Shown here in pieces: positions 1-64,000 of a stretch of 64,000 bases of DNA. A program made the translations under genes and the position numbers. The notes under the pieces were generated by a model. It made no database searches. It saw only the letters and a program-made list of their open reading frames with translations, and was not told the DNA's origin. Source of the DNA: Polyangiales bacterium (lineage in GTDB: Bacteria; Myxococcota_A; Polyangia; Polyangiales; Polyangiaceae); contig JBBRLQ010000016.1 of assembly GCA_038231275.1 (NCBI GenBank), positions 32,001-96,000 of the forward strand, given 5' to 3'. Numbering within the stretch: position 1 is the first letter of the stretch; the number at the start of each line of letters is the position of its first letter.

Positions 1-1
1 C

Positions 2-1036
2 GTGACCCAGGCCATTCTCTCAAGCGCGCGCTCTCTTCTCGTGACGGGGGGGACCGGATCGTTCGGCAAAGCGCTGCTCCGGACGGTCCTCGAGAAGTTC
101 CCGCACGTCTCTCGCGTGATCGTGTTCTCTCGCGACGAGCTGAAGCAGTTCGAAATGGCGCAGGATGCCCCGTTCCAAGGGCCCCGCATTCGCTTCTTCC
201 TCGGGGACGTGCGCGACAAGGATCGCCTCTCGCGGGCGATGGAGGGCGTCGATACTGTGATCCACGCCGCAGCACTGAAGCAAGTGCCGGCCGCCGAGTA
301 CAACCCGTTCGAGGCGATCAAGACGAACGTCCTCGGCGCGCAGAACGTCATCGATTGCTGCCTCGATCAGGGCGTACGGCGCGTCGTCGCGCTTTCTACC
401 GACAAGGCCGCCGCCCCTATCAACCTCTACGGCGCGACGAAGCTTTGTTCGGACAAGCTCTTCGTCGCCGCGAACAACTTCAAGGGCACGCGAGACATTC
501 GCTTCGGGGTCGTCCGCTACGGCAACGTGATGGGGAGCCGCGGCAGCGTGATCCCGTTCTTCATGAAGATGGCGAAGAATGGCGTCTTGCCGATCACCGA
601 TCCCGAGATGACGCGATTCAACATCACGCTGCAGGAAGGCGTCGACATGGTCCTTCGGGCCGTCGACCGAATGTGGGGCGGCGAGCTCTTCGTACCGAAG
701 ATCCCCAGCTACCGAATCACTGACGTCGCCGAGGCCATCGCGCCCGGCGCCCGCCACGAGAACGTCGGAATCCGACCCGGCGAGAAGCTCCACGAGGAGA
801 TGATCACGCCGAGCGATTCCTACTCGACCGTCGAGTTCGAGCGCGACTTCGTCATCCTCCCGTCCACCCCAACCTGGAACATCGGCGAGTTCATCGAGAA
901 GAACGCCGGCAAGAAGTGCGCGCCCGGGTTTCACTACCACAGCGGAAAGAACGCCGATTGGCTCTCCGTCGATCGAATCCGCGCGCTCATCAAGGAGCAC
1001 GTCGACCCCACCTTCCGACCGTGGAGCGCCGCGTGA
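2..1036 (+). CDS. pseB: UDP-N-acetylglucosamine 4,6-dehydratase (inverting), PseB/FlaA1
   Basis: TGGTGSFG, SRDELKQ, HAAALKQVPAAEYNP, STDKA, YGATK, RYGNVMGSRGSV and GIRPGEKLHE motifs; the start is at the window edge, so upstream context is unseen. Confidence 0.93.
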   Translation: MTQAILSSARSLLVTGGTGSFGKALLRTVLEKFPHVSRVIVFSRDELKQFEMAQDAPFQGPRIRFFLGDVRDKDRLSRAMEGVDTVIHAAALKQVPAAEYNPFEAIKTNVLGAQNVIDCCLDQGVRRVVALSTDKAAAPINLYGATKLCSDKLFVAANNFKGTRDIRFGVVRYGNVMGSRGSVIPFFMKMAKNGVLPITDPEMTRFNITLQEGVDMVLRAVDRMWGGELFVPKIPSYRITDVAEAIAPGARHENVGIRPGEKLHEEMITPSDSYSTVEFERDFVILPSTPTWNIGEFIEKNAGKKCAPGFHYHSGKNADWLSVDRIRALIKEHVDPTFRPWSAA

Positions 1037-2268
1037 CGACGCGAAAGTCGATCTCGTACGGGCGCCAGGACATCACGGACGCCGACATTCGCGCGGTGGT
1101 CGACTGTCTCAAGGGGGATTTCCTGACGCAGGGCCCGCGCGTTGCCGCGTTCGAAGCGGCGCTGACGGAAGCGACGGGCGCGAAGTACGCGGTCGCGGTC
1201 GCGAACGGCACCGCGGCGCTGCACATCGCATACGCGGCACTCGGCGTGGGGCCCGACGACACCGGGCTGACCTCGCCGATCTCGTTCGTTGCCACCGCCA
1301 ACGGCCTCCTCTACAACGGCGCGCGCGTCGAGTTCGCCGACGTCGATCCTGCCACCGGGAACATTCGTGTCGACGAGGTCGAGCGCGCCGCCGATCGACT
1401 GGCGGCTGCCGGGCGCTCCCCAAAGGTCATCACGCCCGTCGATCTCGCGGGCCAGCCTACCGATCGCGCCGGGATCCTCGCGGTTGCCAAGAAGCACGGC
1501 GCGAAGATTCTCGAGGACTCGGCGCACTCCCTGGGCGCGACGTACGACGTCGACGGCAAGACGTTCAAAGTCGGCAGCTGCGCGCATGCCGACGCCGCGA
1601 TCCTGAGCTTCCACCCGGTCAAGCACGTCACGACCGGCGAGGGCGGCGCCATCCTCACAAACGACGCGGAGGTGTACCGCGCGCTGTGCGACCTGCGTAC
1701 GCACGGGATCCACAAGGATCCGAAGCGCCTGGCACGGCCTGCAGACGACGCGTGGGCTGGGCCCTGGTACTACGAGCAGAGCGCGCTCGGGTTCAACTAC
1801 CGGATCACCGACATGCAGTGCGCGCTCGGCGCATCGCAAATGACTCGCCTCTCCGCGTACGTCGCTCGTCGTCAAGAGATCGCGGCGCATTACGACGCTG
1901 CGCTCGCGTCGGGCCCGCTCGCCGATTTCCTCCAACGCGCCGAGCTGCGCGCCGGACGCACGCACGCCTATCACCTCTACGTCGTGCAGGTTCGCCCGCG
2001 ACGAGACGAAGACGTCATGTCGATCGCGCGCCGTCGCAAGGAGCTGTACTTGCGTCTCGCGGGCGGCGGCATTCATTGCCAGGTTCACTACATCCCGATC
2101 CCGTGGCAGCCCTTCTACAAGGACAACCCGCGCGTGGGCCAAGGCACCTTCCCCGGCGCCGAGCGTTACTACGCGGCGAGCCTGAGCATTCCGATGTTCC
2201 CCGCCATGACCGACACCGACGTGGACGACGTGATCCGTGCGCTCGAGGCCGCTTGCACCGGGCGGTGA
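1033..2268 (+). CDS. pseC: UDP-4-amino-4,6-dideoxy-N-acetyl-beta-L-altrosamine transaminase (DegT family), PseC
   Basis: ISYGRQDI, LTQGP, NGTAALH, EDSAHSLG, SFHPVKHVTTGEGG (PLP Lys), LGFNYR, QVHYIP; GTG at 1033 overlaps the pseB stop (GTGA). Confidence 0.9.
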   Translation: MTTRKSISYGRQDITDADIRAVVDCLKGDFLTQGPRVAAFEAALTEATGAKYAVAVANGTAALHIAYAALGVGPDDTGLTSPISFVATANGLLYNGARVEFADVDPATGNIRVDEVERAADRLAAAGRSPKVITPVDLAGQPTDRAGILAVAKKHGAKILEDSAHSLGATYDVDGKTFKVGSCAHADAAILSFHPVKHVTTGEGGAILTNDAEVYRALCDLRTHGIHKDPKRLARPADDAWAGPWYYEQSALGFNYRITDMQCALGASQMTRLSAYVARRQEIAAHYDAALASGPLADFLQRAELRAGRTHAYHLYVVQVRPRRDEDVMSIARRRKELYLRLAGGGIHCQVHYIPIPWQPFYKDNPRVGQGTFPGAERYYAASLSIPMFPAMTDTDVDDVIRALEAACTGR

Positions 2269-2293
2269 GGCGCGCGGTGGCGCGCGAAAGCAA

Positions 2294-3370
2294 ATGTTCA
2301 TCTTCCGCGCCGACGCCAGCTCCGAGATAGGCTTCGGTCATGTCATGCGATGCCTCGCGCTCGCGGACGCCGCGCGCAGCGCCGGCCACGAAACGTTGCT
2401 CATGACACGCGCGACTACCCCGCACGTCGAGGCGATGGCCGCGCGACGCAGCATTCCGGTGCGCGCGTTCGGAGGAGCGCCGGGGTCGCCCGAAGACGCG
2501 GCCTGCTTGGGGGACCTGGCGGTGCGAGGGAGCCGTGTGGTCGTGGATGGCTACGTGTTCGACGAGGCCTACCTCGCGTCGGTCCGACGCCCGGGCTCCT
2601 ATGTCACGTACGTGGACGATCTCGGCGGAGCGCGCTTCTCCTGCGACGCCGTCCTCAACCACAACCTCTATGCGGAGTCGTGCACGTACGAAGGGGCGCC
2701 GCGCACGCAATTCCTTTTGGGCCCGCGCTACGCCATCGTCCGCGATTCGTTCCTCGACGCGCGCGCGCGGAGGAGCCGCGTCGCGCCCGAGATCGCGACG
2801 CGTCTGCTCGTTACAACGGGAGGCGGGGACCCCACCGGCGAGACCGCGAAGGTGCTCGCCGCGCTTCACTTGATCGACGCGCCCTCGCTCGACGTTCGCG
2901 TCGTCGTCGGCCCCGCAAACCCCCGCGGCGACGAGATCCGCGCGTCCGCCGCGCGCGACTCCCGCCATCGCATCACGGTGCTGTCGGAGGTCGACGATCT
3001 CGCTGGCGAGATGCGGGACTGCGACCTCGCCATCGCCGCAGCGGGAACTACGGTGACGGAGCTCGCGTGCGTGGGGGTTCCCGCGCTCGTCGTCACCGTC
3101 GCGGACAACCAGCGCGCCGTCGCGCCGGAGGCGGCGAGGAGAGGGCTCGCGCGCTCCCTAGGCTGGCACGCCGATGTAACGCCTGACGCGATCGCGAGGG
3201 CGCTGGCGGCGCTGGCCCGCGACGCCGGCGAGCGCGCGCGCATGACCGAGGCGGGGCTTCGCTCCGTCGATGGCAAGGGGAAGGACCGGGCCATTGCGGC
3301 CCTCGCGGCCCTGGACGAGGCGGACGGCAAAGACCATACTCTGCCGCGCGGCAAAGAGGAGGTATCGTGA
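2294..3370 (+). CDS. pseG: UDP-2,4-diacetamido-2,4,6-trideoxy-beta-L-altropyranose hydrolase PseG/SpsG family
   Basis: FRADASSEIGFGHVMRCLALA, VVDGY, YVDD, LLGPRYA, GGGDP, AAGTT..E, ADNQ, VDGKG; ATG at 2294 chosen. Confidence 0.88.
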   Translation: MFIFRADASSEIGFGHVMRCLALADAARSAGHETLLMTRATTPHVEAMAARRSIPVRAFGGAPGSPEDAACLGDLAVRGSRVVVDGYVFDEAYLASVRRPGSYVTYVDDLGGARFSCDAVLNHNLYAESCTYEGAPRTQFLLGPRYAIVRDSFLDARARRSRVAPEIATRLLVTTGGGDPTGETAKVLAALHLIDAPSLDVRVVVGPANPRGDEIRASAARDSRHRITVLSEVDDLAGEMRDCDLAIAAAGTTVTELACVGVPALVVTVADNQRAVAPEAARRGLARSLGWHADVTPDAIARALAALARDAGERARMTEAGLRSVDGKGKDRAIAALAALDEADGKDHTLPRGKEEVS

Positions 3371-4446
3371 GTCAAGTCATCGAGTTGCGCAGCGGGCGCA
3401 CCATCGGCGCGGGGCAGCCCGTCTACATCATCGCCGAGGCGGGGTCGAACTGGCGCATGGGCGCGCCAAAACGCGATCTCGCAATGGCTCATGCCCTCAT
3501 CGACGTGGCGAAGGACACTGGCTGCGACGCCGTGAAATTCCAGACGTACAAGTCTCATACGGTCTACGCCGCCGGCGCCGGCGAGAGCGACTACCTCGCG
3601 GAGAGCGGCATCAAGGAGTCCATCAACGAGATCTTCGACGATCTTTCGATGCCCTACGAGATGATCGAGAAGCTCGCCACCTACGCAAAGAAGCGCGGCA
3701 TCGATTTCATGTCGACGCCCTTCTCGAAGGAAGACGCGGACGCGGTCGATCCCTTCGTCGAGCTCCACAAGATCGCCAGCTACGAGATCTCTCACACCGA
3801 GCTTCAGGCCCACCTGGCCGGCAAGGGGAAACCGATCGTCTTCTCGACGGGTGCGAGCACCTACGAGGACATCGACTTCGCCATGGAGCATTTGAGGAAG
3901 AGCGGCGCGAAGCAGCTCGGAATGTTCCAGTGCACAGCCAAGTATCCCGCGCCGCTCGCGGAGATCAACGTCGCTGAGATCACCGCGCTCCAGGCGCGGT
4001 ACGGGATCCCGGTCGGCCTCTCTGATCATTCGCGCGAGGCCACCATCGCGCCGGCGGCCGCAGTCGCGCTCGGGGCGAGCCTGATCGAAAAGCACTACAC
4101 GCTGAACAACAAGTTGCCTGGCGCAGACCACCCGTTCGCGCTCGAGCCCGCGGAGCTCGCAGCGATGGTCCAGGCAATCCGCGCCACGGAGCGGGCGCGG
4201 GGCCGCGTGGGCAAGCACGTGTCCGAGGCGGAGCGGGAGCTGTTCGCGTTCGCGCGACGCGGTCTGCAAGCGACGAGTCCGATCGCGAAGGGGGACGCGT
4301 TCAAGCTCGGCGACAACATCGCCATCCTCCGGCCGGGGAAGCACCCGCTCGGTGCCCATCCGCGATTCCTCGACGCGATCCAAGGTCGCCGCGCTCGCCG
4401 CGCGATCGGCCTGGGTGCGGGAGTGCTCGTCGAAGACGTGGAGTAG
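3367..4446 (+). CDS. NeuB/PseI/SpsE-family nonulosonic acid synthase with C-terminal SAF domain
   Basis: IIAEAGSN, DAVKFQ, STPF, KIASYE, GLSDHS, IEKHYT, GADH, LRPG; GTGA overlap with pseG. Confidence 0.92.
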   Translation: MSQVIELRSGRTIGAGQPVYIIAEAGSNWRMGAPKRDLAMAHALIDVAKDTGCDAVKFQTYKSHTVYAAGAGESDYLAESGIKESINEIFDDLSMPYEMIEKLATYAKKRGIDFMSTPFSKEDADAVDPFVELHKIASYEISHTELQAHLAGKGKPIVFSTGASTYEDIDFAMEHLRKSGAKQLGMFQCTAKYPAPLAEINVAEITALQARYGIPVGLSDHSREATIAPAAAVALGASLIEKHYTLNNKLPGADHPFALEPAELAAMVQAIRATERARGRVGKHVSEAERELFAFARRGLQATSPIAKGDAFKLGDNIAILRPGKHPLGAHPRFLDAIQGRRARRAIGLGAGVLVEDVE

Positions 4447-4450
4447 CTCC

Positions 4451-4912
4451 GTGTCCGTGTCCTTTCGTGTAGCAACCGCAGACGACGCACGCTTCGTGTG
4501 GCGGGTGAACAACCAGCCCGACGTTCGCGCGCAGTCGATCTCGACCGAGTCGATCCCTTGGGATTCTCACGTCGCCTGGTACGCGCGGAAGCTCGCCGAT
4601 CCTTCGTGCATCTTCTTCATCGCAGTCTCGGAGGGCGAGCCCATTGGCGTCATTCGCTTCGAGACCGCGGGTGCGACCGCGATCATCAGCATCGCCCTCG
4701 ACGCGCAGCAGCGCGGCAAGGGCTTTGGAACGGAGCTCCTCTCCCTCGCGACGGCAGAGTTCCTCCGGACCGCGTCGGCGAGCGTCGTCGTCGCCTCGGT
4801 CCGCCCCGAAAACGTCGCGAGCAGCCGTGCATTCCGCGCGGCGGGCTACGTTCCTCTAGGTCCGCACGAGGACAAGGGGGTCCTCGTGGAAAGATTCGAG
4901 AAGAGACGATGA
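4451..4912 (+). CDS. GNAT N-acetyltransferase, PseH-like
   Basis: N.PDVR..S..TE.I.W..H..WY, IGVIRF, RGKGFG, N.AS.RAF; position in the pse operon. Confidence 0.8.
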   Translation: MSVSFRVATADDARFVWRVNNQPDVRAQSISTESIPWDSHVAWYARKLADPSCIFFIAVSEGEPIGVIRFETAGATAIISIALDAQQRGKGFGTELLSLATAEFLRTASASVVVASVRPENVASSRAFRAAGYVPLGPHEDKGVLVERFEKRR

Positions 4913-5667
4913 AAGTGTCCAACGAAGCCACGCGCGAAACGTACGAGTCACCCGAAATCGTCGACTTCTACGATCGCGCGCGAGACCTCATCCCCGAAGA
5001 GGAAGAGCTCTTCGGGACCTATGTAACGCCCGGGCTTCGCATCCTGGACATCGGCGTCGGCGCGGGTCGAACGACGCGCCACCTCGCCGACAAGGCCAAG
5101 GAGTACGTAGGCGTCGACTATTCGGAGACGATGGTGGCGCGATGCCGTGAACGCTTTCCCGAGCTCACGTTCCATTGCCTCGACGCCGCGGACATGCACG
5201 TCTTCGAGGACGAGTCCTTCGACCTCGTGGTCTTCTCCTTCAACGGGCTCGGCACGCTCCCCAATGACGACTCTCGAGGTCGCTGCCTGAAGGAATGTGC
5301 GCGCGTTCTGAAACCGAACGGCGTCTTCCTCTTCTCACTGCACAATCCGACGTACCTCCTCTACCCGCCGACCCTTTCCGACGTCGGGCCGGTCAAAGCC
5401 GTTTGGCGGCTCACCTATGCCGCCATCCAGTCGGCTAGGAACATGCGGCATCGCATCGCGTCGCCAGCGTTTTGGCGGGGCCACGGCTACGTCGTCGATC
5501 CGAATCAGCACGGCTCGCTCAGTATCTACATCTGCGCGCCGGAGCAGGTCGCACGCGAAGTCGAACGTGCGGGGCTCCGCCTGGAGACCAAACTCCATGT
5601 CGACGACGCCGGGTTGCGACGCTACTTCACGGCCTACTACTACTACGCGGGTCGCAAACAGCGCTGA
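4909..5667 (+). CDS. Class I SAM-dependent methyltransferase
   Basis: ILDIGVGAGRT, VGVDYS..M, DAAD, FEDESFDLV, RVLKPNG; ATGA overlap at 4909. Confidence 0.88.
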   Translation: MKVSNEATRETYESPEIVDFYDRARDLIPEEEELFGTYVTPGLRILDIGVGAGRTTRHLADKAKEYVGVDYSETMVARCRERFPELTFHCLDAADMHVFEDESFDLVVFSFNGLGTLPNDDSRGRCLKECARVLKPNGVFLFSLHNPTYLLYPPTLSDVGPVKAVWRLTYAAIQSARNMRHRIASPAFWRGHGYVVDPNQHGSLSIYICAPEQVAREVERAGLRLETKLHVDDAGLRRYFTAYYYYAGRKQR

Positions 5668-5679
5668 GGGACATCCCCC

Positions 5680-6702
5680 TCAGACATTCGCGCTCTGGCC
5701 GCCGAGCCGTACGCGCGACGAGAGGCGACCGATACCGCGGACGATTCGACCGGCGCCTTGGATGAACGCCTCCATTCCGCGCGCCTCGTAGTGCTCGGCC
5801 GGGCCGGGGAGCGTGGACACGGATCCCGCAGGGTAGCGCTCGTCACCAAAACGCGAGCCGTACTCGGGGATGGGTCTGAGAAAGGTGCAACCCTTGCTGA
5901 CCGCGAGCCTGTCGAGCTCCTCGCCGCCGTAGCTGTGGAGCCACGACTTGTAGAGGTAGTTCTCCGGGTACCCGACGAGGTCGCGATGCTTGTCGATGTA
6001 CCGCTTCAGGTGCGCGTCGTCGAGCCCGTACGTGATGAACGCGGCAAGGCGCGTGCACGGCTCGGGAATCCGCAGCGCCTTCGGAAGACGGGCCTCGAAC
6101 CGCGGTTGCAGCGGCAACCACGGAGCCCCGCGCAACCGGACGGTGTGGCCGCTATGCGTCGTGCGAAGACTCCAAATGACGACATCGCCCGGGCGCGTCG
6201 GCACCGCGACGATGGCTCCTGTAGTGACGTCCGGAAAGAGGTGCGAGCCACGACGCACCTTGAGCCCACCGCTGAAGCGCTCGTGGTCTTGCAGGTAGAT
6301 GCCCATCCGGAGCAGCGTGTAAGGCGACTGCCAATCGGGATGCGAGGCGCGGTCCCGGACGGAGTTGTCCTTGTGGTATCCGCGAATGTCGCCGCCCACC
6401 ATGACCGAGCTGTCCCCGAAGTAAACGAGTCCGTCCCTGCCAAGGAGAGTGCGCGCGACCCTGAGGAGGCGATCGTCGAAGACGATGGAGCGAAGGCCTT
6501 CACGGCCCTGGAGGTCACCGACCGGTACGATCTCGTCGCCCTTCGCCTCGAACATCCGCCCCAGGCGCTTCGCCCTCTCGGCTTCGCGAACGACCGCGGC
6601 GCGGAAGCCGTCTATCTCGGACGGGGAGAAGACCGACCGCGCGATGACGAAGCCATCGCGCTGAAATTGAAGGAAAAAATCCGCGGGGAGCTGCATGTCC
6701 AT
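5680..6702 (-). CDS. Phytanoyl-CoA dioxygenase (PhyH) family Fe/2OG enzyme
   Basis: QFQRDGFVI...F, YHKD (HxD), GGLKV.RGSH, PGDVVIW...T.HSG facial triad. Confidence 0.8.
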   Translation of the reverse strand: MDMQLPADFFLQFQRDGFVIARSVFSPSEIDGFRAAVVREAERAKRLGRMFEAKGDEIVPVGDLQGREGLRSIVFDDRLLRVARTLLGRDGLVYFGDSSVMVGGDIRGYHKDNSVRDRASHPDWQSPYTLLRMGIYLQDHERFSGGLKVRRGSHLFPDVTTGAIVAVPTRPGDVVIWSLRTTHSGHTVRLRGAPWLPLQPRFEARLPKALRIPEPCTRLAAFITYGLDDAHLKRYIDKHRDLVGYPENYLYKSWLHSYGGEELDRLAVSKGCTFLRPIPEYGSRFGDERYPAGSVSTLPGPAEHYEARGMEAFIQGAGRIVRGIGRLSSRVRLGGQSANV

Positions 6703-6854
6703 GATCTCGGCGAGAGCTTAGCGCATCGGGGCGGCTAGACAATGGCGGGGCGTCGGCGAGTCCTACGGGCTGCACCGACTCCTGCGACTTGGTTGCACCG
6801 GATCGGCGGCGGATTCGAGCGGGGTCGACGGAGGGGACTTGGCCGGCTCTCGAG

Positions 6855-8144
6855 TCACGGCGTGACGTCGCGCAGGAGACCGGCGGCCGAGAGCTTCTCG
6901 AGGGTTGTGAGCAACGTGGGGGCATACACTCCAATTCGGTCGCAGATCCCGATCAGGTCATTGGTCCCGTCTGCGTACGCGAGGAAGTCCATCATGGCTC
7001 GCGCCGGAACGCCCGATTTCTTGATGCTGAGATTCGGGTATAGACCGCGCTTTCCGAGCTGCGGCTCACACGGCGTAGTCGTCTGGTAAATGCGGTTGGC
7101 CTCGAGGAGCGTAATCATGTCCGTATACACATCATACGTTCCGCCTAGCCCGATCGCCGTCACCAGTTTCAGGTCATCGAGCGACGTATGGTATTCGGGA
7201 AACTTTCCGTACTTGGTTCGCATGACCGACGCGACCGGGAGATCCACGCCGGGACTGCAGTATTGGCGCTCGTCACTTCCGCGATCCAAGAACGTGTAGC
7301 GGACGAAATCGGAGCACCTGTGACCGAGAACGTGCACTGCCACACGATCGCTGATCGTGCTCCCGTAGCGAGACGGCAAATAAGAGAAAGCGCGTTCGTC
7401 TCCCACGCACGTCAGCACGAAGCCTGCGTGAGTATTCCGTTTCATCGCCTCCAAATTGCGACTCAAATAGACGACCGCGCCGATGGTCTCGGGCACGAAT
7501 ACGATTCGATAGGTATAGCGACGCTCGGGGAGCGTGAGCAGCCACTTTGCAAGGCCGACCGCGAGCACGGGGCCCGAGAGCTCGTTGTTGGCCATCGAGG
7601 GATGACATACGTAGGTCGACAGCAGCACCTCTCTGTCTGTCCGACCTGGAAGGATCAGCTCCGCGTAATTCAAGACACCAGAGGTCAGTGTGCTGTCGAT
7701 CTTCACGCGATAGCGTCCAGGCTTCAGCCTTTGACGGGCCTCGTGAGAGATGCAGAACCCCCAGAAGGGCTTGTAGTACGACGTAACGTAGGGGATCGCG
7801 CTCGGCTGTTCTGGCAACGAGAACAGGTGTGAGTTCAGCTCGTCCCACTCGACTTCCTGATCAATGGGAGTGGAATAGCCGACGACGTGAAGATTGTTCC
7901 GCTGGAAATCGACGACACGGTTGCCTTCCAGGTCGGCGACGTACCCGTCGCGAATGTTCCATTCCGCGGGGACCTCCCAATCGAAGCACTTCGTTCCCGA
8001 TGGGACGTCGATGCGTACGAGCCCCGGTAGCTCGCGCTCCAGAACATCGAGGGTTTGCCGCACGCCTGCGCCCGTCAGGCTGCGGCAAATCGGAAAGAGC
8101 TCGGTGGCGAGCCGATGCATCCGCTCACCGGGAGTCTCGGACAT
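6855..8144 (-). CDS. DUF4910 / peptidase M28-like protein (polysaccharide-locus associated) with C-terminal winged helix
   Basis: LFPICRSLTGAGVRQTL, FDW.VP.EWNI, IPYVTSYY...WGFC, CHPSMANNELSGP, PETIG, GSDERQYCSPG, YHTSLD, CEPQLGKRGLYP. Confidence 0.88.
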   Translation of the reverse strand: MSETPGERMHRLATELFPICRSLTGAGVRQTLDVLERELPGLVRIDVPSGTKCFDWEVPAEWNIRDGYVADLEGNRVVDFQRNNLHVVGYSTPIDQEVEWDELNSHLFSLPEQPSAIPYVTSYYKPFWGFCISHEARQRLKPGRYRVKIDSTLTSGVLNYAELILPGRTDREVLLSTYVCHPSMANNELSGPVLAVGLAKWLLTLPERRYTYRIVFVPETIGAVVYLSRNLEAMKRNTHAGFVLTCVGDERAFSYLPSRYGSTISDRVAVHVLGHRCSDFVRYTFLDRGSDERQYCSPGVDLPVASVMRTKYGKFPEYHTSLDDLKLVTAIGLGGTYDVYTDMITLLEANRIYQTTTPCEPQLGKRGLYPNLSIKKSGVPARAMMDFLAYADGTNDLIGICDRIGVYAPTLLTTLEKLSAAGLLRDVTP

Positions 8145-9017
8145 CTAGGCGCCCTTTTTCGTTGCCTCGACGACGTAGGCTGAGCAAAGAAACATGCCGC
8201 GCCAGCCAGAAGTCTCGCGTTCGAGGTTGAAGGCTTCCTCGCGGAACCTTGGGCCCAAGCGCTTTTCGATCATCGGAGGTGCGGGATGATAGTGGTACCA
8301 GCGGAGCTCGACGTTCTCAAAGCCGTTGCGAGTGAAGAGGTCTTGCATCTCCATCGGGTTGTGAAACTTCGAGAGGATGCTGTCGTACTCGCGCACCGGC
8401 GGCATGTCGGTCGCCAATCGCGGCGCGATGTCCGCGACCACAGCGTCCTTCACATCGGCAGAGACGTTGGCAAGCAGGTCATCCCGGATGAATTCCAGCG
8501 TGTAGCGATTGAAAGTAAAGAGGGAGAACAACTTGTTTCGGAATTCGATGAACGCCGAGCCACCAGGCCGAAGAAGCGAAGCGAAATTCTTCATCACAAC
8601 GTCGTCATCGGTCACGTGCGGCATCACGCCCATTGCGACAACGGAATCGAAGGGCCCACTTGCAGTCGCATTCGCGTAGGTGTTGGAATCCTGGATATCT
8701 CCCAAAGATATTTTTGCCGGATCAAGACCGCCGGTGGCCACGTTCGCCTTCGCCCGCTCGACCATCGCTGCTGAGATATCGAAGCCCCAGGCGTCATCGG
8801 CTGCCACTGCTCTTGCCAGCGTCACGAGCGGCGTCCCTTCCCCGACTCCAACTTCCATGATGCGCTTTACGCCCTTTGCCGTCATCGACTTGACGAGCAT
8901 TTGGAGTCGGAAGTAGTTCGCGGGGTACACAGCGGATGTATAGAGATTTTCTCGCTGATACTGTTCGTGATAGGTCGCTGCGGTCGCGTCGTAGTGCGAA
9001 GAAACGGACTTGGTCAT
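8145..9017 (-). CDS. Class I SAM-dependent methyltransferase
   Basis: IMEVGVGEG, GFDIS..MV, GDI, FDSVVAMGVMPH, LRPGG; stop abuts the DUF4910 start; GGAGG upstream. Confidence 0.85.
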   Translation of the reverse strand: MTKSVSSHYDATAATYHEQYQRENLYTSAVYPANYFRLQMLVKSMTAKGVKRIMEVGVGEGTPLVTLARAVAADDAWGFDISAAMVERAKANVATGGLDPAKISLGDIQDSNTYANATASGPFDSVVAMGVMPHVTDDDVVMKNFASLLRPGGSAFIEFRNKLFSLFTFNRYTLEFIRDDLLANVSADVKDAVVADIAPRLATDMPPVREYDSILSKFHNPMEMQDLFTRNGFENVELRWYHYHPAPPMIEKRLGPRFREEAFNLERETSGWRGMFLCSAYVVEATKKGA

Positions 9018-9143
9018 AGCAAGGAGCCTCCCACGGTACGCGGCAGTGTAAGCAGATTCTGTCGGGATGCAAGACTCCCCGTTTTCGCGTGCATCCCCGC
9101 GCCAGGCACGGGGAGCTCCCCTGATCTATCCTCGGGCGAAACG

Positions 9144-11198
9144 CTACGCGTGAGGCCGAGGCGACGGTCGCCTCCTGCGGCGGCGCGCGAGGGCGAGCCC
9201 CGCGACGACGAGCGAGCCGAAGAGCCCGGGAGTCGTGTCGCTCGACGGCGCGGAAGAGCATCCGCCTTGATCGCCGCCACCCGCGTCGTTGCCGTTCACG
9301 CCGGAATCGCCGCCGCTGCCACCCGTGCCCGAGCTACTCAAGCCACCGGCGCTACTCGAGCCACCCGAGCTACTCGAGCCACCCGAGCCACCCGAGCTAC
9401 TCGACGAGGACCCTCCGCCCGAGTCCGCAAGCGTCGCGTCGTCTCCGCTGTCGCCCTGGGACCCGTCCGGCGCCGTCGCCGCGTCCTGGCCTGCATCGGC
9501 CACGCCCGCGTCGGAGGTGCCTCCGTCAGGCATACCTGCCTCGCCGCCTCCCGCGTCCGCGGCGCCGCCGTCGCCCGCACCACCGTCGCCAACGACTGCC
9601 GGGTTGATCGTGAAGAGCGAGGCCCCCAAAAGGAGGTACCACTGGCCACCGAAATAGACCGGGCGACCCGAAGTGTGGCTCGTCACGGTGACGGGCGGCA
9701 CGCCGGCGCGACCGAGATAACGCACGCCACCGACGAGGTACACGATCGTGCCGTCGTCGGAGAGGCCGTCGAGCTGCGTCTTCGCGAGAAACGCGCTAGC
9801 GATCGCGACCGTGCCGCTTGGGCTTCGCGTGTAGGCGATGATCTGATTACTGAAGACGTCGGTGTATGCGACCCAGCCATTCGCGACGCGGTAGTCGATG
9901 CCGGGGGCCTGCTCAGTAAAGTTGAAGTCTACAGTTCCGGAGAGCGGGGTCTCCGTATTCGTTGCGTTGCTCCAGAGGAGCAGGGGGACACGAGAGAGTG
10001 GCGCCGAGTGACGGATGTAGACGATGTTGACGCCGTCCGTGACGGCTCCGCGCGGAACGGGTGGCGAGACCGCGAGCATGGCGAGGCTGCCAGCGCGCCA
10101 ACGCCAAAGGTGCTGACCGGTGACGGGCAGAATGCCAACACCGGTGATCGCCACATCCCCGTTGGGCGCGACGTCGAACGACGTCGGCGATGCGTTGGGA
10201 GCGATGTCTGTGATCGTGTTGCCGAGGACGTCGTCCATCCAAACGCCTTGGCCCTGCAGAGCGTCCCACCATGCCGCAACGTCGCCCGAAGCTCTAAGGG
10301 CCGATGGTGCGTAGGCCGTGTTTGTGCTGAGCACGCCGCTACGCCATTGCCCACGCGCCCAGATCGCGCCGAGCGACGTCAGATGCCCGCCCGAGCCCGC
10401 GGCTCCGGCGCCGAGCGGCGTATCGGCGCCACCGGCCCGCGGTCGAATGACGTAGCCACCCGTTCCGCCAAACAGGATCCGCGTCGCGTCGAAGTCGTCG
10501 ATGGGGCCGTCGGCGTGGAGCACCTCCGTGAGCGCGGCGCTGGTGTCGATGTAAATGGGGACTTGGAGCGATGTCGTAGCGCCGAGGTTGTCGGTGCCGA
10601 CCAAATAGATCGTGTTCGAGCCGTCCGCCGCAGCGAGCGCCACCGTCTGATCGAGCGGTCCGGCGGAGCTGGCCAATGGCGTTCCGCCCGATGCTCCGAG
10701 ATATGCCGCAATACTCGCGCAAGTCCCGTCGGGATCCGAGCACGTCGCCTGCAAGCGGATGGTCGGCCGCGCGACGAATCCGGTCACCATGGATGTCGTC
10801 ACGACAGGCGGCTTGTTCGGCGGCGGCGGAGATGGTGGCGGCGCATACGTAAGGCCCACGCTCGCGCTCCCGGTGCCGCCCGCAGAATCCGTGGCCACGG
10901 CGCTCACGGTGAAGGGGCCGGCTGGAAGCGACGCGAGGTCCAGCGAGCCGGCCCACGTCGTGCCGTTGGAGGACGTAAGACTTGCGCCAAGGCTCCCCGT
11001 TTGCGCGTGCACGCCCGTGACGAGGAAAGTGGAGCTCAGCGTCACGGTGATCGGCAGGGTCGCCGAAGTGATGGTGCTGCCGTCGGTTGGGGTCACGAAG
11101 GTGACGGAAATCGCGGCCTGCGCCGGCCGCACGCCCAGGAAGAGCCCGAGCGCCACGACCATCGTAAGGACGAGGCGCAGGACTCTCGGGGGGACCAT
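9144..11198 (-). CDS. Secreted MYXO-CTERM sorting-domain protein with Ig-like N-terminal domains and Gly/Ser/Asp linker
   Basis: Signal peptide MVPPRVLRLVLTMVVALGLFLGVRPAQA; Ig-like (P.DG.T, TVSAVATD..G); C-terminal GGCSSA...LVVAGLALARRRRR. Confidence 0.8.
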   Translation of the reverse strand: MVPPRVLRLVLTMVVALGLFLGVRPAQAAISVTFVTPTDGSTITSATLPITVTLSSTFLVTGVHAQTGSLGASLTSSNGTTWAGSLDLASLPAGPFTVSAVATDSAGGTGSASVGLTYAPPPSPPPPNKPPVVTTSMVTGFVARPTIRLQATCSDPDGTCASIAAYLGASGGTPLASSAGPLDQTVALAAADGSNTIYLVGTDNLGATTSLQVPIYIDTSAALTEVLHADGPIDDFDATRILFGGTGGYVIRPRAGGADTPLGAGAAGSGGHLTSLGAIWARGQWRSGVLSTNTAYAPSALRASGDVAAWWDALQGQGVWMDDVLGNTITDIAPNASPTSFDVAPNGDVAITGVGILPVTGQHLWRWRAGSLAMLAVSPPVPRGAVTDGVNIVYIRHSAPLSRVPLLLWSNATNTETPLSGTVDFNFTEQAPGIDYRVANGWVAYTDVFSNQIIAYTRSPSGTVAIASAFLAKTQLDGLSDDGTIVYLVGGVRYLGRAGVPPVTVTSHTSGRPVYFGGQWYLLLGASLFTINPAVVGDGGAGDGGAADAGGGEAGMPDGGTSDAGVADAGQDAATAPDGSQGDSGDDATLADSGGGSSSSSSGGSGGSSSSGGSSSAGGLSSSGTGGSGGDSGVNGNDAGGGDQGGCSSAPSSDTTPGLFGSLVVAGLALARRRRRRPSPRPHA
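9320..9412. repeat. Low-complexity Gly/Ser linker repeat (gccacccgagctactcga-like units) inside the MYXO-CTERM gene
   Basis: Repeated gagccacccgagctactc units encoding GGSSSSGG; boundaries approximate. Confidence 0.7.
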
Positions 11199-11380
11199 CG
11201 AACAGCTCCATGGGGGCGCGCTCGTGTTCGGATCACGAAAGCGCAAGCGACGGGGACCACCGTACCGCACCGCACGGGCAGTGCTCCGCGTGGCCCTACA
11301 CAAAGAATAGCACGCAGTCGCGGCGGCAGATCTATGTAGTCGGTTGCGATGTAGCTTCGCGATGACGCGGAGCGCGACTC

Positions 11381-12436
11381 GTGCTCGTAAGCCGAACTCC
11401 TAGGCTGGAGGAACCTTTGCGTCGAAGCTCGCGGACCCGACGTCACGTGCTCCACCCTGCCGGCGCGGCGCTGGCGACGGCCGCGCGTCTGCTGGCGGCG
11501 CCGGGCGAGGCCGCCGCCGACGAAGCGTCGATCCCGGTCCGCCTCGACTATGCGGCCGACGCGCCTTGCCCGACGCGCGACGCGTTCTTCGAAGAGATCC
11601 GCACGCGCGCGCCGCGAATCCGTGCCGCCGGCGACGGCGAGGCTGCGTACGCGGTGCGGGTTGACGTCACGGCAATCGCCGCGCGCGGCGCGGACGGGCC
11701 AGGGCTCGCCGGGAAGATTGCGCTCGTCGATTTGGACGGCAACAAGTCGTTCCGGACCATCGAGGGCACGGCGTGCGAGGACATCGCGCTCGCGCTCGCG
11801 CTCGTGGTTGCGCTCGACGTGACCGGAATGGCGGTCGTGCCGCCAACGACGCCCTCGATTGCACCGGCGCCTGATGCGCGACCGCCTGCACGGGACCTTG
11901 CCACCGCAGCGGCAGGGCCAAGGTGGTTGCCTGACGTCGCCCTGCTCGGCGGCGCTCGAACTGGCGTCGCGCCCGTGCTTGCGCCGGCAGGCATCCTGTC
12001 GGTGGGCCTCGAGCACACGTCGCTCTGGAGACCGGTCCTACGAATAAGCGCGTCGTACGCTTCGGCGGACACGGCGGGGTCGAACGACACCGTGACGCTC
12101 AGGCTCGCGACCGTCGCCGCAGACGGATGCAGCGCACGCGCGCGGTTCTTCGAAGGTCGCGTGACCCTGATCCCCTGCCTGCGGGCCGAGGCAGGCTTTC
12201 ACCTGGGCGAAATTCACCCGAACGGGCTCGGCATTGCGGGGGCGCCTTGGTTCGCGCTCGGCGCGGTAGGTCAAGCGCACCTCATCCTGCTCGAGGGCGT
12301 TTTCGCGGTGGTCGAGGTGTCGGGACTCTTCCCGACGTGGCGAACCCGCTTCCTCGAAGGAAGCTCGACTTCCTCAGTATTTTCATCGCCTTCGTTCGTT
12401 GCCGGTGGCGCCGGGGGAGTCGGCGTTACGTTTTGA
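11381..12436 (+). CDS. Myxobacterial hypothetical exported protein preceding an ECF sigma factor (Cys-paired periplasmic domain, Pro linker, probable C-terminal beta-barrel)
   Basis: Y.A...CP....F...I..R, R.I.G..C.D...ALALVVAL; amphipathic strands ending GVGVTF; start uncertain. Confidence 0.6.
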   Translation: MLVSRTPRLEEPLRRSSRTRRHVLHPAGAALATAARLLAAPGEAAADEASIPVRLDYAADAPCPTRDAFFEEIRTRAPRIRAAGDGEAAYAVRVDVTAIAARGADGPGLAGKIALVDLDGNKSFRTIEGTACEDIALALALVVALDVTGMAVVPPTTPSIAPAPDARPPARDLATAAAGPRWLPDVALLGGARTGVAPVLAPAGILSVGLEHTSLWRPVLRISASYASADTAGSNDTVTLRLATVAADGCSARARFFEGRVTLIPCLRAEAGFHLGEIHPNGLGIAGAPWFALGAVGQAHLILLEGVFAVVEVSGLFPTWRTRFLEGSSTSSVFSSPSFVAGGAGGVGVTF

Positions 12437-12507
12437 TGATCCGACTGGCCGCCGTCTCCCATTGCCGGATTGGACGGACCACCATGAACGGCGGAGTGTA
12501 GAGGTCG

Positions 12508-13104
12508 ATGCTTGCCCTCGCGAACGAGCCGGGTAGTGGCGGCGCGATGATGCCAGTGCGCGTCGCGACGGTCTCTCGCGAGGCGTCATTCCGAAGTCTC
12601 TTCGAGGAGCACTACGAGTTCATCTGGCGTCAGCTTCGGCGCCTCGGCGTCCACGAGGATCAGGTCGACGACGCGGCGCAAGAGGTGTTCATCGTCGCCG
12701 CCCGGCGGCTCGGGGATATTCGTGAGGGCGCGGAGCGGGCGTTCCTCTTCGGGATCGCGCGACGCGTCGCCTCGGACGTTCGCAGATCGCGCCAGACCCG
12801 GACTGGACTCCTCTCCGTCCCTCTGGCGCGCGACGCAGCCGATCCCGCGCCGAGCCCGGAGCAAGACGTGCAGCGCCATCGCACGCAAGCGTTACTAGAC
12901 GCCGCGCTCGACGACATGAACGACGAGACGCGCGAAGTGTTCATCCTGTTCGAGCTTGAAGAGCTCTCGCGCTCGCAGATCGCACAGCTGCTCGGTCTCC
13001 CCGAGGGCACCGTCGCGTCCCGCCTGCGTCGCGCGCGGGAAGAGTTCAGCGCGATCGTCAACCGCGCGCAGTGCAAGCTCGAAGTGGGCGGAGGTTCACC
13101 GTGA
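12508..13104 (+). CDS. ECF-type RNA polymerase sigma-70 factor
   Basis: F..LF.EH..FIWR.LRRLGV....DDAAQEVF (region 2); VFILFELEELS..QIA.LLGLPEGTVASRLRRAR (region 4). Confidence 0.93.
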   Translation: MLALANEPGSGGAMMPVRVATVSREASFRSLFEEHYEFIWRQLRRLGVHEDQVDDAAQEVFIVAARRLGDIREGAERAFLFGIARRVASDVRRSRQTRTGLLSVPLARDAADPAPSPEQDVQRHRTQALLDAALDDMNDETREVFILFELEELSRSQIAQLLGLPEGTVASRLRRAREEFSAIVNRAQCKLEVGGGSP

Positions 13105-13976
13105 AGCGCATTCGTGAAGAGCGCCCCGAAAGCGTCGAAGCACTGCTGCTCGGCGCCGACAAAGACCGCGCGCCATCGCCTGCGGCCCGCGCGCGCGCCC
13201 TCGAGGCCGCGATGCTTGTGGTCGGCGGCTCAGGCGGCGTCGATATCGGGGGCAAGGCCGGAGTCAATTCAGGAGCGGGGTCGGCCACGACCGGTGCGGT
13301 CGCGCCGAAGACGGCTACCGTGATCGCGTGGAAAGGTTGGGCGCTCGCGGCACTCTTGGGCACCGGCGCGATCGCGGGTGGCGCGATCGTCACGCGCGAT
13401 GCACATGAACCCTCTCCTGCGGTGAGCACAGTTGCGCGGCCGCCCGCCCCAAGCTCTAAACAGGAAGCGCGCGCCGCGGGCGCAGCTCCTGCACTCGAGC
13501 CTGAACCCCCAATCCGGCCCTCGCCCGCAACACAGGTTGTCGCGGATGCGCGTCGTCCGCCCCCGGTCGCGCCGGCTGCAAACCCAGCCCCGCCCTTCGC
13601 GAGCGCGCCCTCAATCACCGTCGCACCACCCGCAACGACGCCGACCGCCGATCTCTCCGGCGAAGTCCGCGCGGTTGACGCCGCGCGCGCTGCGCTGGTC
13701 GCGCACGACGCGACGGGGGCGCTCGCGCTACTGGACGACTACGATCGTCGCTACACGTCCGGATCGCTCGCGCGCGAAGCGGCGCTCCTCCGCACCGAGG
13801 CGCTGATGGCCCATGGCGATCGGGCGGAAGCGGTTCGTCGGGCTCAAGACCTGCTCGCGCAGTCGCCAGATGGGCCGTACCGCGCTCGCCTCAAGAAGGT
13901 GCTCGACGAAGGAAACGCGGCGAAGACGCCCGGCGCTTTCGGTGATCCGAAGCCGACGGCGTCGTCCATTCCATGA
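13101..13976 (+). CDS. Putative anti-sigma factor: single TM, Pro-rich linker, C-terminal TPR-like helices
   Basis: GTGA coupling to the sigma gene; TM WALAALLGTGAIAGGAIV; L..E...VD.AR.AL...D..GALALL..Y...Y..G.L..EA. Confidence 0.7.
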   Translation: MKRIREERPESVEALLLGADKDRAPSPAARARALEAAMLVVGGSGGVDIGGKAGVNSGAGSATTGAVAPKTATVIAWKGWALAALLGTGAIAGGAIVTRDAHEPSPAVSTVARPPAPSSKQEARAAGAAPALEPEPPIRPSPATQVVADARRPPPVAPAANPAPPFASAPSITVAPPATTPTADLSGEVRAVDAARAALVAHDATGALALLDDYDRRYTSGSLAREAALLRTEALMAHGDRAEAVRRAQDLLAQSPDGPYRARLKKVLDEGNAAKTPGAFGDPKPTASSIP

Positions 13977-13988
13977 GCAGAAGACGCC

Positions 13989-15569
13989 ATGCAGAACCAA
14001 CGCCGCATCATGTTCTTCGCCTTGTCCGCGCTCGTGGCGACGACCATCGCCTTCGGAATGGGCGGCTGCGGAGCAGACGACCTCCGTATCCCGCGCGAAG
14101 AGTCGGGCGACGGGGCCGGACCTCTTCCGCCGGTCGATGCTGCGCAGGATGCACGTGACACACAGGATGCCCAAGACGCCGCGCCGAGCGATGGCGGCGT
14201 CGACGCGGACGCGGACGCATGCACCTCGATACAGTGCGGCTCGCCACCGACGCGCGTGACTGCGGGCACCGGCTTCGCCTGCGTCCTTCGCGCCGACGCG
14301 ACCGTCTGGTGCTGGGGCTCGAACCAATATGGAGAGCTGGGCGTGCTCCCGTCGGCGAACGACCTCGCCTGCGGGGAGGTGCATTGCAGCCCCGCGCCCC
14401 GGCGCATCGACGCGCTCGCCGGCGTGAGGGACGTCCGCGCCGGTGAGTCGTTCGCGTGCGCGTTGAAGAGCGATGACTCGGTGTGGTGCTGGGGGCGCAA
14501 CGGGTTCGACGTGCTCGGCCACAGCGCGACCCTCGACAGCGCGTGCGCGGATCCGCCCGACGCCGGCGCGGGCTCGAAGTGCAATGCGACGCCGACACAG
14601 GTCACCTTCCCTGCGAACGTGAAGATCGATTCGATCGCGGCGGGGCGCGAGATCGCGTGCGCCGTCTCTCAGACGGATCCCGCCGGCAACCCTTCGCGCG
14701 ACGTGTACTGCTGGGGGCGCAACGACCACGCGTCGGTCGGCATCGCGGGCGGGATCCCCCAGAACGTCGCGACGCCGAACAAGATCAGCGGCTTCGCGGG
14801 CGACGTCGTGGCCGTCGACGTCGGGGACAACACCCGGCAGGTGTGCGCGATTCGAAAGGACGGCACGGTCTGGTGCTGGGGCGACGACTTTCAGGGGCGC
14901 ATCGGCACCATTCCGGGCACCTTCCCCGGCATCGACTGCGCGGACGGCCAGACCCACGATTGCACTCCGGTCCCTCAGCTGATTCGCGTGCGAGGACCGC
15001 TGCCCGCCGACGCGGGCGCCGACGCCGGGGACATCGGCCTCGGCGCAACCCTGTCCGGCGCGAAGCAAGTGAAGCTCGGAGCCGGGACGTCGTGCGTGCT
15101 GAGCGCGGGCGGTTCCGTCTGGTGCTGGGGCAACAACTTCAATGCGGGCCTCGCCGACCCCGCACTCACGGGCGACGATCACCCTGGCGCGCGCCCGATC
15201 GCCGGCCTCCCCGCAAGCGTGTCCGCGCTCACCCGTCACCACGTGACCGCGTTCGCGGCGACCGACCTCGGCGAGCTCTGGGGCTGGGGCGACAACACCT
15301 ATGGCCAGCTCGGGACCGGCTCGGTGTTCGGTCAAGCGTGCCTGTCAGGACTATGCGTCACGGTGCCGAGCCAGGTCTCCGGCCTAAAGGGAACGAGGGA
15401 CCTTGCCGCCGGCGACTCGTTCTTCGCCGCGATTACCGCGAGCGGGGCCCTTGTGGCGTGGGGGAGAAATGACTTCGCGCAGCTCGGGCACGCGCCCGGC
15501 ACGAGTCAAGACGCCACGTGCGCGGGCACTCAATGCAATGCGCTGCCTGCGCCAGTTTCTCTCCCCTGA
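13989..15569 (+). CDS. RCC1/BLIP-II repeat beta-propeller lipoprotein
   Basis: Lipobox-like MGGC; repeated AG..FAC.L..D..VWCWG.N..G.LG. Confidence 0.88.
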   Translation: MQNQRRIMFFALSALVATTIAFGMGGCGADDLRIPREESGDGAGPLPPVDAAQDARDTQDAQDAAPSDGGVDADADACTSIQCGSPPTRVTAGTGFACVLRADATVWCWGSNQYGELGVLPSANDLACGEVHCSPAPRRIDALAGVRDVRAGESFACALKSDDSVWCWGRNGFDVLGHSATLDSACADPPDAGAGSKCNATPTQVTFPANVKIDSIAAGREIACAVSQTDPAGNPSRDVYCWGRNDHASVGIAGGIPQNVATPNKISGFAGDVVAVDVGDNTRQVCAIRKDGTVWCWGDDFQGRIGTIPGTFPGIDCADGQTHDCTPVPQLIRVRGPLPADAGADAGDIGLGATLSGAKQVKLGAGTSCVLSAGGSVWCWGNNFNAGLADPALTGDDHPGARPIAGLPASVSALTRHHVTAFAATDLGELWGWGDNTYGQLGTGSVFGQACLSGLCVTVPSQVSGLKGTRDLAAGDSFFAAITASGALVAWGRNDFAQLGHAPGTSQDATCAGTQCNALPAPVSLP

Positions 15570-15575
15570 TCGGAG

Positions 15576-16565
15576 TCAAGCCATTCGCGAGCGCGCGCGC
15601 AGCCCGGAAGCGACAAGCCTCGCTTCGGACGAGCTGAGCCCCGTCACGCTGATTCGCGGCACGACGGAGCCTGTCGACCCGGTCACGCGCTCCCCGACGA
15701 GCAGTACACGGCGGACCCCCTCCTCGAGAAGTAGCTCGATCTGGGAGGGCCTGTAACTCCCGTTCGGAAACGCGTACGTGTCGAGTGGCAGACCGAGCGT
15801 GTCCTGGAAATACGCGCGGCACGCGCGGACGTCCTCCCGAAGGTACGCGTCCGTTTCGAACCCCATCGAATCGTGGTGCCAGGAGTGCGCGCCGATGTCG
15901 TGCTCCCGGGCGGCCTCACGAACGTCCTCGCGCGTCATCATGCGAACCTTCGGCACATCGACGCTCACCATCGTCGCGCTGAGCTCTTCCATCAGGCGAA
16001 GGCGGTCCGCGCGCGGGCGCAACTTGAGGAACGTGGTCAGGACGGCGCCGAAGCGCGCCTTGCTCCGCGCCCCTCCAGAGAGCTCCGGCGCCACGAAACC
16101 AGGAAGTCGAATCCGTGCGAGCAACGAAAGGGGCGCGACGGCAAGCGCATCTGTGACTCCCGCCTCCCATGGCGGGCCACCGCCGTCGACTGAATGCGGG
16201 ATGACGTTGTGATTGACGCGAATACTGTAGCGCGCGAGGAGCGGCATCGCGTACTCGACGAAGTCGTAGTACCCGTCGTCAAACGAGAGCACCACGTCCG
16301 GTCGCCGCCGGTCGCGACCTGCGGGCTCGTCGAAGCCGCGTACACGCGCGCGATCGGTCAGAAAGCGGAGGAGGTCCTCGAAGATTCGCGGGTGAAGCGG
16401 CGGCCAGTAGGGGCTGTCCTCGGGCGAGACCCGATGAAGATTCAGCACCAGAGTCGCTCCACGGAGGGCCTCGATGCGTAGCAGCAAGGAGTCCAACTTG
16501 GCGAAGGACAAGGCCCCGAAGACCCCCGCACGAAACGAGAAGCGCGGCACCGCGTGACGAATCAA
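15576..16565 (-). CDS. Polysaccharide deacetylase (CE4/NodB family)
   Basis: VLNLHRV, LSFDDGY.D, IGAHSWHH, YAFPNG, VPRI. Confidence 0.88.
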   Translation of the reverse strand: MIRHAVPRFSFRAGVFGALSFAKLDSLLLRIEALRGATLVLNLHRVSPEDSPYWPPLHPRIFEDLLRFLTDRARVRGFDEPAGRDRRRPDVVLSFDDGYYDFVEYAMPLLARYSIRVNHNVIPHSVDGGGPPWEAGVTDALAVAPLSLLARIRLPGFVAPELSGGARSKARFGAVLTTFLKLRPRADRLRLMEELSATMVSVDVPKVRMMTREDVREAAREHDIGAHSWHHDSMGFETDAYLREDVRACRAYFQDTLGLPLDTYAFPNGSYRPSQIELLLEEGVRRVLLVGERVTGSTGSVVPRISVTGLSSSEARLVASGLRARSRMA

Positions 16566-16581
16566 GCAAGTGCTCCGTCGC

Positions 16582-17490
16582 TCACGAGGTCGCCCGCACC
16601 CGCCACTGATTGACTCGTCGGAGGACGCGAACGGTCCGCTCCATCCACGCCGGATTGTTCTGCCATTCGCGGCCGGACGGCTCGAATCGTCCGCCGAAGC
16701 ACTTCTTGAAGCGGTGGATCCCTTCGGTCGAGTCCATCGAGCTCACGAGACCGAAATCGTACCAGCGAACGCCGCGCTGCTTAAGGTATTGGAGCGTCTT
16801 CCAGATGAGAAGGTGGCCGCCGGGTTCGGGCGCAGCCGAGTCATGCACCGCGACGTAATAGTATGCATGGGTCGGGAGGACGTAGACCAAGTTGATAGTC
16901 AGCGGGCGCCCGTCCGCGTCCACGGACTGTCCGAACACGAGGAACCCTTCGTCGATCATTCGCCGGAGCATGGGTCGGTCTGCCGGGGACAGTCCCCGCT
17001 CGCGCGCCATCGCGTCGTAGAGCGCGACGACACGGTCGAGATCGGCCTCCGTAACCCGGTCGAGAAACTCGGTCCGCAGTCCGAGTCGCTCACTCTTGCG
17101 AATCTTCGACCTCTCGCGAGAGCTGATGTTCGCGAAGAGGGTCTCTTCGGATTGGGACAGGTCGAAGGCATAGGTGCCCGCGCCGAACCAGTTGCGAACC
17201 AGCACCGGCGTGAGCTCATGCCCAAGTGCGGCGCGCTCCGGATCTCCGTCGCGCCACTGGAACTCGTTGACGGTCAGCATCGTCGCGGGGCGAAACGCGC
17301 GATGGCTGCGCAGCATGGCGTCAGCCGCATCCAACGAGCCCCCGTCGGAGAGCAGGACCAGCCGGCGCGCCGGACCGAGGCGCCGAGCCATCAGTTTGAG
17401 GCGCGCCTCTTGCTCGAGGACCGTCCACCCAAGGTAGCGCTCGAGTAGAAAATTCGGGCAAAGCTCCACCCGCGGGTAATCGGACGCCAT
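16582..17490 (-). CDS. FemAB/FemX-like GNAT-fold acyltransferase
   Basis: T...DLSQSEETLF..ISS.ERSKIRKS...GL, HLL.W....LK..G..WYDFG, GIHRFK..FGG. Confidence 0.75.
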   Translation of the reverse strand: MASDYPRVELCPNFLLERYLGWTVLEQEARLKLMARRLGPARRLVLLSDGGSLDAADAMLRSHRAFRPATMLTVNEFQWRDGDPERAALGHELTPVLVRNWFGAGTYAFDLSQSEETLFANISSRERSKIRKSERLGLRTEFLDRVTEADLDRVVALYDAMARERGLSPADRPMLRRMIDEGFLVFGQSVDADGRPLTINLVYVLPTHAYYYVAVHDSAAPEPGGHLLIWKTLQYLKQRGVRWYDFGLVSSMDSTEGIHRFKKCFGGRFEPSGREWQNNPAWMERTVRVLRRVNQWRVRATS

Positions 17491-17821
17491 CGGAGGCTCT
17501 GTCTACCAGGTCACTTCCGCGGACGCACGCCGCGGGCGCTCCGGGAGTTGCTTCCGTATTTCGTTGTCGACGAGGGTGGCCCTGACTACTCTGACATTCT
17601 CCCACATTGTGGCACGTGCGCGATGGAGCGAACGCGCCGGAGATCGCTCGAAATTGAGCCGGGGTCACTTGTTGCGTTGCGCTCGGCGTGATTGATTGGG
17701 CTTCGTCCCGCAACTGAAGACGGTGGGCGCGTGCGCTAAAGGGGGGCCCTCTAAAGGGGGCTAGTCCGGCGACCGTTATCTGCGGACGGGCCGGTACGTT
17801 TTTGCCAGTGGAGGTCGTTCG

Positions 17822-20449
17822 ATGAGGAATGAGGGAATCTTGAGGGGACTTGCGGGCGCCTTTGCCCTCTCGTGCCTCGCTGTAGCTTGCGACACGTCGG
17901 ACGGCTCGTCGCGAACCGCGTCGTCTCCCACCGGGACGCTCGAGGGCACATCTCTCCTTCCGACGGAGCACGCAGCCGCCGTCGTCGCGCGCGCGACGTC
18001 CTTTCGCGAGAAGGGCCTCGCATTTACCCGCGACCGCGCCCGTGTCGTGGCGACACCCGTCGAGCGACAAGTCCTCCCAGCCGGGGGCCCGGTTGACGTT
18101 AAGGTGGTGAACGGACGGCTCGTGACGTTGGGCGGCGCTCTCCAGCGTTCGTTCGGCAAGGTCGCCAGCGAGCGTTTTTCGGTCCACGACGGTCCCACGG
18201 GCGTCGGAGCGCACGTCACCCTGCGCGGCGCGAGCGACGCTGCGGCCGAGCACGCCGGCTCCTATCTCGTGTACGCGAATGGGCACCCGCTGGGGGACGT
18301 CCTTCACCGCCTCACGAGCGATGGGGTCGAGGACTTCTTCGTTCTCGAGCATAAGCCCGCGGTCCCGTCCGTCTCCTACGACATCACGCTGGAAGCTTCC
18401 TCCGGTCTACGCCTTGTCGAGAACACTCTGGAGATCGTCGACGCTGCCGGCTCGCCGCGCGTTCGCGTCGCGCCTCCCTATCTCGTGGACTCCGCCGGCA
18501 CACGCCACGTCGCCGAGCTCTCGGTCGCGGGCTGCGCCGTCGACACCTCTCCCGCGCCGCCGTGGGGTCGCCGCATCGTGAACCCAGGCGCATCGACGTG
18601 CGAGGTTCGAGTCGGCTGGCATTCCGCCAAGGTCGAGTATCCCGCGCTGCTCGATCCCTCATGGCAGTCGGCCGGTAGCATGGCCAACGCGCGAAGCTCT
18701 CCGGCGGCCACCGTCTTGAACGACGGCCGAGTCCTCGTCTCCGGCGGCTACGACACGTCCGTCTTCAGCTCGGCGGAGCTCTTCGATCCGCACGTCGGAA
18801 CCTGGGCGACCACGGGAAGCATGGGGACGGTCCGCTTCTCTCATAGCAGTAACCTCGTCGCGAGCGGCTCGGTCCTCGCCGCCGGCGGCACCGACGGAAC
18901 GACGTCCCGGTCGTCCGCGGAGCTGTACAACCCCAGCAGCGGCACCTGGGCGGCAACCGGCTCGCTTGCGGGGCCGCGCGACACGCACCAAGCCGTTACC
19001 CTCTCGAACGGAACGGTGCTCGTCGTCGGCGGCTACAACGGAAGCACCGGCGGGCTCGCGACCGCGGAGTTGTTCTCTGGCTCGAGCTGGGCCGCCTCCG
19101 GCGCGATGAGCACGGTGCGACAGGGACACACGGCGACGCTACTCGGCAACGGCAGCATCCTCGTCGCGGGCGGTTATTCCGACACTGCGACCACGAGCTC
19201 GAGTGACGTTTGGACCTCTGGCGCTTTCGCCGCGGGCCCCGCGCTGACAACGCCGCGGTACGGGCACACCGGCACGCTGCTCGGCAGCGGATCGGTGCTT
19301 CTTGCGGGCGGAAAGGACGCGGCCGTCATTCTCCCAAGCGAGACCTGCGCGGCGACATGCGCGGCCTCCGGTAGCTTGACCGCAGGCCGCGCGTTTCACA
19401 GCGCTTCGCTCATGAGAGACGGGCGCGTCCTCGTGGCAGGAGGCGCCACCGGCGCGACGGCGCTCGCTTCGTCGGAGGTCTACTCCGCAGGCACCTTCAC
19501 GACGGACCAGCCGCTCGCAAACGCGCGTGAAGGGCAAGGCGCGGTCTTCTTGAAAGAGGGGCGCGCGTTCTTGGCGGGCGGCGACAACGTAACCAGCTCT
19601 CTCGCTTCTGCAGAGGTTTGGCCGCAGCCGACCGTGACCGCAACGCCCGGAGCCAACGCCGTTTCGGTCTCTTGGACCACGACACCCGGGAACACGACGG
19701 ACTATGTCGCCGTTGCCCCGGTCGGCGCACCGCCGTCCGTGACCACGAAGTTCGCCTATACGGGCGGCGCGGCCAGCGGCAACGTCAATCTCACGGGAAT
19801 CGGCGGCGGCACCTACGTGGCGCGCGTCTTCCTACAAAACAATCTGTGGATCACCGCAGAGACGAGCTCGTTCGTCGTCGCCGGAACAGGCACGACGGTA
19901 TCGCTCAACGCGGCTAGCGTGCTCACGTCTCCGTCGAACATCATCATCGACTACGCCGGCATGTCAGGGTCGTCGGTAGACTGGATTGCCATCGCGCCGG
20001 CGGGCTCGCCCAATACGACGTATACGCAATACAAGTACACGGGGGGCGCGCTCTCCGGCAGCGCGACATTTCCGAACATTCCGAATGGCACGTACGTCGC
20101 CCGAGCGTTTTTCAACAACTCCTACGTCAAGCAGGCCGAGACGGCATCCAGCTTCACGGTGACAGGTGGCGCGAGCGCGACGGTAACACTCGATGGGGCA
20201 AGCGTGCTGACCGCGCCGGGCACCGTCATCATCGACTACAGCAACATGTCAGGAGCGTCCACGGATTGGATTTCCATCGCGACCGCTGGCTCCGTAGACA
20301 CGAGCTACGTCGCTTGGGTCTACACCCGCGGAGCCACGAGCGGCAAAGCGACGTTTAACAACGTCGCCGCCGGATCCTATGTGGGGCGCGCCTATTTCAA
20401 CGACTCTTATACGAAGCAGGCCCAGACCTCGAGCTTCAACGTTCAGTAA
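17822..20449 (+). CDS. Kelch-repeat (galactose oxidase-like propeller) lipoprotein with three tandem C-terminal beta-sandwich repeats
   Basis: Lipobox LAVAC; YPALLDPSW followed by repeated R..H.AT.L..G.VLV.GG....SAELY.P; three D(W/Y)(I/V).IA..G...Y.YT.G..SG...YV.RAF repeats. Confidence 0.85.
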   Translation: MRNEGILRGLAGAFALSCLAVACDTSDGSSRTASSPTGTLEGTSLLPTEHAAAVVARATSFREKGLAFTRDRARVVATPVERQVLPAGGPVDVKVVNGRLVTLGGALQRSFGKVASERFSVHDGPTGVGAHVTLRGASDAAAEHAGSYLVYANGHPLGDVLHRLTSDGVEDFFVLEHKPAVPSVSYDITLEASSGLRLVENTLEIVDAAGSPRVRVAPPYLVDSAGTRHVAELSVAGCAVDTSPAPPWGRRIVNPGASTCEVRVGWHSAKVEYPALLDPSWQSAGSMANARSSPAATVLNDGRVLVSGGYDTSVFSSAELFDPHVGTWATTGSMGTVRFSHSSNLVASGSVLAAGGTDGTTSRSSAELYNPSSGTWAATGSLAGPRDTHQAVTLSNGTVLVVGGYNGSTGGLATAELFSGSSWAASGAMSTVRQGHTATLLGNGSILVAGGYSDTATTSSSDVWTSGAFAAGPALTTPRYGHTGTLLGSGSVLLAGGKDAAVILPSETCAATCAASGSLTAGRAFHSASLMRDGRVLVAGGATGATALASSEVYSAGTFTTDQPLANAREGQGAVFLKEGRAFLAGGDNVTSSLASAEVWPQPTVTATPGANAVSVSWTTTPGNTTDYVAVAPVGAPPSVTTKFAYTGGAASGNVNLTGIGGGTYVARVFLQNNLWITAETSSFVVAGTGTTVSLNAASVLTSPSNIIIDYAGMSGSSVDWIAIAPAGSPNTTYTQYKYTGGALSGSATFPNIPNGTYVARAFFNNSYVKQAETASSFTVTGGASATVTLDGASVLTAPGTVIIDYSNMSGASTDWISIATAGSVDTSYVAWVYTRGATSGKATFNNVAAGSYVGRAYFNDSYTKQAQTSSFNVQ

Positions 20450-20554
20450 GGGGACTGCCTCGAAGAGCGGCGGCTGCGGGCTCTGCAGCTGCCGCTCACC
20501 ATTTAAGGGGTGTAGACTCGCGGGCTGGATTGCACGCCATCGGGGCATCGGACA

Positions 20555-22207
20555 ATGGTATCGCTCGCCGTCATTCAAGCGCGCTCGACCAGCACGCGCC
20601 TCGCTCGCAAGGCCTTGATGCCCATCGCTTCGGTTCCGATGGCGGGTCTGGCGGCGCTAAGGGCCAAAAACTGCGGTCTCACGACGATCGTGGCGACTTC
20701 TTCGGATCCAACCGATGACGAGCTTGCCTTCACCCTTCGTGGGCTTGGGGTCGCTGTCGTACGGGGTCCACTCGACGATGTGCTCGGCCGCTTCGAGGTC
20801 GCCCTCGCCAATGTGCCGAACGAGGCAACTGTGGTTCGCTTGACCGCCGACAACGTCATTCCAGACGGCGCATTGTTGCGCGAGCTGATCGCCTCGTTCG
20901 AGGGTAGCGGTGTCGACTACCTCGCAACGCGATGGCCCGAGGACCGAATGCCTTATGGACTCAGCGCCGAGGTGTTCACGGCCGGTATGCTGCGAGGCGC
21001 GTCTCGAGCTGCGACCACGCCGCATGATCGGGAGCACGTCACACCGTGGATCCGTCGGCATACGCAAGGCGGAGGCTTCCGACCGCGGGAGCTCGGGGAC
21101 ACCGACCTGAGTCATCTTCGGTGCACGGTCGACGACGTCGAGGACTACGAGCGCATCGCCCGATTGTTCGACGGCGTCGACGATCCCGTGGGGGCGCACT
21201 GGCTCGCTTTGGTACGCGCGCTCCAGAGGCTCCCTGGCGAGCCCGCATTTCGGATTCCGTATCGCCGCGTCGGCGACACGCTTCACTCCGAGATGACTCT
21301 CGGCACCGTGCAACTGGGCGTCGATTACGGCATCGTGAATCGCACGGGAAAGCCCGCCGAGGGCGACGCCCAGAACATCGTTCGCGCGGCCATCGCTCAC
21401 GGCGTCACGAGCCTCGACACGGCCCGCGGCTACGGCGACTCCGAGCGCGTGATAGGGCAAGCGTTGGCTGGAGCGTGGCGCTCACGTGTCACAGTAGTAA
21501 CCAAGCTGGACCCACTCGCCGATCTCGCGCACGATGCCCGCCGAGTCGAGGTATCCCGCGCGGTCAGGAAGAGTGTGGAGGCATCGTGCGCGGCGCTGGA
21601 GACGAACACGTTGCCCACCTTGCTCCTTCACCGTTGGGCGCACCGGGACGCATGGAAGGGAGCCGCGTGGTCCACGCTCCTGGATCTCCGCGCAGAAGGG
21701 ACGATCGGACGGCTTGGCGCCTCGGTGTACGATCCAGAGGAGGCGCGCTGTGCCCTCGAGGACCTCGACGTCGTCCATCTGCAGTTGCCGTTCAATCTGC
21801 TCGATAGGCGATGGCAAGCCGCCGGGGTGGACGAGAGCGCGCAAGCCCGCGCGGACGTCGTCATCCACGCTCGAAGCGCGCTCTTGCAAGGCCTCCTCGC
21901 GCACGGGGCCGAGCGATGGCCCCCCATTCCAGGGCTGGACGCCGCGCGCGTGACCCGCGCGGTCTCCGAGCAGGCCGGGCGGCTCGGTCGAGCCAGCGTG
22001 GTCGATCTGTGCCTCGCCTTCGTGCGTGCGCAAGATTGGATCACGAGCGTCGTCGTCGGGTGTGAAACGGTGTATCAGTTGTCGGAGAATTTGGGGCTGT
22101 TCCGCACGCCGCGTCTAACGGCTGCGGAATGTGAAGAGGTCGCCCGCGCAGTCCCCGAGGTTCCTTCGCGGCTGCTGAACCCTGCCAAGTGGAGGAGCGA
22201 CGAATGA
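20555..22207 (+). CDS. Fusion: SpsF-like cytidylyltransferase (N-term) plus aldo/keto reductase (C-term)
   Basis: VIQARSTSTRL..K, VATS....DD, RG..DDVL.RF, VRLTADN, REHVTPWI, TVD..ED; then LGTVQLG..YG, DTARGYGDSE..IG, VTKL, LLLH, GASVY, LQLPFNLLD, ARS.LLQGLL. Confidence 0.88.
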   Translation: MVSLAVIQARSTSTRLARKALMPIASVPMAGLAALRAKNCGLTTIVATSSDPTDDELAFTLRGLGVAVVRGPLDDVLGRFEVALANVPNEATVVRLTADNVIPDGALLRELIASFEGSGVDYLATRWPEDRMPYGLSAEVFTAGMLRGASRAATTPHDREHVTPWIRRHTQGGGFRPRELGDTDLSHLRCTVDDVEDYERIARLFDGVDDPVGAHWLALVRALQRLPGEPAFRIPYRRVGDTLHSEMTLGTVQLGVDYGIVNRTGKPAEGDAQNIVRAAIAHGVTSLDTARGYGDSERVIGQALAGAWRSRVTVVTKLDPLADLAHDARRVEVSRAVRKSVEASCAALETNTLPTLLLHRWAHRDAWKGAAWSTLLDLRAEGTIGRLGASVYDPEEARCALEDLDVVHLQLPFNLLDRRWQAAGVDESAQARADVVIHARSALLQGLLAHGAERWPPIPGLDAARVTRAVSEQAGRLGRASVVDLCLAFVRAQDWITSVVVGCETVYQLSENLGLFRTPRLTAAECEEVARAVPEVPSRLLNPAKWRSDE

Positions 22208-23025
22208 CTTCGACCGGCGTAGCGCAGGGCGATCTATTTCGGCTCGACGGCCGGGTCGCGTTCCTTTCGGGGGCGCCAGGGCTCCTCGGCCGCCCGATCG
22301 CGCACGCGCTCGCCGCGGCAGGAGCGCACGTCATCCTCAATTCGCGCAACGAGGACAAGCTTCGGGTGTTGGCGACGACGCTGGCGACGCAGGGCCTCAA
22401 GGCGTCCGTTGCCTGCTTCGACGTGACCGACGACGCAGCGATGACCGTGGCGATCGAGCGCATCGCCGACGAGTTCGGTCGCCTCGACGTCTTGGTAAAT
22501 AACGCAGCGTCCGGCCGGCCCGGAACCATCGAAACCGCCACACTCGCCGACTTCGACGCGGCCTATAGGGTTAACGTCACCGCCTCATTTCGCCTGGTGC
22601 AGGTCGCCCTGCCGCTTCTCACGAACGCGGGTGCGATGACCCCCGGGGGTGCCTCCGTGATCAATGTCTCCTCCATGTACGGGAGCGTCAGTCCGGACCC
22701 GAGCATTTACGGAACCAGCGGCGCCAACAACCCGCCCTACTATGGCGCTGCGAAGGCAGCGCTCCTGCAGCTCACGCGCTACGAAGCGTGCCACTTGGCC
22801 CCGCGACGAATTCGCTGCAACAGCGTGAGCCCGGGGCCCTTCCCGGCGAGAGGGTACCTCACGAACGACCCCAAATTCGAAGCGTTGCTCCAGTCGAAGA
22901 CTCCGATGCGCCGCACCGGCGACCCGGACGAGCTCCGCGGCCCCGTCTTGTTCCTAGCCTCCGACGCTTCGTCGTACGTCACGGGGACCAACCTCCCCGT
23001 AGACGGCGGCTGGACGGCCTGGTGA
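22204..23025 (+). CDS. SDR family oxidoreductase (PtmA/gluconate-5-dehydrogenase-like)
   Basis: SGAPGLLG, LDVLVNNA, NVSSMYG, YGAAK, NSVSPG, VDGGWTAW; ATGA overlap. Confidence 0.88.
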   Translation: MTSTGVAQGDLFRLDGRVAFLSGAPGLLGRPIAHALAAAGAHVILNSRNEDKLRVLATTLATQGLKASVACFDVTDDAAMTVAIERIADEFGRLDVLVNNAASGRPGTIETATLADFDAAYRVNVTASFRLVQVALPLLTNAGAMTPGGASVINVSSMYGSVSPDPSIYGTSGANNPPYYGAAKAALLQLTRYEACHLAPRRIRCNSVSPGPFPARGYLTNDPKFEALLQSKTPMRRTGDPDELRGPVLFLASDASSYVTGTNLPVDGGWTAW

Positions 23026-23141
23026 GTCGACTCGTCCCCGCCGTCCATTTCTCGTGAATTGAGCAGGCTCCTATGGCATCAAAGAGCCGCAACAACGACC
23101 GCGCGGAGCGCGGGGATACGCGGACCTAGCTCCGCATCGCG

Positions 23142-24605
23142 ATGCTCTTCAATTCCCTTCAGTTCTTGCTCTTCTTCCCGCTTGTAACGGCCGGGTATTT
23201 TTTTCTGCCGCATCGGGTGCGCTGGGCATGGCTCCTCGGGGCCAGTTGCCTCTTCTACATGGCCTTCGTGCCGGCCTACATTCTCATCCTCGGATTCACG
23301 ATCGTCATCGACTACGTCGCCGGCATCCTCATCGAGGGGGCCACAGCGCGTTGGCGCAAGACCTACTTGGTCCTCAGCCTGGTCTCCAACATCGGGTTCC
23401 TCGCGTTTTTCAAGTACGCCAATTTCTTCATCGAGAACACGAACGTCGTCGCTGGCTGGACGGGTGGGCACCCACTCCCGATCATGGGCATCGTGCTGCC
23501 CATCGGTCTCTCCTTTCACACGTTCCAGGCGATGGCCTACACCATCGAGGTCTATCGTGGGAACCAGAAGGCGGAGCGTCACTTCGGCATCTACGCGCTG
23601 TACGTCCTCTTCTATCCACAGCTCGTCGCCGGTCCGATCGAGCGGCCGCAGAACATCCTGCATCAACTGAAGGAGCGGCACCAGTTTGATCCGGCCGCCG
23701 CGTCGCGCGGGCTCCAGCTGATGGCGTGGGGATTTTTTCAAAAGGTCGTAGTCGCCGACCGACTGGCAAAGCTGGCCAATCCAATCTTCGATCACGTCCA
23801 GGAGAACCACGGCCTCCTGCTCGCGCTGGCCGCCGTCGCTTTCACGTTCCAAATATACTTCGACTTTGCAGGATATTCTGACATCGCCATCGGCGCTGCG
23901 GAGGTAATGGGCATTCGGCTCATGACGAACTTCCGGCAGCCCTTCTTTTCATCGTCGATTTCCGAGTTCTGGTCACGCTGGCATATTTCTCTATCCACGT
24001 GGTTCCGAGATTACCTCTACATCCCGCTGGGAGGGAATCGGGTCTCCGTACCGCGATGGTATGCGAATCTGGCCATCGTATTCTTGGTCAGCGGCTTCTG
24101 GCACGGCGCCCGCTGGAATTTCATCGTCTGGGGCGGTCTCCATGGGATGTACCTGATCGTGGCGCTGATCCTTGCCCCTCACCTGCCCCGCGCCCTCCGC
24201 GATACATCGAGGTTCTGGGTGCGCGGATGGAACGTCGGGAGCACTTTCTGCCTGGTGTGCCTGGCCTTCGTCTTCTTCCGCGCGGTTCGTTTCGACGACG
24301 CAGTCTTCTTGATCCGGCACATTCCCACCGGGTTTTCCGAGGATCTCGCGCGCCTCGTCGTTCGTCACGACGTCGTGGGGCTGATGCACGGCAAGGGTCT
24401 CCCAGCGCCAAAGGAATGGGCCGTGATGCTCGTCGGTCTCCTCGCGACGCTGGTGGTCCAGCAGCTTCAGCAGAAGGGATCCGTGCGTGCTCGGCTCGCG
24501 CTCGCCCCGCCCTGGATTCGATGGCCCGCTTACTCGGCGCTCGCGTACTCGTGCGTCCTATTCGGAAACTCGGGCGGCGCGCAGTTCATCTATTTTCAAT
24601 TTTGA
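23142..24605 (+). CDS. MBOAT family O-acyltransferase (AlgI/PatA type)
   Basis: MLFNS, FFKY.NF, LPIGLSF.TFQ, FYPQLVAGPIER, QIYFDFAGYSDIAIG, FW.RWHISLSTW.RDYLYIPLGGNR, SG.WHGA, C-terminal FIYFQF. Confidence 0.94.
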   Translation: MLFNSLQFLLFFPLVTAGYFFLPHRVRWAWLLGASCLFYMAFVPAYILILGFTIVIDYVAGILIEGATARWRKTYLVLSLVSNIGFLAFFKYANFFIENTNVVAGWTGGHPLPIMGIVLPIGLSFHTFQAMAYTIEVYRGNQKAERHFGIYALYVLFYPQLVAGPIERPQNILHQLKERHQFDPAAASRGLQLMAWGFFQKVVVADRLAKLANPIFDHVQENHGLLLALAAVAFTFQIYFDFAGYSDIAIGAAEVMGIRLMTNFRQPFFSSSISEFWSRWHISLSTWFRDYLYIPLGGNRVSVPRWYANLAIVFLVSGFWHGARWNFIVWGGLHGMYLIVALILAPHLPRALRDTSRFWVRGWNVGSTFCLVCLAFVFFRAVRFDDAVFLIRHIPTGFSEDLARLVVRHDVVGLMHGKGLPAPKEWAVMLVGLLATLVVQQLQQKGSVRARLALAPPWIRWPAYSALAYSCVLFGNSGGAQFIYFQF

Positions 24606-24610
24606 GCTCA

Positions 24611-25639
24611 ATGGCATCGCACAGCGGCAGATCGATTTCGGTATTCTTTGCGAAGGCCATTGCGCTCGCATGCCCGTTCATCTTTGTGGTTGCCTCCTAC
24701 GTCGCGTGGGACCCTTTCATGGTCCTGCGGGCGCACAGTTTCGGGAACTACTACGACGTCGCGGCCCCCGTGGAGGTAAACCGCGACTACGTGTCGCTCG
24801 AGATCTTCGAGGCGCAAAACGTTGCGCAACGGTACGACTCGTTCATCTTCGGAAGCTCGAGATCGTTCCCGTTCCACTGCGACGACTGGCAGCCTTACAT
24901 CGGTGGCGGGAAGCCTTTTCACTACCCCGCCGCCTCGGAGAATCTTTACGGGATCCGCGCAAAGCTCCGCTATCTAGACGAGCGCGGCGTGTCGCTGTCG
25001 CACGTGCTCTTCGAGGTCGTCGACGCGGCACTCGCGGGGGTTACGCCGCGCACCGATCATCTCCATCGGTTGCCGCGACGCATCACTGGAGAGAGCTGGC
25101 TCGAATTTCAAGAGACGTTCGTTGCGGCCTACTTCACCGAATTTTTCTTTGCAAAGTACATTCAATACAAGGTGACAGGGCGCGTCCCGACGCACGCGGT
25201 GTCTGCCCTCGGGGTCCACGCAGGAGACTTCCGAATCGACCCGTTCACGAACGACTTCTTCTTCGAGGCTCGGGAGCGAGAGCTTGCCGCGGATCCCGTC
25301 GCGTACTATCGGCGCCGGGCGGACGATTTTCCGGTGCTCGGCGCACCCCCACCGTGCGCGGACCCAGTCCTCAGCGCACAGAGCAGGACCTATCTCCGAG
25401 AGATTCGCGATCTCTTCGCCAAGCACGGGACGCAATACCGCGTCCTCATTTCGTCGGTCTATGGGGGCGCGTGCCTCGATCGCGGGGACTTGTCGGGGCT
25501 TCGGGAGATCTTCGGAGAAAAAAGCGTGCTTGACCTCAGCGGGAGCAACGACCTCTCGAACGAGGCGACGAACTTCTACGACTCGACTCACCTGCGGCCG
25601 GAGGCCGCTCGACGCGTCTTGTCCGCCCTCTACCAGTAG
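24611..25639 (+). CDS. MBOAT partner, SGNH-like periplasmic protein (AlgJ/DltD-like)
   Basis: N-terminal TM, IFGSSRS (GxS block I), C-terminal FYDSTH (DxxH); 5 nt after the MBOAT stop. Confidence 0.72.
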   Translation: MASHSGRSISVFFAKAIALACPFIFVVASYVAWDPFMVLRAHSFGNYYDVAAPVEVNRDYVSLEIFEAQNVAQRYDSFIFGSSRSFPFHCDDWQPYIGGGKPFHYPAASENLYGIRAKLRYLDERGVSLSHVLFEVVDAALAGVTPRTDHLHRLPRRITGESWLEFQETFVAAYFTEFFFAKYIQYKVTGRVPTHAVSALGVHAGDFRIDPFTNDFFFEARERELAADPVAYYRRRADDFPVLGAPPPCADPVLSAQSRTYLREIRDLFAKHGTQYRVLISSVYGGACLDRGDLSGLREIFGEKSVLDLSGSNDLSNEATNFYDSTHLRPEAARRVLSALYQ

Positions 25640-25645
25640 GGAAGC

Positions 25646-26464
25646 TCACCCTCGACGGCCGCGCAGCAGGACGCGCGCCTGCCATGCAAGGCCTGCCGTC
25701 GCCGCGCTCCACCACATGCTCGGCGCATCCGCCCCGATGCGTGTGAGGATGCGCGCCGCGTAGCCGTCCGGCGCGAGAGCCGTCGCGCGCTGAAGCGCAC
25801 GCCGGTACGCGACGCGCGGTGGACGCGTGGCGAGGGTATCGCGTACCTCACGCCAGACGACATCACCGCGGGTCGTCGTAAGCCAGTCCGCGACAACCCA
25901 GGCGATTGTGACGGCATGGGCCGACCTCGCGCGATCGACGAGAACGGCGACGTCGAAGCCCGGTTGACGCGCGATGCGGACGAGATCTTCCAACGCCCAG
26001 GGCGCGGCGAGGACAATCTTGTCTTTGAACACGTTCACACACAGCAAGAGCGCGTGGTCGTGGAGCTCGGGCAGGGCCGGTCCGTCGGAGCTCGTCGCGC
26101 GCCTCAGCATGTCGGCGACGGACAGCGCACACAGGCCGGGCGGCCCAACGGTCCCTTCGACGTCGAACATGATACCCGCGACTTCGAACACGACGTTGGA
26201 GTATGCCGGCGCCCAAGCGAGCTCCTTCCAACCAGAGCGCCGCGCGACGTCACGAACGGACACAATGTCCGCGGGGACGACCCTGATGTCGACGTCGGCG
26301 ATGGGCCGTTCCCAAGGCTCGGCGTAGAGCTGGTACGCGGTGACGACTCCCTTCACCGGCAAGGCGCGCACGCCGGCGTCTGCTAACCCCCTCAGGACCC
26401 GAACCAATGCGGCCCGCGCAGTCGCGTGCAGGAGTGCTTGGGCGCGCGGGTCTTCGGGATCCAT
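25646..26464 (-). CDS. Nucleotidyltransferase family protein (NTP_transf_5-like)
   Basis: L..AGV.ALPVKG......LY.....R...DVDI.V motif. Confidence 0.75.
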   Translation of the reverse strand: MDPEDPRAQALLHATARAALVRVLRGLADAGVRALPVKGVVTAYQLYAEPWERPIADVDIRVVPADIVSVRDVARRSGWKELAWAPAYSNVVFEVAGIMFDVEGTVGPPGLCALSVADMLRRATSSDGPALPELHDHALLLCVNVFKDKIVLAAPWALEDLVRIARQPGFDVAVLVDRARSAHAVTIAWVVADWLTTTRGDVVWREVRDTLATRPPRVAYRRALQRATALAPDGYAARILTRIGADAPSMWWSAATAGLAWQARVLLRGRRG

Positions 26465-26616
26465 CGCCCCTGAAAATTGCACAAAATGCTAGCAATATCA
26501 ACCCGATATGCCTGGGGCTGAGGACCGACGCCTATCACACACGAATGCGGCTTGCCTTGAATGCACCCAACTGGCAGAACGCGGTACCGGTAAGCCGGTG
26601 AAATTCAAAGAACATC

Positions 26617-28911
26617 ATGGCGACGCAACGAGAATCCAGGATGACTACTAGCGGCGCGCGGGCGCAGCCCGGCAAATCAAGAGCCCTCGGCACCTCAAAG
26701 AGCAACGTAGAGGAGTCAAGCTCCGGGCCGATGTGGCTCCTGCGCGCTGTGCTCAAGCGCTGGCCCATCGTCGCCGCCTGCGCTCTGCTCGCGACGGGAA
26801 TGAGCCTCCTCTACACGAAGTCGGTTCCCAAGGTCTTCGAATCGGGCGCGATGCTGGAGTTCGACCCGGACGTCGTTAGGCCTATGGCCGATAAAACGGA
26901 CTCTCTGCGCGGATGGGCTGGCTACTTCGACAATCGCGAATACTACGAGACGCAGTACAAAGTCATGACCAGCGAGCGGGTCATGTCGGCGGTCGTTCGC
27001 GACCTGGGACTGCAGAGCGACCCCGATTTCCTCGGCAGCAAGCCGGCGACGCCGCTACCGCTCGACGACACCGCGGCACTACTGCGATCGCGCGTGCGCA
27101 TCGAGCCCGTGAAGAGCAGCCGTCTGGTCTGGATCAAGGTCGAGGACACGAATCCGAAACAGGCACGCCGCCTGGCCGATGCGGTCAGTCGAACGTACAT
27201 CAACCAAAACCTGGAGAAGAGCATCAGCGCCACCGGCGAAGCAGTCGTATGGCTGAGCGGGCAACTCGATCATTTCAAGAACGAGCTCGAGCAGAACGAA
27301 AACTCACTTCACGACTTCAAGAAGCGCAACGACCTCCCTTCGAGCACCCTCGAGGAGGTCTCGAAGATGATCCGACTGGAAATGCAGGCATACGACAGCT
27401 CGCTCACGGCGACGCGCACCCGAAAGCAAGAGCTCTTGGCTCGTGTGGGCGAATTGGCAAAGGTAACGCCAGACAACCCGGATCAGGTGCCTGCATCCGA
27501 GCTCCTGGGAAACGCGTTCTTGAACACGCTCCGTACTGGTTATCAGACGGCGGTTCGCGAGCGCCGCGAGCTGATCGCCGAAGGCAAAGGCGAGAACCAT
27601 CCGCAGGTCCGCAAGGTCGACGAGAAAGTCGCCGAGACGCGGCGAGATCTGCTGGAGGAGATTCGCAACATCCAAGGCGCCATCACGCGAGATCTCGCGG
27701 TCATCGAGCGACAAGAGCAAGGCGAGGCCGCCCTCTACGAGACCGCCCGCAAGAAGGCCGTCGAGTTGAACCTGAAAGAGCTCGAGTACCACCGCCTCGA
27801 TCGGCTCCGCGCCCAAAACGAGAAACTCTACGGGGCACTCCTCGAGCAGATGAAGGAGGCCGACCTCGCCCGGATGATGAACGTTAACAACATCCGCCTT
27901 ATCGACGCTGCGCAGGAGCCCAAAGCGCCGATTCGTCCCAACATGACGACGAACGTCGGAATCGGTTTCATCCTCGGCATCTTTCTCGGCCTTGGCCTCG
28001 TCCTGGTCCGCGAGCAACTGGACAGCTCGATCAAGTCTCCGGAAGACTTCGAGGAGCGGTTGCAGATTACTTTCCTCGGGCTCCTCCCCGAGGTCACCGA
28101 AGAGGACGACAAGGCCAATGGAAAGAAGCGGCGCATCGTGCCGCGACGACCAATCGTGGGTGACTTCCCCCCCGAGCTCATCGTCCACGAGCGACCCCTC
28201 AGCGGCATCGCGGAGGCGGCGCGTACGCTCCGCACGAACCTGATGTTCATGAACCCGGACAAGCCCTACCGGAAGCTCCTCGTCACGAGCGCCGCGCCCG
28301 CGGAAGGCAAGACGACCGTGGCCTGCAGCATCGCCATCTCGCTCGCGCAGGGGGGCCAGAAGGTCTGCATCATCGACTGCGACCTTCGCAGGCCGCGTCT
28401 CCACCGTATCTTCGACCGCGTCGGCGACACTGGGCTCACGAACCTCCTCGTCGGCGACGCGACGCTCGACGAGGTTGCCCAGGCGACCAAAGTCCCCAAC
28501 CTCTGGTGCGTCCCCGCTGGCCCAATCCCGCCGAACCCGGCCGACGTGCTCCACTCCGAGCGCTTCCGTCACTTCTTGGACGAGCTGATGGAGCGCTTCG
28601 ATCGCATCGTCCTCGACAGCCCGCCGCTCGTCGCCGTCACCGACTCGGCGATCATCTCCACCCTCGTCGATGGCACCGTTTTCGTCGTACGCGCCTTCAA
28701 GACGACGCGCGCCCTCAGCCGGCAGGGTCTCCGCGCGCTGGCCGACGTCGACGCGCCGATCGTGGGCGGGGTGCTCAACGCCGTGGACTTCAACCGCCGC
28801 GGGTACGACTACTACCAATACTATTATTACAAGCGCGAAGGGTACCAGTCGACCCGCGCCGAAGAGGATCGCAAGGACCCGCCGTCGCAGGGCGCTGCGC
28901 CGCCCAACTGA
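26617..28911 (+). CDS. wzc: Polysaccharide co-polymerase / tyrosine autokinase (Wzc/GumC family)
   Basis: Two TM segments, coiled coil with ENHPQV, AEAARTLRTN, VTSAAPAEGKTT (Walker A), IDCDLRRP, LDSPP, C-terminal Tyr cluster GYDYYQYYYY. Confidence 0.93.
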   Translation: MATQRESRMTTSGARAQPGKSRALGTSKSNVEESSSGPMWLLRAVLKRWPIVAACALLATGMSLLYTKSVPKVFESGAMLEFDPDVVRPMADKTDSLRGWAGYFDNREYYETQYKVMTSERVMSAVVRDLGLQSDPDFLGSKPATPLPLDDTAALLRSRVRIEPVKSSRLVWIKVEDTNPKQARRLADAVSRTYINQNLEKSISATGEAVVWLSGQLDHFKNELEQNENSLHDFKKRNDLPSSTLEEVSKMIRLEMQAYDSSLTATRTRKQELLARVGELAKVTPDNPDQVPASELLGNAFLNTLRTGYQTAVRERRELIAEGKGENHPQVRKVDEKVAETRRDLLEEIRNIQGAITRDLAVIERQEQGEAALYETARKKAVELNLKELEYHRLDRLRAQNEKLYGALLEQMKEADLARMMNVNNIRLIDAAQEPKAPIRPNMTTNVGIGFILGIFLGLGLVLVREQLDSSIKSPEDFEERLQITFLGLLPEVTEEDDKANGKKRRIVPRRPIVGDFPPELIVHERPLSGIAEAARTLRTNLMFMNPDKPYRKLLVTSAAPAEGKTTVACSIAISLAQGGQKVCIIDCDLRRPRLHRIFDRVGDTGLTNLLVGDATLDEVAQATKVPNLWCVPAGPIPPNPADVLHSERFRHFLDELMERFDRIVLDSPPLVAVTDSAIISTLVDGTVFVVRAFKTTRALSRQGLRALADVDAPIVGGVLNAVDFNRRGYDYYQYYYYKREGYQSTRAEEDRKDPPSQGAAPPN

Positions 28912-28951
28912 GCGGGTCTCCTCACGGAGAGGCGCTCATCGGAGGCGAGCA

Positions 28952-31525
28952 TCACGGGGCCGGGTGGGGCGCGGCGCCGGCCGTGATGGCTGCGCGCTCG
29001 ATGGCCGCGAAGCGCGACCAGTTGGCGTCGCTCGGATGGACCTCAGCGAGGTGCATGTACACCTGCAGCGCCTCGACGTGGAGGCCAAGCGCCGCAGCGA
29101 CGCGCGCCCGGGAGGCTTGGACGTCATCCCGCTCGGGATCGGCGTCACCTGCGCGCTTGTATAGCGCGTACGCGCGGCGCTGGTTGCCGCGCGACTCCTC
29201 GAAGCGTGCAAGGAACGCGAAGTGATCGGCGCATGCGCCGTCTTCTGGGCAGCCGGCGTGCGTCATCTTATCCACTTGCTCCGTCGTTCGCGCGTCGTCC
29301 ATGAGCGCCGCGATCATCCCGAGCACTCGCCTCGCGCAGGATCCGCGGTCCGACACGACGGCGAGCGCGGAGTCGAGATCGTCGGCGGCGCGGCGGGCGT
29401 CACCCCTCGCGGCCACGAACTGCGCGCGCGTCCAATGGCTCTGGCAGGACGCGGGCTCTAACGTGACCAGACCGTTCGCGAGGACGAGGCCTCGCTCGAT
29501 GCACGTCCGTGAGCCCTCGCCACACCACGGCGCTGCCTCTCCCTGATGAACGTCCTCGAGGAGCGCCTCGACCGCGCGCCTGCGTGGCCCCAGCGCGCTG
29601 GATTGCCGCTCCAAGAGCGCGGCGTCCAAGCGGGCACGCGTGGCGGGCAACGACTCGGCGAACGCGGCGGAGAGCCCATCGAGGACCCGGATCCCCGACG
29701 CGTCGGAGGGCACGACCTCGAGAGCGTCCTCGAACGACCGAACGAGACGCGGCGCCTCCACGAGCAGATAGCTCGCCATGACGACGTCGTCCTCCGCCGC
29801 CAACCGATACTCGAGCCGCGCCTGCGCCGGCGACCTGCTCACGAGCCACCTCGCCAAGAGCAAATGCGCGCGCCCAAATACCGGCGAGCGCTCCAGCGCC
29901 TTTCCAACCCACGGCACGACGCTCTCCCCCGCGAGCGCGGCATGCACCCCACCGACGAACGGCAAGTAAGGATCCGCCGGATGCCGCAGCATGTTCGCGC
30001 GCGCCTCGTCCTGGAAGCGCGCCGCTGACACGCCAGGTTCGACGGCGAGATCGTGCAGCGCGTATTGGTCCGAGTTCAGATCGTGCCCCGCAGTCCACGC
30101 GGCGAGCGCGATCCCAGCCACAGCGACCGCGGTCGCAAGCAACGCCGTGCGTGCGGGACGGCGCGACCACACCTGAACGCGGCGATCTCCGCCGCCCGCC
30201 GCGCCGCCGACCACCATCGCCGCGCACACGACCAGCGCCAACATGACCCCGGGCACCTCCGAGGTGAAGTCCACCAGGTTGTGAACGAGCAAGCACGCGA
30301 GCGCCACCCACGCGCCGACGGGCAAGCGCGTGCGCGCGGCGAGGCTGATGGGACGCAGCGCGAAGAGGATCGCGACCCCGGCGGCAGCAGCGATCGGGAA
30401 ACCCCACTCCGAGCACCATTGAACGACGACGTTCTCCGCCTGCGTGAAGACGTAGTAGCCGGTGCCCGTGCGCACCGCCGGGAAGACCGACTCGTATGCG
30501 CCCCGGCCGATTCCGAACACTGGGGATTCGCGCACGAGCCGAAACCCCTGCACCCACATCTGTGCCTTCGACACGTCCGTGCTCGAGAGATCCGCCCACG
30601 CGTGATCGAACGACGCGAGCACCGCCGCCGCGACGCCGCACGCGCCGAGCACCGCCGGCACGATGAAGCCCGTCACCCGATGCCGCTCTCCCCGCGACAC
30701 GAGCCACGTCATCGCGGGCACGAGCACGATCGCCATCCCCATCGCCAGCGTCCCGCCGCGCGAGCCCGCCCACAGCTGCGTGCCGATCATCACGAGCACC
30801 ACCGCGCCCGCGAACGCACGCGACGTCATCGCGCGAGGCGAGACCACGATCCCGAGGGCAACGCTCGCGCCGATCACCATGTACCCCGACAAATGATTCG
30901 AATTGAGCAGCGGCCCGATGTGGTTCGGGAGGAAGGCGTATTTGTTCACCGGCTGATACACCCCGAACACCTTCGTCGCCCCAAACGCGGGATGCAGCAG
31001 CGCCGCCATCGCCACCGTCGCGGCCGACAGCACGATCACCCGCTCGAGAAAAATGCTCCCCTCCCGCCGATGCGCGACCCGCAGCGCCGTCAGGAACGCG
31101 AGCAAGTAGGCCACGCCCCGAAGCACCTGCACGCGCGTGGCATACGGATCCAGCGAGATCGTCGCCCACGACGGGCCCGGCTCCTTCAGCGGCAACAGCG
31201 CGCGAGCCCACGTGTCCGCGTTGCTCGGCGCGATCACCGCGAGCACACCAGCAGGCAGCGGAACGATCTGAAGCAGCGTCCACCCCGTGAGACCGATGCC
31301 GGTGAACAGCAGAATGGTCGCGGCAGGGCGCGCGCGGAAGGGCTCGGCGCCGTACCAGCCGAGAAACGTCGCGACGGCGAGGGCGGCGACGACGACGCAG
31401 AGGGTGGTCGTGTGGAGCGAGCCGACCGCGAGCGCGCTGCCGACGACGATGAACGCCAGGAGCCAGCGCGAGGCGACCTGTCGCGCTTCGTCGCGCCGCT
31501 CGGGGGCCGGGGGATCGTCGTTCAT
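28952..31525 (-). CDS. O-antigen ligase/Wzy_C family membrane protein with C-terminal TPR region
   Basis: Multiple TMs, LQIVPLP, ISLDP, N.NHL.GY, GSRGG, P.FGIGRGAY...FP, AEN...Q...EWG, HNLVDF; helical TPR-like tail. Confidence 0.82.
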   Translation of the reverse strand: MNDDPPAPERRDEARQVASRWLLAFIVVGSALAVGSLHTTTLCVVVAALAVATFLGWYGAEPFRARPAATILLFTGIGLTGWTLLQIVPLPAGVLAVIAPSNADTWARALLPLKEPGPSWATISLDPYATRVQVLRGVAYLLAFLTALRVAHRREGSIFLERVIVLSAATVAMAALLHPAFGATKVFGVYQPVNKYAFLPNHIGPLLNSNHLSGYMVIGASVALGIVVSPRAMTSRAFAGAVVLVMIGTQLWAGSRGGTLAMGMAIVLVPAMTWLVSRGERHRVTGFIVPAVLGACGVAAAVLASFDHAWADLSSTDVSKAQMWVQGFRLVRESPVFGIGRGAYESVFPAVRTGTGYYVFTQAENVVVQWCSEWGFPIAAAAGVAILFALRPISLAARTRLPVGAWVALACLLVHNLVDFTSEVPGVMLALVVCAAMVVGGAAGGGDRRVQVWSRRPARTALLATAVAVAGIALAAWTAGHDLNSDQYALHDLAVEPGVSAARFQDEARANMLRHPADPYLPFVGGVHAALAGESVVPWVGKALERSPVFGRAHLLLARWLVSRSPAQARLEYRLAAEDDVVMASYLLVEAPRLVRSFEDALEVVPSDASGIRVLDGLSAAFAESLPATRARLDAALLERQSSALGPRRRAVEALLEDVHQGEAAPWCGEGSRTCIERGLVLANGLVTLEPASCQSHWTRAQFVAARGDARRAADDLDSALAVVSDRGSCARRVLGMIAALMDDARTTEQVDKMTHAGCPEDGACADHFAFLARFEESRGNQRRAYALYKRAGDADPERDDVQASRARVAAALGLHVEALQVYMHLAEVHPSDANWSRFAAIERAAITAGAAPHPAP

Positions 31526-31619
31526 TCGGACCTCGGAGCGGAGATCGTTTGCTCGGAACGGAGATAACGCGCGCGGCGTTAGTTGCCCGAGAGGCTACCG
31601 AGGTTCGACGGTCCGCGAA

Positions 31620-32729
31620 TCAGAATCCGACGACCAGGGCGATGTAGCCGCCGAAGACCGGGGTGATCGACATCGAGAAGCCGGGGGGTGGATCGTTCAG
31701 GAAGTAGTAGCCGGCGCCGCCATCGCCCGTGACCTCGAGGCCTAGGGAGTCGCCGAACACGTGGCGGTAGCCGAGGCGCGCGCGGGGGAGGATGTTGTTC
31801 AAAACGGCACCCGTGTCGCTGCCGCGGTAGCGCTCGTAGCCGATGCCGAAGCCGACGATGAGCGCGTCGCTCGTCCAGCGCGTGAGGGCGAAGCGCGCTT
31901 CGTAGCCAAAGAAGAGCCCGAGGCCCGACACGTTCGCGTCGTTGAAGCCGACGTAGCCGATCTCCGTGACGATGGTGCTGACCTTGCCGAGTGAGGCGCG
32001 AATGGTGCCGCCGGCCGCCTCGTTGACGCCGAGCTTGAATTTGCCCTGCGCGTCGCCGAGCTTGGTGGTGACGCTGCCCGACGAGCGAATGCCGAGGTAC
32101 GGGCCGAGCGACCAACCGGCCGATTCGCGGAGGGGCGATCCGGACGCCGCCGCCGCGAGCTTCTCGTCGCGCTCGTAGTCGGCCTGGCTGTTGCTCTTCT
32201 TTCCGCTGCCGGAGGTGCTCGCGCTCACGCCGTCGCCGTCGATCGAGACCGACGCGCTGCCCGACGCGGAGTCCGGCTTGGTGCTCGGGTTGTCCACGTT
32301 GTTCGTCGTGCGGATGGTGAGGCCGAGCGATTCCTCGAGGCGGAGGAGGCGCTCGCGGATTTGCTCGGAGTCGGCCGCTTGGGGGCGATCCTTCAAATAG
32401 CGACGGTAGTCGTCGACGGCGGGGTACGGCTGCGTGAGCTGCTCGTGGCAGAGGCCGCGGTCGCGGAAGATGGTGGGCTCGATGCTGGTGCGGAGCGCGA
32501 GATCGTAGAGATCCAGCGCAGCCTTGCAGTCTCCAGCGCGCGCGCGGCCGCGGGCGCGATCGGCGATGCCGACGTCGTTCGTCTCGCGCGTCAAGATGAG
32601 CGCTTGCTGCTTCTTCGGCGGGGAGCCGTTACCCGCGGGCGTCGGAGGAGCCGCCCCCGCGAGCCCGGCGAGGCTCCCGATCGAGCACAGCGTGGAGAGA
32701 CCGAGGAAGAGGCGCCTCGCAGTCGACAT
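31620..32729 (-). CDS. Exported protein with TPR domain and C-terminal outer-membrane beta-barrel-like domain
   Basis: Signal peptide; GDC.AAL..YD.AL, RDRGLCHE.L....AV.DYRRYL; alternating strands ending YIALVVGF. Confidence 0.65.
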   Translation of the reverse strand: MSTARRLFLGLSTLCSIGSLAGLAGAAPPTPAGNGSPPKKQQALILTRETNDVGIADRARGRARAGDCKAALDLYDLALRTSIEPTIFRDRGLCHEQLTQPYPAVDDYRRYLKDRPQAADSEQIRERLLRLEESLGLTIRTTNNVDNPSTKPDSASGSASVSIDGDGVSASTSGSGKKSNSQADYERDEKLAAAASGSPLRESAGWSLGPYLGIRSSGSVTTKLGDAQGKFKLGVNEAAGGTIRASLGKVSTIVTEIGYVGFNDANVSGLGLFFGYEARFALTRWTSDALIVGFGIGYERYRGSDTGAVLNNILPRARLGYRHVFGDSLGLEVTGDGGAGYYFLNDPPPGFSMSITPVFGGYIALVVGF

Positions 32730-32775
32730 CCACGAAGGGTAGCTGCCCCCACGCGCAAAGACCGAATTTCGAGCG

Positions 32776-34227
32776 CTATTGCTTGGGCGCGGGAGCCGTC
32801 GTCGGAGGAGCTGTCGGCTTGCCGGGCGCGATGCCGCTCGGAACCAGCGAGGTTTTCCCCGCGTCGGCCGCGCGGCCACCATCTTTGGCACCCGCGTCGG
32901 ACAACGCCCCACCGGCTGACCCGAAGGTGACTTTGCCGAACTGCGACGACTTATGGAAGTTCCCCTGCCCCATGATCGGCGACCACGCGACGCCGCCGTT
33001 CTGCTTCATCGCGTAGAAGTTCATCCGCCACGTGTCGCCGGGCTTGGGCGGATGGTTCGCTGCTTTGCCGAACGCCGCCCACGGGATCGCCGCCTCGACC
33101 GTGTAGCCCTCGTCTTTGTCGTCCGGCTTGTCGATTGTCCCTTTGACGACGACCGCGGTCTTCATCTTCGGGTCCCAATCCTCGTGGCCGAACGGACCGT
33201 TGGGCTCCGTCTTCGGCGTGTTGTAGCCGTCGTATTGGGTGTGGAACTGCTTGTTCTGGGGATTGATCTGGAGCTCGTAGTAGTCCTTGTTGTCCCCGTC
33301 GCCGTCGGGGTCGACCATGATCTCCACGGTGTCTTTGGTCCAGAGCTTGGGCTGGCCGGTGGTAGTCCAGAAATTTTCCTGGGACTTGTCGGTGAAGAAG
33401 CCGAGGACGTCGGGATCCTTCACGTCGAAGGCGACGTAGAGGTTTGCGTCGTCGTAGGCGAGCTTCGCCGAACCGTTGACGGGGAACGCGGCGTTCGCCT
33501 TGCCGCTCCCCACATCAACGAAAGGGCCGGTGCCTGCTGCTGCCCCCCATGCCTTGTCGTCGAGCTTTCCGTCGACGGTGATCTTCTCGTTCGCGGCGAG
33601 CTTGTTCACGCTCACCGTCGGGATGTCGGTGTGCGCAGGCTCAGCGACCGGGACGAGGCCCGTCTTGATCTTGCCGACGATGGCGCGGTTGTCGCCGTCA
33701 TTGGCGCCAGCCACGATGCGAAGGCGCGCGTCGCCCTTCCAGATGCCGACGAGGACGGTGAGCTCCGGGCCCTTCAGCCAGTCGGGCATCTTGTAGGTCT
33801 GCTCGTCGACGTAGATCTTCCCCTTCTCCCACCGGTCGGGGCCGAGGATCTGCTTGTTGTTGCGGTTCTCGCGGATGGGGCCGTTCCAGTCCATGTTGTC
33901 GGACTTGTCCTGCGAGGCGTCGTGCAGGTGCGTGAAGAGCTGCCAGCCCTCGTCGATCGTGTCGTCGCAACGCCACCAGTAGGTGATCTTCACCTCGCTG
34001 CCGGGGCGCGCGAGCTCGGGAACGAACTTGTAGCCGATGAGGTGGACGCGGTTCTCGAAGTTGACGTCGACCTTGTGCTGCAAGTCGGCGGGCGGCGCGT
34101 CGAGGATGTACGCCTTCAGGCGCTCCTTGTCCTCCGAGGTGACGCCCTTGTTCCCGCCAACGCAGCCCATGCCCGTCGCGCCGATGAGCGCGAACGTCGA
34201 AGCCAAAAGCAACGTGTGAAATCGCAT
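32776..34227 (-). CDS. Carbohydrate-binding family 9-like (CBM9/DOMON) lipoprotein
   Basis: Lipobox GMGC; ITVDGKLDD.AW, YDD.NLYVAF.V.D, D.VEI.VDPDGD...YYELQINP, YTVE.AIPW, GDTWRMNFY. Confidence 0.8.
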   Translation of the reverse strand: MRFHTLLLASTFALIGATGMGCVGGNKGVTSEDKERLKAYILDAPPADLQHKVDVNFENRVHLIGYKFVPELARPGSEVKITYWWRCDDTIDEGWQLFTHLHDASQDKSDNMDWNGPIRENRNNKQILGPDRWEKGKIYVDEQTYKMPDWLKGPELTVLVGIWKGDARLRIVAGANDGDNRAIVGKIKTGLVPVAEPAHTDIPTVSVNKLAANEKITVDGKLDDKAWGAAAGTGPFVDVGSGKANAAFPVNGSAKLAYDDANLYVAFDVKDPDVLGFFTDKSQENFWTTTGQPKLWTKDTVEIMVDPDGDGDNKDYYELQINPQNKQFHTQYDGYNTPKTEPNGPFGHEDWDPKMKTAVVVKGTIDKPDDKDEGYTVEAAIPWAAFGKAANHPPKPGDTWRMNFYAMKQNGGVAWSPIMGQGNFHKSSQFGKVTFGSAGGALSDAGAKDGGRAADAGKTSLVPSGIAPGKPTAPPTTAPAPKQ

Positions 34228-34263
34228 TCCCTCTCTCCTCTGGAACTGGATTAACCGGACGAT

Positions 34264-35922
34264 TTACCGGCGGCTCTTCCGCCGTGCTTCTTTTTCGCGT
34301 TTGCGTTGGGCCTTCTTCGCGTTCTTCTCGGACGACGACATCGGCTTCATCTTCGTGAGGCTCTCGCCGGGCGTGCCGGCGCCCATGCCCGGCATTCCGG
34401 GGAACCCTCCCATGCCTGGCATTCCGGGGAAGCCGCCCATGCCTGGCATGCCTCCCATTCCTCCCATGCCGGGCATTCCCGGGAAGCCGCCCATCCCGGG
34501 CATTCCGGGGAAGCCGCCGCCGCCGACCATCTTCTTGAGGTTCTTCGCCATCGCGAGGTTTTTCATCCCCGGGATTTTCCCGAGCATCCCCATGTTGGCG
34601 CCGAGGCCCTCCATCATCTGCTTCATGAAGAGGAACTTCTGGACGAGCTCGCTGACGGCCTTCTCTTCGGTGCCGGAGCCCTTGGCGATGCGCGTGACGC
34701 GCCCAGGCTCGCGGACGAGCGCATTGGCGTCGGCGCGCTCGAACTTGGTGAAGCTCGAGATGATCGCCTCGATGCGCACGAGCTCGCCGTCGTCCAAGTT
34801 GGCGTCCGCGGGCAGCATGTCGCTCATGCCGGGCATTTTTCCGACGAGGTCTTTCAAGGACCCCATCTTCTGGATCATCCGGACCTGTTCGAGGAAATCG
34901 TCGAGGGTGAACTTCCCCTCGAGCATGCGCATCGCGTCCTCGGTGGCCTTCTTCTCGTCGACGACCTCCTGGAAGTCCTTCATCAGGCCGACGACGTCGC
35001 CCATGCCGAGCACGCGGCTCGCCATGCCCTCGGGACGGAACTCTTCGAACTTGTCGCTCCCCTCGCCCATGCCGATGAAGCGGACGGGCGCCCCGGTGAC
35101 CTCGCGCACGCTGAGGGCCGCGCCGCCGCGGGCGTCGCCGTCGAGCTTGGTGAGGATGACGCCGGTGAGATCGAGCTTGTCGTGGAAGCCCTTGGAGACC
35201 TTGACCGAGTCCTGGCCGATCATCGCGTCGACGACGAGGAAGACGTTCTCGGGGCGCGTGGCCGCTTTGATCTGGCCGAGCTCCTCCATGAGCTTCTCGT
35301 CGATCGCGAGGCGGCCTGCGGTGTCGTAGACGATGACGTCGCAGCCGAGCTTCTTCGCTTCGTCCTTCGCCTTGGCGCAAATCTCGAGCGGAGTGGCGCC
35401 GGGGATATTGAAGACGGGGAGATCGTTCTGCTTGCCGAGGACCTGGAGCTGCTCGACGGCGGCGGGGCGCTGCATGTCGGCCGCGACGAGCATGGGCTTT
35501 TTGCCGCTCTTCGCGAGGTACTTGCCGAGCTTGGCGCAGCTCGTCGTCTTGCCGGAGCCTTGGAGGCCGACCATCATGATGCCGGTCGGCGTGCCCTTCT
35601 CGGTCGAGAAGGCGATCGGATCGCCCTCCGCGGTCATGTACGCGATGAGCTCGTCGTGGCAGATCCTGATGAACTGGTCGCTCGCGCTGACCTTCATCGC
35701 GTTGCCGTCGGACCCCTTGGCCTTGAGGCGCACGACCTCGCCGAGCGCCTTGTCCTTCACGCGCGCGAGGAAGCTCTTCACGACGCCGAGCTCGACGTCG
35801 GCTTCGAGGAGCGAGAGGCGGACCTCGCGGAGCGCCGGCTCGATGTTCGCCTCGGTCAGCTCGGTCAGACCGGCGAGGCGGTTTTTCGCCTGCTTGAAAC
35901 CCTTGGCCAATGCGTCGAACAT
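34264..35922 (-). CDS. ffh: Signal recognition particle protein Ffh
   Basis: LLEADV, GLQGSGKTT, D.QRPAA..QL, DTAGRL, DAMIGQ, TKLDGDARGGAALS, RVLGMGD, M-domain; ATG at 35922. Confidence 0.97.
   Translation of the reverse strand: MFDALAKGFKQAKNRLAGLTELTEANIEPALREVRLSLLEADVELGVVKSFLARVKDKALGEVVRLKAKGSDGNAMKVSASDQFIRICHDELIAYMTAEGDPIAFSTEKGTPTGIMMVGLQGSGKTTSCAKLGKYLAKSGKKPMLVAADMQRPAAVEQLQVLGKQNDLPVFNIPGATPLEICAKAKDEAKKLGCDVIVYDTAGRLAIDEKLMEELGQIKAATRPENVFLVVDAMIGQDSVKVSKGFHDKLDLTGVILTKLDGDARGGAALSVREVTGAPVRFIGMGEGSDKFEEFRPEGMASRVLGMGDVVGLMKDFQEVVDEKKATEDAMRMLEGKFTLDDFLEQVRMIQKMGSLKDLVGKMPGMSDMLPADANLDDGELVRIEAIISSFTKFERADANALVREPGRVTRIAKGSGTEEKAVSELVQKFLFMKQMMEGLGANMGMLGKIPGMKNLAMAKNLKKMVGGGGFPGMPGMGGFPGMPGMGGMGGMPGMGGFPGMPGMGGFPGMPGMGAGTPGESLTKMKPMSSSEKNAKKAQRKREKEARRKSRR
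34384..34518 (-). repeat. Five 27-bp in-frame units encoding (GGFPGMPGM)x5, third unit GGMGGMPGM, in the Ffh C-terminus
   Basis: Read directly from the DNA and its translation. Confidence 0.9.
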
Positions 35923-36004
35923 GTGGGCAAGGCTGTACCACGGACGGCGCCTCCCTGGAATTCGTGATGCGAGGCGGCGCCGGACCGGGAATTTTGCCGC
36001 AATA

Positions 36005-36760
36005 TTGAGCCCTTTTGTAATCGTCCTCCTGTTCGTCGCGAGCGTCCTCGCGGGCGCGCTCAACTCGGTCGCCGGCGGGGGGAGCTTCATCTCGTTTCCG
36101 GCGCTGCTGTTCGCGGGCGTATCGCCGATCGCCGCCAACGCGACCAACGCGATCGCGCTCTGGCCGGCGGGCATCGCAAGCGGCGTCGCGTACCGCAAGG
36201 AGCTCCGGGTGCCGCGGCGCACGCTGATCGCCCTCGGCCTCGCGAGCCTCGCGGGCGGGCTCGCGGGGGCGCTCCTCCTCTTGAGAACTCCGGACGCGAC
36301 GTTCCTCCGGCAGCTGCCGTGGCTGCTCCTCGTCGCGACGCTCCTCTTCACGGCAGGCCCGTCCCTCGCGAAGCGCCTTCACCGGCAGGGCGACGCGGCT
36401 GCGGGCGCGGTCGTCGTCACCGCGCTGATCCAGATCGTGATCGGGGTCTACGGCGGGTACTTCGGCGGCGGGATGGGCATCCTGATGCTCGCGGCGATGG
36501 CGATCCTCGGCATGCAGGACATCCACACGATGAACGGCCTCAAGGCGATCCTCGGGGTGCTCATCAACGGCATCGCGGTCGTCGCGTTCGTGATCGACGG
36601 GGCGGTCGCGTGGAGGCCGGGCGTCGTCATGATCGCGGGAGGGACGCTCGGCGGCTACGCGGGAGCGTCGATCGCGCGGCGCCTCTCGCCTGTGTGGGTG
36701 CGGAGGTTCGTTCTCGTCGTCGCATGGGGAATGACCGCGTATTTTTTCGCGCGACGCTGA
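36005..36760 (+). CDS. Sulfite exporter TauE/SafE family membrane protein
   Basis: AG.LNSVAGGGSFISFPAL, ANATN, YGGYFGGGMGILML, NGLK, GG..GGY.GA; TTG start inferred. Confidence 0.88.
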   Translation: MSPFVIVLLFVASVLAGALNSVAGGGSFISFPALLFAGVSPIAANATNAIALWPAGIASGVAYRKELRVPRRTLIALGLASLAGGLAGALLLLRTPDATFLRQLPWLLLVATLLFTAGPSLAKRLHRQGDAAAGAVVVTALIQIVIGVYGGYFGGGMGILMLAAMAILGMQDIHTMNGLKAILGVLINGIAVVAFVIDGAVAWRPGVVMIAGGTLGGYAGASIARRLSPVWVRRFVLVVAWGMTAYFFARR

Positions 36761-36803
36761 GAGTGGAGCGAAGCGCAGCGGAGCGAAACGACTCCTGACG
36801 GAG

Positions 36804-36834
36804 AGGCCTGACCGGTTTTTTTCCGGTCAGGCCT
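36804..36834. terminator. Perfect 12-bp inverted repeat between convergent genes, probable bidirectional terminator
   Basis: aggcctgaccgg-ttttttt-ccggtcaggcct between the stops at 36760 and 36853; no classical downstream U-tract. Confidence 0.65.
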
Positions 36835-36852
36835 TGAGCTCGCGGATCGCGC

Positions 36853-37656
36853 CTACTGGCGAACGAAGGTCTCGATCCGGTCCGTGGTGATGAAGATGTC
36901 GAGCTCGATCTGGCCGGCGTCGCCGGTTCGCACGTTGAAGAACGTGGGGCTGGGACCATAGGCCGGGCACACGAAGGTGAGCGTCGTCGCGCCGGTGCCG
37001 CTCGTCGGGGTCATCGTGATGCGCTCGGTGGTGGTGCCGGAGGTGTCGGTGAACGTCGACGTGAGGAGCGCCGTGCCGGTCGACGAGTTGGTGACGAGCA
37101 GCGTCTCGCGGACCACGTATCCGGTGAGGCCGGTGCCGCCGCCGGGGCCGGTGTACACGACGTCCGCCGTCTTGAAGTACGTCCCGTCGACGATGTTGCC
37201 GCCGGTCGCCGCGGGGCGCGCGCTGGCGACGTCGATCTGCTGCACCTGCGCGCCGCCGTTCACGAGCGTGTTGCACGCGCCGCCGTCGCCCGCGGCGTCG
37301 AAGAAGCCCGAGCCGTCGACGACGACATCGAAGCCGTTCGCGTCCCCGGGCGCTCCGTCGGCGGCGGCCTCGGCGGCGCCATCGTTCCCCGCGTCGTTCT
37401 TGCCAGAGTCGCCGGCGGCCACGTCGACGCTCGAGTCGGCGCTCGAGTCGGCACCTACGGGGCCGTCGCCGCCGAGGGGAGCGTCGGTGCCCGTGGGACC
37501 GTCGAGCGTCGCGTCCGACGATGCGTCTCCACCGTCGGCGCCGTCGGCGATGAGGTCGCGATCGAATTTGGTCGCGACCTCGCACCCGGCGGCCATGGCG
37601 ACCGTGGCGAGCGCGGCGGCGAAGGCGCGGGAGAGGCGGGGGCGTACGGCGGACAT
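36853..37656 (-). CDS. Hypothetical lipoprotein with acidic D-A-G linker and small Cys-paired beta domain
   Basis: Lipobox AAGC; DGA/DAG-rich linker; ACN.L.N...P...GG.I.DGTY..T; FVCP. Confidence 0.7.
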   Translation of the reverse strand: MSAVRPRLSRAFAAALATVAMAAGCEVATKFDRDLIADGADGGDASSDATLDGPTGTDAPLGGDGPVGADSSADSSVDVAAGDSGKNDAGNDGAAEAAADGAPGDANGFDVVVDGSGFFDAAGDGGACNTLVNGGAQVQQIDVASARPAATGGNIVDGTYFKTADVVYTGPGGGTGLTGYVVRETLLVTNSSTGTALLTSTFTDTSGTTTERITMTPTSGTGATTLTFVCPAYGPSPTFFNVRTGDAGQIELDIFITTDRIETFVRQ

Positions 37657-37660
37657 GGCA

Positions 37661-38077
37661 CTAAAACCTGTACTTCATCTTGAGCTCGAGGGTCTTCTGA
37701 TCGCAGCTCGCTTGGAGCGTGCGGCCCTTGTCGAGGAGGTGCGAGGCGTCGTCGAGCTTCGTGAGGAGGGCGGCGCGTGTCTCCAGGTCCAGCGGGCCGG
37801 CGTCGGGTTCGTCGAGGCGCTGCTGCACCTCGGTCTTCATCGTGATGGCCAAGACCATCGCCTCGGCGTGCGCGACGCACGCGTCCTTGGCAGCGCACAC
37901 GTCACGATCCATGCAAGGTACATCCTTCAGGGGGCCCAAGAGTGCGGGCTTTCCCGGATATTCGGCGCGCCGGAAACGATCGACCGCCGCGACCACCGAC
38001 GCCGCCTCCCTTTTCGCCGGATCGGCGCAGCCGATCGCGAGCAGGATGAAGACGAGGCTCGCGAGCAGACGGCTCAT
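37661..38077 (-). CDS. Hypothetical small lipoprotein (Cys-containing helical)
   Basis: MSRLLASLVFILLAIGC lipobox; ATGA overlap with the upstream gene; PC...VC....AC...C. Confidence 0.7.
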   Translation of the reverse strand: MSRLLASLVFILLAIGCADPAKREAASVVAAVDRFRRAEYPGKPALLGPLKDVPCMDRDVCAAKDACVAHAEAMVLAITMKTEVQQRLDEPDAGPLDLETRAALLTKLDDASHLLDKGRTLQASCDQKTLELKMKYRF

Positions 38078-39603
38078 CCGAGCTCCACCTTGCTCCACAT
38101 GTCGCGCCGCATCTTCTCTTTGCGACGATCGGTGCGCGTGATGATGCGCGACGCGCTCCACGCCGCGAGGAGCTGCCCCTCCTGTCCGAGCGCCGGCAAC
38201 GTCGACGGGCCGACGGTGAACGCGTTCGCGAGCGGCGTCCGGAGGGGCTCGGCGGCGAGCCCGTCGAGGTGTGTGGGCTCGGGGCGCCACTTCGGCGTCA
38301 TCGGCTCCGCCTCGAGCGATCCGCCGCCGGCGCGGAGGAGCGCGCGGTCCACGCTCTTGCGCGCGCCCGAGCGGTAGTCCCAGAGCGGTCGCCCGTCGTG
38401 CGGGGAGTCGACCATGACGTAGTGCCTCTCCACGAACGGCAAGAACTGCTGCACCGTCGCGAGCACCGCCTCGCGCGCTTTCTCGAGCGGCAGCGCGTCG
38501 TCGTCGAGAAGCGCCTCGGCCACCAGCAGGGCCTCTGCGCCGTTGCGTGTACATTGCAAGTGCACGACCGGGCGGCGAGGGTCCTTCGCGGTCAGGGGCG
38601 TCGTAGGCAGGAGGAACGACTCGGCGCCGAGGAGCGCGGGCAGGCCGCGCGCGTGGACGACCGCGCTCACGACGAAGCGGTGGGCCACCGGCACCAGGCG
38701 CGGCATCGCGGCGAGCACGCGGCGCGACGGCGCGAAGCCGTCCGCGAGCTGGAGCAGACCGAGCGTCGGGAGATCGGCGACGACGAACTGCACGCCCGCC
38801 GCCCCGGCGTCCCCATCGATGCGGACTCCGGTGACCTTGCCGCCGCGCTGCTCGATCGCCGCGGCGCGATCGGAGATGCGCGCTTCGCCGCCGTGCGCCC
38901 GCACGCGCTCGAGGAGGAACTCGGCGAGCTCGGCCTCGCCGCCTGCCAGGTGAACGAGGCCGCGCGTCCACGCCCCGTGAAGGCGCGCGACCGCGAACGG
39001 GGGGACCTCGTCGACGTCGCTCGCGAAGCGCACCGGCACGTCGATGACCGCGCGGTAGTCGTGATCGCGAGGGAACTCGGCGAGGAACTCCGCGAGCGGC
39101 TCGCGCAAATGCGGCAGGCCGGACGCGACGCGCGCGGTCTCGCGGCGCTCCCAGAATCCTCCCGGCGGCCACACGACGTCTTTGTCGAAGGCGGCGTCAG
39201 CCGCGGCGTTGGTGCGCCCCAGCTCCGCGTACAGATCGTCGACGACGCGCCGCACCTCGGGAAATTCGCGATCGATCTCGCGGCCGAAGAGCGCGCCGTC
39301 GGGAGGGACGTCGAGACGCAGGCGCGGGCCCAGAACCTGAATCATCGGGTCGAGCGGGTGCACGCGGCGGCGGAACGTCTGCGACTGCGCGAGCTCGACG
39401 AGCACGCGTCCCCACGCCGGCGACGCATGCGCGAGCAGCGTGAAGGGGCGCCGCGAGAGCCTGACACCGTCGTACTCGTAGGTCGGCGCCCGATGATCGT
39501 GCCCGAGCACCAGCACGCGCCACGAGCGCCGCGCCAGGAGCGCCGCCGCGGTGAGCGCGCCGAGCGACGATCCCAGGACGACGACGTCGTAGTGCTTCGA
39601 CAT
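38074..39603 (-). CDS. Phytoene desaturase-like FAD-dependent oxidoreductase
   Basis: YDVVVLGSSLGAL.AAALLAR....VLVL; GG...L...L......GGE; RTPLANAF.VG....P.LG.EG. Confidence 0.65.
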   Translation of the reverse strand: MSKHYDVVVLGSSLGALTAAALLARRSWRVLVLGHDHRAPTYEYDGVRLSRRPFTLLAHASPAWGRVLVELAQSQTFRRRVHPLDPMIQVLGPRLRLDVPPDGALFGREIDREFPEVRRVVDDLYAELGRTNAAADAAFDKDVVWPPGGFWERRETARVASGLPHLREPLAEFLAEFPRDHDYRAVIDVPVRFASDVDEVPPFAVARLHGAWTRGLVHLAGGEAELAEFLLERVRAHGGEARISDRAAAIEQRGGKVTGVRIDGDAGAAGVQFVVADLPTLGLLQLADGFAPSRRVLAAMPRLVPVAHRFVVSAVVHARGLPALLGAESFLLPTTPLTAKDPRRPVVHLQCTRNGAEALLVAEALLDDDALPLEKAREAVLATVQQFLPFVERHYVMVDSPHDGRPLWDYRSGARKSVDRALLRAGGGSLEAEPMTPKWRPEPTHLDGLAAEPLRTPLANAFTVGPSTLPALGQEGQLLAAWSASRIITRTDRRKEKMRRDMWSKVELG

Positions 39604-39606
39604 CGC

Positions 39607-40245
39607 TCAGGCCTCGACGCGAACGCGGGGCCGTCGTCGGTCCGTGACCTCGACGTGCACCTTGCCATCGACGATCCACTGCAGCACGCGCGGCAAGAGC
39701 GCATGCTCCTGCTCGAGGACGCGGGCGCGGAGCGATCCTTCGTCGTCGTCGTCCCTCACGGCGACGGTGGCCTGCGCGATGATCGGCCCGGTGTCGGTGC
39801 CGGCGTCGACGAAGTGGACCGTGCAGCCGGTCACCTTGACCCCGTAGTCGAGCGCCTGCTTCTGCGCGTGGACACCGGGAAACGCGGGCAGGAGCGCGGG
39901 GTGGACGTTGACGACGCGGTTCGGGAACGCGCCCAGCAACGTCGGCGTCACGAGGCGCATGAACCCGGCGAGGACCACGACGTCCACCGAGTGCGCACGA
40001 AGGACACGAACCAGCTCCGCGTCGAACGTCGCGCGATCGGCGAACGCCTTGTGCTCGACGACGACGGTAGCGACGCCTGCGGCGCGCGCGCGATCGAGTC
40101 CCTTCGCGGTGGCCACGTTGGAGACGACGACACCGAGCTTCGCGCGCAGAGTCCCGGCCGCGACGGCGTCGAGGAGCGCTTGGAGGTTGGTCCCACTCCC
40201 GCTGATGAGGACGCCGAGCGTCGTCACTCCGCTCACCCTCGTCAC
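39607..40245 (-). CDS. purN: Phosphoribosylglycinamide formyltransferase
   Basis: VLISGSGTNLQAL, LAGFMR, NVHPALLP.FPG, GCTVHFVD.GTDTGPII. Confidence 0.96.
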   Translation of the reverse strand: MTRVSGVTTLGVLISGSGTNLQALLDAVAAGTLRAKLGVVVSNVATAKGLDRARAAGVATVVVEHKAFADRATFDAELVRVLRAHSVDVVVLAGFMRLVTPTLLGAFPNRVVNVHPALLPAFPGVHAQKQALDYGVKVTGCTVHFVDAGTDTGPIIAQATVAVRDDDDEGSLRARVLEQEHALLPRVLQWIVDGKVHVEVTDRRRPRVRVEA

Positions 40246-41297
40246 GCTCCCGGCCGCAGCGGCCAGTCGACGCGCTGCTCGAACGCCGTCCCGTCGGGCA
40301 CGCCCACGACCGGTCCGAGCGTGATCGGCGACTCGCCGATCCCCTCGAGGACGCTGCGGGCGCGGCCGGCGTCCGCTGCAGCAACGACGAAGACGAACCC
40401 GACGCCGCAGTTGAACGTGCGACGCATCTCCGCCTCTTCGACGCGCTGCGCGACGAGGTCGTAAATCGCCGGGCGCGTCCAGGTAGCCTCCACGCGGACG
40501 CCGAGGGCGTCGGGGAGGACGCGTGGCAGGTTTCCCGGGATGCCGCCGCCCGTGATGTGGCTCATCGCCCGCACGTCGACGCCCGCCTCGAGCAGGGCCG
40601 CGACGTGACGCGCGTAGAGGCGCGTCGGCGCGAGGAGCGCCTCGCCGACCGTCTTGCCTCCGAGCTCCTTCGGCGTCGACGAAGGCGTGAGCGCCATCGC
40701 ATCGAGCAGGACCTTTCGCGCGAGCGAGTACCCGTTCGAGTGGAGGCCGCTCGACGGCAGGCCGATGGCGACGTCCCCCGCGACCACGCGCTTGCCGTCG
40801 ACGATCTTCGCGCGCGCGACGACGCCGACCGAGAATCCTGCGAGATCATATTCGCCGTCGGCGTACATCCCAGGGAGCTCCGCCGTCTCGCCGCCGAGCA
40901 ACGCGCAGCCGGACTCTTTGCACGCGTTCGCGATGCCGCGTACGACCGCCTCGGCGACGCCGAGATCGAGCTTCCCCGTGCCGAAATAGTCGAGGAAGAA
41001 GAGCGGCCTCGCGCCGCAGGTGATGACGTCGTTGACGCACATGCCGACGAGATCGAAGCCGATGGTGTCGTGGACGCCAGTGAGGAAGGCGACCTTGAGC
41101 TTGGTGCCGACGCCGTCGGTGCCGCTGACGAGGACCGGCTCGTCGATGCCGGTCGGCACGCGGCACAGGCCCGCGAAGCCGCCGACGTCGCTGATCACCT
41201 CGGCGATGCGCGTGGCTTTGGCGAGCGGCTTGATACGCTCGACGAGCTCGTCCCCGGCGTCGATGTCGACCCCGGCTTGCCTGTAGGTGATGGGCAT
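40242..41297 (-). CDS. purM: Phosphoribosylformylglycinamidine cyclo-ligase (AIR synthetase)
   Basis: Y..AGVDIDAG, TDGVGTK, MCVND, FFLDY, GGETAELPG, SSGLHSNGYSL, HITGGG...N, TFNCGVG; GGAGG RBS. Confidence 0.97.
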   Translation of the reverse strand: MPITYRQAGVDIDAGDELVERIKPLAKATRIAEVISDVGGFAGLCRVPTGIDEPVLVSGTDGVGTKLKVAFLTGVHDTIGFDLVGMCVNDVITCGARPLFFLDYFGTGKLDLGVAEAVVRGIANACKESGCALLGGETAELPGMYADGEYDLAGFSVGVVARAKIVDGKRVVAGDVAIGLPSSGLHSNGYSLARKVLLDAMALTPSSTPKELGGKTVGEALLAPTRLYARHVAALLEAGVDVRAMSHITGGGIPGNLPRVLPDALGVRVEATWTRPAIYDLVAQRVEEAEMRRTFNCGVGFVFVVAAADAGRARSVLEGIGESPITLGPVVGVPDGTAFEQRVDWPLRPGA

Positions 41298-41339
41298 CGT
41301 GGGCCTCCTTCTAGCAAGAGTTCCCCGGGATGGCGACGG

Positions 41340-42491
41340 TCACGGGCCCGCGGCCGGCGCGGCGGCAGCGCCGGCCGCGGCTGTTAGCGGGAATTTCACG
41401 TCGACCGGGACGCCGCGCTCCAGCGTCGTGCCGTCGCCGACCTGGCCGGCCGCGTTCCCGCCCCAACAGCGCACGCGCGCGTCCTTGTAGCGCACGCACA
41501 CGTGCGACGCGCCGACCGCGGTCTCGACGACGTCGAACACGCCGAAGACGAGCGCGGGCTCGGCGCGATTCATCGTCGTGCTGTCGGCGAGCTGGTGCGA
41601 CGCGTTCTTTCCCCAACACATGACCGCGGCGTCCTGCATTCGCGCACAGCTGGTGTCGCCCCCGAGGGCGAGCTGCACGGCGCCATTGATGTGCGCGACG
41701 TCCACGGGCGAGTGACGATCGGTGGTCGTGCCGTCGCCGAGCTGGCCGGCGTCGTTCTTTCCCCAACAGACCGCCTTCTCGTCGCCGATGCGCGCGCACG
41801 TGTGTGACTCCCCCGCCGCGATCCGCGCAGCGCGCGCAAGACCGACGACCGGGAGCGGCGACGGGCTCGGCGCGGTACCGCCCGTCCCGAGCTGGCCGTG
41901 CGCGTTGTCTCCCCAGCAGAGGACGCGTCCATCCTCGAGGCGCGCGCACGCGTGGGATCCGCCGACCGCGATCTGCGCGGCGCCGGTGACCGCCACCTTC
42001 GTCGGCGTATGCGCCCCGGCGAGGGCGCCCCAGCAGAGGACCTCCGCGCCCTTCGTACGCGCGCACGTGGTGTCCCCGCCCGCGGCGAGCTCCACCGCGT
42101 CGAGGTCGAGGATGTCCTCGCGCTCGTCGGCCGCGCTCGGCGCCGCGCCGCATTGGCCCGACGCGTTCCCACCCCAACAAATGACTCGGTTCGCGCCCGC
42201 GCCGTCGCCGACGAGCGCGCAGGTGTGGGTGCGGCCCGTGACGACCTGCCGAAACATCCAGCGACCGGCGACGCGTTGAGGCACGGGGCCCTTCGCCGCG
42301 CCGCGGGCGTCGCCCCAGCAACGGAGCGAGAGATCTTTCATCGTCGCGCACGTGTGAGCGGCGCCGAGCGAGAGCTGCGTGGCGAGGCGCTCCTCTTTCT
42401 TCTTCCGGCACCCGGCCCCGACGGTGAGGACGACGCCCACGACGAGGAGCCACGGGACGAGGACGAGGCGTCTGCGCATTCGGCCGCGCAT
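41340..42491 (-). CDS. RCC1-repeat lipoprotein
   Basis: Lipobox GAGC; repeated G..HTCA.....V.CWG.N..GQLG; start could be 42479. Confidence 0.85.
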   Translation of the reverse strand: MRGRMRRRLVLVPWLLVVGVVLTVGAGCRKKKEERLATQLSLGAAHTCATMKDLSLRCWGDARGAAKGPVPQRVAGRWMFRQVVTGRTHTCALVGDGAGANRVICWGGNASGQCGAAPSAADEREDILDLDAVELAAGGDTTCARTKGAEVLCWGALAGAHTPTKVAVTGAAQIAVGGSHACARLEDGRVLCWGDNAHGQLGTGGTAPSPSPLPVVGLARAARIAAGESHTCARIGDEKAVCWGKNDAGQLGDGTTTDRHSPVDVAHINGAVQLALGGDTSCARMQDAAVMCWGKNASHQLADSTTMNRAEPALVFGVFDVVETAVGASHVCVRYKDARVRCWGGNAAGQVGDGTTLERGVPVDVKFPLTAAAGAAAAPAAGP

Positions 42492-42561
42492 AGTGCGCCT
42501 GTGCGCCGCGCCGGTCGAGCGCTTCCGGGATCGTAAACGCTTCGAGTAGACTGGCGCGTTC

Positions 42562-43125
42562 ATGAAGCCGCGCGCGAGAACGGGCCGCCCCGCAAAGATC
42601 TATCCGTCGGCCAAGGTCCTCCGCGGCGCGCTGCTCGGCGAGGACGTGGTCATCGGCGCCTTCACCTTCGTCGCCGCGGGCGCCGTCGTCGGCGCGGGGA
42701 CGCGGATCCAGGGCCACACCAGCGTCTGGAACGGGGTGGTCCTCGGCGAGGACGTCTTTGTCGGCCCCGGCGCGACGTTCACGAACGTCCGCGCCCCGCG
42801 TGCCGCCTGGTCGCGGGCGCCGGATTGGGACGAGACCCACGTGGGCGATGGCGCAACGATCGGCGCGCACGCGACCCTCGTCGCACCGCTCGCGATCGGG
42901 GAGGCGGCGATCGTCGGCGCCGGCGCGGTGGTGACGCGCGACGTCCCGGCGCACGCGATGGTCGTCGGCGTCCCCGCCAGGGTCGTCGGATGGGCCTGCC
43001 GTTGCGCCTCCGTCCGCGTCCACGCCCGCCGTCGCCCGGCCTCGTTCGGGTGCAGCGTGTGCGAAGGCGAGCGCGAGACTGCGTTCGTCAGTGCACGCCG
43101 TGGCCGGCGATCACCGCGGACATGA
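42562..43125 (+). CDS. Hexapeptide-repeat N-acetyltransferase (WbpD/WlbB-like)
   Basis: Left-handed beta-helix repeats, VFVGP...FTN...PRA, GA.IGA.AT, GAGAVVTRDVP, GVPAR..GW.C.C. Confidence 0.85.
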   Translation: MKPRARTGRPAKIYPSAKVLRGALLGEDVVIGAFTFVAAGAVVGAGTRIQGHTSVWNGVVLGEDVFVGPGATFTNVRAPRAAWSRAPDWDETHVGDGATIGAHATLVAPLAIGEAAIVGAGAVVTRDVPAHAMVVGVPARVVGWACRCASVRVHARRRPASFGCSVCEGERETAFVSARRGRRSPRT

Positions 43126-44473
43126 CGATCATCGCGATGTGGACGAAGATGATGATTCCGAGCACGTCGACGAGGCTCGCGATGAACGGCGTCGAGCTCG
43201 TCGCCGGGTCGAGGCCGAGGCGCTTCAGGAGGATCGGGAGCATCGCGCCGACGGTGCAACCGCAAATCACGATGCCCACCAGCGTCAGCGCGACGGTGAG
43301 CGCGAAGCCCATGTGCTGATCGCGGTACATGAGGACGCGCCCGAACCCGATGACGCCGAGGCCCAGTCCGAGCACCGTCCCCATGGCGAGCTCGCGCACC
43401 AGGATCCGCCACCAGTCGCGCGGCTTGATCTCGCCGACCGCCATCCCGCGGATGACGAGGGTGGACGACTGCGAGCCGGAGTTGCCTCCCGCGGAGATGA
43501 GGAGCGGCACGTAGTACGCCGCGCCTTTGATCGCCTCGAAGACCGGGTCGTAGTAGCGAAGCGCGGTCTGCGTGAAGAACTCGCCGAGGAAGAGGAGCAC
43601 GAGCCAGGTGCCGCGCTTGCGGATGAACGATACGAAGCTCGTCTGGAAATAGGGGACGTCGAGCGGCTCGACGGCGCCGAGCTTCTGGACGTCCTCGGTC
43701 TGCTCTTGGGTGAGGACGTCGACGATGTCGTCGATCGTGATGACGCCGAGCATCGCGCCCTTGTCGTCGATGACGGGCATCACGTTCAAGTCGTACTTCG
43801 CCATCCGCCGCGCGACCTCTTCCTGGTCCATGTCGGGCGGGGCGCTGATGACGTTGTGCGTGAGGATCTCGGCGAGCTTCTGCTCGGGCTGCGCGAGGAT
43901 GAGATCGCGCAGCGACGCGACGCCTTGCACGCGTTCGTCGTGGCTCATCGCGTACACGTTGTAGACCGGCGTGCTCTGCTCGACGCCGAACGCGCGCACG
44001 GCGTCGATCGCGCCGGCGACGGTCACGTTCTCGAGGACGTGGACGTAGAGCGTCGTCATCAAGTGACCGGCGCTCGTCTCCGGCCACTTCTCGATCTCGC
44101 GGACGTCCTCCGCGGCGGCGGGATCGACGAGCTCGAGCTTGTCGAGGAGCTCCTCGGCCTGCGCGTCCGGCAGGAGGCTGAAGAGGTCGGCGCGCTCGTC
44201 GGGCGCCATCTCGCTCGCGATCTGCACGACGCTCTCGGGCGGCATGAGGTCGACGAGCTCTTCTTGCTCGTGATCCTCGAGGCGCTCGAAGATCGGCGCG
44301 GCCTCGTCGGCCGGGAGACGCGCGAGGAGGGCCGCTTGCTCGTCCGGCTCGAGCTCGCCAATGAGGTCGGCGAGGTCCTGCTCGTGGATCTCCTCGAGGA
44401 GCTCGCGCACCTGATCGGGATCTTCCCGCAGGAGCTCTTTCAGCTCGGGTCCGAGGAGCGTCGCGAGTCGCAT
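43088..44473 (-). CDS. mgtE: Magnesium transporter MgtE
   Basis: Acidic N-domain, SAG.LMT, CBS pair, G.ITIDD..DV, GGNSGSQ, LDPA..S.PFI...VDV.G. Confidence 0.95.
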   Translation of the reverse strand: MRLATLLGPELKELLREDPDQVRELLEEIHEQDLADLIGELEPDEQAALLARLPADEAAPIFERLEDHEQEELVDLMPPESVVQIASEMAPDERADLFSLLPDAQAEELLDKLELVDPAAAEDVREIEKWPETSAGHLMTTLYVHVLENVTVAGAIDAVRAFGVEQSTPVYNVYAMSHDERVQGVASLRDLILAQPEQKLAEILTHNVISAPPDMDQEEVARRMAKYDLNVMPVIDDKGAMLGVITIDDIVDVLTQEQTEDVQKLGAVEPLDVPYFQTSFVSFIRKRGTWLVLLFLGEFFTQTALRYYDPVFEAIKGAAYYVPLLISAGGNSGSQSSTLVIRGMAVGEIKPRDWWRILVRELAMGTVLGLGLGVIGFGRVLMYRDQHMGFALTVALTLVGIVICGCTVGAMLPILLKRLGLDPATSSTPFIASLVDVLGIIIFVHIAMIVMSAVIAGHGVH

Positions 44474-44523
44474 CTCGCCGGCACGTTACCCGAGGACGCG
44501 CACGCGGGTCACGTGGATTGGAG

Positions 44524-45198
44524 TCAGCGCGACGGGATGGCGAGCGACAGGTTCGCGGTGGCGCCGTCGCGGGTCCCGCCGAGGCTGTCGTCCTGCTCTT
44601 TGCGCGCGTCGGCGATGGTCTTCTGGGCGTCTTCCTTGATGCGCTTCATAGCCACGTCCTCGACGTGGCGGCGGCGGGCGAGCCAGCTGGACACGCGCTT
44701 GTCGCAGGCGTTGAGCTCGCGCTTGGCGCGGCTCCTCGGATCGTGGCGGAGCGCGTTGTCCTTGTTCTCCTTGAACGCTTTGTAGTCGGCCTCGGCCTGC
44801 TCGAGCGTGCCGCGATCGGTCGCCGACTTGCACTGCGTCAAGGCGAGGTCCGCTTCCTCCTGCGCCGCCTGCTTCCTGCCCTGCGCGGCGAGCTTGGGGA
44901 GCTGGGAGTCGCAGCGCACGAGCCAGTCACGGACGACGTAGTCACGCGTTCGCGCGGTCTTCACCACGCTCGCGTCGGTGCGGACCGCGCGGCTGCGGCG
45001 AAAGCGGTAATCGTCGAGGAGCTGCATCCGGCGAACGGGCGCCGTGCCGTCTTGCATGGCCTCTTCGCACGCGTGGAAGGCCCAGTAGAGCTCCTCTCCG
45101 GCGGCCGACGCGTCCGCTGCCTGCGCCGGACGGGCAGACGAGAGGAGGAAGGCGGCGATGGCGACGGCGAGGAGGGGGAGCCAGGAGCGGCGGAGCAT
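44524..45198 (-). CDS. Hypothetical secreted helical protein
   Basis: Signal peptide ending ARPAQA; GAAGGGGG upstream; four Cys. Confidence 0.65.
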   Translation of the reverse strand: MLRRSWLPLLAVAIAAFLLSSARPAQAADASAAGEELYWAFHACEEAMQDGTAPVRRMQLLDDYRFRRSRAVRTDASVVKTARTRDYVVRDWLVRCDSQLPKLAAQGRKQAAQEEADLALTQCKSATDRGTLEQAEADYKAFKENKDNALRHDPRSRAKRELNACDKRVSSWLARRRHVEDVAMKRIKEDAQKTIADARKEQDDSLGGTRDGATANLSLAIPSR

Positions 45199-45419
45199 GT
45201 CCCCCCTTCAGCAGGAAGCGCACCAACGCAACGCGCAGGAGCGCGCCGTGAGCGCTCGGCGCAACCGCGCGATTTCCGGGAAGGAAAGCGTCGTACCGCC
45301 ATACTGGAACACCGGACTCTGGGCCGGACTCGATCCATTGCACGCCGCGGTTGCTCACGGGAAATGTGCGACAAGCCCCGACAAAACGCGGTTTTGCCGC
45401 TCCCTCGACGCGAGCCGAT

Positions 45420-48125
45420 CTACCTTTTTTTGGGCGGTCCTTTGGGAGGCGGGGCACCGGATGGCGAGGGCGCGGACGCGGCGCCGGGACCGTGCGCGTA
45501 GCCCCACTCGCGAAGCATTCGCCCCATCTCTTCGGCGCCCTCGCGGGAGTCCTCGCGCGTGACTCCGCGACCCGCGCCCTCGTCGCGCGGCGCCTCGCCC
45601 GGCCGCTCGCGCGTGACGAAGAGGCCCGTGTCGCGACGCGGATCGATCTGCGGCAGCGTCGGCGAGAACGCGCTGACCCGGGCCTCGTCGGTCGCGATGC
45701 CGAGGCGTAGCGCGGGCGCGGCGAGGCCGAAGGGACCCGCGAAGACCTGTGAGGCCGCGAGCGGCACGTCGTCGAAGAAGAGCTCCCACGCGAGCGCCGC
45801 CGACGGAGGCTCCACGCGCGCGTCCACACCGACGACCCCATCGGGTGCCGTCACGAACGCGATCTCGACGCGGCCGCCATCGAGCTTGATGGACTCCGGT
45901 CCCGCGCCGACGGCGCTCGCCTCCGTGATCTTCGCCTTCGGATCGACTGTGTGAACCGTCCCCGAGATGCGCCGCGCTGCGCCCCCGCCCGCGAACCGCA
46001 GATGCACGCGCGTCGCCGCCTCAGGCGGATCGGGACGCGCGGCGGCCTGCGTGCCCGCGACCGCGACGTTCTTGCGCGCGGCCTCCATGCGCGCGCGCAT
46101 CTCGACGAGCGCCTCGGGCCGCTCGTGAACCAAGTTGTACCGTTCGCCGGGATCCTCCTCCAGATCGTAGAGCTCCTCCGCGACGGTCTCGGTCTTGTCG
46201 CCCTTGAGGCTCGTCGTCGTCTGCGCCGCCCCCTCGCGCACCAGCAGCCGGTATTTCCCGGCGATCAGCCCGCGCGTGCCGCGGCCCTCCGACAGCACGA
46301 CGCGCTCGTCCGCTTCTGCCTCGCCGCGCACGAGCGGCATGAGCGACGCGCCGCTCGACTTCGGCGCGCGGTCAAGGCCGAGCACCTCGAGGATCGTCGG
46401 CGCGATGTCGATCGACCGGACGCGGGCCTTCACCTCGCGCCCCTCGGGCAGCACGCCGGGCAAGGAGAAGAGGATCGGGATGCGCGTCGTCTCCTCGTAA
46501 TTGCTGACCGCGTGGTGGTAGCGGATCTGAAGCTTGTCGAGCCCCTTGCCGTCGTGCGCCGACGACAGCGTCTCGCCATGATCCGCCGTCAGGACGACGA
46601 GCGTGCGCTCCCGAAGGCCCAGCTCGTCGAGCTTGGCGAGGAGCTGACCGACCGCCTCGTCGTCCTTCGCGGCCTCCGCGAGGTACATGCGCGTGACGTA
46701 GTCGACGGGCCCGGCCGGCGGCATCGGTACGCGCCCCTTCAACCGCTCCGGCGGCTCCCACGGCTCGTGCGGCGAGTTGTAGTTGCAGAAGAGGAAGAAG
46801 CGGTCCTTCGCGTGCTCCTTCATCCACGACGTCGCGTGCTGAGTGATCTCGAGCGTGTCGCGCGTCCGGTAGCGATGATCGTCGACGCGCTCGAAGCCCA
46901 TGTCCACGCCGACCGACGCGTAGCCGACCATGAAGTAGTTGTTCACGAACGCGCGCGTCTGCATCCCCGCGTGACGGAGGAGGAGAGGCAGGAGCGGCGG
47001 GCTCGACGCGTAGAAGCGGCTCGCCTGATCGGGCGGCAAGACCCACGGCAACGGATCGAGGCCGAGCTCCGTCGAGCGCGCGCCGGCGAGCATGGCGAGC
47101 GTGCCGGGACGCGTCCACGCGCCGTTGGAGTACGCGTGCGTGAAGCGGACGCCGCGCGCGGAGAGCCCGTCGATCGCCGGGAGGAGCCCTGGCATCTTCG
47201 GCAGGAGCGCCTCGAGCGGAGGACGCTTGGCGCGCTGCTTGGCCTGATCCTCGGCGTCATCGTGGAAGCTGGCGATCGCGTCGGGCCGCAGCGCATCGAC
47301 GACGACGAAGAGCACGTTGTACGGCAGCGTCGTCGGCCCGCGCGTGAGCAGCACGGGATTTCCCCAAAGGGCGACGCCGCTCCCGCTCGCTTCGATCTGC
47401 GACATGCCGTTGTTCATGGCGACCATGAGCTTCGGCGTCGCGCGCAGGCGAAGGTCGACGACCTGGCCGGAGAACGCCGAGAGATCGACCGACGCATCGA
47501 GCCACTCTTTGGCTTCTTTCGATGGCATCGCGCGCGAGAAGATCTCCTTCGTGCGCCCGTGCGCGTCGACGACGGTGACGCCGAACTCGGTTTCGCCGCG
47601 ACCGCCGAGCAGCGCCGTGGCGAAATCGAGGCGCGCCAGGGCAGGGATCGCGACGCGGAACGAAATCGTGGCGGGCGTCGGGGCGGCGATGGCGTCGCGC
47701 TGGTCGAAGCTCCCCTCGTTCATGTTCCAGATGCGCGCGTCGGGCTCCCACTGCCCTTTCGCGCCGGGCATGGACCACTGCGTCTCGGTCGCGCTCGTTC
47801 GAAGCGCGATGGTCGTCGTGGACTTGAGCGCGTCGCCCGAGAGCGGCGACCACACGATCGGCATCTTGCGCCAGTGGGCCTGGAGCGGCCCGCGCAGCGT
47901 CGCGTTCGCGCTCTCGACGCGCGCGTCGCCCATGCGATCGACGAGGCGCGTGTCCACCTGGTAGCCGTCGGCCCCTTTGTGGGCGCCTGTCGATGCCAGC
48001 GGCTCCGCGCGCGCGGCCATCGGCGGGAGCGTGCGCGGATCGCCGCCGCCGCCCGCCCGGTACGCGAGCCACGCAGCGGCGAGCCCCACGCACGCGGTCA
48101 CGCCGCGCTGGACCGCGCCGCTCAC
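45420..48125 (-). CDS. Sulfatase-like hydrolase/transferase (alkaline phosphatase superfamily) with N-terminal anchor and beta-sandwich domain
   Basis: NVLFVVVDALRPD, WTRPG, PHEPW, TADHGE, RIPILF..PG, IDIAPTIL..LG, ELYDL..DPGE..NL; GTG at 48125 overlaps the upstream stop (GTGA), so the 1526-aa ORF is trimmed. Confidence 0.85.
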   Translation of the reverse strand: MSGAVQRGVTACVGLAAAWLAYRAGGGGDPRTLPPMAARAEPLASTGAHKGADGYQVDTRLVDRMGDARVESANATLRGPLQAHWRKMPIVWSPLSGDALKSTTTIALRTSATETQWSMPGAKGQWEPDARIWNMNEGSFDQRDAIAAPTPATISFRVAIPALARLDFATALLGGRGETEFGVTVVDAHGRTKEIFSRAMPSKEAKEWLDASVDLSAFSGQVVDLRLRATPKLMVAMNNGMSQIEASGSGVALWGNPVLLTRGPTTLPYNVLFVVVDALRPDAIASFHDDAEDQAKQRAKRPPLEALLPKMPGLLPAIDGLSARGVRFTHAYSNGAWTRPGTLAMLAGARSTELGLDPLPWVLPPDQASRFYASSPPLLPLLLRHAGMQTRAFVNNYFMVGYASVGVDMGFERVDDHRYRTRDTLEITQHATSWMKEHAKDRFFLFCNYNSPHEPWEPPERLKGRVPMPPAGPVDYVTRMYLAEAAKDDEAVGQLLAKLDELGLRERTLVVLTADHGETLSSAHDGKGLDKLQIRYHHAVSNYEETTRIPILFSLPGVLPEGREVKARVRSIDIAPTILEVLGLDRAPKSSGASLMPLVRGEAEADERVVLSEGRGTRGLIAGKYRLLVREGAAQTTTSLKGDKTETVAEELYDLEEDPGERYNLVHERPEALVEMRARMEAARKNVAVAGTQAAARPDPPEAATRVHLRFAGGGAARRISGTVHTVDPKAKITEASAVGAGPESIKLDGGRVEIAFVTAPDGVVGVDARVEPPSAALAWELFFDDVPLAASQVFAGPFGLAAPALRLGIATDEARVSAFSPTLPQIDPRRDTGLFVTRERPGEAPRDEGAGRGVTREDSREGAEEMGRMLREWGYAHGPGAASAPSPSGAPPPKGPPKKR

Positions 48126-50308
48126 GGCGCCCCCAGCCTGACGCCGTCGGGCGTCGCCGTGAGCGCGCCGAGATCGCGCGGGAGGAGCACGTCGCCCACC
48201 AGGTGCATCGCAGGATCTCGCGCCATCCAGGCCTGAAGCTCGCTCTTCAGGCGCGCGACCTCGGCGGGGTGCGTGTCGGCCACGTCGCGCGTCTCGTCGG
48301 GATCGGCGCTCGTATCGAAGAGCATGTACTTTGCACCCATTCGCGTTGGCGCATACACGAGCTTGTAGCGCTCGTCGCGGACCATGCGGTGCTTGGCGAC
48401 GATCGTGAGCGGCCGCGCGCTCTTCTGGAGGACGACCTCGTCTCCGTGCGCGGGATCGACCTCGGTCATTCGCGCCACGCCCGGGGACGGCAAGCGGAGC
48501 GACGGCGCGAGGCCGGGGATGTCCTCCGTGAACCAGAGCCCTGTCTCCGCGAAGGCGAGCGTCGGCGGGAGCTCGGCGCCGTCGAGCGCGGGCACGAGCG
48601 AGCGCCCGTCGAGATCCATCGGCGCCGCCACCCCGGTCAGCTCGTAGAGGGTCGGCGCGAGATCGACGTCGCGCACGATGCCGGCGTTTCGGCTCGGACG
48701 CGGACGGCGCGGATCCACGACGACGAACGGGATGTGCGTCCCCTCGTCGCCGAAGAGGTGGTCGCCATGTCCCTGCCCGTGCTCTCCCTCGTACAGGGTC
48801 TCGCCGTGATCGGCGGCGATCACCACGATGGTCGGCCCCTTCACCTTCGCGAGCGCATCGAGGACCCGACCGCACGCCGCGTCGACGCTCGCGACCGAGC
48901 CGTCGTAGAGGCCACGGATCTGCTCGATGTCCTCTGCGTCGGGCGGCGCCTCGGCGCCGAGGCCCACCGGCTTGTGGTACTTGAAGCGGCCGCGGTACGA
49001 GGGGCGCGTGAAGCGGCCGTAGTGCGGAGCCGGCGCCGCGTAGGGGAAATGCGCGGTCGAGAAGAAGACCGTGACGAAGAACGGCGCGCCGGAGGACGAC
49101 TCGATGGCCCGGATCGCGTCGTCGGCGAGGAGCTCGGGATCGGCGGCGTCGTTCATCTCGCGCATGACCGGGAACGCCACACGACCGGCGCGCGAGTGCA
49201 AAAAGGGGAGGAGCGGCGTCTGTCGCTCGAGCGCTCGCTGCCTCACGAGCTGCCGGAAATCGAAGGTCGGGACGTCGACACGCCCGAAGCCGAGATCGAC
49301 ACGCCCGAAGATGTCCCCCGCGTAGTCGCTCACGACCGCGGTCCGGTAGCCGGCGGCGGCGAGGCGCGCCGGCAGCGCATCGAAGTCCTTCGCGCGCTCT
49401 TCCCACCGCGGGAACATCGAGCGGATGCCGTGATGGTGCGGGTGACGTCCGCTGAGGAGCGAGACCCACGACGGGAACGTCCGCGGCAGCGACACGTACG
49501 CGCGATCGAAGCGCGCGCCGCGCGACGCGAGCTCGGTGAGGCGAGGCGCGATCGCCGGCGTGAGGCGATCGGCGCGCAGCGAGTCGGCGGCGAGGAGGAG
49601 GACGTTGGGGCGCGGCGCATCGGGGGCCGCGTGCGCGATCTTGACCGGCGGGCCCAGCGGGGCGGCGAACAGCGCGCTCGCGAGGAGACCGAGCAGCAGG
49701 AGGATCGACGCCGCGCCACCCGTCGCCGCGAGCGCGCGACGCCTCGGCAGGAACGCCCGACCGAGCCGCCGCGGCCAGCTCCGCCAGCGCGCGGGGGGGC
49801 CCGCGAGGTACAAGAGGAGGCCGACCGCGCCGATCGCGACGATCCCACGGACCCCGAGGACGTCGGTAGCGAACACCTGCGCCGTCCGGCGGAGGCCACC
49901 CTGCGCGTACCACGCGTCGGCGTACAGCTGCGGCGCCGCAGCCATGCCGCGCAGGACCAGCCACGCGTGCGCGATCGCGGTGACGCCGAGGACCGCCCAC
50001 GCGCGACGAAGCGGCGTGCGGCGAGGCGCGCGGGCCATGCGATCGCGCACGAGGACGAGCGCGTCAGCGAGCGCGCCCATCGCGCCACCCACCACGATCG
50101 AGAGGGCCACGATCGCGATCGTGACGCGCAACACCTCACCGCCGAAGCGATCGTTCACGAAGGTCGTGACGTCGTGCGCGTCGCGGCCGAGGAGCGCGCC
50201 CGAGTCGGCGGATCGTCCGGCGTACGCCGCAAGCGCGGTGAGGTACAGCGCTCCGACCGAGCTCGGTCGAAGGGCGAACCGGTAGATGGGACCGAGGGCT
50301 TCGCGCAC
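48122..50308 (-). CDS. Membrane-anchored sulfatase-like hydrolase/transferase
   Basis: About 5 N-terminal TMs; PNVLLLAADSLRAD, RTFPSW.SLLSG..P..HG, AHFPY, AADHGE, DLAPTL, LFD...DP.E. Confidence 0.87.
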   Translation of the reverse strand: MREALGPIYRFALRPSSVGALYLTALAAYAGRSADSGALLGRDAHDVTTFVNDRFGGEVLRVTIAIVALSIVVGGAMGALADALVLVRDRMARAPRRTPLRRAWAVLGVTAIAHAWLVLRGMAAAPQLYADAWYAQGGLRRTAQVFATDVLGVRGIVAIGAVGLLLYLAGPPARWRSWPRRLGRAFLPRRRALAATGGAASILLLLGLLASALFAAPLGPPVKIAHAAPDAPRPNVLLLAADSLRADRLTPAIAPRLTELASRGARFDRAYVSLPRTFPSWVSLLSGRHPHHHGIRSMFPRWEERAKDFDALPARLAAAGYRTAVVSDYAGDIFGRVDLGFGRVDVPTFDFRQLVRQRALERQTPLLPFLHSRAGRVAFPVMREMNDAADPELLADDAIRAIESSSGAPFFVTVFFSTAHFPYAAPAPHYGRFTRPSYRGRFKYHKPVGLGAEAPPDAEDIEQIRGLYDGSVASVDAACGRVLDALAKVKGPTIVVIAADHGETLYEGEHGQGHGDHLFGDEGTHIPFVVVDPRRPRPSRNAGIVRDVDLAPTLYELTGVAAPMDLDGRSLVPALDGAELPPTLAFAETGLWFTEDIPGLAPSLRLPSPGVARMTEVDPAHGDEVVLQKSARPLTIVAKHRMVRDERYKLVYAPTRMGAKYMLFDTSADPDETRDVADTHPAEVARLKSELQAWMARDPAMHLVGDVLLPRDLGALTATPDGVRLGAP

Positions 50309-50325
50309 GCGCTCGCGATGCTACC

Positions 50326-50799
50326 TCAGCCGCGCCCCTTGCGCAGGAGCGGCGCGATCGCGGAAGAGAGCGGGCGCGGGCCCGGATCGCGCGGCGCGAA
50401 GCGCTCGGACAGGTCGGCGATCTGGCGACCGACGCGCAGAACGACGTCGCGCGGCACGGTCCCCCCCTGCACGCGCCCACAAAAGAACGTGCGGCATCCG
50501 AAGGGTCGCGAGGCGTAGGCGCGGCACCGGCCGTCGTCGCCGAGGACTGGACAGCGCCGCTCGTCGTCGTCGCGGGCCAGCGCGAGGCGTTTTTTGGATG
50601 ACGGCAGTGGCGACGCGCGGAGAGCATGCTCGAGCTCGGCGAGCTCGACCGCGGTCGGGTACGGCTCGCGCCCCGTCACGCCGAAGCGGCAACACTCGGT
50701 CGACGCGTCGCACGAGAGCGACGCCAGCTCGGCGTCGACCTCGTCGTAGAGCTTGCGCAGCGCGGCGCGGGCGGGATCGTCTCGGAAGGGATGCGGCAC
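50326..50799 (-). CDS. YkgJ family Cys-cluster (Zn/Fe-chelating) protein
   Basis: SC...TECC, CP.L...GRC..Y..RPFGCR.FFC; GTG start inferred. Confidence 0.85.
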   Translation of the reverse strand: MPHPFRDDPARAALRKLYDEVDAELASLSCDASTECCRFGVTGREPYPTAVELAELEHALRASPLPSSKKRLALARDDDERRCPVLGDDGRCRAYASRPFGCRTFFCGRVQGGTVPRDVVLRVGRQIADLSERFAPRDPGPRPLSSAIAPLLRKGRG

Positions 50800-50831
50800 G
50801 ACGTTTGGTGTTCTAAAATGAAGTGTCTCGC

Positions 50832-52061
50832 ATGGCCACCGCCACAAGCAAGCCGCGACTCCGAGCGATCGAGAGCATCGTCGTGACCGATCCCCGTGAC
50901 GGGCGCGTCCTCGTCCTCCGCGACACGCAAGGCGTCGCCGAGGGGCACGTGTCGATGCCGGTCGCGCTCTCCGCCGTGGTCGGGCGATTCACGGGGAGAA
51001 AGACCTGCCGCGAGATCGCGCGCGAGGTCTCGCGCGAGCTCGATCAGGACGTGCCCGAGGAGATCGTCGTGCGCCTCGCCACGCAACTCGAGGACGCCCT
51101 CTACTGCGAGGGGCCGCGCTTCACGGAGGCCCTCGCGCGCGCGCACGACGTCTTCGCCGATCTCGACGTCCGGCCCGCGACCCACGCCGGCGGCGCCTAC
51201 CACGGCGCCAAGGACCAGCTCGCGCGATACCTCGACACCGAGTGCCTCGGCGCCGCGAAGCGAAGCGAGAAGGGACGCATCGTCGGCCTGGTCGCGCCGC
51301 ACATCGATCCGTGGCGCGGCGCGCTCGGCTACGGCCACGCGTACGGCGCGCTCGAGAGCACGCTCTCCGAGGAGGCCGACACGTTCGTGCTCTTCGGCAC
51401 CTCCCACGCGCCGATGCGCCAGCCGTTCGCGCTCTGCCGCAAGGCCTTCGCGACACCGCTCGGTGCGATGAGCGTGGACGCCGACGCCGTCGACGGGCTC
51501 GCGTCCCGCGCGACGTTCGATCCGTACGCCGATCAGTTCAACCACAAGCGCGAACACTCCCTCGAGTTCCAGGTCGTGTTCTTGAAGCACCTCCTCGGCG
51601 AGCGACCGGCGCGCATCGTGCCCATCCTCGCCGGCCTCGGGCGGCACCAGGCGCACGGGACCGATCCGGGCGAGGATGACGCGGTCGTGCGTTTTCTGGA
51701 CGGCGTGCGGGCGCTCGTCGATGCGCGCCCGGGTCGCGTGGTCGTCATCGCCGGCGCAGATCTCGCGCATACCGGTCCGCGCTTCGGCGATTCGCAGGGC
51801 TACGACGCCCACGCGCGCCGCGATCTCGAGACGAAGGACCGTGCGTCTCTTAGGCACGCCGCCGATGTCGCCCCTGCCGCGTTCTGGGACGACGTCGCGG
51901 CCGATCTCGACACCCGACGCGTCTGCGGCCTCGCGCCGATTTACTCGCTCCTCCACGCGCTTCCCGACGGCACGCGCGGGCGCGCGCTCCATTACGAGCA
52001 GAACGTCGATCCCGACGACGGCTCGATCGTCAGCCACGCCGCCGTCGGCTTTTTCTCCTGA
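50832..52061 (+). CDS. amrB: AmmeMemoRadiSam system protein B (MEMO1 family) with N-terminal helical extension
   Basis: R...HAG.AY, VAPHID, LFGTSH, F.TPLG, H..EHSLEFQ, IVPIL, GADLAH.GPRFGD, VCG..PI. Confidence 0.9.
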   Translation: MATATSKPRLRAIESIVVTDPRDGRVLVLRDTQGVAEGHVSMPVALSAVVGRFTGRKTCREIAREVSRELDQDVPEEIVVRLATQLEDALYCEGPRFTEALARAHDVFADLDVRPATHAGGAYHGAKDQLARYLDTECLGAAKRSEKGRIVGLVAPHIDPWRGALGYGHAYGALESTLSEEADTFVLFGTSHAPMRQPFALCRKAFATPLGAMSVDADAVDGLASRATFDPYADQFNHKREHSLEFQVVFLKHLLGERPARIVPILAGLGRHQAHGTDPGEDDAVVRFLDGVRALVDARPGRVVVIAGADLAHTGPRFGDSQGYDAHARRDLETKDRASLRHAADVAPAAFWDDVAADLDTRRVCGLAPIYSLLHALPDGTRGRALHYEQNVDPDDGSIVSHAAVGFFS

Positions 52062-52092
52062 CGTGCCAAGGGCGCGTGGCAAACTGGAGCCG

Positions 52093-52539
52093 ATGAACGA
52101 CGACGACGCCAAGCCGGCCGCAGCCCCGCTCGGGCGTTACCAAGGCCCCGCGCGCGCCGCGCCCTACCCGCTCAGCCGCATGACACCGGCCTTCGATTTG
52201 GTCGACGTCGCAGCCGAGATCCAGCGCGCCGACACGATGCTCGCGACGGTCACCGGCGGCAAGCTCGAGGTCATCGCCGAGCAGATCCGCGTCCTGCAAG
52301 ACAAGGCGCGCGCCCTCCTCGACGCTGCGCGCCGCGACGCCGAGCTCCACCGCATCAAATGCAGCTTCGAGAAGCGCATCGGCGGCGTCTACCACCTCTA
52401 TCGGGAGGAGGATGGGACGGAGTGGTTCTCCCTCATCGCGCCCGACGAGTGGCGGACGAAGCAGACGCACACGTTCCTTGGGACGTATCGGCTGGAGATC
52501 GACATGGGATTTTCGCGGATCGACGGCGGGACACCATGA
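52093..52539 (+). CDS. DUF2452-like protein
   Basis: KLE.IAEQIR.LQ..A, LH...C.F.K..G..YHLY......FSLI.P.EW......LG.YRLE.D..F. Confidence 0.75.
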   Translation: MNDDDAKPAAAPLGRYQGPARAAPYPLSRMTPAFDLVDVAAEIQRADTMLATVTGGKLEVIAEQIRVLQDKARALLDAARRDAELHRIKCSFEKRIGGVYHLYREEDGTEWFSLIAPDEWRTKQTHTFLGTYRLEIDMGFSRIDGGTP

Positions 52540-53159
52540 AGCGACTCCTCGCCTTCGCCTTCGCCCTCGCCGTGACCGCCTGCGGCGCGGCGACTCCGAC
52601 TCCGACTCCGACTCCGACTCCGACTCCGACTCCGACTCCGACTCCGACCCCGACCCCGACCCCGACTCCGACTCCGGCTCCGGCTCCGACTCTCGGCGTC
52701 GGCGTCGGCGCGGACAAGATCGCCCCCTACACTCCCGAGCAGATCCGCGACGCCACGCCGGAAGGACGCACCTACCGCTACCGCATCGTCCGCGAGGGCA
52801 AGCCTGTGCGAATCGACGAGATGAAGTTCGTCCGTGTCGACGCGCAGGGGGCGGATGTCTCGAGCACGTCACGCGAAGAGCCCGCCGCGGCCACCGAGCC
52901 AAAGATCAAGACGGTCACGTGGGCCGAGCTGCGTGCGCACGGCGAGTTCCCGCGCGCGCTCGTCACCGTCGCGGACGAGCCCGTCGACGTCCCCGCCGGC
53001 CACTTCACGTGCATGGTCTTCACGCTGAAGGACGCGGCGAAGAACGAGGTGTCGCGGTTCTACTTCGCGCGCGAGATTCCCGGCGCGCCAGTCCTCTACT
53101 TCACCGAGAAGGATGGCAAGCGCGTGATGACGGCGACGCTCCTCGAGCATCGCCGGTAG
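52536..53159 (+). CDS. Lipoprotein with (Pro-Thr)n linker and small C-terminal beta domain
   Basis: MKRLLAFAFALAVTAC lipobox; E.V.VPAG.F.C motif; ATGA overlap. Confidence 0.75.
   Translation: MKRLLAFAFALAVTACGAATPTPTPTPTPTPTPTPTPTPTPTPTPTPAPAPTLGVGVGADKIAPYTPEQIRDATPEGRTYRYRIVREGKPVRIDEMKFVRVDAQGADVSSTSREEPAAATEPKIKTVTWAELRAHGEFPRALVTVADEPVDVPAGHFTCMVFTLKDAAKNEVSRFYFAREIPGAPVLYFTEKDGKRVMTATLLEHRR
52591..52692 (+). repeat. Hexamer tandem repeat, 17 units (9x cgactc, 3x cgaccc, 2x cgactc, 2x cggctc, 1x cgactc)
   Basis: Counted directly; encodes TPTPTP...PAPAPT. Confidence 0.95.
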
Positions 53160-53518
53160 CCGGCCGCATCGAACTGGGACCACGCGATGCTCCACGTCAC
53201 CGCCACCGCGCCGCGCCCGCCTGGAGCCATGACCATGCGCCGCGCGTAGGTGTCCCTCACGGCGAGGAGACGTCAGTGACGTCGGGGTTCGAGCACGAAG
53301 CGGGAGAGAAGGAACTCGTCGGCAAGTCGGCTTTTTTGGCGGCCCGCCCGTCGGGCTCCTGAGGTCCGCGTCGGTGCGCGTGTACGCCAAACTCCGACTT
53401 TCTTTCTCAGGTCGTCGGAGCTCTTGGCCGTTCCACGCTTCATGCGCGACCCGTCTGCACGCCTCCTTCGCGGCGCACCTGCTGCTCGCACCGGCGCGTC
53501 CCGAGGAGGCCTTGCGCC

Positions 53519-54061
53519 TTGAGCCTCTCCGACGAGCTGCAACGCCTCGTTCCGAACGCGTGCGAGGAGGTCCTGTCCTCGATCGGCTTCCGCGCGAAGG
53601 GATCGAGCTTCGGCGACGTGACAGGCGTGCTCGCGCGGCCGCAGGAATACGCGGCGGGGATGACCGACTTCTTCGGCGAGGCGATGACCGGGAAGCTCGT
53701 GCTGGTGAGCACCTTCGACTTCTTCGCAAAATCCGGCCCCAATCGCTGCACGCCGCTGAACATCGAGTCGGCGCGCGACTGGATCCGCGTGCGTGACTGG
53801 ACAATGGAGCTGTCGAACCAGCTCGTCGGGCGCGTGAAGAACCGGCTCTGCACGCTCGGGGTCTCCCTGGACACGCGCCTCCCCAAGGCGGCGTCGGGCC
53901 ACGCGCTCACCGTCATCGTTCGCGAGCGGAAGCGTCCCCCTATCCTCTTCATCGCGGGCGGGCACGACGTCCGCGTCTGGTTCGAGGCGACCGTGAACGA
54001 GCAAGCCGGTCGCGGGCCCCGTGTCGATCCACTGGGCGAAGGGGACGTCGTCTGTTTCTGA
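53519..54061 (+). CDS. CheX-family phosphatase-like protein
   Basis: F.G...G.LVL, RDW..ELSNQLVGRVKN.L (ExxN), C-terminal EGDVVCF; GAGGAGG RBS 9 nt before TTG. Confidence 0.78.
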   Translation: MSLSDELQRLVPNACEEVLSSIGFRAKGSSFGDVTGVLARPQEYAAGMTDFFGEAMTGKLVLVSTFDFFAKSGPNRCTPLNIESARDWIRVRDWTMELSNQLVGRVKNRLCTLGVSLDTRLPKAASGHALTVIVRERKRPPILFIAGGHDVRVWFEATVNEQAGRGPRVDPLGEGDVVCF

Positions 54062-54138
54062 GCGGCGCTCCTACCCCGCCCCACCAAAGGAAGGCGGACC
54101 GATCAAGTCGGGGTGGTCACCAGCCGTTCCTCCAACGG

Positions 54139-56340
54139 ATGGCCTCGTTCACATCACGGCCCGAGGTGCGCGCAGAGAACGGAGCGCGACGACGCTTCGT
54201 CTCTGTCGGCACCAAGCTGACGGGCGCGATGCTCGTGGTGCTGTGCGTCGTGACCGGGTTCGCCTACTTCGAGGTGAGCCGGCACGAGACCGAGGTGCTC
54301 CTGTCGTCGAAGGCGCGCGCGGCGTTGATGGTGAGCGATCTGTTCGCCGCAGGCGTGACCGCTCCGCTCTCCTTCGGCGACGAGCCTGGCGTGCGCGAGC
54401 ACATCGCCCAGCTGATGGCGAACGCCAACATCGTGTATGGCGGCGTGTGGGCCGTCGATCCGGCGCATCCCGGGGAGCGCGGCGAGCTCGTGGGTGAAAC
54501 GGCGCGGGGGTCCGACGTTCCCCCAGCGCCGCGGGAGATCCCCGCCAAAACCAACCTGACGGGCACCCCGCTCGTGTTCGTCGTCGAAGAGCCGGTTGCC
54601 GGCGCTTCGGGCGAGCTCCTAGGTGTCGCGCGCGTCGCGTTTTCGCTGCAGCCCCAAAACGCCGCGATCGCGGCCGCGAAAGACCGGACGTTGGCGACGT
54701 CCCTGGCGATGGGCTTCGTCCTCGCCGCGGTCCTCCTCGCGCTCTCGCGCACGCTGGTCGTCCGCAGGCTCGCCAGCCTCGCCCGCGCCGCCAAACGCCT
54801 GGAGGACGGCAGCGACGTCGACGTCGACGTCGACAGCAACGATGAAGTCGGCCACCTCGCACGTGCGTTCACGAGCATGAGCGCCGCCATCGCCAGCCGC
54901 GAAGCGCGCATCGTCTCCCGCAACCGCGACTTGAGACGCGTCCTCGACAACGTGGCCGAGGGCCTCATGACCGTCAAGAAGGACGGAGCGATGTCCGACG
55001 AGCGCTCCCGCGTCCTCGACCAGTGGTTCGGCGTCCCCGCGGAGAGCGCGAAGATCTTCGACTACTTCGAAGCCTTCGCGCCGGAGGTCGGGCGACTCTT
55101 GCGCATCGGCTGGCTCGCGCTCGAGGATGATTTCATGCCCGTCGAGGTGATCCTCGATCAATTGCCGCGACGCTTTCGCCACGGCCCGCGCGCCTTCGAC
55201 GTCGACTACTCGCCGATCTGGAAGGGTCGCGACAACGAGCTGGTCTTGGACGAGATCCTCGTCGTGGTGCGCGACGTCACGTCGTCGGTCGAGCGCGAGC
55301 GGGCCGAGCAAAGTCAACGCGAGGCGCTCCGCGTATTTCGGCACATTTTGCTCGATCCCGCAGGATTCCGCGGGTTCATGCAGGCTACCGCGCACCTCCT
55401 CGACGTCATCGAGCAGAACGCGCACGACGCGCCGCGCTCGCGCCGCGACATCCATACGCTCAACGGCAACGCGGCGCTCTACGGGCTCGAGAGCCTCTCC
55501 GCCGCCTGCCACCGCATCGAATCGCGTCTTCAGGACGAAGGGGGCGCGCCGACCGCCGCGGACCTCGTGGAGCTCCGCGCCGCGTGGGACCTCGTGTGTG
55601 CGCTCGCGTCGGATCTCGACGGACCGGCGCGGCGGCCGCACGTGGAGCTCCGGACCGAGGAGTACGAGCGTCATCTCGCGGAAATCGAGCGTGGCGCCGC
55701 GCATGCAGAGCTCGCCGCGACCGCGCGCGCATGGACCCACGAGCTCGCCGAGCGCCGCCTCGAGCGCATCGTCGAACAAGCTCGCTCGATCGCGCGGCGC
55801 GTGGGCAAGGCCGACGTGACGATCGAAGCGCACGCCCGACCCACCGCGTTGCGTCTCCCCGTGGCCCGCTGGGCGCCGTTTTGGAGCGTCTTCACCCACG
55901 TGCTTCGCAACACCCTCGATCATGGCATCGAGACGAACCAGGAGCGCGTCGCGACGGGAAAAACCGGGAGCGGCCGCGTCGACATCACCCTGTCGACGAC
56001 GCGCACCTCCGTCGAGCTTCGCGTCGAGGACGACGGTGGTGGGATCGCGTGGGAAAAAGTACGCGAGCGCGCCGTCGGGCTCGGCCTCGCCCACGACTCC
56101 CACTCGGATCTGGAGGAGGCGCTGTACGTCGATCGCATGACCACACGCCACTCGGTCACCGAGATCTCGGGTCGCGGCGTCGGCCTCGGGGCGGTCCGCG
56201 AGGTCGTCGTCGGCTGCGGTGGCACGATCGCCCTCGAAACCTCGCCCGGCCGCGGCACCGTATTCGTGTTCCGATTCCCCCTCGCCATGCTCGAGGACGC
56301 ACGAAGCAGCGCGCCGTCCACGACCCCCAAGGTGGCGTAG
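54139..56340 (+). CDS. Membrane CheA-like histidine kinase: TM-periplasmic-TM-HAMP-PAS-Hpt-HATPase, no CheW domain
   Basis: Two TMs; SNDEVGHLARAF..M (HAMP); VLDNV.EGL (PAS-like); IHTLNGNA (Hpt); HVLRNTLDHGIE, EDDGGG, ISGRGVGLGAV, GRGT.F. Confidence 0.88.
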   Translation: MASFTSRPEVRAENGARRRFVSVGTKLTGAMLVVLCVVTGFAYFEVSRHETEVLLSSKARAALMVSDLFAAGVTAPLSFGDEPGVREHIAQLMANANIVYGGVWAVDPAHPGERGELVGETARGSDVPPAPREIPAKTNLTGTPLVFVVEEPVAGASGELLGVARVAFSLQPQNAAIAAAKDRTLATSLAMGFVLAAVLLALSRTLVVRRLASLARAAKRLEDGSDVDVDVDSNDEVGHLARAFTSMSAAIASREARIVSRNRDLRRVLDNVAEGLMTVKKDGAMSDERSRVLDQWFGVPAESAKIFDYFEAFAPEVGRLLRIGWLALEDDFMPVEVILDQLPRRFRHGPRAFDVDYSPIWKGRDNELVLDEILVVVRDVTSSVERERAEQSQREALRVFRHILLDPAGFRGFMQATAHLLDVIEQNAHDAPRSRRDIHTLNGNAALYGLESLSAACHRIESRLQDEGGAPTAADLVELRAAWDLVCALASDLDGPARRPHVELRTEEYERHLAEIERGAAHAELAATARAWTHELAERRLERIVEQARSIARRVGKADVTIEAHARPTALRLPVARWAPFWSVFTHVLRNTLDHGIETNQERVATGKTGSGRVDITLSTTRTSVELRVEDDGGGIAWEKVRERAVGLGLAHDSHSDLEEALYVDRMTTRHSVTEISGRGVGLGAVREVVVGCGGTIALETSPGRGTVFVFRFPLAMLEDARSSAPSTTPKVA

Positions 56341-56395
56341 GCGACACGCTTCTTTCGGCTACAGGCTGGAGCCGACCGCCCGTTCACCTGAGGTC

Positions 56396-57622
56396 ATGGA
56401 CCGGACCCGCGCCGCAAACTTCGACCGGAACGCAGACCACGGGCAGGTCACGCACGACGCAGGCGAGGTCACCGGCATCCGGAAGAGCGTGCCCGCGCGG
56501 GCCTCGCGAACGCGCGTCGAGGTGGACCTCGCGGCGATCGTCGCCAACGCGCGCGACGTGAAAGAACGCGTCGGCCACGGCACAGGCGTGCTCGCGATGC
56601 TGAAGGCGAACGCGTACGGCCACGGTCTCCTCCCGGTCGCCCACGCGCTCGCGCTGGACGGGACGATCGCGGGCATGGTGGTCACGACGCAAGCCGACGG
56701 CCTCGCGCTCCGCCGGAGCGGCATTGGGACGCCCATCCTCGTCCTCGGTGCCGGCTCCGTCACCGATCCTCGCGCCGGGCTCGACGCGGGGCTCGTCCCC
56801 GTCCTCGCGTCGGTCAGCGATCTCGAAGCCGTGGCGCGCGCGGCGCGGGCGCGAGGCCTGCGTGCGGCCGTCCACGTGAAGCTCGACACGGGAATGGGGC
56901 GCCTCGGCGTGAAGGAGGCCGACGTTCACGCGTTCCTGCGCGCGGCGAGCCGCTGTCCCGAGATCGCGATCGTCGGACTCTGCACGCATCTCACGTCCGC
57001 GGACGACGGCGATCCGGCGCAGAGCGATCACCAGCTCGCGGCCTTCGAAGGGGCATACGCGGCCTTCGCCGCCGCCGGGCATTGGCCGACGGAGCTCCAC
57101 GTCGCGAACACCGCGGCCACGTTTCGTTTACCCCGTACGCACTTCTCGCACGTGCGCACCGGGATCGCGCTGTTCGGAGGCGACGAGCCGAGCGGCGCGC
57201 GACTACGGCCGGCGATGCGGCTCGTCACACACGTCGCCGAGGTCCGCGCCGTGGCGACGGGCGACGGTGTCTCGTACGGCGCGACGTGGCGTGCCCCGCG
57301 CCCCTCGCGGATCGCGACGCTCCCCGTCGGCTATTCCTCGGGCTACCCGCGACGGCTCGCCGGGCGCGCCGAAGTGCTCGTCCACGGACGCCGCTGCCCC
57401 GTGGTCGGCCTCATCTGCATGGAGGCCTGCATGGTCGACGTGACGGACCTTCCCTTCGACGTGACCGTCGGCGACGACGTCGTGCTCTTCGGAGACGACG
57501 GTGCGGACCGGATCCTCGCGACCGACCTGGCGCAGGCGACCGGTGGAATCGTCGAAGAAATTTTTTGCGGCATCCCACGAGACCTGCCGCGCGAATACCG
57601 CGACGCGGGAGCCCCACGATGA
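56396..57622 (+). CDS. Alanine racemase-family PLP racemase (divergent, substrate uncertain)
   Basis: EVDL.AI..N, AMLKANAYGHG, HVKLDTGMGRLG, THL..AD, R.GIAL, VSYGATW, P.GY..GY.R. Confidence 0.9.
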   Translation: MDRTRAANFDRNADHGQVTHDAGEVTGIRKSVPARASRTRVEVDLAAIVANARDVKERVGHGTGVLAMLKANAYGHGLLPVAHALALDGTIAGMVVTTQADGLALRRSGIGTPILVLGAGSVTDPRAGLDAGLVPVLASVSDLEAVARAARARGLRAAVHVKLDTGMGRLGVKEADVHAFLRAASRCPEIAIVGLCTHLTSADDGDPAQSDHQLAAFEGAYAAFAAAGHWPTELHVANTAATFRLPRTHFSHVRTGIALFGGDEPSGARLRPAMRLVTHVAEVRAVATGDGVSYGATWRAPRPSRIATLPVGYSSGYPRRLAGRAEVLVHGRRCPVVGLICMEACMVDVTDLPFDVTVGDDVVLFGDDGADRILATDLAQATGGIVEEIFCGIPRDLPREYRDAGAPR

Positions 57623-60600
57623 CGTCCCTCCGAGCCACGACACGCGCATCCCTGGACGATACGGGTCTCCTCGCGATCGCCGGTGCCCACTCGGCGTCAC
57701 CGGGGGCCGCGCTCATCGGCGTCGTCGCGGGCTTGCTCACGCGTTACTCCGGCAAGACCGCGGTGACGTTGCGTGTCGACGTCGACGGCGTCGCCCGCCG
57801 GTTGCGCGTCGACGTCGATGGAGCCCCGAGCACCGGTGAGCTCGTTTCCCGCGCCGAGGTCGCGCTCGCCGCCGCCGTCGCCGACGAGAGCCGGTCGGAA
57901 GGGCACGCGCTCCCGGGAATCGTCGACGACGCCGATGTGCACGTCGTGCTCGGCCCGGTGACGGACACGGAAGGCGCCGATCTGGTTATTTCCGCGTCGA
58001 AAGGCGGCATCGATCTCGACTTCGGCGCGCGCATCGAAGCCATCGCGGCGGACCGGATCACGTCCCACGTGTCGACGCTGATCGCGGCGATGGCGTCCGC
58101 CGCCGACGCACGCGCTGCGGTGGCGATGCCCGTGGCCTGTTTGCCCCTGGTCGATGGGGAAGAGCACGCCTGGCTCCTCGCGCGCTCGAACGCCTGCAAC
58201 ATCCTCTGGAACGAGGCGCTCCCCAGCGTCGTCGCCCTGTTCGAGGCGCACGCGCGGAAAACGCCGGACGCTCCCGCACTGCAAGAGGGCGCCCGCACCT
58301 ACACGTACGCGGAGACCAACGCCGCCGCCGATGCGTTGGCTGCACTACTGCGTGCGCGCGTCGGCGACGAGAATCGACGCGTGGCCGTGTACCTCGAACG
58401 CGGCGCGTACGCCGTGATCGCGTTCCTGGGAATTCTCAAGGCGCGCGCGACGTACGTGCCGATCGACGTCACCTACCCGCAAGGGCGTGTGGCCGCGATC
58501 CTCGCCGTGGCGGCGCCCGCCGTCCTGCTCACCCGCGCCGCGTTGTCCGCGGACGCGTCGGCGAGCCTCGAATTCGCGCCCCCTCGCGTGCTCGTCGACG
58601 ATCCCGCACGCGACGAAGCCGAAGGCGCGCGCATCGTGGACGTGCCGCCCGGCGCGACGACGGTGCGGCCCGACGACATCGCCTACACGATCTTCACCTC
58701 GGGCTCGACGGGCCAGCCGAAGGGTGTCGTCGTCGATCATCGAGCGCTCGCCAGCTACGCGCGCGCCGTCACCGACGCCTACGGCCTCGGCGCGCATGAT
58801 CGAGTCCTCCAAGCCGCGTCGCTCGGCTTCGATCTCAGCCTCGAAGAGATCGTCATCACGTTGACCGCCGGCGCGTGCCTCGTCTTCCGCAGCGCCGCGC
58901 CCATCGCGTCGGTCCAGTCGTTCGTCGCCGAGTGCGACGCCGCACGCCTCACCGTCCTCAGCATCACGTCGGCGCTCTGGCACGAGCTGACGCTGCGCCT
59001 CGACGACGGCTCCGTGCGCCTCCCGGAGCGCGTGCGCCTCGTGATCCTCGGCGCGGACGTCGCGCGCCCCGACATCCTCACGGTGTGGAGGCGCGCCACC
59101 GACCCGTCGATACGCCTCGTGAACAGCTACGGTTTGACTGAGACGACTATCGTTGCGACGGTGTGGGAAGACACGCGCGCGCCGCTCGGCGAAGGTCTCC
59201 GCGCGTTGCCCGTAGGACGGCCTCTCCGCAACGCCTCCACCTACGTGCTCGACGCGCACTCCGCGTTCGTCCCCGTCGGCGTCGCCGGCGAAGTCTGCGT
59301 GGGCGGCCTCGCGGTCGCGCGTGGATACCTCGGCGACGAAGCGCTCACCCGCGCGCGGTTCGTACCCGACCCGTTTCTCCCCGGCCATCTCATGTACCGG
59401 ACGGGCGACCGCGGCATCCTCGGAGCCGGCGGCGACCTGCAGTTTCTCGGGCGCGCCGACTACCAGATCAAGGTAAACGGCGTACGCATCGAGCTCGGGG
59501 AGATCGAGACGCGGCTCCGCGAGCTCCCGGGTGTCGTGGAGGGCGTCGTCGTCGCGCAAAAAAACCACGCGGGCGAGACCGAGCTCGACGCGCACGTGAT
59601 GGTCACGTCGTCGGCGGTGACCGCGGAAGCACTGCGGGCACACCTGCAGCTCGTCATCCCGCTCGCAGCCGTCCCCGCGCGATTCCACGTAGTCGACCGT
59701 TTCCCCCTCACGCCGGCGGGCAAGATCGATCGGCGCGCCCTCGCCGCACGCGTGACGCCGTCGTTGCGGGTCGCCGGCGTGGACCAGACGCCGCCGTCGA
59801 CGCCGACCGAAGAGCTGGTCGTGCGCGCGATCGCCGAGGTCCTCGGTCGGCCCAGCGTGGGCGTTCTCGACGACTTCGTCCGCCTCGGAGGGACCTCCTT
59901 GGCGGCGGTCCGCGCCGCGTCGCTCCTCGCGCATCGAATGTCGCGGCCCGTGCGCGCACAGGTCTTCCTCGACGGGAGAACCCTTCGGGAGGCATCGGCG
60001 GACCTCGCGAGCCCCATGCACACCCACGCCACGTCGCTCGTTCCATTGGGATCGATCGCGCGCGATCAGGCGCTCGATCCGGCGATCGTCGCGCTCGGCG
60101 ACGTCGCGGGTCGGGGCACGCTCGCGAACGTGCTCGTGACCGGCGCCACCGGCTTCTTCGGCGCCTTCGTGCTGGCCGAGCTCCTCCGCGAGACGTCGGG
60201 CCACGTCACGTGCATCGTGCGCGCCGCGTCGCTGGAGGAGGCACGCGCGCGACTAGTCGCGAACGCCGAGCGTCTCGAATGCGGCATCGAGCCCGACGCG
60301 TGGTCGCGGGTGACCGCGGTCGCGGGAGACCTCGCTGCGCCGTTCTTGGGCCTCGCCCCCGCCGACTACAAGCGCCTCGCCGCCACCGTCGACACGGTCT
60401 TCCACGTCGGCGCGCGCGTGAACATGATGCTGCCGTATAGCGCGCTGCGCGGGAGCAACGTCGTCGCCGTCGAATCCGTCCTTCGCTTCGCCACGACCGC
60501 GCGCGCGAAGACCGTGCACCACGTCTCGACGGTGGAGGTCCTCGCCGACACCGATCCGGGCGATCCCCAGGCGCGCCAAGAGCGTCGCGCCGCGGCCACG

Positions 60601-61308
60601 CCCGAGCTCCTCCACGAGGGGTATGGGCAAACGAAGTGGGTCGCCGAAAAGCTCGTCGAGGAGGCCCGCGCACGGGGAATTCACGCGTACATCCACCGGC
60701 CGGGGAGGCTCATGGGCCACTCGCGCACCGGCGCGTTCAACGCCGAGGATTTCCTCGTTCGCATGCTCGCGGCGTGCGTCGAGCTCGGCGCCGTTCCGCA
60801 CCTCGAGACGACCGTCGATCTCACGGCCGTGGACGACGCGAGCCGCATGCTCGTGCGCCTCGCGCGACGTTGCCCCTCGCGGGTCGACACGTTCCACCTC
60901 GTCCACCCCGAGGGGAAGACCTGGGCGTCGCTCGTGGCGGATCTCGGGCGTACGGGCGCGCGCGTGCAACTGCTCCCCCACGCCGAGTGGCAAGAGCTCT
61001 TGCAGAAACGCGCGGCGACGAGCGAGCGCGGCGACTTCTTGCGGTACTTGGCGGGAATGTCAGGCGATGTGCTGGAGGCCCAGATCGCCGGCGGCTTCGC
61101 TTCGGACAAGACCCGCGCCGTGCTGGAGGCGGACGTCTCGTGCGCGCCCGTCGACGCGCGGCTCCTCGCGACGTACATCCGCGCGCTGGGCACCGCCGGC
61201 ATCTTCCCCGCGCCGACGCCGTCGCTGAGCCCCAAGACGCGCGGCTCCGTCTTCCCTCCGCCGCGAGACGCGCGCGGCCGCGTGCAGAGCGCCGAAGAGA
61301 CGTCGTGA
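57619..61308 (+). CDS. NRPS-like reductase: degenerate condensation remnant, adenylation, thiolation and terminal thioester reductase domains (C*-A-T-R)
   Basis: AYTIFTSGSTGQPKG, FDLS, NSYGLTE, YRTGD, GRADYQIK.NG.RIELGEIE, PLTPAGKIDR; T: DDFVRLGGTSL; R: VLVTGATGFFG, GDL..P.LGL, GYGQTKW.AE; ATG at 57619 overlaps the racemase stop. Confidence 0.92.
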   Translation: MTSLRATTRASLDDTGLLAIAGAHSASPGAALIGVVAGLLTRYSGKTAVTLRVDVDGVARRLRVDVDGAPSTGELVSRAEVALAAAVADESRSEGHALPGIVDDADVHVVLGPVTDTEGADLVISASKGGIDLDFGARIEAIAADRITSHVSTLIAAMASAADARAAVAMPVACLPLVDGEEHAWLLARSNACNILWNEALPSVVALFEAHARKTPDAPALQEGARTYTYAETNAAADALAALLRARVGDENRRVAVYLERGAYAVIAFLGILKARATYVPIDVTYPQGRVAAILAVAAPAVLLTRAALSADASASLEFAPPRVLVDDPARDEAEGARIVDVPPGATTVRPDDIAYTIFTSGSTGQPKGVVVDHRALASYARAVTDAYGLGAHDRVLQAASLGFDLSLEEIVITLTAGACLVFRSAAPIASVQSFVAECDAARLTVLSITSALWHELTLRLDDGSVRLPERVRLVILGADVARPDILTVWRRATDPSIRLVNSYGLTETTIVATVWEDTRAPLGEGLRALPVGRPLRNASTYVLDAHSAFVPVGVAGEVCVGGLAVARGYLGDEALTRARFVPDPFLPGHLMYRTGDRGILGAGGDLQFLGRADYQIKVNGVRIELGEIETRLRELPGVVEGVVVAQKNHAGETELDAHVMVTSSAVTAEALRAHLQLVIPLAAVPARFHVVDRFPLTPAGKIDRRALAARVTPSLRVAGVDQTPPSTPTEELVVRAIAEVLGRPSVGVLDDFVRLGGTSLAAVRAASLLAHRMSRPVRAQVFLDGRTLREASADLASPMHTHATSLVPLGSIARDQALDPAIVALGDVAGRGTLANVLVTGATGFFGAFVLAELLRETSGHVTCIVRAASLEEARARLVANAERLECGIEPDAWSRVTAVAGDLAAPFLGLAPADYKRLAATVDTVFHVGARVNMMLPYSALRGSNVVAVESVLRFATTARAKTVHHVSTVEVLADTDPGDPQARQERRAAATPELLHEGYGQTKWVAEKLVEEARARGIHAYIHRPGRLMGHSRTGAFNAEDFLVRMLAACVELGAVPHLETTVDLTAVDDASRMLVRLARRCPSRVDTFHLVHPEGKTWASLVADLGRTGARVQLLPHAEWQELLQKRAATSERGDFLRYLAGMSGDVLEAQIAGGFASDKTRAVLEADVSCAPVDARLLATYIRALGTAGIFPAPTPSLSPKTRGSVFPPPRDARGRVQSAEETS

Positions 61309-62930
61309 CCGCTCCTTCGATGGAAGACGGCCCGAAGGTCGAGCGCTCGCTGTCACGGCGCGACGTCGTCCTCTTCCTCGTGTGCACGCTCGTCGGTCTC
61401 GACACGCTGGGCAGCGTCGCGGCCCACGGGGGCGAAGGCTTCGTGTGGCTGCTTGTGATGGCCGCGACGTTCTTCGTCCCCTACGCCCTCACGGTCGCCG
61501 AGCTCGGCGCCGCGTTCCCCCAGGAAGGCGGCGCGTACGTGTGGACCAAGCTCGCGTTCGGCCGCTCCGTCGCCGCGCTGAACGCCGTCTTCTATTGGAT
61601 CTCGAACCCGATCTGGCTCGGCGGCGCGCTCACGATCACCGCCATCACCACGTTCGAGACGTTCTTCGTTCCCCTCGGCCTCGTCGGCAAGTGTGTCTTC
61701 GGGCTCGCGCTGGTCTGGGGTTCCGTCGCGAGCGCCGTCGTCTCGCTTCGTGTCGGCGCGTGGATCACCCGGTGCGGCGCGGTTGCACGCGTGGCCCTCC
61801 TCGTTCTCTTCACGGGCACCGTCGCCATCTACGCCGCACGGCACGGCGTCCACGGCGCGCGTCTCCCGCAATTTTCGCCGACGTACGACGGTTTTTTCGC
61901 GGTCGTGCCGCTCCTCTTCTTCAACTTCGTCGGCTTCGAGCTTCCCAGCGCCGCCGGCGGAGAAATGGTCGATCCTCGCCGCGACGTGCCCTTCGCCGTC
62001 GCGCGCGCAGCCATCGCGGCCGTCGTTTGCTACGGCGTCCCCATCCTCGCCATCTTGCTGGTCCTCCCCACGGAGCGCATCACCGGGCTCAAGGGCTTCG
62101 TCGACACCATGCAGCTGGTCTTCACGGTGTACGGCGGCCACGTACAGCCCGCCGCCGGCGGCGGCGAGATCGTCGTCCTCGAAGGGGCCGGCAGAGTCAT
62201 GGGCGCCGTCGCCGCGATCGGCTTCATCGTCGCGCTCGCGACGAGCGGCATCACCTGGATCATGGGCGCCGACCGAAGCCAGGCGGTCGCCTGCCTCGAC
62301 GGAGGCGGCCCGCGATGGCTCGGCTCGTTCGAGAACCGGTGGGGTACGCCGGTGGCCCTCAACGTGGCCTCGGGCATCGTCGCCACGCTGGTCATGCTCG
62401 CGGCGTTCGCGGTCACCGGCGGCGACTCCGAGAAATTCTTCGCCGCGTCGTTGAACCTCGGAATCTCCACGACGACGCTCTCCTACCTCGTCATCTTCCC
62501 CACGCTCTTCCTGCTCCGACGGAAATCCCGCGACGTCGCGCGCCCCTACCGCGTGCCCGGCGGCGACGTCGGGGCGTTCGTCGCCAGCGTGCTGACCACC
62601 GGATGGGCCTGTTTCGCAGCGATCGGGCTCCTTTGGCCAGGCTTCGGCCGGCGCGGCGATCCCGACGCGGCGTTGCCCTCCGGCTTCGTCACCCTCGACG
62701 CGCATGGAATGGTCGTGGCGTCCGAGCGGGCGCTCTTCGAGCTCACCCAGATCGTACCGCTCGTGATTTTCCTCGCGCTCGGCGTTCTTCTCCTGGCGCG
62801 CGGGCGGCGCGAGCGAGCGCTCAAGGAGCGACCCGTCTCCGCGCCTGCACGCGCCTCAAGCCTTCGCCCTTCGCGCCGTTCATCCGAAGGATGCATCTCC
62901 GTTCGCCCGGCTCGCTTGTCCGTGCCCTGA
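61305..62930 (+). CDS. APC family amino acid permease/antiporter
   Basis: FFVPYAL..AELG..FP.EGG.YVW...AFG, F.FVGFE, EM.DPRRD.P, GTP, RPYRVPGG; about 12 TMs; GTGA overlap with the NRPS stop. Confidence 0.92.
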   Translation: MTAPSMEDGPKVERSLSRRDVVLFLVCTLVGLDTLGSVAAHGGEGFVWLLVMAATFFVPYALTVAELGAAFPQEGGAYVWTKLAFGRSVAALNAVFYWISNPIWLGGALTITAITTFETFFVPLGLVGKCVFGLALVWGSVASAVVSLRVGAWITRCGAVARVALLVLFTGTVAIYAARHGVHGARLPQFSPTYDGFFAVVPLLFFNFVGFELPSAAGGEMVDPRRDVPFAVARAAIAAVVCYGVPILAILLVLPTERITGLKGFVDTMQLVFTVYGGHVQPAAGGGEIVVLEGAGRVMGAVAAIGFIVALATSGITWIMGADRSQAVACLDGGGPRWLGSFENRWGTPVALNVASGIVATLVMLAAFAVTGGDSEKFFAASLNLGISTTTLSYLVIFPTLFLLRRKSRDVARPYRVPGGDVGAFVASVLTTGWACFAAIGLLWPGFGRRGDPDAALPSGFVTLDAHGMVVASERALFELTQIVPLVIFLALGVLLLARGRRERALKERPVSAPARASSLRPSRRSSEGCISVRPARLSVP

Positions 62931-63790
62931 TCACCGCCGGCCTCGTCTCCGGCGTCCTCGCCTGGGCGACGCCCTCCGCGGCGCAAGCGCCGAGTCCCGA
63001 CGATCCCACGCCACAGGCGCCGCCGGCGCCCGTCGGCATCTCCGGGCTCTTGTCGAACAGCCTCGTCCTTCGCGGAAATCCCGCCGAGTCCACACTCATC
63101 ACTGTGCTCTCCGCCGGCTACTCGTGGACCCCCGCGCTGTCGACGTTCGTGCGCATTGGATCGGTGCACAATGCATCCAGTGACACGTCGAGCGCCACCG
63201 GCCTCGCCAATCCCGCGCTCGGGGCGAGCCTGCAATTTCCCATCGGAAAGCACTTCATCGTCGGCGGCACCTCCGGGCTCACGCTCCCCATCGGCTCCGG
63301 CGGCGGAAACGGGCCTTCGGCGGCGGCCTTTCGCGCGTGGAACAACAGCATCGACTGGGGCGGCGCGATGTTCGCCGTCGACCACCTGGACATCTTCAAC
63401 GGCGTCCGCGCCTCGTTCGCCGCGGGCGCGCTCACCGTCCAATTCGAATCGATCCTCCACGAGCTCGTGCGCGTACGCGGCGAGGCCATCGACCCCATCG
63501 GCGCCGCCGCGAGCGTGACAGGCACCACGGCGACGGTGTCGTACGCGGTCATCCCACGACTCACCCTGTCGACCGCGCTCTCGGAGACGCGCTTCTGGAA
63601 CACGCCGGTCTACATTACGCAAAGCCCTGACTCGCGCGTCGACTACTTCTTCTCCGCGGGAGCCTCGACGAGCCTGAAATTGGGCGCGCTCGATCTCACG
63701 CCAGGCCTCGTGTACGCGCGCGCGCTCGATCTGCCGCTCGCAACTTCCCGCTTTCAGGTGCTCGAGGCGGATATCGGTTTCTCGCTTTGA
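62891..63790 (+). CDS. Exported protein, probable outer-membrane beta-barrel
   Basis: Signal peptide (LITAGLVSGVLAWATPSAA), G.ANP.LG, TLPIG.G, alternating strands, C-terminal ADIGFSL. Confidence 0.62.
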   Translation: MHLRSPGSLVRALITAGLVSGVLAWATPSAAQAPSPDDPTPQAPPAPVGISGLLSNSLVLRGNPAESTLITVLSAGYSWTPALSTFVRIGSVHNASSDTSSATGLANPALGASLQFPIGKHFIVGGTSGLTLPIGSGGGNGPSAAAFRAWNNSIDWGGAMFAVDHLDIFNGVRASFAAGALTVQFESILHELVRVRGEAIDPIGAAASVTGTTATVSYAVIPRLTLSTALSETRFWNTPVYITQSPDSRVDYFFSAGASTSLKLGALDLTPGLVYARALDLPLATSRFQVLEADIGFSL

Positions 63791-63843
63791 TTCCCGTGGT
63801 TGCCCCCTAAGCTCGCCGCCCCCTCGCGCCGTTTACCCAGTTC

Positions 63844-64000
63844 ATGGCACGCGGACGCTGGGCACGACGGAGGGGGGCTCCCATCGGGGGGCTCGTTTCG
63901 CTCGTCGCGCTCGCGTTGACGTCGGCGATCGCGCGCGCAGACGACGAAGAGGATCTCGCGGGGCTTCTCGACGAGCACGTCGTCAGCGGGGCGTCGAAGA
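63844..64000 (+). CDS. Partial gene, probable TonB-dependent receptor N-terminus
   Basis: Translates to MARGRWARRRGAPIGGLVSLVALALTSAIARA-DDEEDLAGLLDEHVVSGASK; signal peptide plus DL..LL...VV..ASK typical of TBDR plug starts; truncated by the window end. Confidence 0.55.
   Translation, partial: MARGRWARRRGAPIGGLVSLVALALTSAIARADDEEDLAGLLDEHVVSGASK

Follow-up and report, generated by a model that had tools for sequence, protein, structure and literature searches.

A conserved pair of racemase and MxcG-related amino-acid reductase genes in an operon-like cluster of a Polyangiales bacterium

Introduction

The supply of a D-amino acid to an assembly line by a separate racemase is an established idea; in the cyclosporin and HC-toxin systems, PLP racemases reportedly feed NRPS A-domains. 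Reductive release by a single module is likewise familiar, and PvfC, AusA-type enzymes, and fungal piperazine and pyrazine enzymes are stand-alone A-T-R (adenylation, thiolation, reductive release) reductases that release amino aldehydes. The closest known systems also include MxcG, the C-A-T-R synthetase of myxochelin, which loads L-lysine and reduces it to the aldehyde and then the alcohol (PMC8400222), and the related SfaD-type Lys-loading C-A-T-R enzymes. Among racemases of the alanine racemase (Alr) fold, an inner-layer Tyr sets the alanine specificity of Alr, and its counterpart is Thr391 in the lysine-preferring Lyr, Ala393 in the broad-spectrum Bar, and Gln360 in AlrTt, a relaxed Alr (PMC3485190, PMC4517790).

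Here we analyze a locus at the right end of a 64,000-nucleotide stretch (hereafter, the window) of contig JBBRLQ010000016.1 from a Polyangiales bacterium, which was proposed in a preliminary description to encode a system for making, exporting, and sensing an amino-acid derivative. The reading that we favor, with a probability of roughly 60%, is that of an operon-like cluster in which a rebuilt racemase and an MxcG-derived amino-acid reductase form the core, a permease and an outer-membrane barrel export the product, and a kinase and a CheX-like protein are variable neighbors.

Results

Organization of the cluster

GC3 frame statistics and ORF lists delineate six complete genes on the plus strand and the 52-codon start of a seventh. 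The stop codon of the racemase gene and the start codon of the NRPS gene share an ATGA overlap (57619-57622), the NRPS stop codon lies within a GTGA that offers a possible GTG start for the permease (61305-61308), and the permease gene extends 40 nt into the barrel gene, with the remaining intergenic gaps being 77, 55, and 53 nt long. The ORF calls and junctions thus bear out the layout given in the preliminary description, namely, seven co-directional genes with ATGA and GTGA overlaps and short gaps. Its domain labels were recovered by Pfam for the kinase, racemase, A-T-R enzyme, and permease, and by structural modeling and fold search for the barrel, whereas the CheX assignment fell below threshold.

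A consensus scan detected no terminator-like sites in the junctions of the cluster. Upstream, a weak terminator-like hairpin on the plus strand (53318..53331) is a possible left boundary of the transcript, but it is only a weak mark because such sites are rarer than expected from shuffled sequences (2 observed vs 4.8 expected in 12 kb). Tight packing by itself is ordinary operon structure; the evidence for the cluster that goes beyond chance lies instead in the retention of the racemase and NRPS genes as a pair in different genomes.

A racemase clade with an altered specificity gate

The first of the two core genes (56396..57622, plus strand) encodes a 408-aa Alr-fold PLP racemase (Pfam Ala_racemase_N, 194.9 bits; Ala_racemase_C, 140.6 bits) with no obvious signal peptide. 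It scores 266.9 against the NCBI alr model TIGR00492, above the cut-off of 168, and its overall similarity is higher to Alr (197 bits) than to broad-spectrum (152 bits) or lysine (116 bits) racemases. The fold, the PLP lysine, and the catalytic tyrosine, here K70 and Y294, are shared with Alr, Lyr, Bar, and AlrTt. The specificity gate is altered at two positions: E387 stands where the inner-layer Tyr aligns in the Mycobacterium and Bacillus Alr structures, and E343 takes the place of the Asp of the CMD motif. Glu is found at the inner-layer position in 63 of the first 67 listed matches, whereas the next 53 carry Tyr (52 sequences) or Trp (1 sequence). The 63 Glu-type sequences form a monophyletic clade (support 0.997). 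At position 343, every member of the clade has Glu, and every one of the 56 Tyr/Trp-type sequences has Asp. Lyr, Bar, and AlrTt also have the inner-layer Tyr substituted, but Glu is not described as a natural residue at this position in either PMC3485190 or PMC4517790, and the Asp to Glu change in the CMD motif further separates the window racemase from these three enzymes and from Alr.

The proximity to true alanine racemases, with a score above the alr cut-off and both catalytic residues intact, is what would be expected if the pair acted on alanine, with the racemase yielding D-Ala and the A-T-R enzyme reducing Ala to alaninal or alaninol, for example, toward dimethylpyrazines. Volatile dimethylpyrazines are emitted by myxobacteria. 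The A-domain pocket, with Leu at position 236 and a bulky Leu at position 301, would also fit alanine; nevertheless, we regard this alternative as unlikely. Every one of the 63 clade members with sequence at the site of the alanine-gating Tyr has Glu there, in contrast to 52 of the 53 next matches, which retain Tyr, and in saturation mutagenesis of AlrTt, charged residues at the same position, including Glu, reduced alanine racemisation (PMC4517790). Moreover, the invariant Glu at pocket position 239 of the A-domain is unexpected for an alanine-activating enzyme.

An MxcG-related reductase with a truncated condensation domain

The second core gene (57619..61308, plus strand) encodes a 1229-aa NRPS-like amino-acid reductase that consists of a C-domain remnant (57619-58218) followed by the A (58240-59724), T (59815-59997), and R (60130-61212) domains. 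These are supported by Pfam (AMP-binding, 255.9 bits; PP-binding, 30.1 bits; NAD_binding_4, 204.1 bits) and NCBIfam (AA-adenyl-dom, 387 bits, cut-off 317; Thioester-redct, 295.1 bits, cut-off 213), and among solved structures the R domain is closest to MxaA (244 bits). When the entire protein is compared with NCBIfam, MxcG ranks first, with a score of 640.8 bits that is far under its cut-off of 2300 and with an alignment that begins only at model position 367; the AusA model reaches 372.6 bits (cut-off 2500). Taken by itself, the A-domain again matches the Lys-activating MxcG model best (393.8 bits), followed among the specific NRPS models by PRK05691 (306.5 bits) and SolG (299.6 bits).

We identified 33 orthologs with lengths near 1200 aa and identities of 52-59%, beyond which the following match drops to 33%; their sources are without exception Myxococcota MAGs or metagenomes. 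Most are full length, 9 of the 33 being shorter than 95% of the window protein. Some of these orthologs are annotated as MxcG by JGI. In none of the 34 family members is an HHxxxDG-like motif present upstream of the A3 core motif, which bears out the earlier assignment of an A-T-R enzyme with a crippled C domain. Two ortholog N-termini match positions 227-283 of the 456-position Condensation profile, with sub-threshold scores, and mean column conservation is 0.58 in the remnant compared to 0.72-0.78 in the A, T, and R domains. The remnant is thus under relaxed conservation, with the C-terminal lobe alone kept ahead of intact A, T, and R domains. Residues D405, L406, E409, S448, L477, I511, V512, K702, S760, Y1002, and K1006 are invariant in the 32 aligned sequences. 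E409 corresponds to pocket position 239 within a ten-residue A-domain code, D L E S V L S I V K, that was read by motif register and is not benchmarked.

The window enzyme thus shares with MxcG a carrier domain and a terminal NAD(P)H reductase but retains no more of the condensation domain than its C-terminal lobe, lacks the His motif, and is accompanied by a dedicated racemase rather than by nearby 2,3-dihydroxybenzoate (DHB) genes. With stand-alone A-T-R reductases, such as PvfC and AusA-type enzymes, it has in common the one-module architecture of adenylation, thiolation, and reductive release; it differs from them in the C-lobe remnant and the conserved adjacent racemase, and its family has so far been found only in uncultured Myxococcota.

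These similarities could alternatively reflect a decayed myxochelin-type siderophore locus, that is, a truncated MxcG next to an uptake receptor, either functionless or using DHB genes located elsewhere. MxcG is indeed the top model for both the whole protein and the A-domain, the name is carried by some orthologs, and a possible receptor gene lies downstream. However, every one of the 34 family members carries the truncation while keeping invariant motifs in the A, T, and R domains, which indicates purifying selection rather than decay. Acylation would be impossible without the His motif, the MxcG score is far below the model cut-off, and none of the 36 window ORFs outside the cluster is a 2,3-DHB gene, consistent with what the preliminary description had stated for the window. 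Taken together, these observations make decay very improbable. As a gap in the reading favored here, no phosphopantetheinyl transferase gene is found in the window.

Linkage of the racemase and the reductase across genomes

A Glu-type racemase shares an equal-sized contig with 18 of the 33 NRPS orthologs, including 12 of the 15 on contigs of at least 20 kb. These same-contig calls rest on identical contig size in bp, the contigs themselves being unread, so that co-location on contigs longer than 30 kb does not prove adjacency; three short contigs, of 5773, 6305, and 7927 bp, are largely taken up by the racemase and NRPS genes. The distance matrices of the two proteins are strongly correlated (Mantel r 0.913 for 19 pairs; reached in 0 of 2000 permutations). 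No racemase is listed on an equal-sized contig for 15 of the 33 NRPS orthologs, three of which lie on contigs of at least 20 kb, including one of 4.03 Mb, and 10 Glu-type racemase contigs of at least 10 kb carry no listed NRPS ortholog. The conserved core of the cluster is composed of two genes, the racemase and the NRPS-like reductase. The existence of a Glu-for-Tyr clade, members of which share contigs with 18 of the 33 NRPS orthologs, supports the view that the racemase is a dedicated NRPS partner and not a housekeeping alr. The kinase, in contrast, accompanies only 3 of the 33 NRPS orthologs.

A permease and an outer-membrane barrel

The permease gene (plus strand, from GTG at 61305 or ATG at 61320 to 62930) encodes a protein of 541 or 536 aa of the APC superfamily (AA_permease_2, 129 bits), with approximately 12-13 hydrophobic segments; an ortholog starts at the position aligned to query residue 12. 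The best NCBIfam model is the GadC-type Gln/GABA antiporter, although the score of 99.3 bits is far under the cut-off of 650, and the nearest solved relatives, GadC (46.6 bits) and AdiC (37.3 bits), belong to the same superfamily but are very distant.

The next gene (62891..63790, plus strand) encodes a 299-aa protein with a signal peptide. Neither this protein nor its close orthologs match Pfam, and the window protein also has no NCBIfam match, although 234 relatives were found in the representative library at E ≤ 1e-3, and a distant family member, P0361, matches Pfam Phenol_MetA_deg (25.7 bits, gathering score 22). The AF2 model built from a 72-sequence alignment is confident (pLDDT 90.1, pTM 0.81) and displays about 12 long strands; in Foldseek searches against the PDB, it matched FapF (5o68, E 8.3e-9, TM 0.59/0.67) and a COG4313 channel (4rl8, E 1e-8, TM 0.58/0.64). 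Hence, the barrel label proposed initially stands despite the lack of a Pfam match. The predicted outer-membrane beta-barrel resembles Pput2725 (COG4313) and FapF in having 12 strands and an internal helix (TM 0.57-0.67, probability 1.00) but is only 10-14% identical in sequence to these structures. Adjacency of permease and barrel recurs in one further case outside the window, P0323, a single ORF that joins a permease ortholog (60% identical) in frame with a barrel ortholog. The seventh gene (63844..64000, plus strand) runs off the window, and its first 52 codons encode a signal-peptide-like sequence with no Pfam or NCBIfam match; the TonB-dependent receptor proposed for it in the preliminary description is a putative assignment.

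APC carriers transport in both directions. The next gene may encode an uptake receptor, and COG4313-type barrels have been implicated in uptake (PMC4493636), which raises the question of whether receptor, barrel, and permease instead import an amino acid or D-amino acid that is then racemised and reduced to a building block, such as an amino alcohol of a lipid or metabolite. We consider this scenario quite unlikely: the nearest solved relatives of the permease are precursor/product antiporters, the window contains no downstream tailoring or assembly genes, and the identity of the receptor is only putative.

A kinase and a CheX-like protein as probable variable neighbors

The cluster opens with a gene (53519..54061, plus strand) for a 180-aa CheX-like protein, the TTG start codon of which is preceded at a distance of 9 nt by a GAGGAGG box (53503-53509). 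The protein scores 17.5 bits against Pfam CheX, under the gathering score of 27, and an Atlas feature search retrieved CheX clusters at 0.94, 0.93, and 0.93; its single-sequence AF2 model has a pLDDT of 29.9. CheX catalysis uses Asn99 and an acidic residue (PMC3035606), and the E97-x-x-N100 pair within the Pfam-aligned stretch of the window protein resembles this catalytic pair, but the score is sub-threshold and no CheY-like gene is located nearby. The protein may be a response-regulator phosphatase and, as such, an accessory neighbor.

The adjacent gene (54139..56340, plus strand) encodes a membrane-bound, Hpt-type (CheA-like) histidine kinase of 733 aa. Two hydrophobic segments (about residues 20-48 and 183-212) flank an outside domain of about 135 aa and are followed by HAMP (54754-54891, 36.0 bits), a PAS-like region, Hpt (55375-55590, 34.2 bits), and HATPase_c (55894-56286, 57.7 bits); Pfam detected neither HisKA nor a CheW or receiver domain. 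Across the query and 71 relatives, conservation reaches 95% or more at the H439-T-L-x-G motif and in the N, G1, and G2 boxes. The Hpt domain with its conserved His and the ATPase domain are CheA-like, whereas the membrane segments, HAMP, and PAS-like region, and the lack of CheA dimerisation and CheW-like domains, set the kinase apart from CheA.

In the most inclusive interpretation, all seven genes form a circuit: an amino-aldehyde or cyclic imine would be made and exported, re-enter via the receptor and barrel, and be sensed by the kinase, while the CheX-like protein would reset a response regulator. The co-directional genes, short gaps, and terminator-free junctions are compatible with such a circuit, as are the outside domain of the kinase between two membrane segments, its conserved His and ATPase motifs, and 7 further contigs, some as short as 10-14.5 kb and spread over several parts of the racemase tree, on which the kinase family again occurs together with the racemase or the NRPS. 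However, the kinase is found on the same (equal-sized) contig as only 3 of the 33 NRPS orthologs (2 of the 15 on contigs of at least 20 kb); 6 of the 10 contigs of at least 20 kb with a close kinase ortholog (at least 51% identity) lack both the racemase and NRPS; and no kinase is linked to any member of a large racemase subclade with roughly 30 leaves, of which seven lie on contigs of 14-64 kb. Furthermore, a Pfam scan of 43 called ORFs (7 in the cluster and 36 elsewhere in the window) yielded no response regulator, CheX similarity is sub-threshold, and the putative receptor is represented by 52 residues without a family match. A circuit of all seven genes thus appears improbable, and because the kinase family shares a contig with so few NRPS orthologs, the sensing arm of the preliminary description cannot be regarded as one of its constant components. 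Both the kinase and the CheX-like protein are best viewed as lineage-variable neighbors that may regulate the operon in some genomes.

Discussion

Several features point to a basic amino acid, with Lys, Orn, Dab, or Dap being the most likely substrates. Such a substrate is plausible because Glu occupies position 239 of the A-domain pocket and the specificity position of the racemase, and because the Lys-activating MxcG model tops the A-domain scores and the permease is nearest to GadC and AdiC; the basic substrate suggested earlier for the locus hence remains plausible. The bulky Leu at pocket position 301, on the other hand, may point to a substrate with a short side chain. The overall proximity of the racemase to ordinary alanine racemases, which takes it past the alr cut-off, counts against a basic substrate. 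No riboswitch or other regulatory RNA that would provide a clue to the ligand was found.

The domain content, the intact catalytic motifs, the clade-specific substitutions, the co-location of racemase and NRPS, and one further case of adjacent permease and barrel are observed directly; the substrate and its stereochemistry, how far reduction proceeds, which way transport runs, and whether regulation takes place are inferred in the route that follows. The cytoplasmic racemase, with its gate rebuilt by the Tyr to Glu and CMD Asp to Glu replacements, would interconvert the L and D forms of a non-alanine amino acid. The adjacent enzyme, an apparent descendant of an MxcG-type C-A-T-R synthetase, would adenylate the same amino acid and load it onto Ser760 of the carrier domain, and the NAD(P)H-dependent R domain would free an alpha-amino aldehyde, with further reduction to the amino alcohol possible, as in MxcG and MxaA. 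Since the catalytic N-lobe of the condensation domain has been lost, the free rather than the acylated amino acid would be reduced. The translationally coupled APC permease and the 12-strand channel would most likely export the product, possibly in exchange for the precursor. Both the identity of the product and any signaling role for it are conjectural.

The preliminary interpretation is thus supported in part: conservation is seen for the two core enzymes, and the make-export-sense circuit as a whole stays a proposal. The cluster itself is probably an uncharacterised variant of reductive-release NRPS chemistry that acts on a basic amino-acid substrate.

Gene organization and genomic surroundings

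With a G+C content of ~70%, the window, part of a 210,748-bp contig, yields abundant spurious frames in raw ORF lists; third-position G+C statistics nevertheless single out one coherent plus-strand gene set that begins at 53.5 kb and continues to the end of the window. This cluster encodes, in order and all on the plus strand, a CheX-like protein (53519–54061), an Hpt-type kinase (54139–56340), a racemase (56396–57622), an NRPS-like enzyme (57619–61308), an APC permease (61305/61320–62930), a barrel protein (62891–63790), and a seventh ORF that starts at 63844 and exits the window after 52 codons. Re-examination confirmed the junctions reported in the preliminary description, namely ATGA at 57619–57622, GTGA at 61305–61308, and an overlap between the permease and barrel genes, which measures 40 nt; the remaining gaps are 77, 55, and 53 nt long. 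A GAGGAGG box lies 9 nt upstream of the TTG start codon of the first gene, and a weak terminator-like hairpin is located upstream of the cluster, at 53318–53331. Promoter scanning found no sigma-70-like sites, and an Rfam search of 52000–64000 at a relaxed threshold found no riboswitch, the single match being a chance hit to a miRNA model (E = 0.23). None of the six cluster proteins matches a defense-system model in PADLOC. For the plug and 22-strand barrel domains of a TonB-dependent receptor, only 52 residues of the candidate seventh ORF are available in the window; these match no family and are too short to name the protein.

The genes upstream of the cluster, encoding two sulfatases, a CxxCxxCC protein, a Memo-like protein, and a Pro/Thr-repeat protein, look unrelated to it. 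The two large tandem sulfatase-family genes (45420–50308, minus strand; 901 and 728 aa) both specify a long N-terminal region beyond the sulfatase domain. The small repeat protein (52449–53159, plus strand), which has no Pfam match, has a lipoprotein-like N-terminus followed by a long Thr-Pro dipeptide repeat; a spurious opposite-strand ORF renders this repeat as Ser-Glu and Gly-Ser repeats. Farther away, a nonulosonic acid-type sugar pathway occupies 2–5667 and 20555–22207; its genes encode a Polysacc_synt_2 dehydratase, a DegT aminotransferase, a GT28-like protein, a NeuB synthase, and a methyltransferase and, further on, a cytidylyltransferase fused to an aldo/keto reductase. Surface polysaccharide genes (15576–31525) encode a polysaccharide deacetylase, FemAB/GNAT-like and MBOAT proteins, a Wzz/GNVR tyrosine kinase-type co-polymerase, and a large Wzy_C protein, with Kelch- and RCC1-repeat proteins scattered among them. 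In the SRP54/Ffh homolog (34264–36351, minus strand), called as 695 aa, the SRP54_N domain begins only at residue 148, so that either the protein has a long N-terminal extension or its start was called too far upstream.

Conservation of the racemase-NRPS pair

A scan of genome contigs with the window NRPS as a single-protein query recovered no orthologous locus, only nine generic NRPS loci with 27–37% identity. The protein library contained 33 orthologs of the NRPS (52–59% identity), each derived from Myxococcota MAGs or metagenomes; at the next match, identity falls to 33%. Co-location was scored by identical size, in base pairs, of the contigs carrying each match; no size was repeated within any list. 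By this measure, a racemase of the Glu type, defined below, resides on the same-size contig for 18 of the 33 NRPS orthologs, and a same-size racemase match was obtained for 12 of the 15 orthologs on contigs of at least 20 kb. In three small contigs (5773, 6305, and 7927 bp), less than 3.1 kb remains beyond the racemase and NRPS genes. The distance matrices of the two proteins are strongly correlated (r = 0.913 for 19 pairs including that of the window), and none of 2000 permutations yielded a value as high. Conversely, 15 of the 33 NRPS orthologs, including one on a 4.03-Mb contig, have no listed racemase on a same-size contig, and 10 racemase contigs of at least 10 kb have no NRPS among the matches listed. 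We consider the racemase-NRPS pair to be a conserved unit.

A racemase clade with glutamate at the specificity position

The racemase matches the alanine racemase family (TIGR00492) with 266.9 bits, against a cut-off of 168, and retains the PLP-binding lysine (K70) and the catalytic tyrosine (Y294). In alignments with the Mycobacterium and Bacillus structures, E387 takes the place of the inner-layer tyrosine (Tyr354 of the Geobacillus enzyme). Of the best 120 relatives of the racemase, 63 carry glutamate at this position, which includes every clade member covering it; the other 57 comprise 55 sequences with tyrosine, one with tryptophan, and one in which the position is not covered. The CMD motif splits identically, with glutamate in 100% of the Glu-type sequences and aspartate in 100% of the others. 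In a tree of 83 of the 85 sequences (two fragments were dropped), the Glu-type racemases group together as a single long-branched clade (support 0.997). According to passages of PMC3485190 and PMC4517790, the inner-layer tyrosine restricts the active site of Alr to alanine, and its replacement by threonine, alanine, or glutamine accompanies lysine-preferring, broad, or relaxed specificity; a passage of the latter source further states that charged residues at this position reduced alanine racemization. The broad-spectrum and lysine racemases (Bar/Lyr) are different in that they have a small residue, alanine or threonine, where the window racemase has Glu387, and an asparagine after the conserved arginine where the latter reads G-R-L-G; overall, the racemase is less similar to Bar/Lyr than to Alr. 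We also considered the possibility that the racemase is a housekeeping alr product that happens to be encoded beside an unrelated NRPS, and rejected it because of the clade-specific substitutions together with the conserved pairing with the NRPS.

An A-T-R enzyme with a probable condensation domain remnant

The three catalytic domains of the NRPS-like enzyme are readily recognizable. The adenylation (A) domain matches AMP-binding with 255.9 bits and TIGR01733 with 387 (cut-off 317.4), the carrier domain matches PP-binding with 30.1 bits and includes the phosphopantetheine site, and the terminal thioester reductase (R) domain matches TIGR01746 with 295.1 (cut-off 213.35) and the MxaA reductase (4u7w) with 244 bits. 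Across 32 aligned family members, the key residues of all three are invariant: the α-amino-binding D405 and the A10 lysine K702 in the A domain; G757, G758, and S760 in the carrier domain; and the glycine motif (T841, G842, T844, G845, and G848) and the Tyr/Lys pair (Y1002/K1006) in the R domain. In contrast to these domains, with conservation of 0.72–0.78, the N-terminal region is conserved only at 0.58. An HHxxxDG-like motif upstream of A3, the catalytic signature of condensation domains, is present in none of 34 family members, and the N-terminal 200–210 residues of the window protein, searched alone, match no Pfam or NCBIfam family. The alignment to the full-length model of MxcG, the lysine-loading C-A-T-R synthetase of myxochelin, begins only at model position 367, and in two orthologs the N-terminus matches, below threshold, positions 227–283 only of the 456-position Condensation profile. 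Based on the full-length MxcG alignment and these two orthologs, we read the N-terminal region as the putative C-terminal lobe of a former condensation domain, retained as a structural platform, in which case the enzyme would no longer be able to acylate its substrate.

The enzyme is not an MxcG equivalog: it scores 640.8 bits against the MxcG model (NF038078), for which the cut-off is 2300, and none of the window's 36 other ORFs matches an isochorismate-pathway or aryl-carrier family, as expected of neighboring 2,3-dihydroxybenzoate genes (MxcC–F). Assignment as an α-aminoadipate reductase (Lys2) was likewise rejected, given a score of 352.8 bits and a cut-off of 1030.

Permease and barrel protein

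The permease belongs to the APC superfamily (AA_permease_2, 129 bits; gathering score 27) and has ~12–13 hydrophobic segments; its nearest solved relatives, albeit distant, are the antiporters GadC and AdiC. The barrel protein matches no family but has 234 relatives in the representative library, and an AF2 model built from 72 of these (pLDDT 90.1, pTM 0.81) predicts a β-barrel of ~12 long strands, as assigned by DSSP, with an inner helix, consistent with the fold of COG4313 channels. The best Foldseek matches of the model have TM scores of 0.57–0.67 and include two 12-stranded proteins, FapF (0.59/0.67) and the COG4313 channel of Pseudomonas putida (4rl8; 0.58/0.64). The corresponding Pfam family (PF13557, Phenol_MetA_deg) does not match the window barrel or its relatives P0320 and P0322, only the distant relative P0361 (25.7 bits). 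P0323, a predicted ORF of 740 residues, is 60% identical to the permease over its first 460 residues and 54% identical to the barrel over its last 280, so that in at least one other genome the permease and barrel genes lie side by side in the order seen here. In this ORF, the inner-membrane permease is followed, without a change of reading frame, by the signal peptide and barrel of the outer-membrane channel, an arrangement that may reflect either a genuine fusion that signal peptidase processes or an artefact of gene calling or a frameshift. Translational coupling is the only ground for supposing that the permease and barrel export the product.

Kinase and CheX-like protein

The kinase comprises two membrane segments flanking a domain of ~135 residues, followed by HAMP, a conserved PAS-like stretch, Hpt, and a CheA-like ATPase; HisKA, CheW-like, and receiver domains are absent by Pfam and NCBIfam searches. 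The Hpt (P1) domain matches with 34.2 bits and CheA models align to residues 584–717, and across the query and its 71 relatives of full architecture, conservation of the Hpt histidine (H439) and of the ATPase boxes is 95% or higher. Unlike CheA, which has dimerization (P3) and CheW-like (P5) domains, the kinase has no Pfam match to either, and the best CheA model reaches 104 bits with a cut-off of 950. The family (P0121–P0191, ~70 library proteins) shares this unusual build and comes from Polyangiaceae, Labilithrix, and other Myxococcota MAGs; a few members have CHASE8 or DUF4154 (YfiR-like) N-terminal domains. The search for its relatives gave no 100% self-match for the window kinase; those for the NRPS and racemase did.

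The first gene product scores 17.5 bits against CheX (PF13690), below the gathering score of 27, and an Atlas feature search placed it among CheX clusters at 0.94. Its single-sequence AF2 model is unusable (pLDDT 29.9). It carries the motif E97-x-x-N100; in CheX, as described in a passage of PMC3035606, an acidic residue and Asn99 are inserted into the target.

The preliminary description had joined all seven genes into a circuit for making, exporting, and sensing a metabolite. Such a circuit may operate in the present lineage, but what is conserved is the racemase-NRPS pair. The kinase shares a contig with just 3 of the 33 NRPS orthologs and with six of the listed racemases, amounting to seven contigs beyond the window, some of which are only 10–14.5 kb long. 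These contigs are spread across several branches of the racemase tree, with none in its largest subclade, and 6 of 10 long contigs with close kinase orthologs carry neither the racemase nor the NRPS. The kinase thus recurs as a neighbor but is dispensable.

Predicted pathway and substrate

In the pathway that we propose, the racemase would equilibrate a non-alanine amino acid, the A domain would load it, and the R domain would release an amino aldehyde, or an alcohol as in MxcG and MxaA; a passage of PMC8400222 indicates that reductive release by MxcG can proceed to the alcohol. Our best guess for the substrate is a basic amino acid, with about an even chance of being correct. Several leads point in this direction: pocket position 239 of the A domain is an invariant glutamate, a residue typical at this position of Lys-, Orn-, and Dab-activating domains; the gate residue of the racemase is acidic; the A domain alone scores ~90 bits higher with the lysine-loading MxcG model than with any other specific NRPS model; and the nearest solved relatives of the permease swap amino acids for amines. 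Against a basic substrate stands the hand-read A-domain code, D-L-E-S-V-L-S-I-V-K, for which no substrate match was found in the published literature and in which leucine at position 301 may favor a short side chain. Furthermore, the racemase is closest overall to true alanine racemases.

Novelty and implications

The underlying chemistry is known, both for reductive release from a one-module NRPS and for a PLP-dependent racemase supplying an assembly line. What appears to be new is the clade of Glu-gated racemases, the existence of a conserved family with the C-lobe-A-T-R architecture, and the fixed pairing of the two, encountered to date only in uncultured Myxococcota. Searches of the literature found no described cluster of a racemase and an A-T-R enzyme, with or without a permease, and it is on these searches that we call the pair uncharacterized. 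In the fullest form of our hypothesis, the cluster would specify a new class of myxobacterial small molecules: a D-basic amino aldehyde, cyclic imine, or amino alcohol produced by the Glu-gated racemase and the C-lobe-A-T-R enzyme, exported across both membranes by the APC antiporter and the COG4313-like channel, and, in some lineages, linked in an autoinducer-like circuit to the membrane-bound Hpt-type kinase and the CheX-like phosphatase. We give this combined reading roughly one chance in ten. A self-contained signaling circuit would be the more striking outcome, a speculation that the evidence does not carry. The racemase and NRPS genes are small enough for co-expression, and simple enzyme assays could answer the substrate question.

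Myxococcota are valued for their natural products, and given that the family has so far been seen only in uncultured members of this phylum, its product represents unexplored chemistry. The pair would add a new specificity class to the alanine racemase fold, one with glutamate in place of the alanine-gating tyrosine, and the NRPS would provide a clean natural case of an assembly-line enzyme turned into a free amino acid reductase by loss of the catalytic half of its condensation domain.
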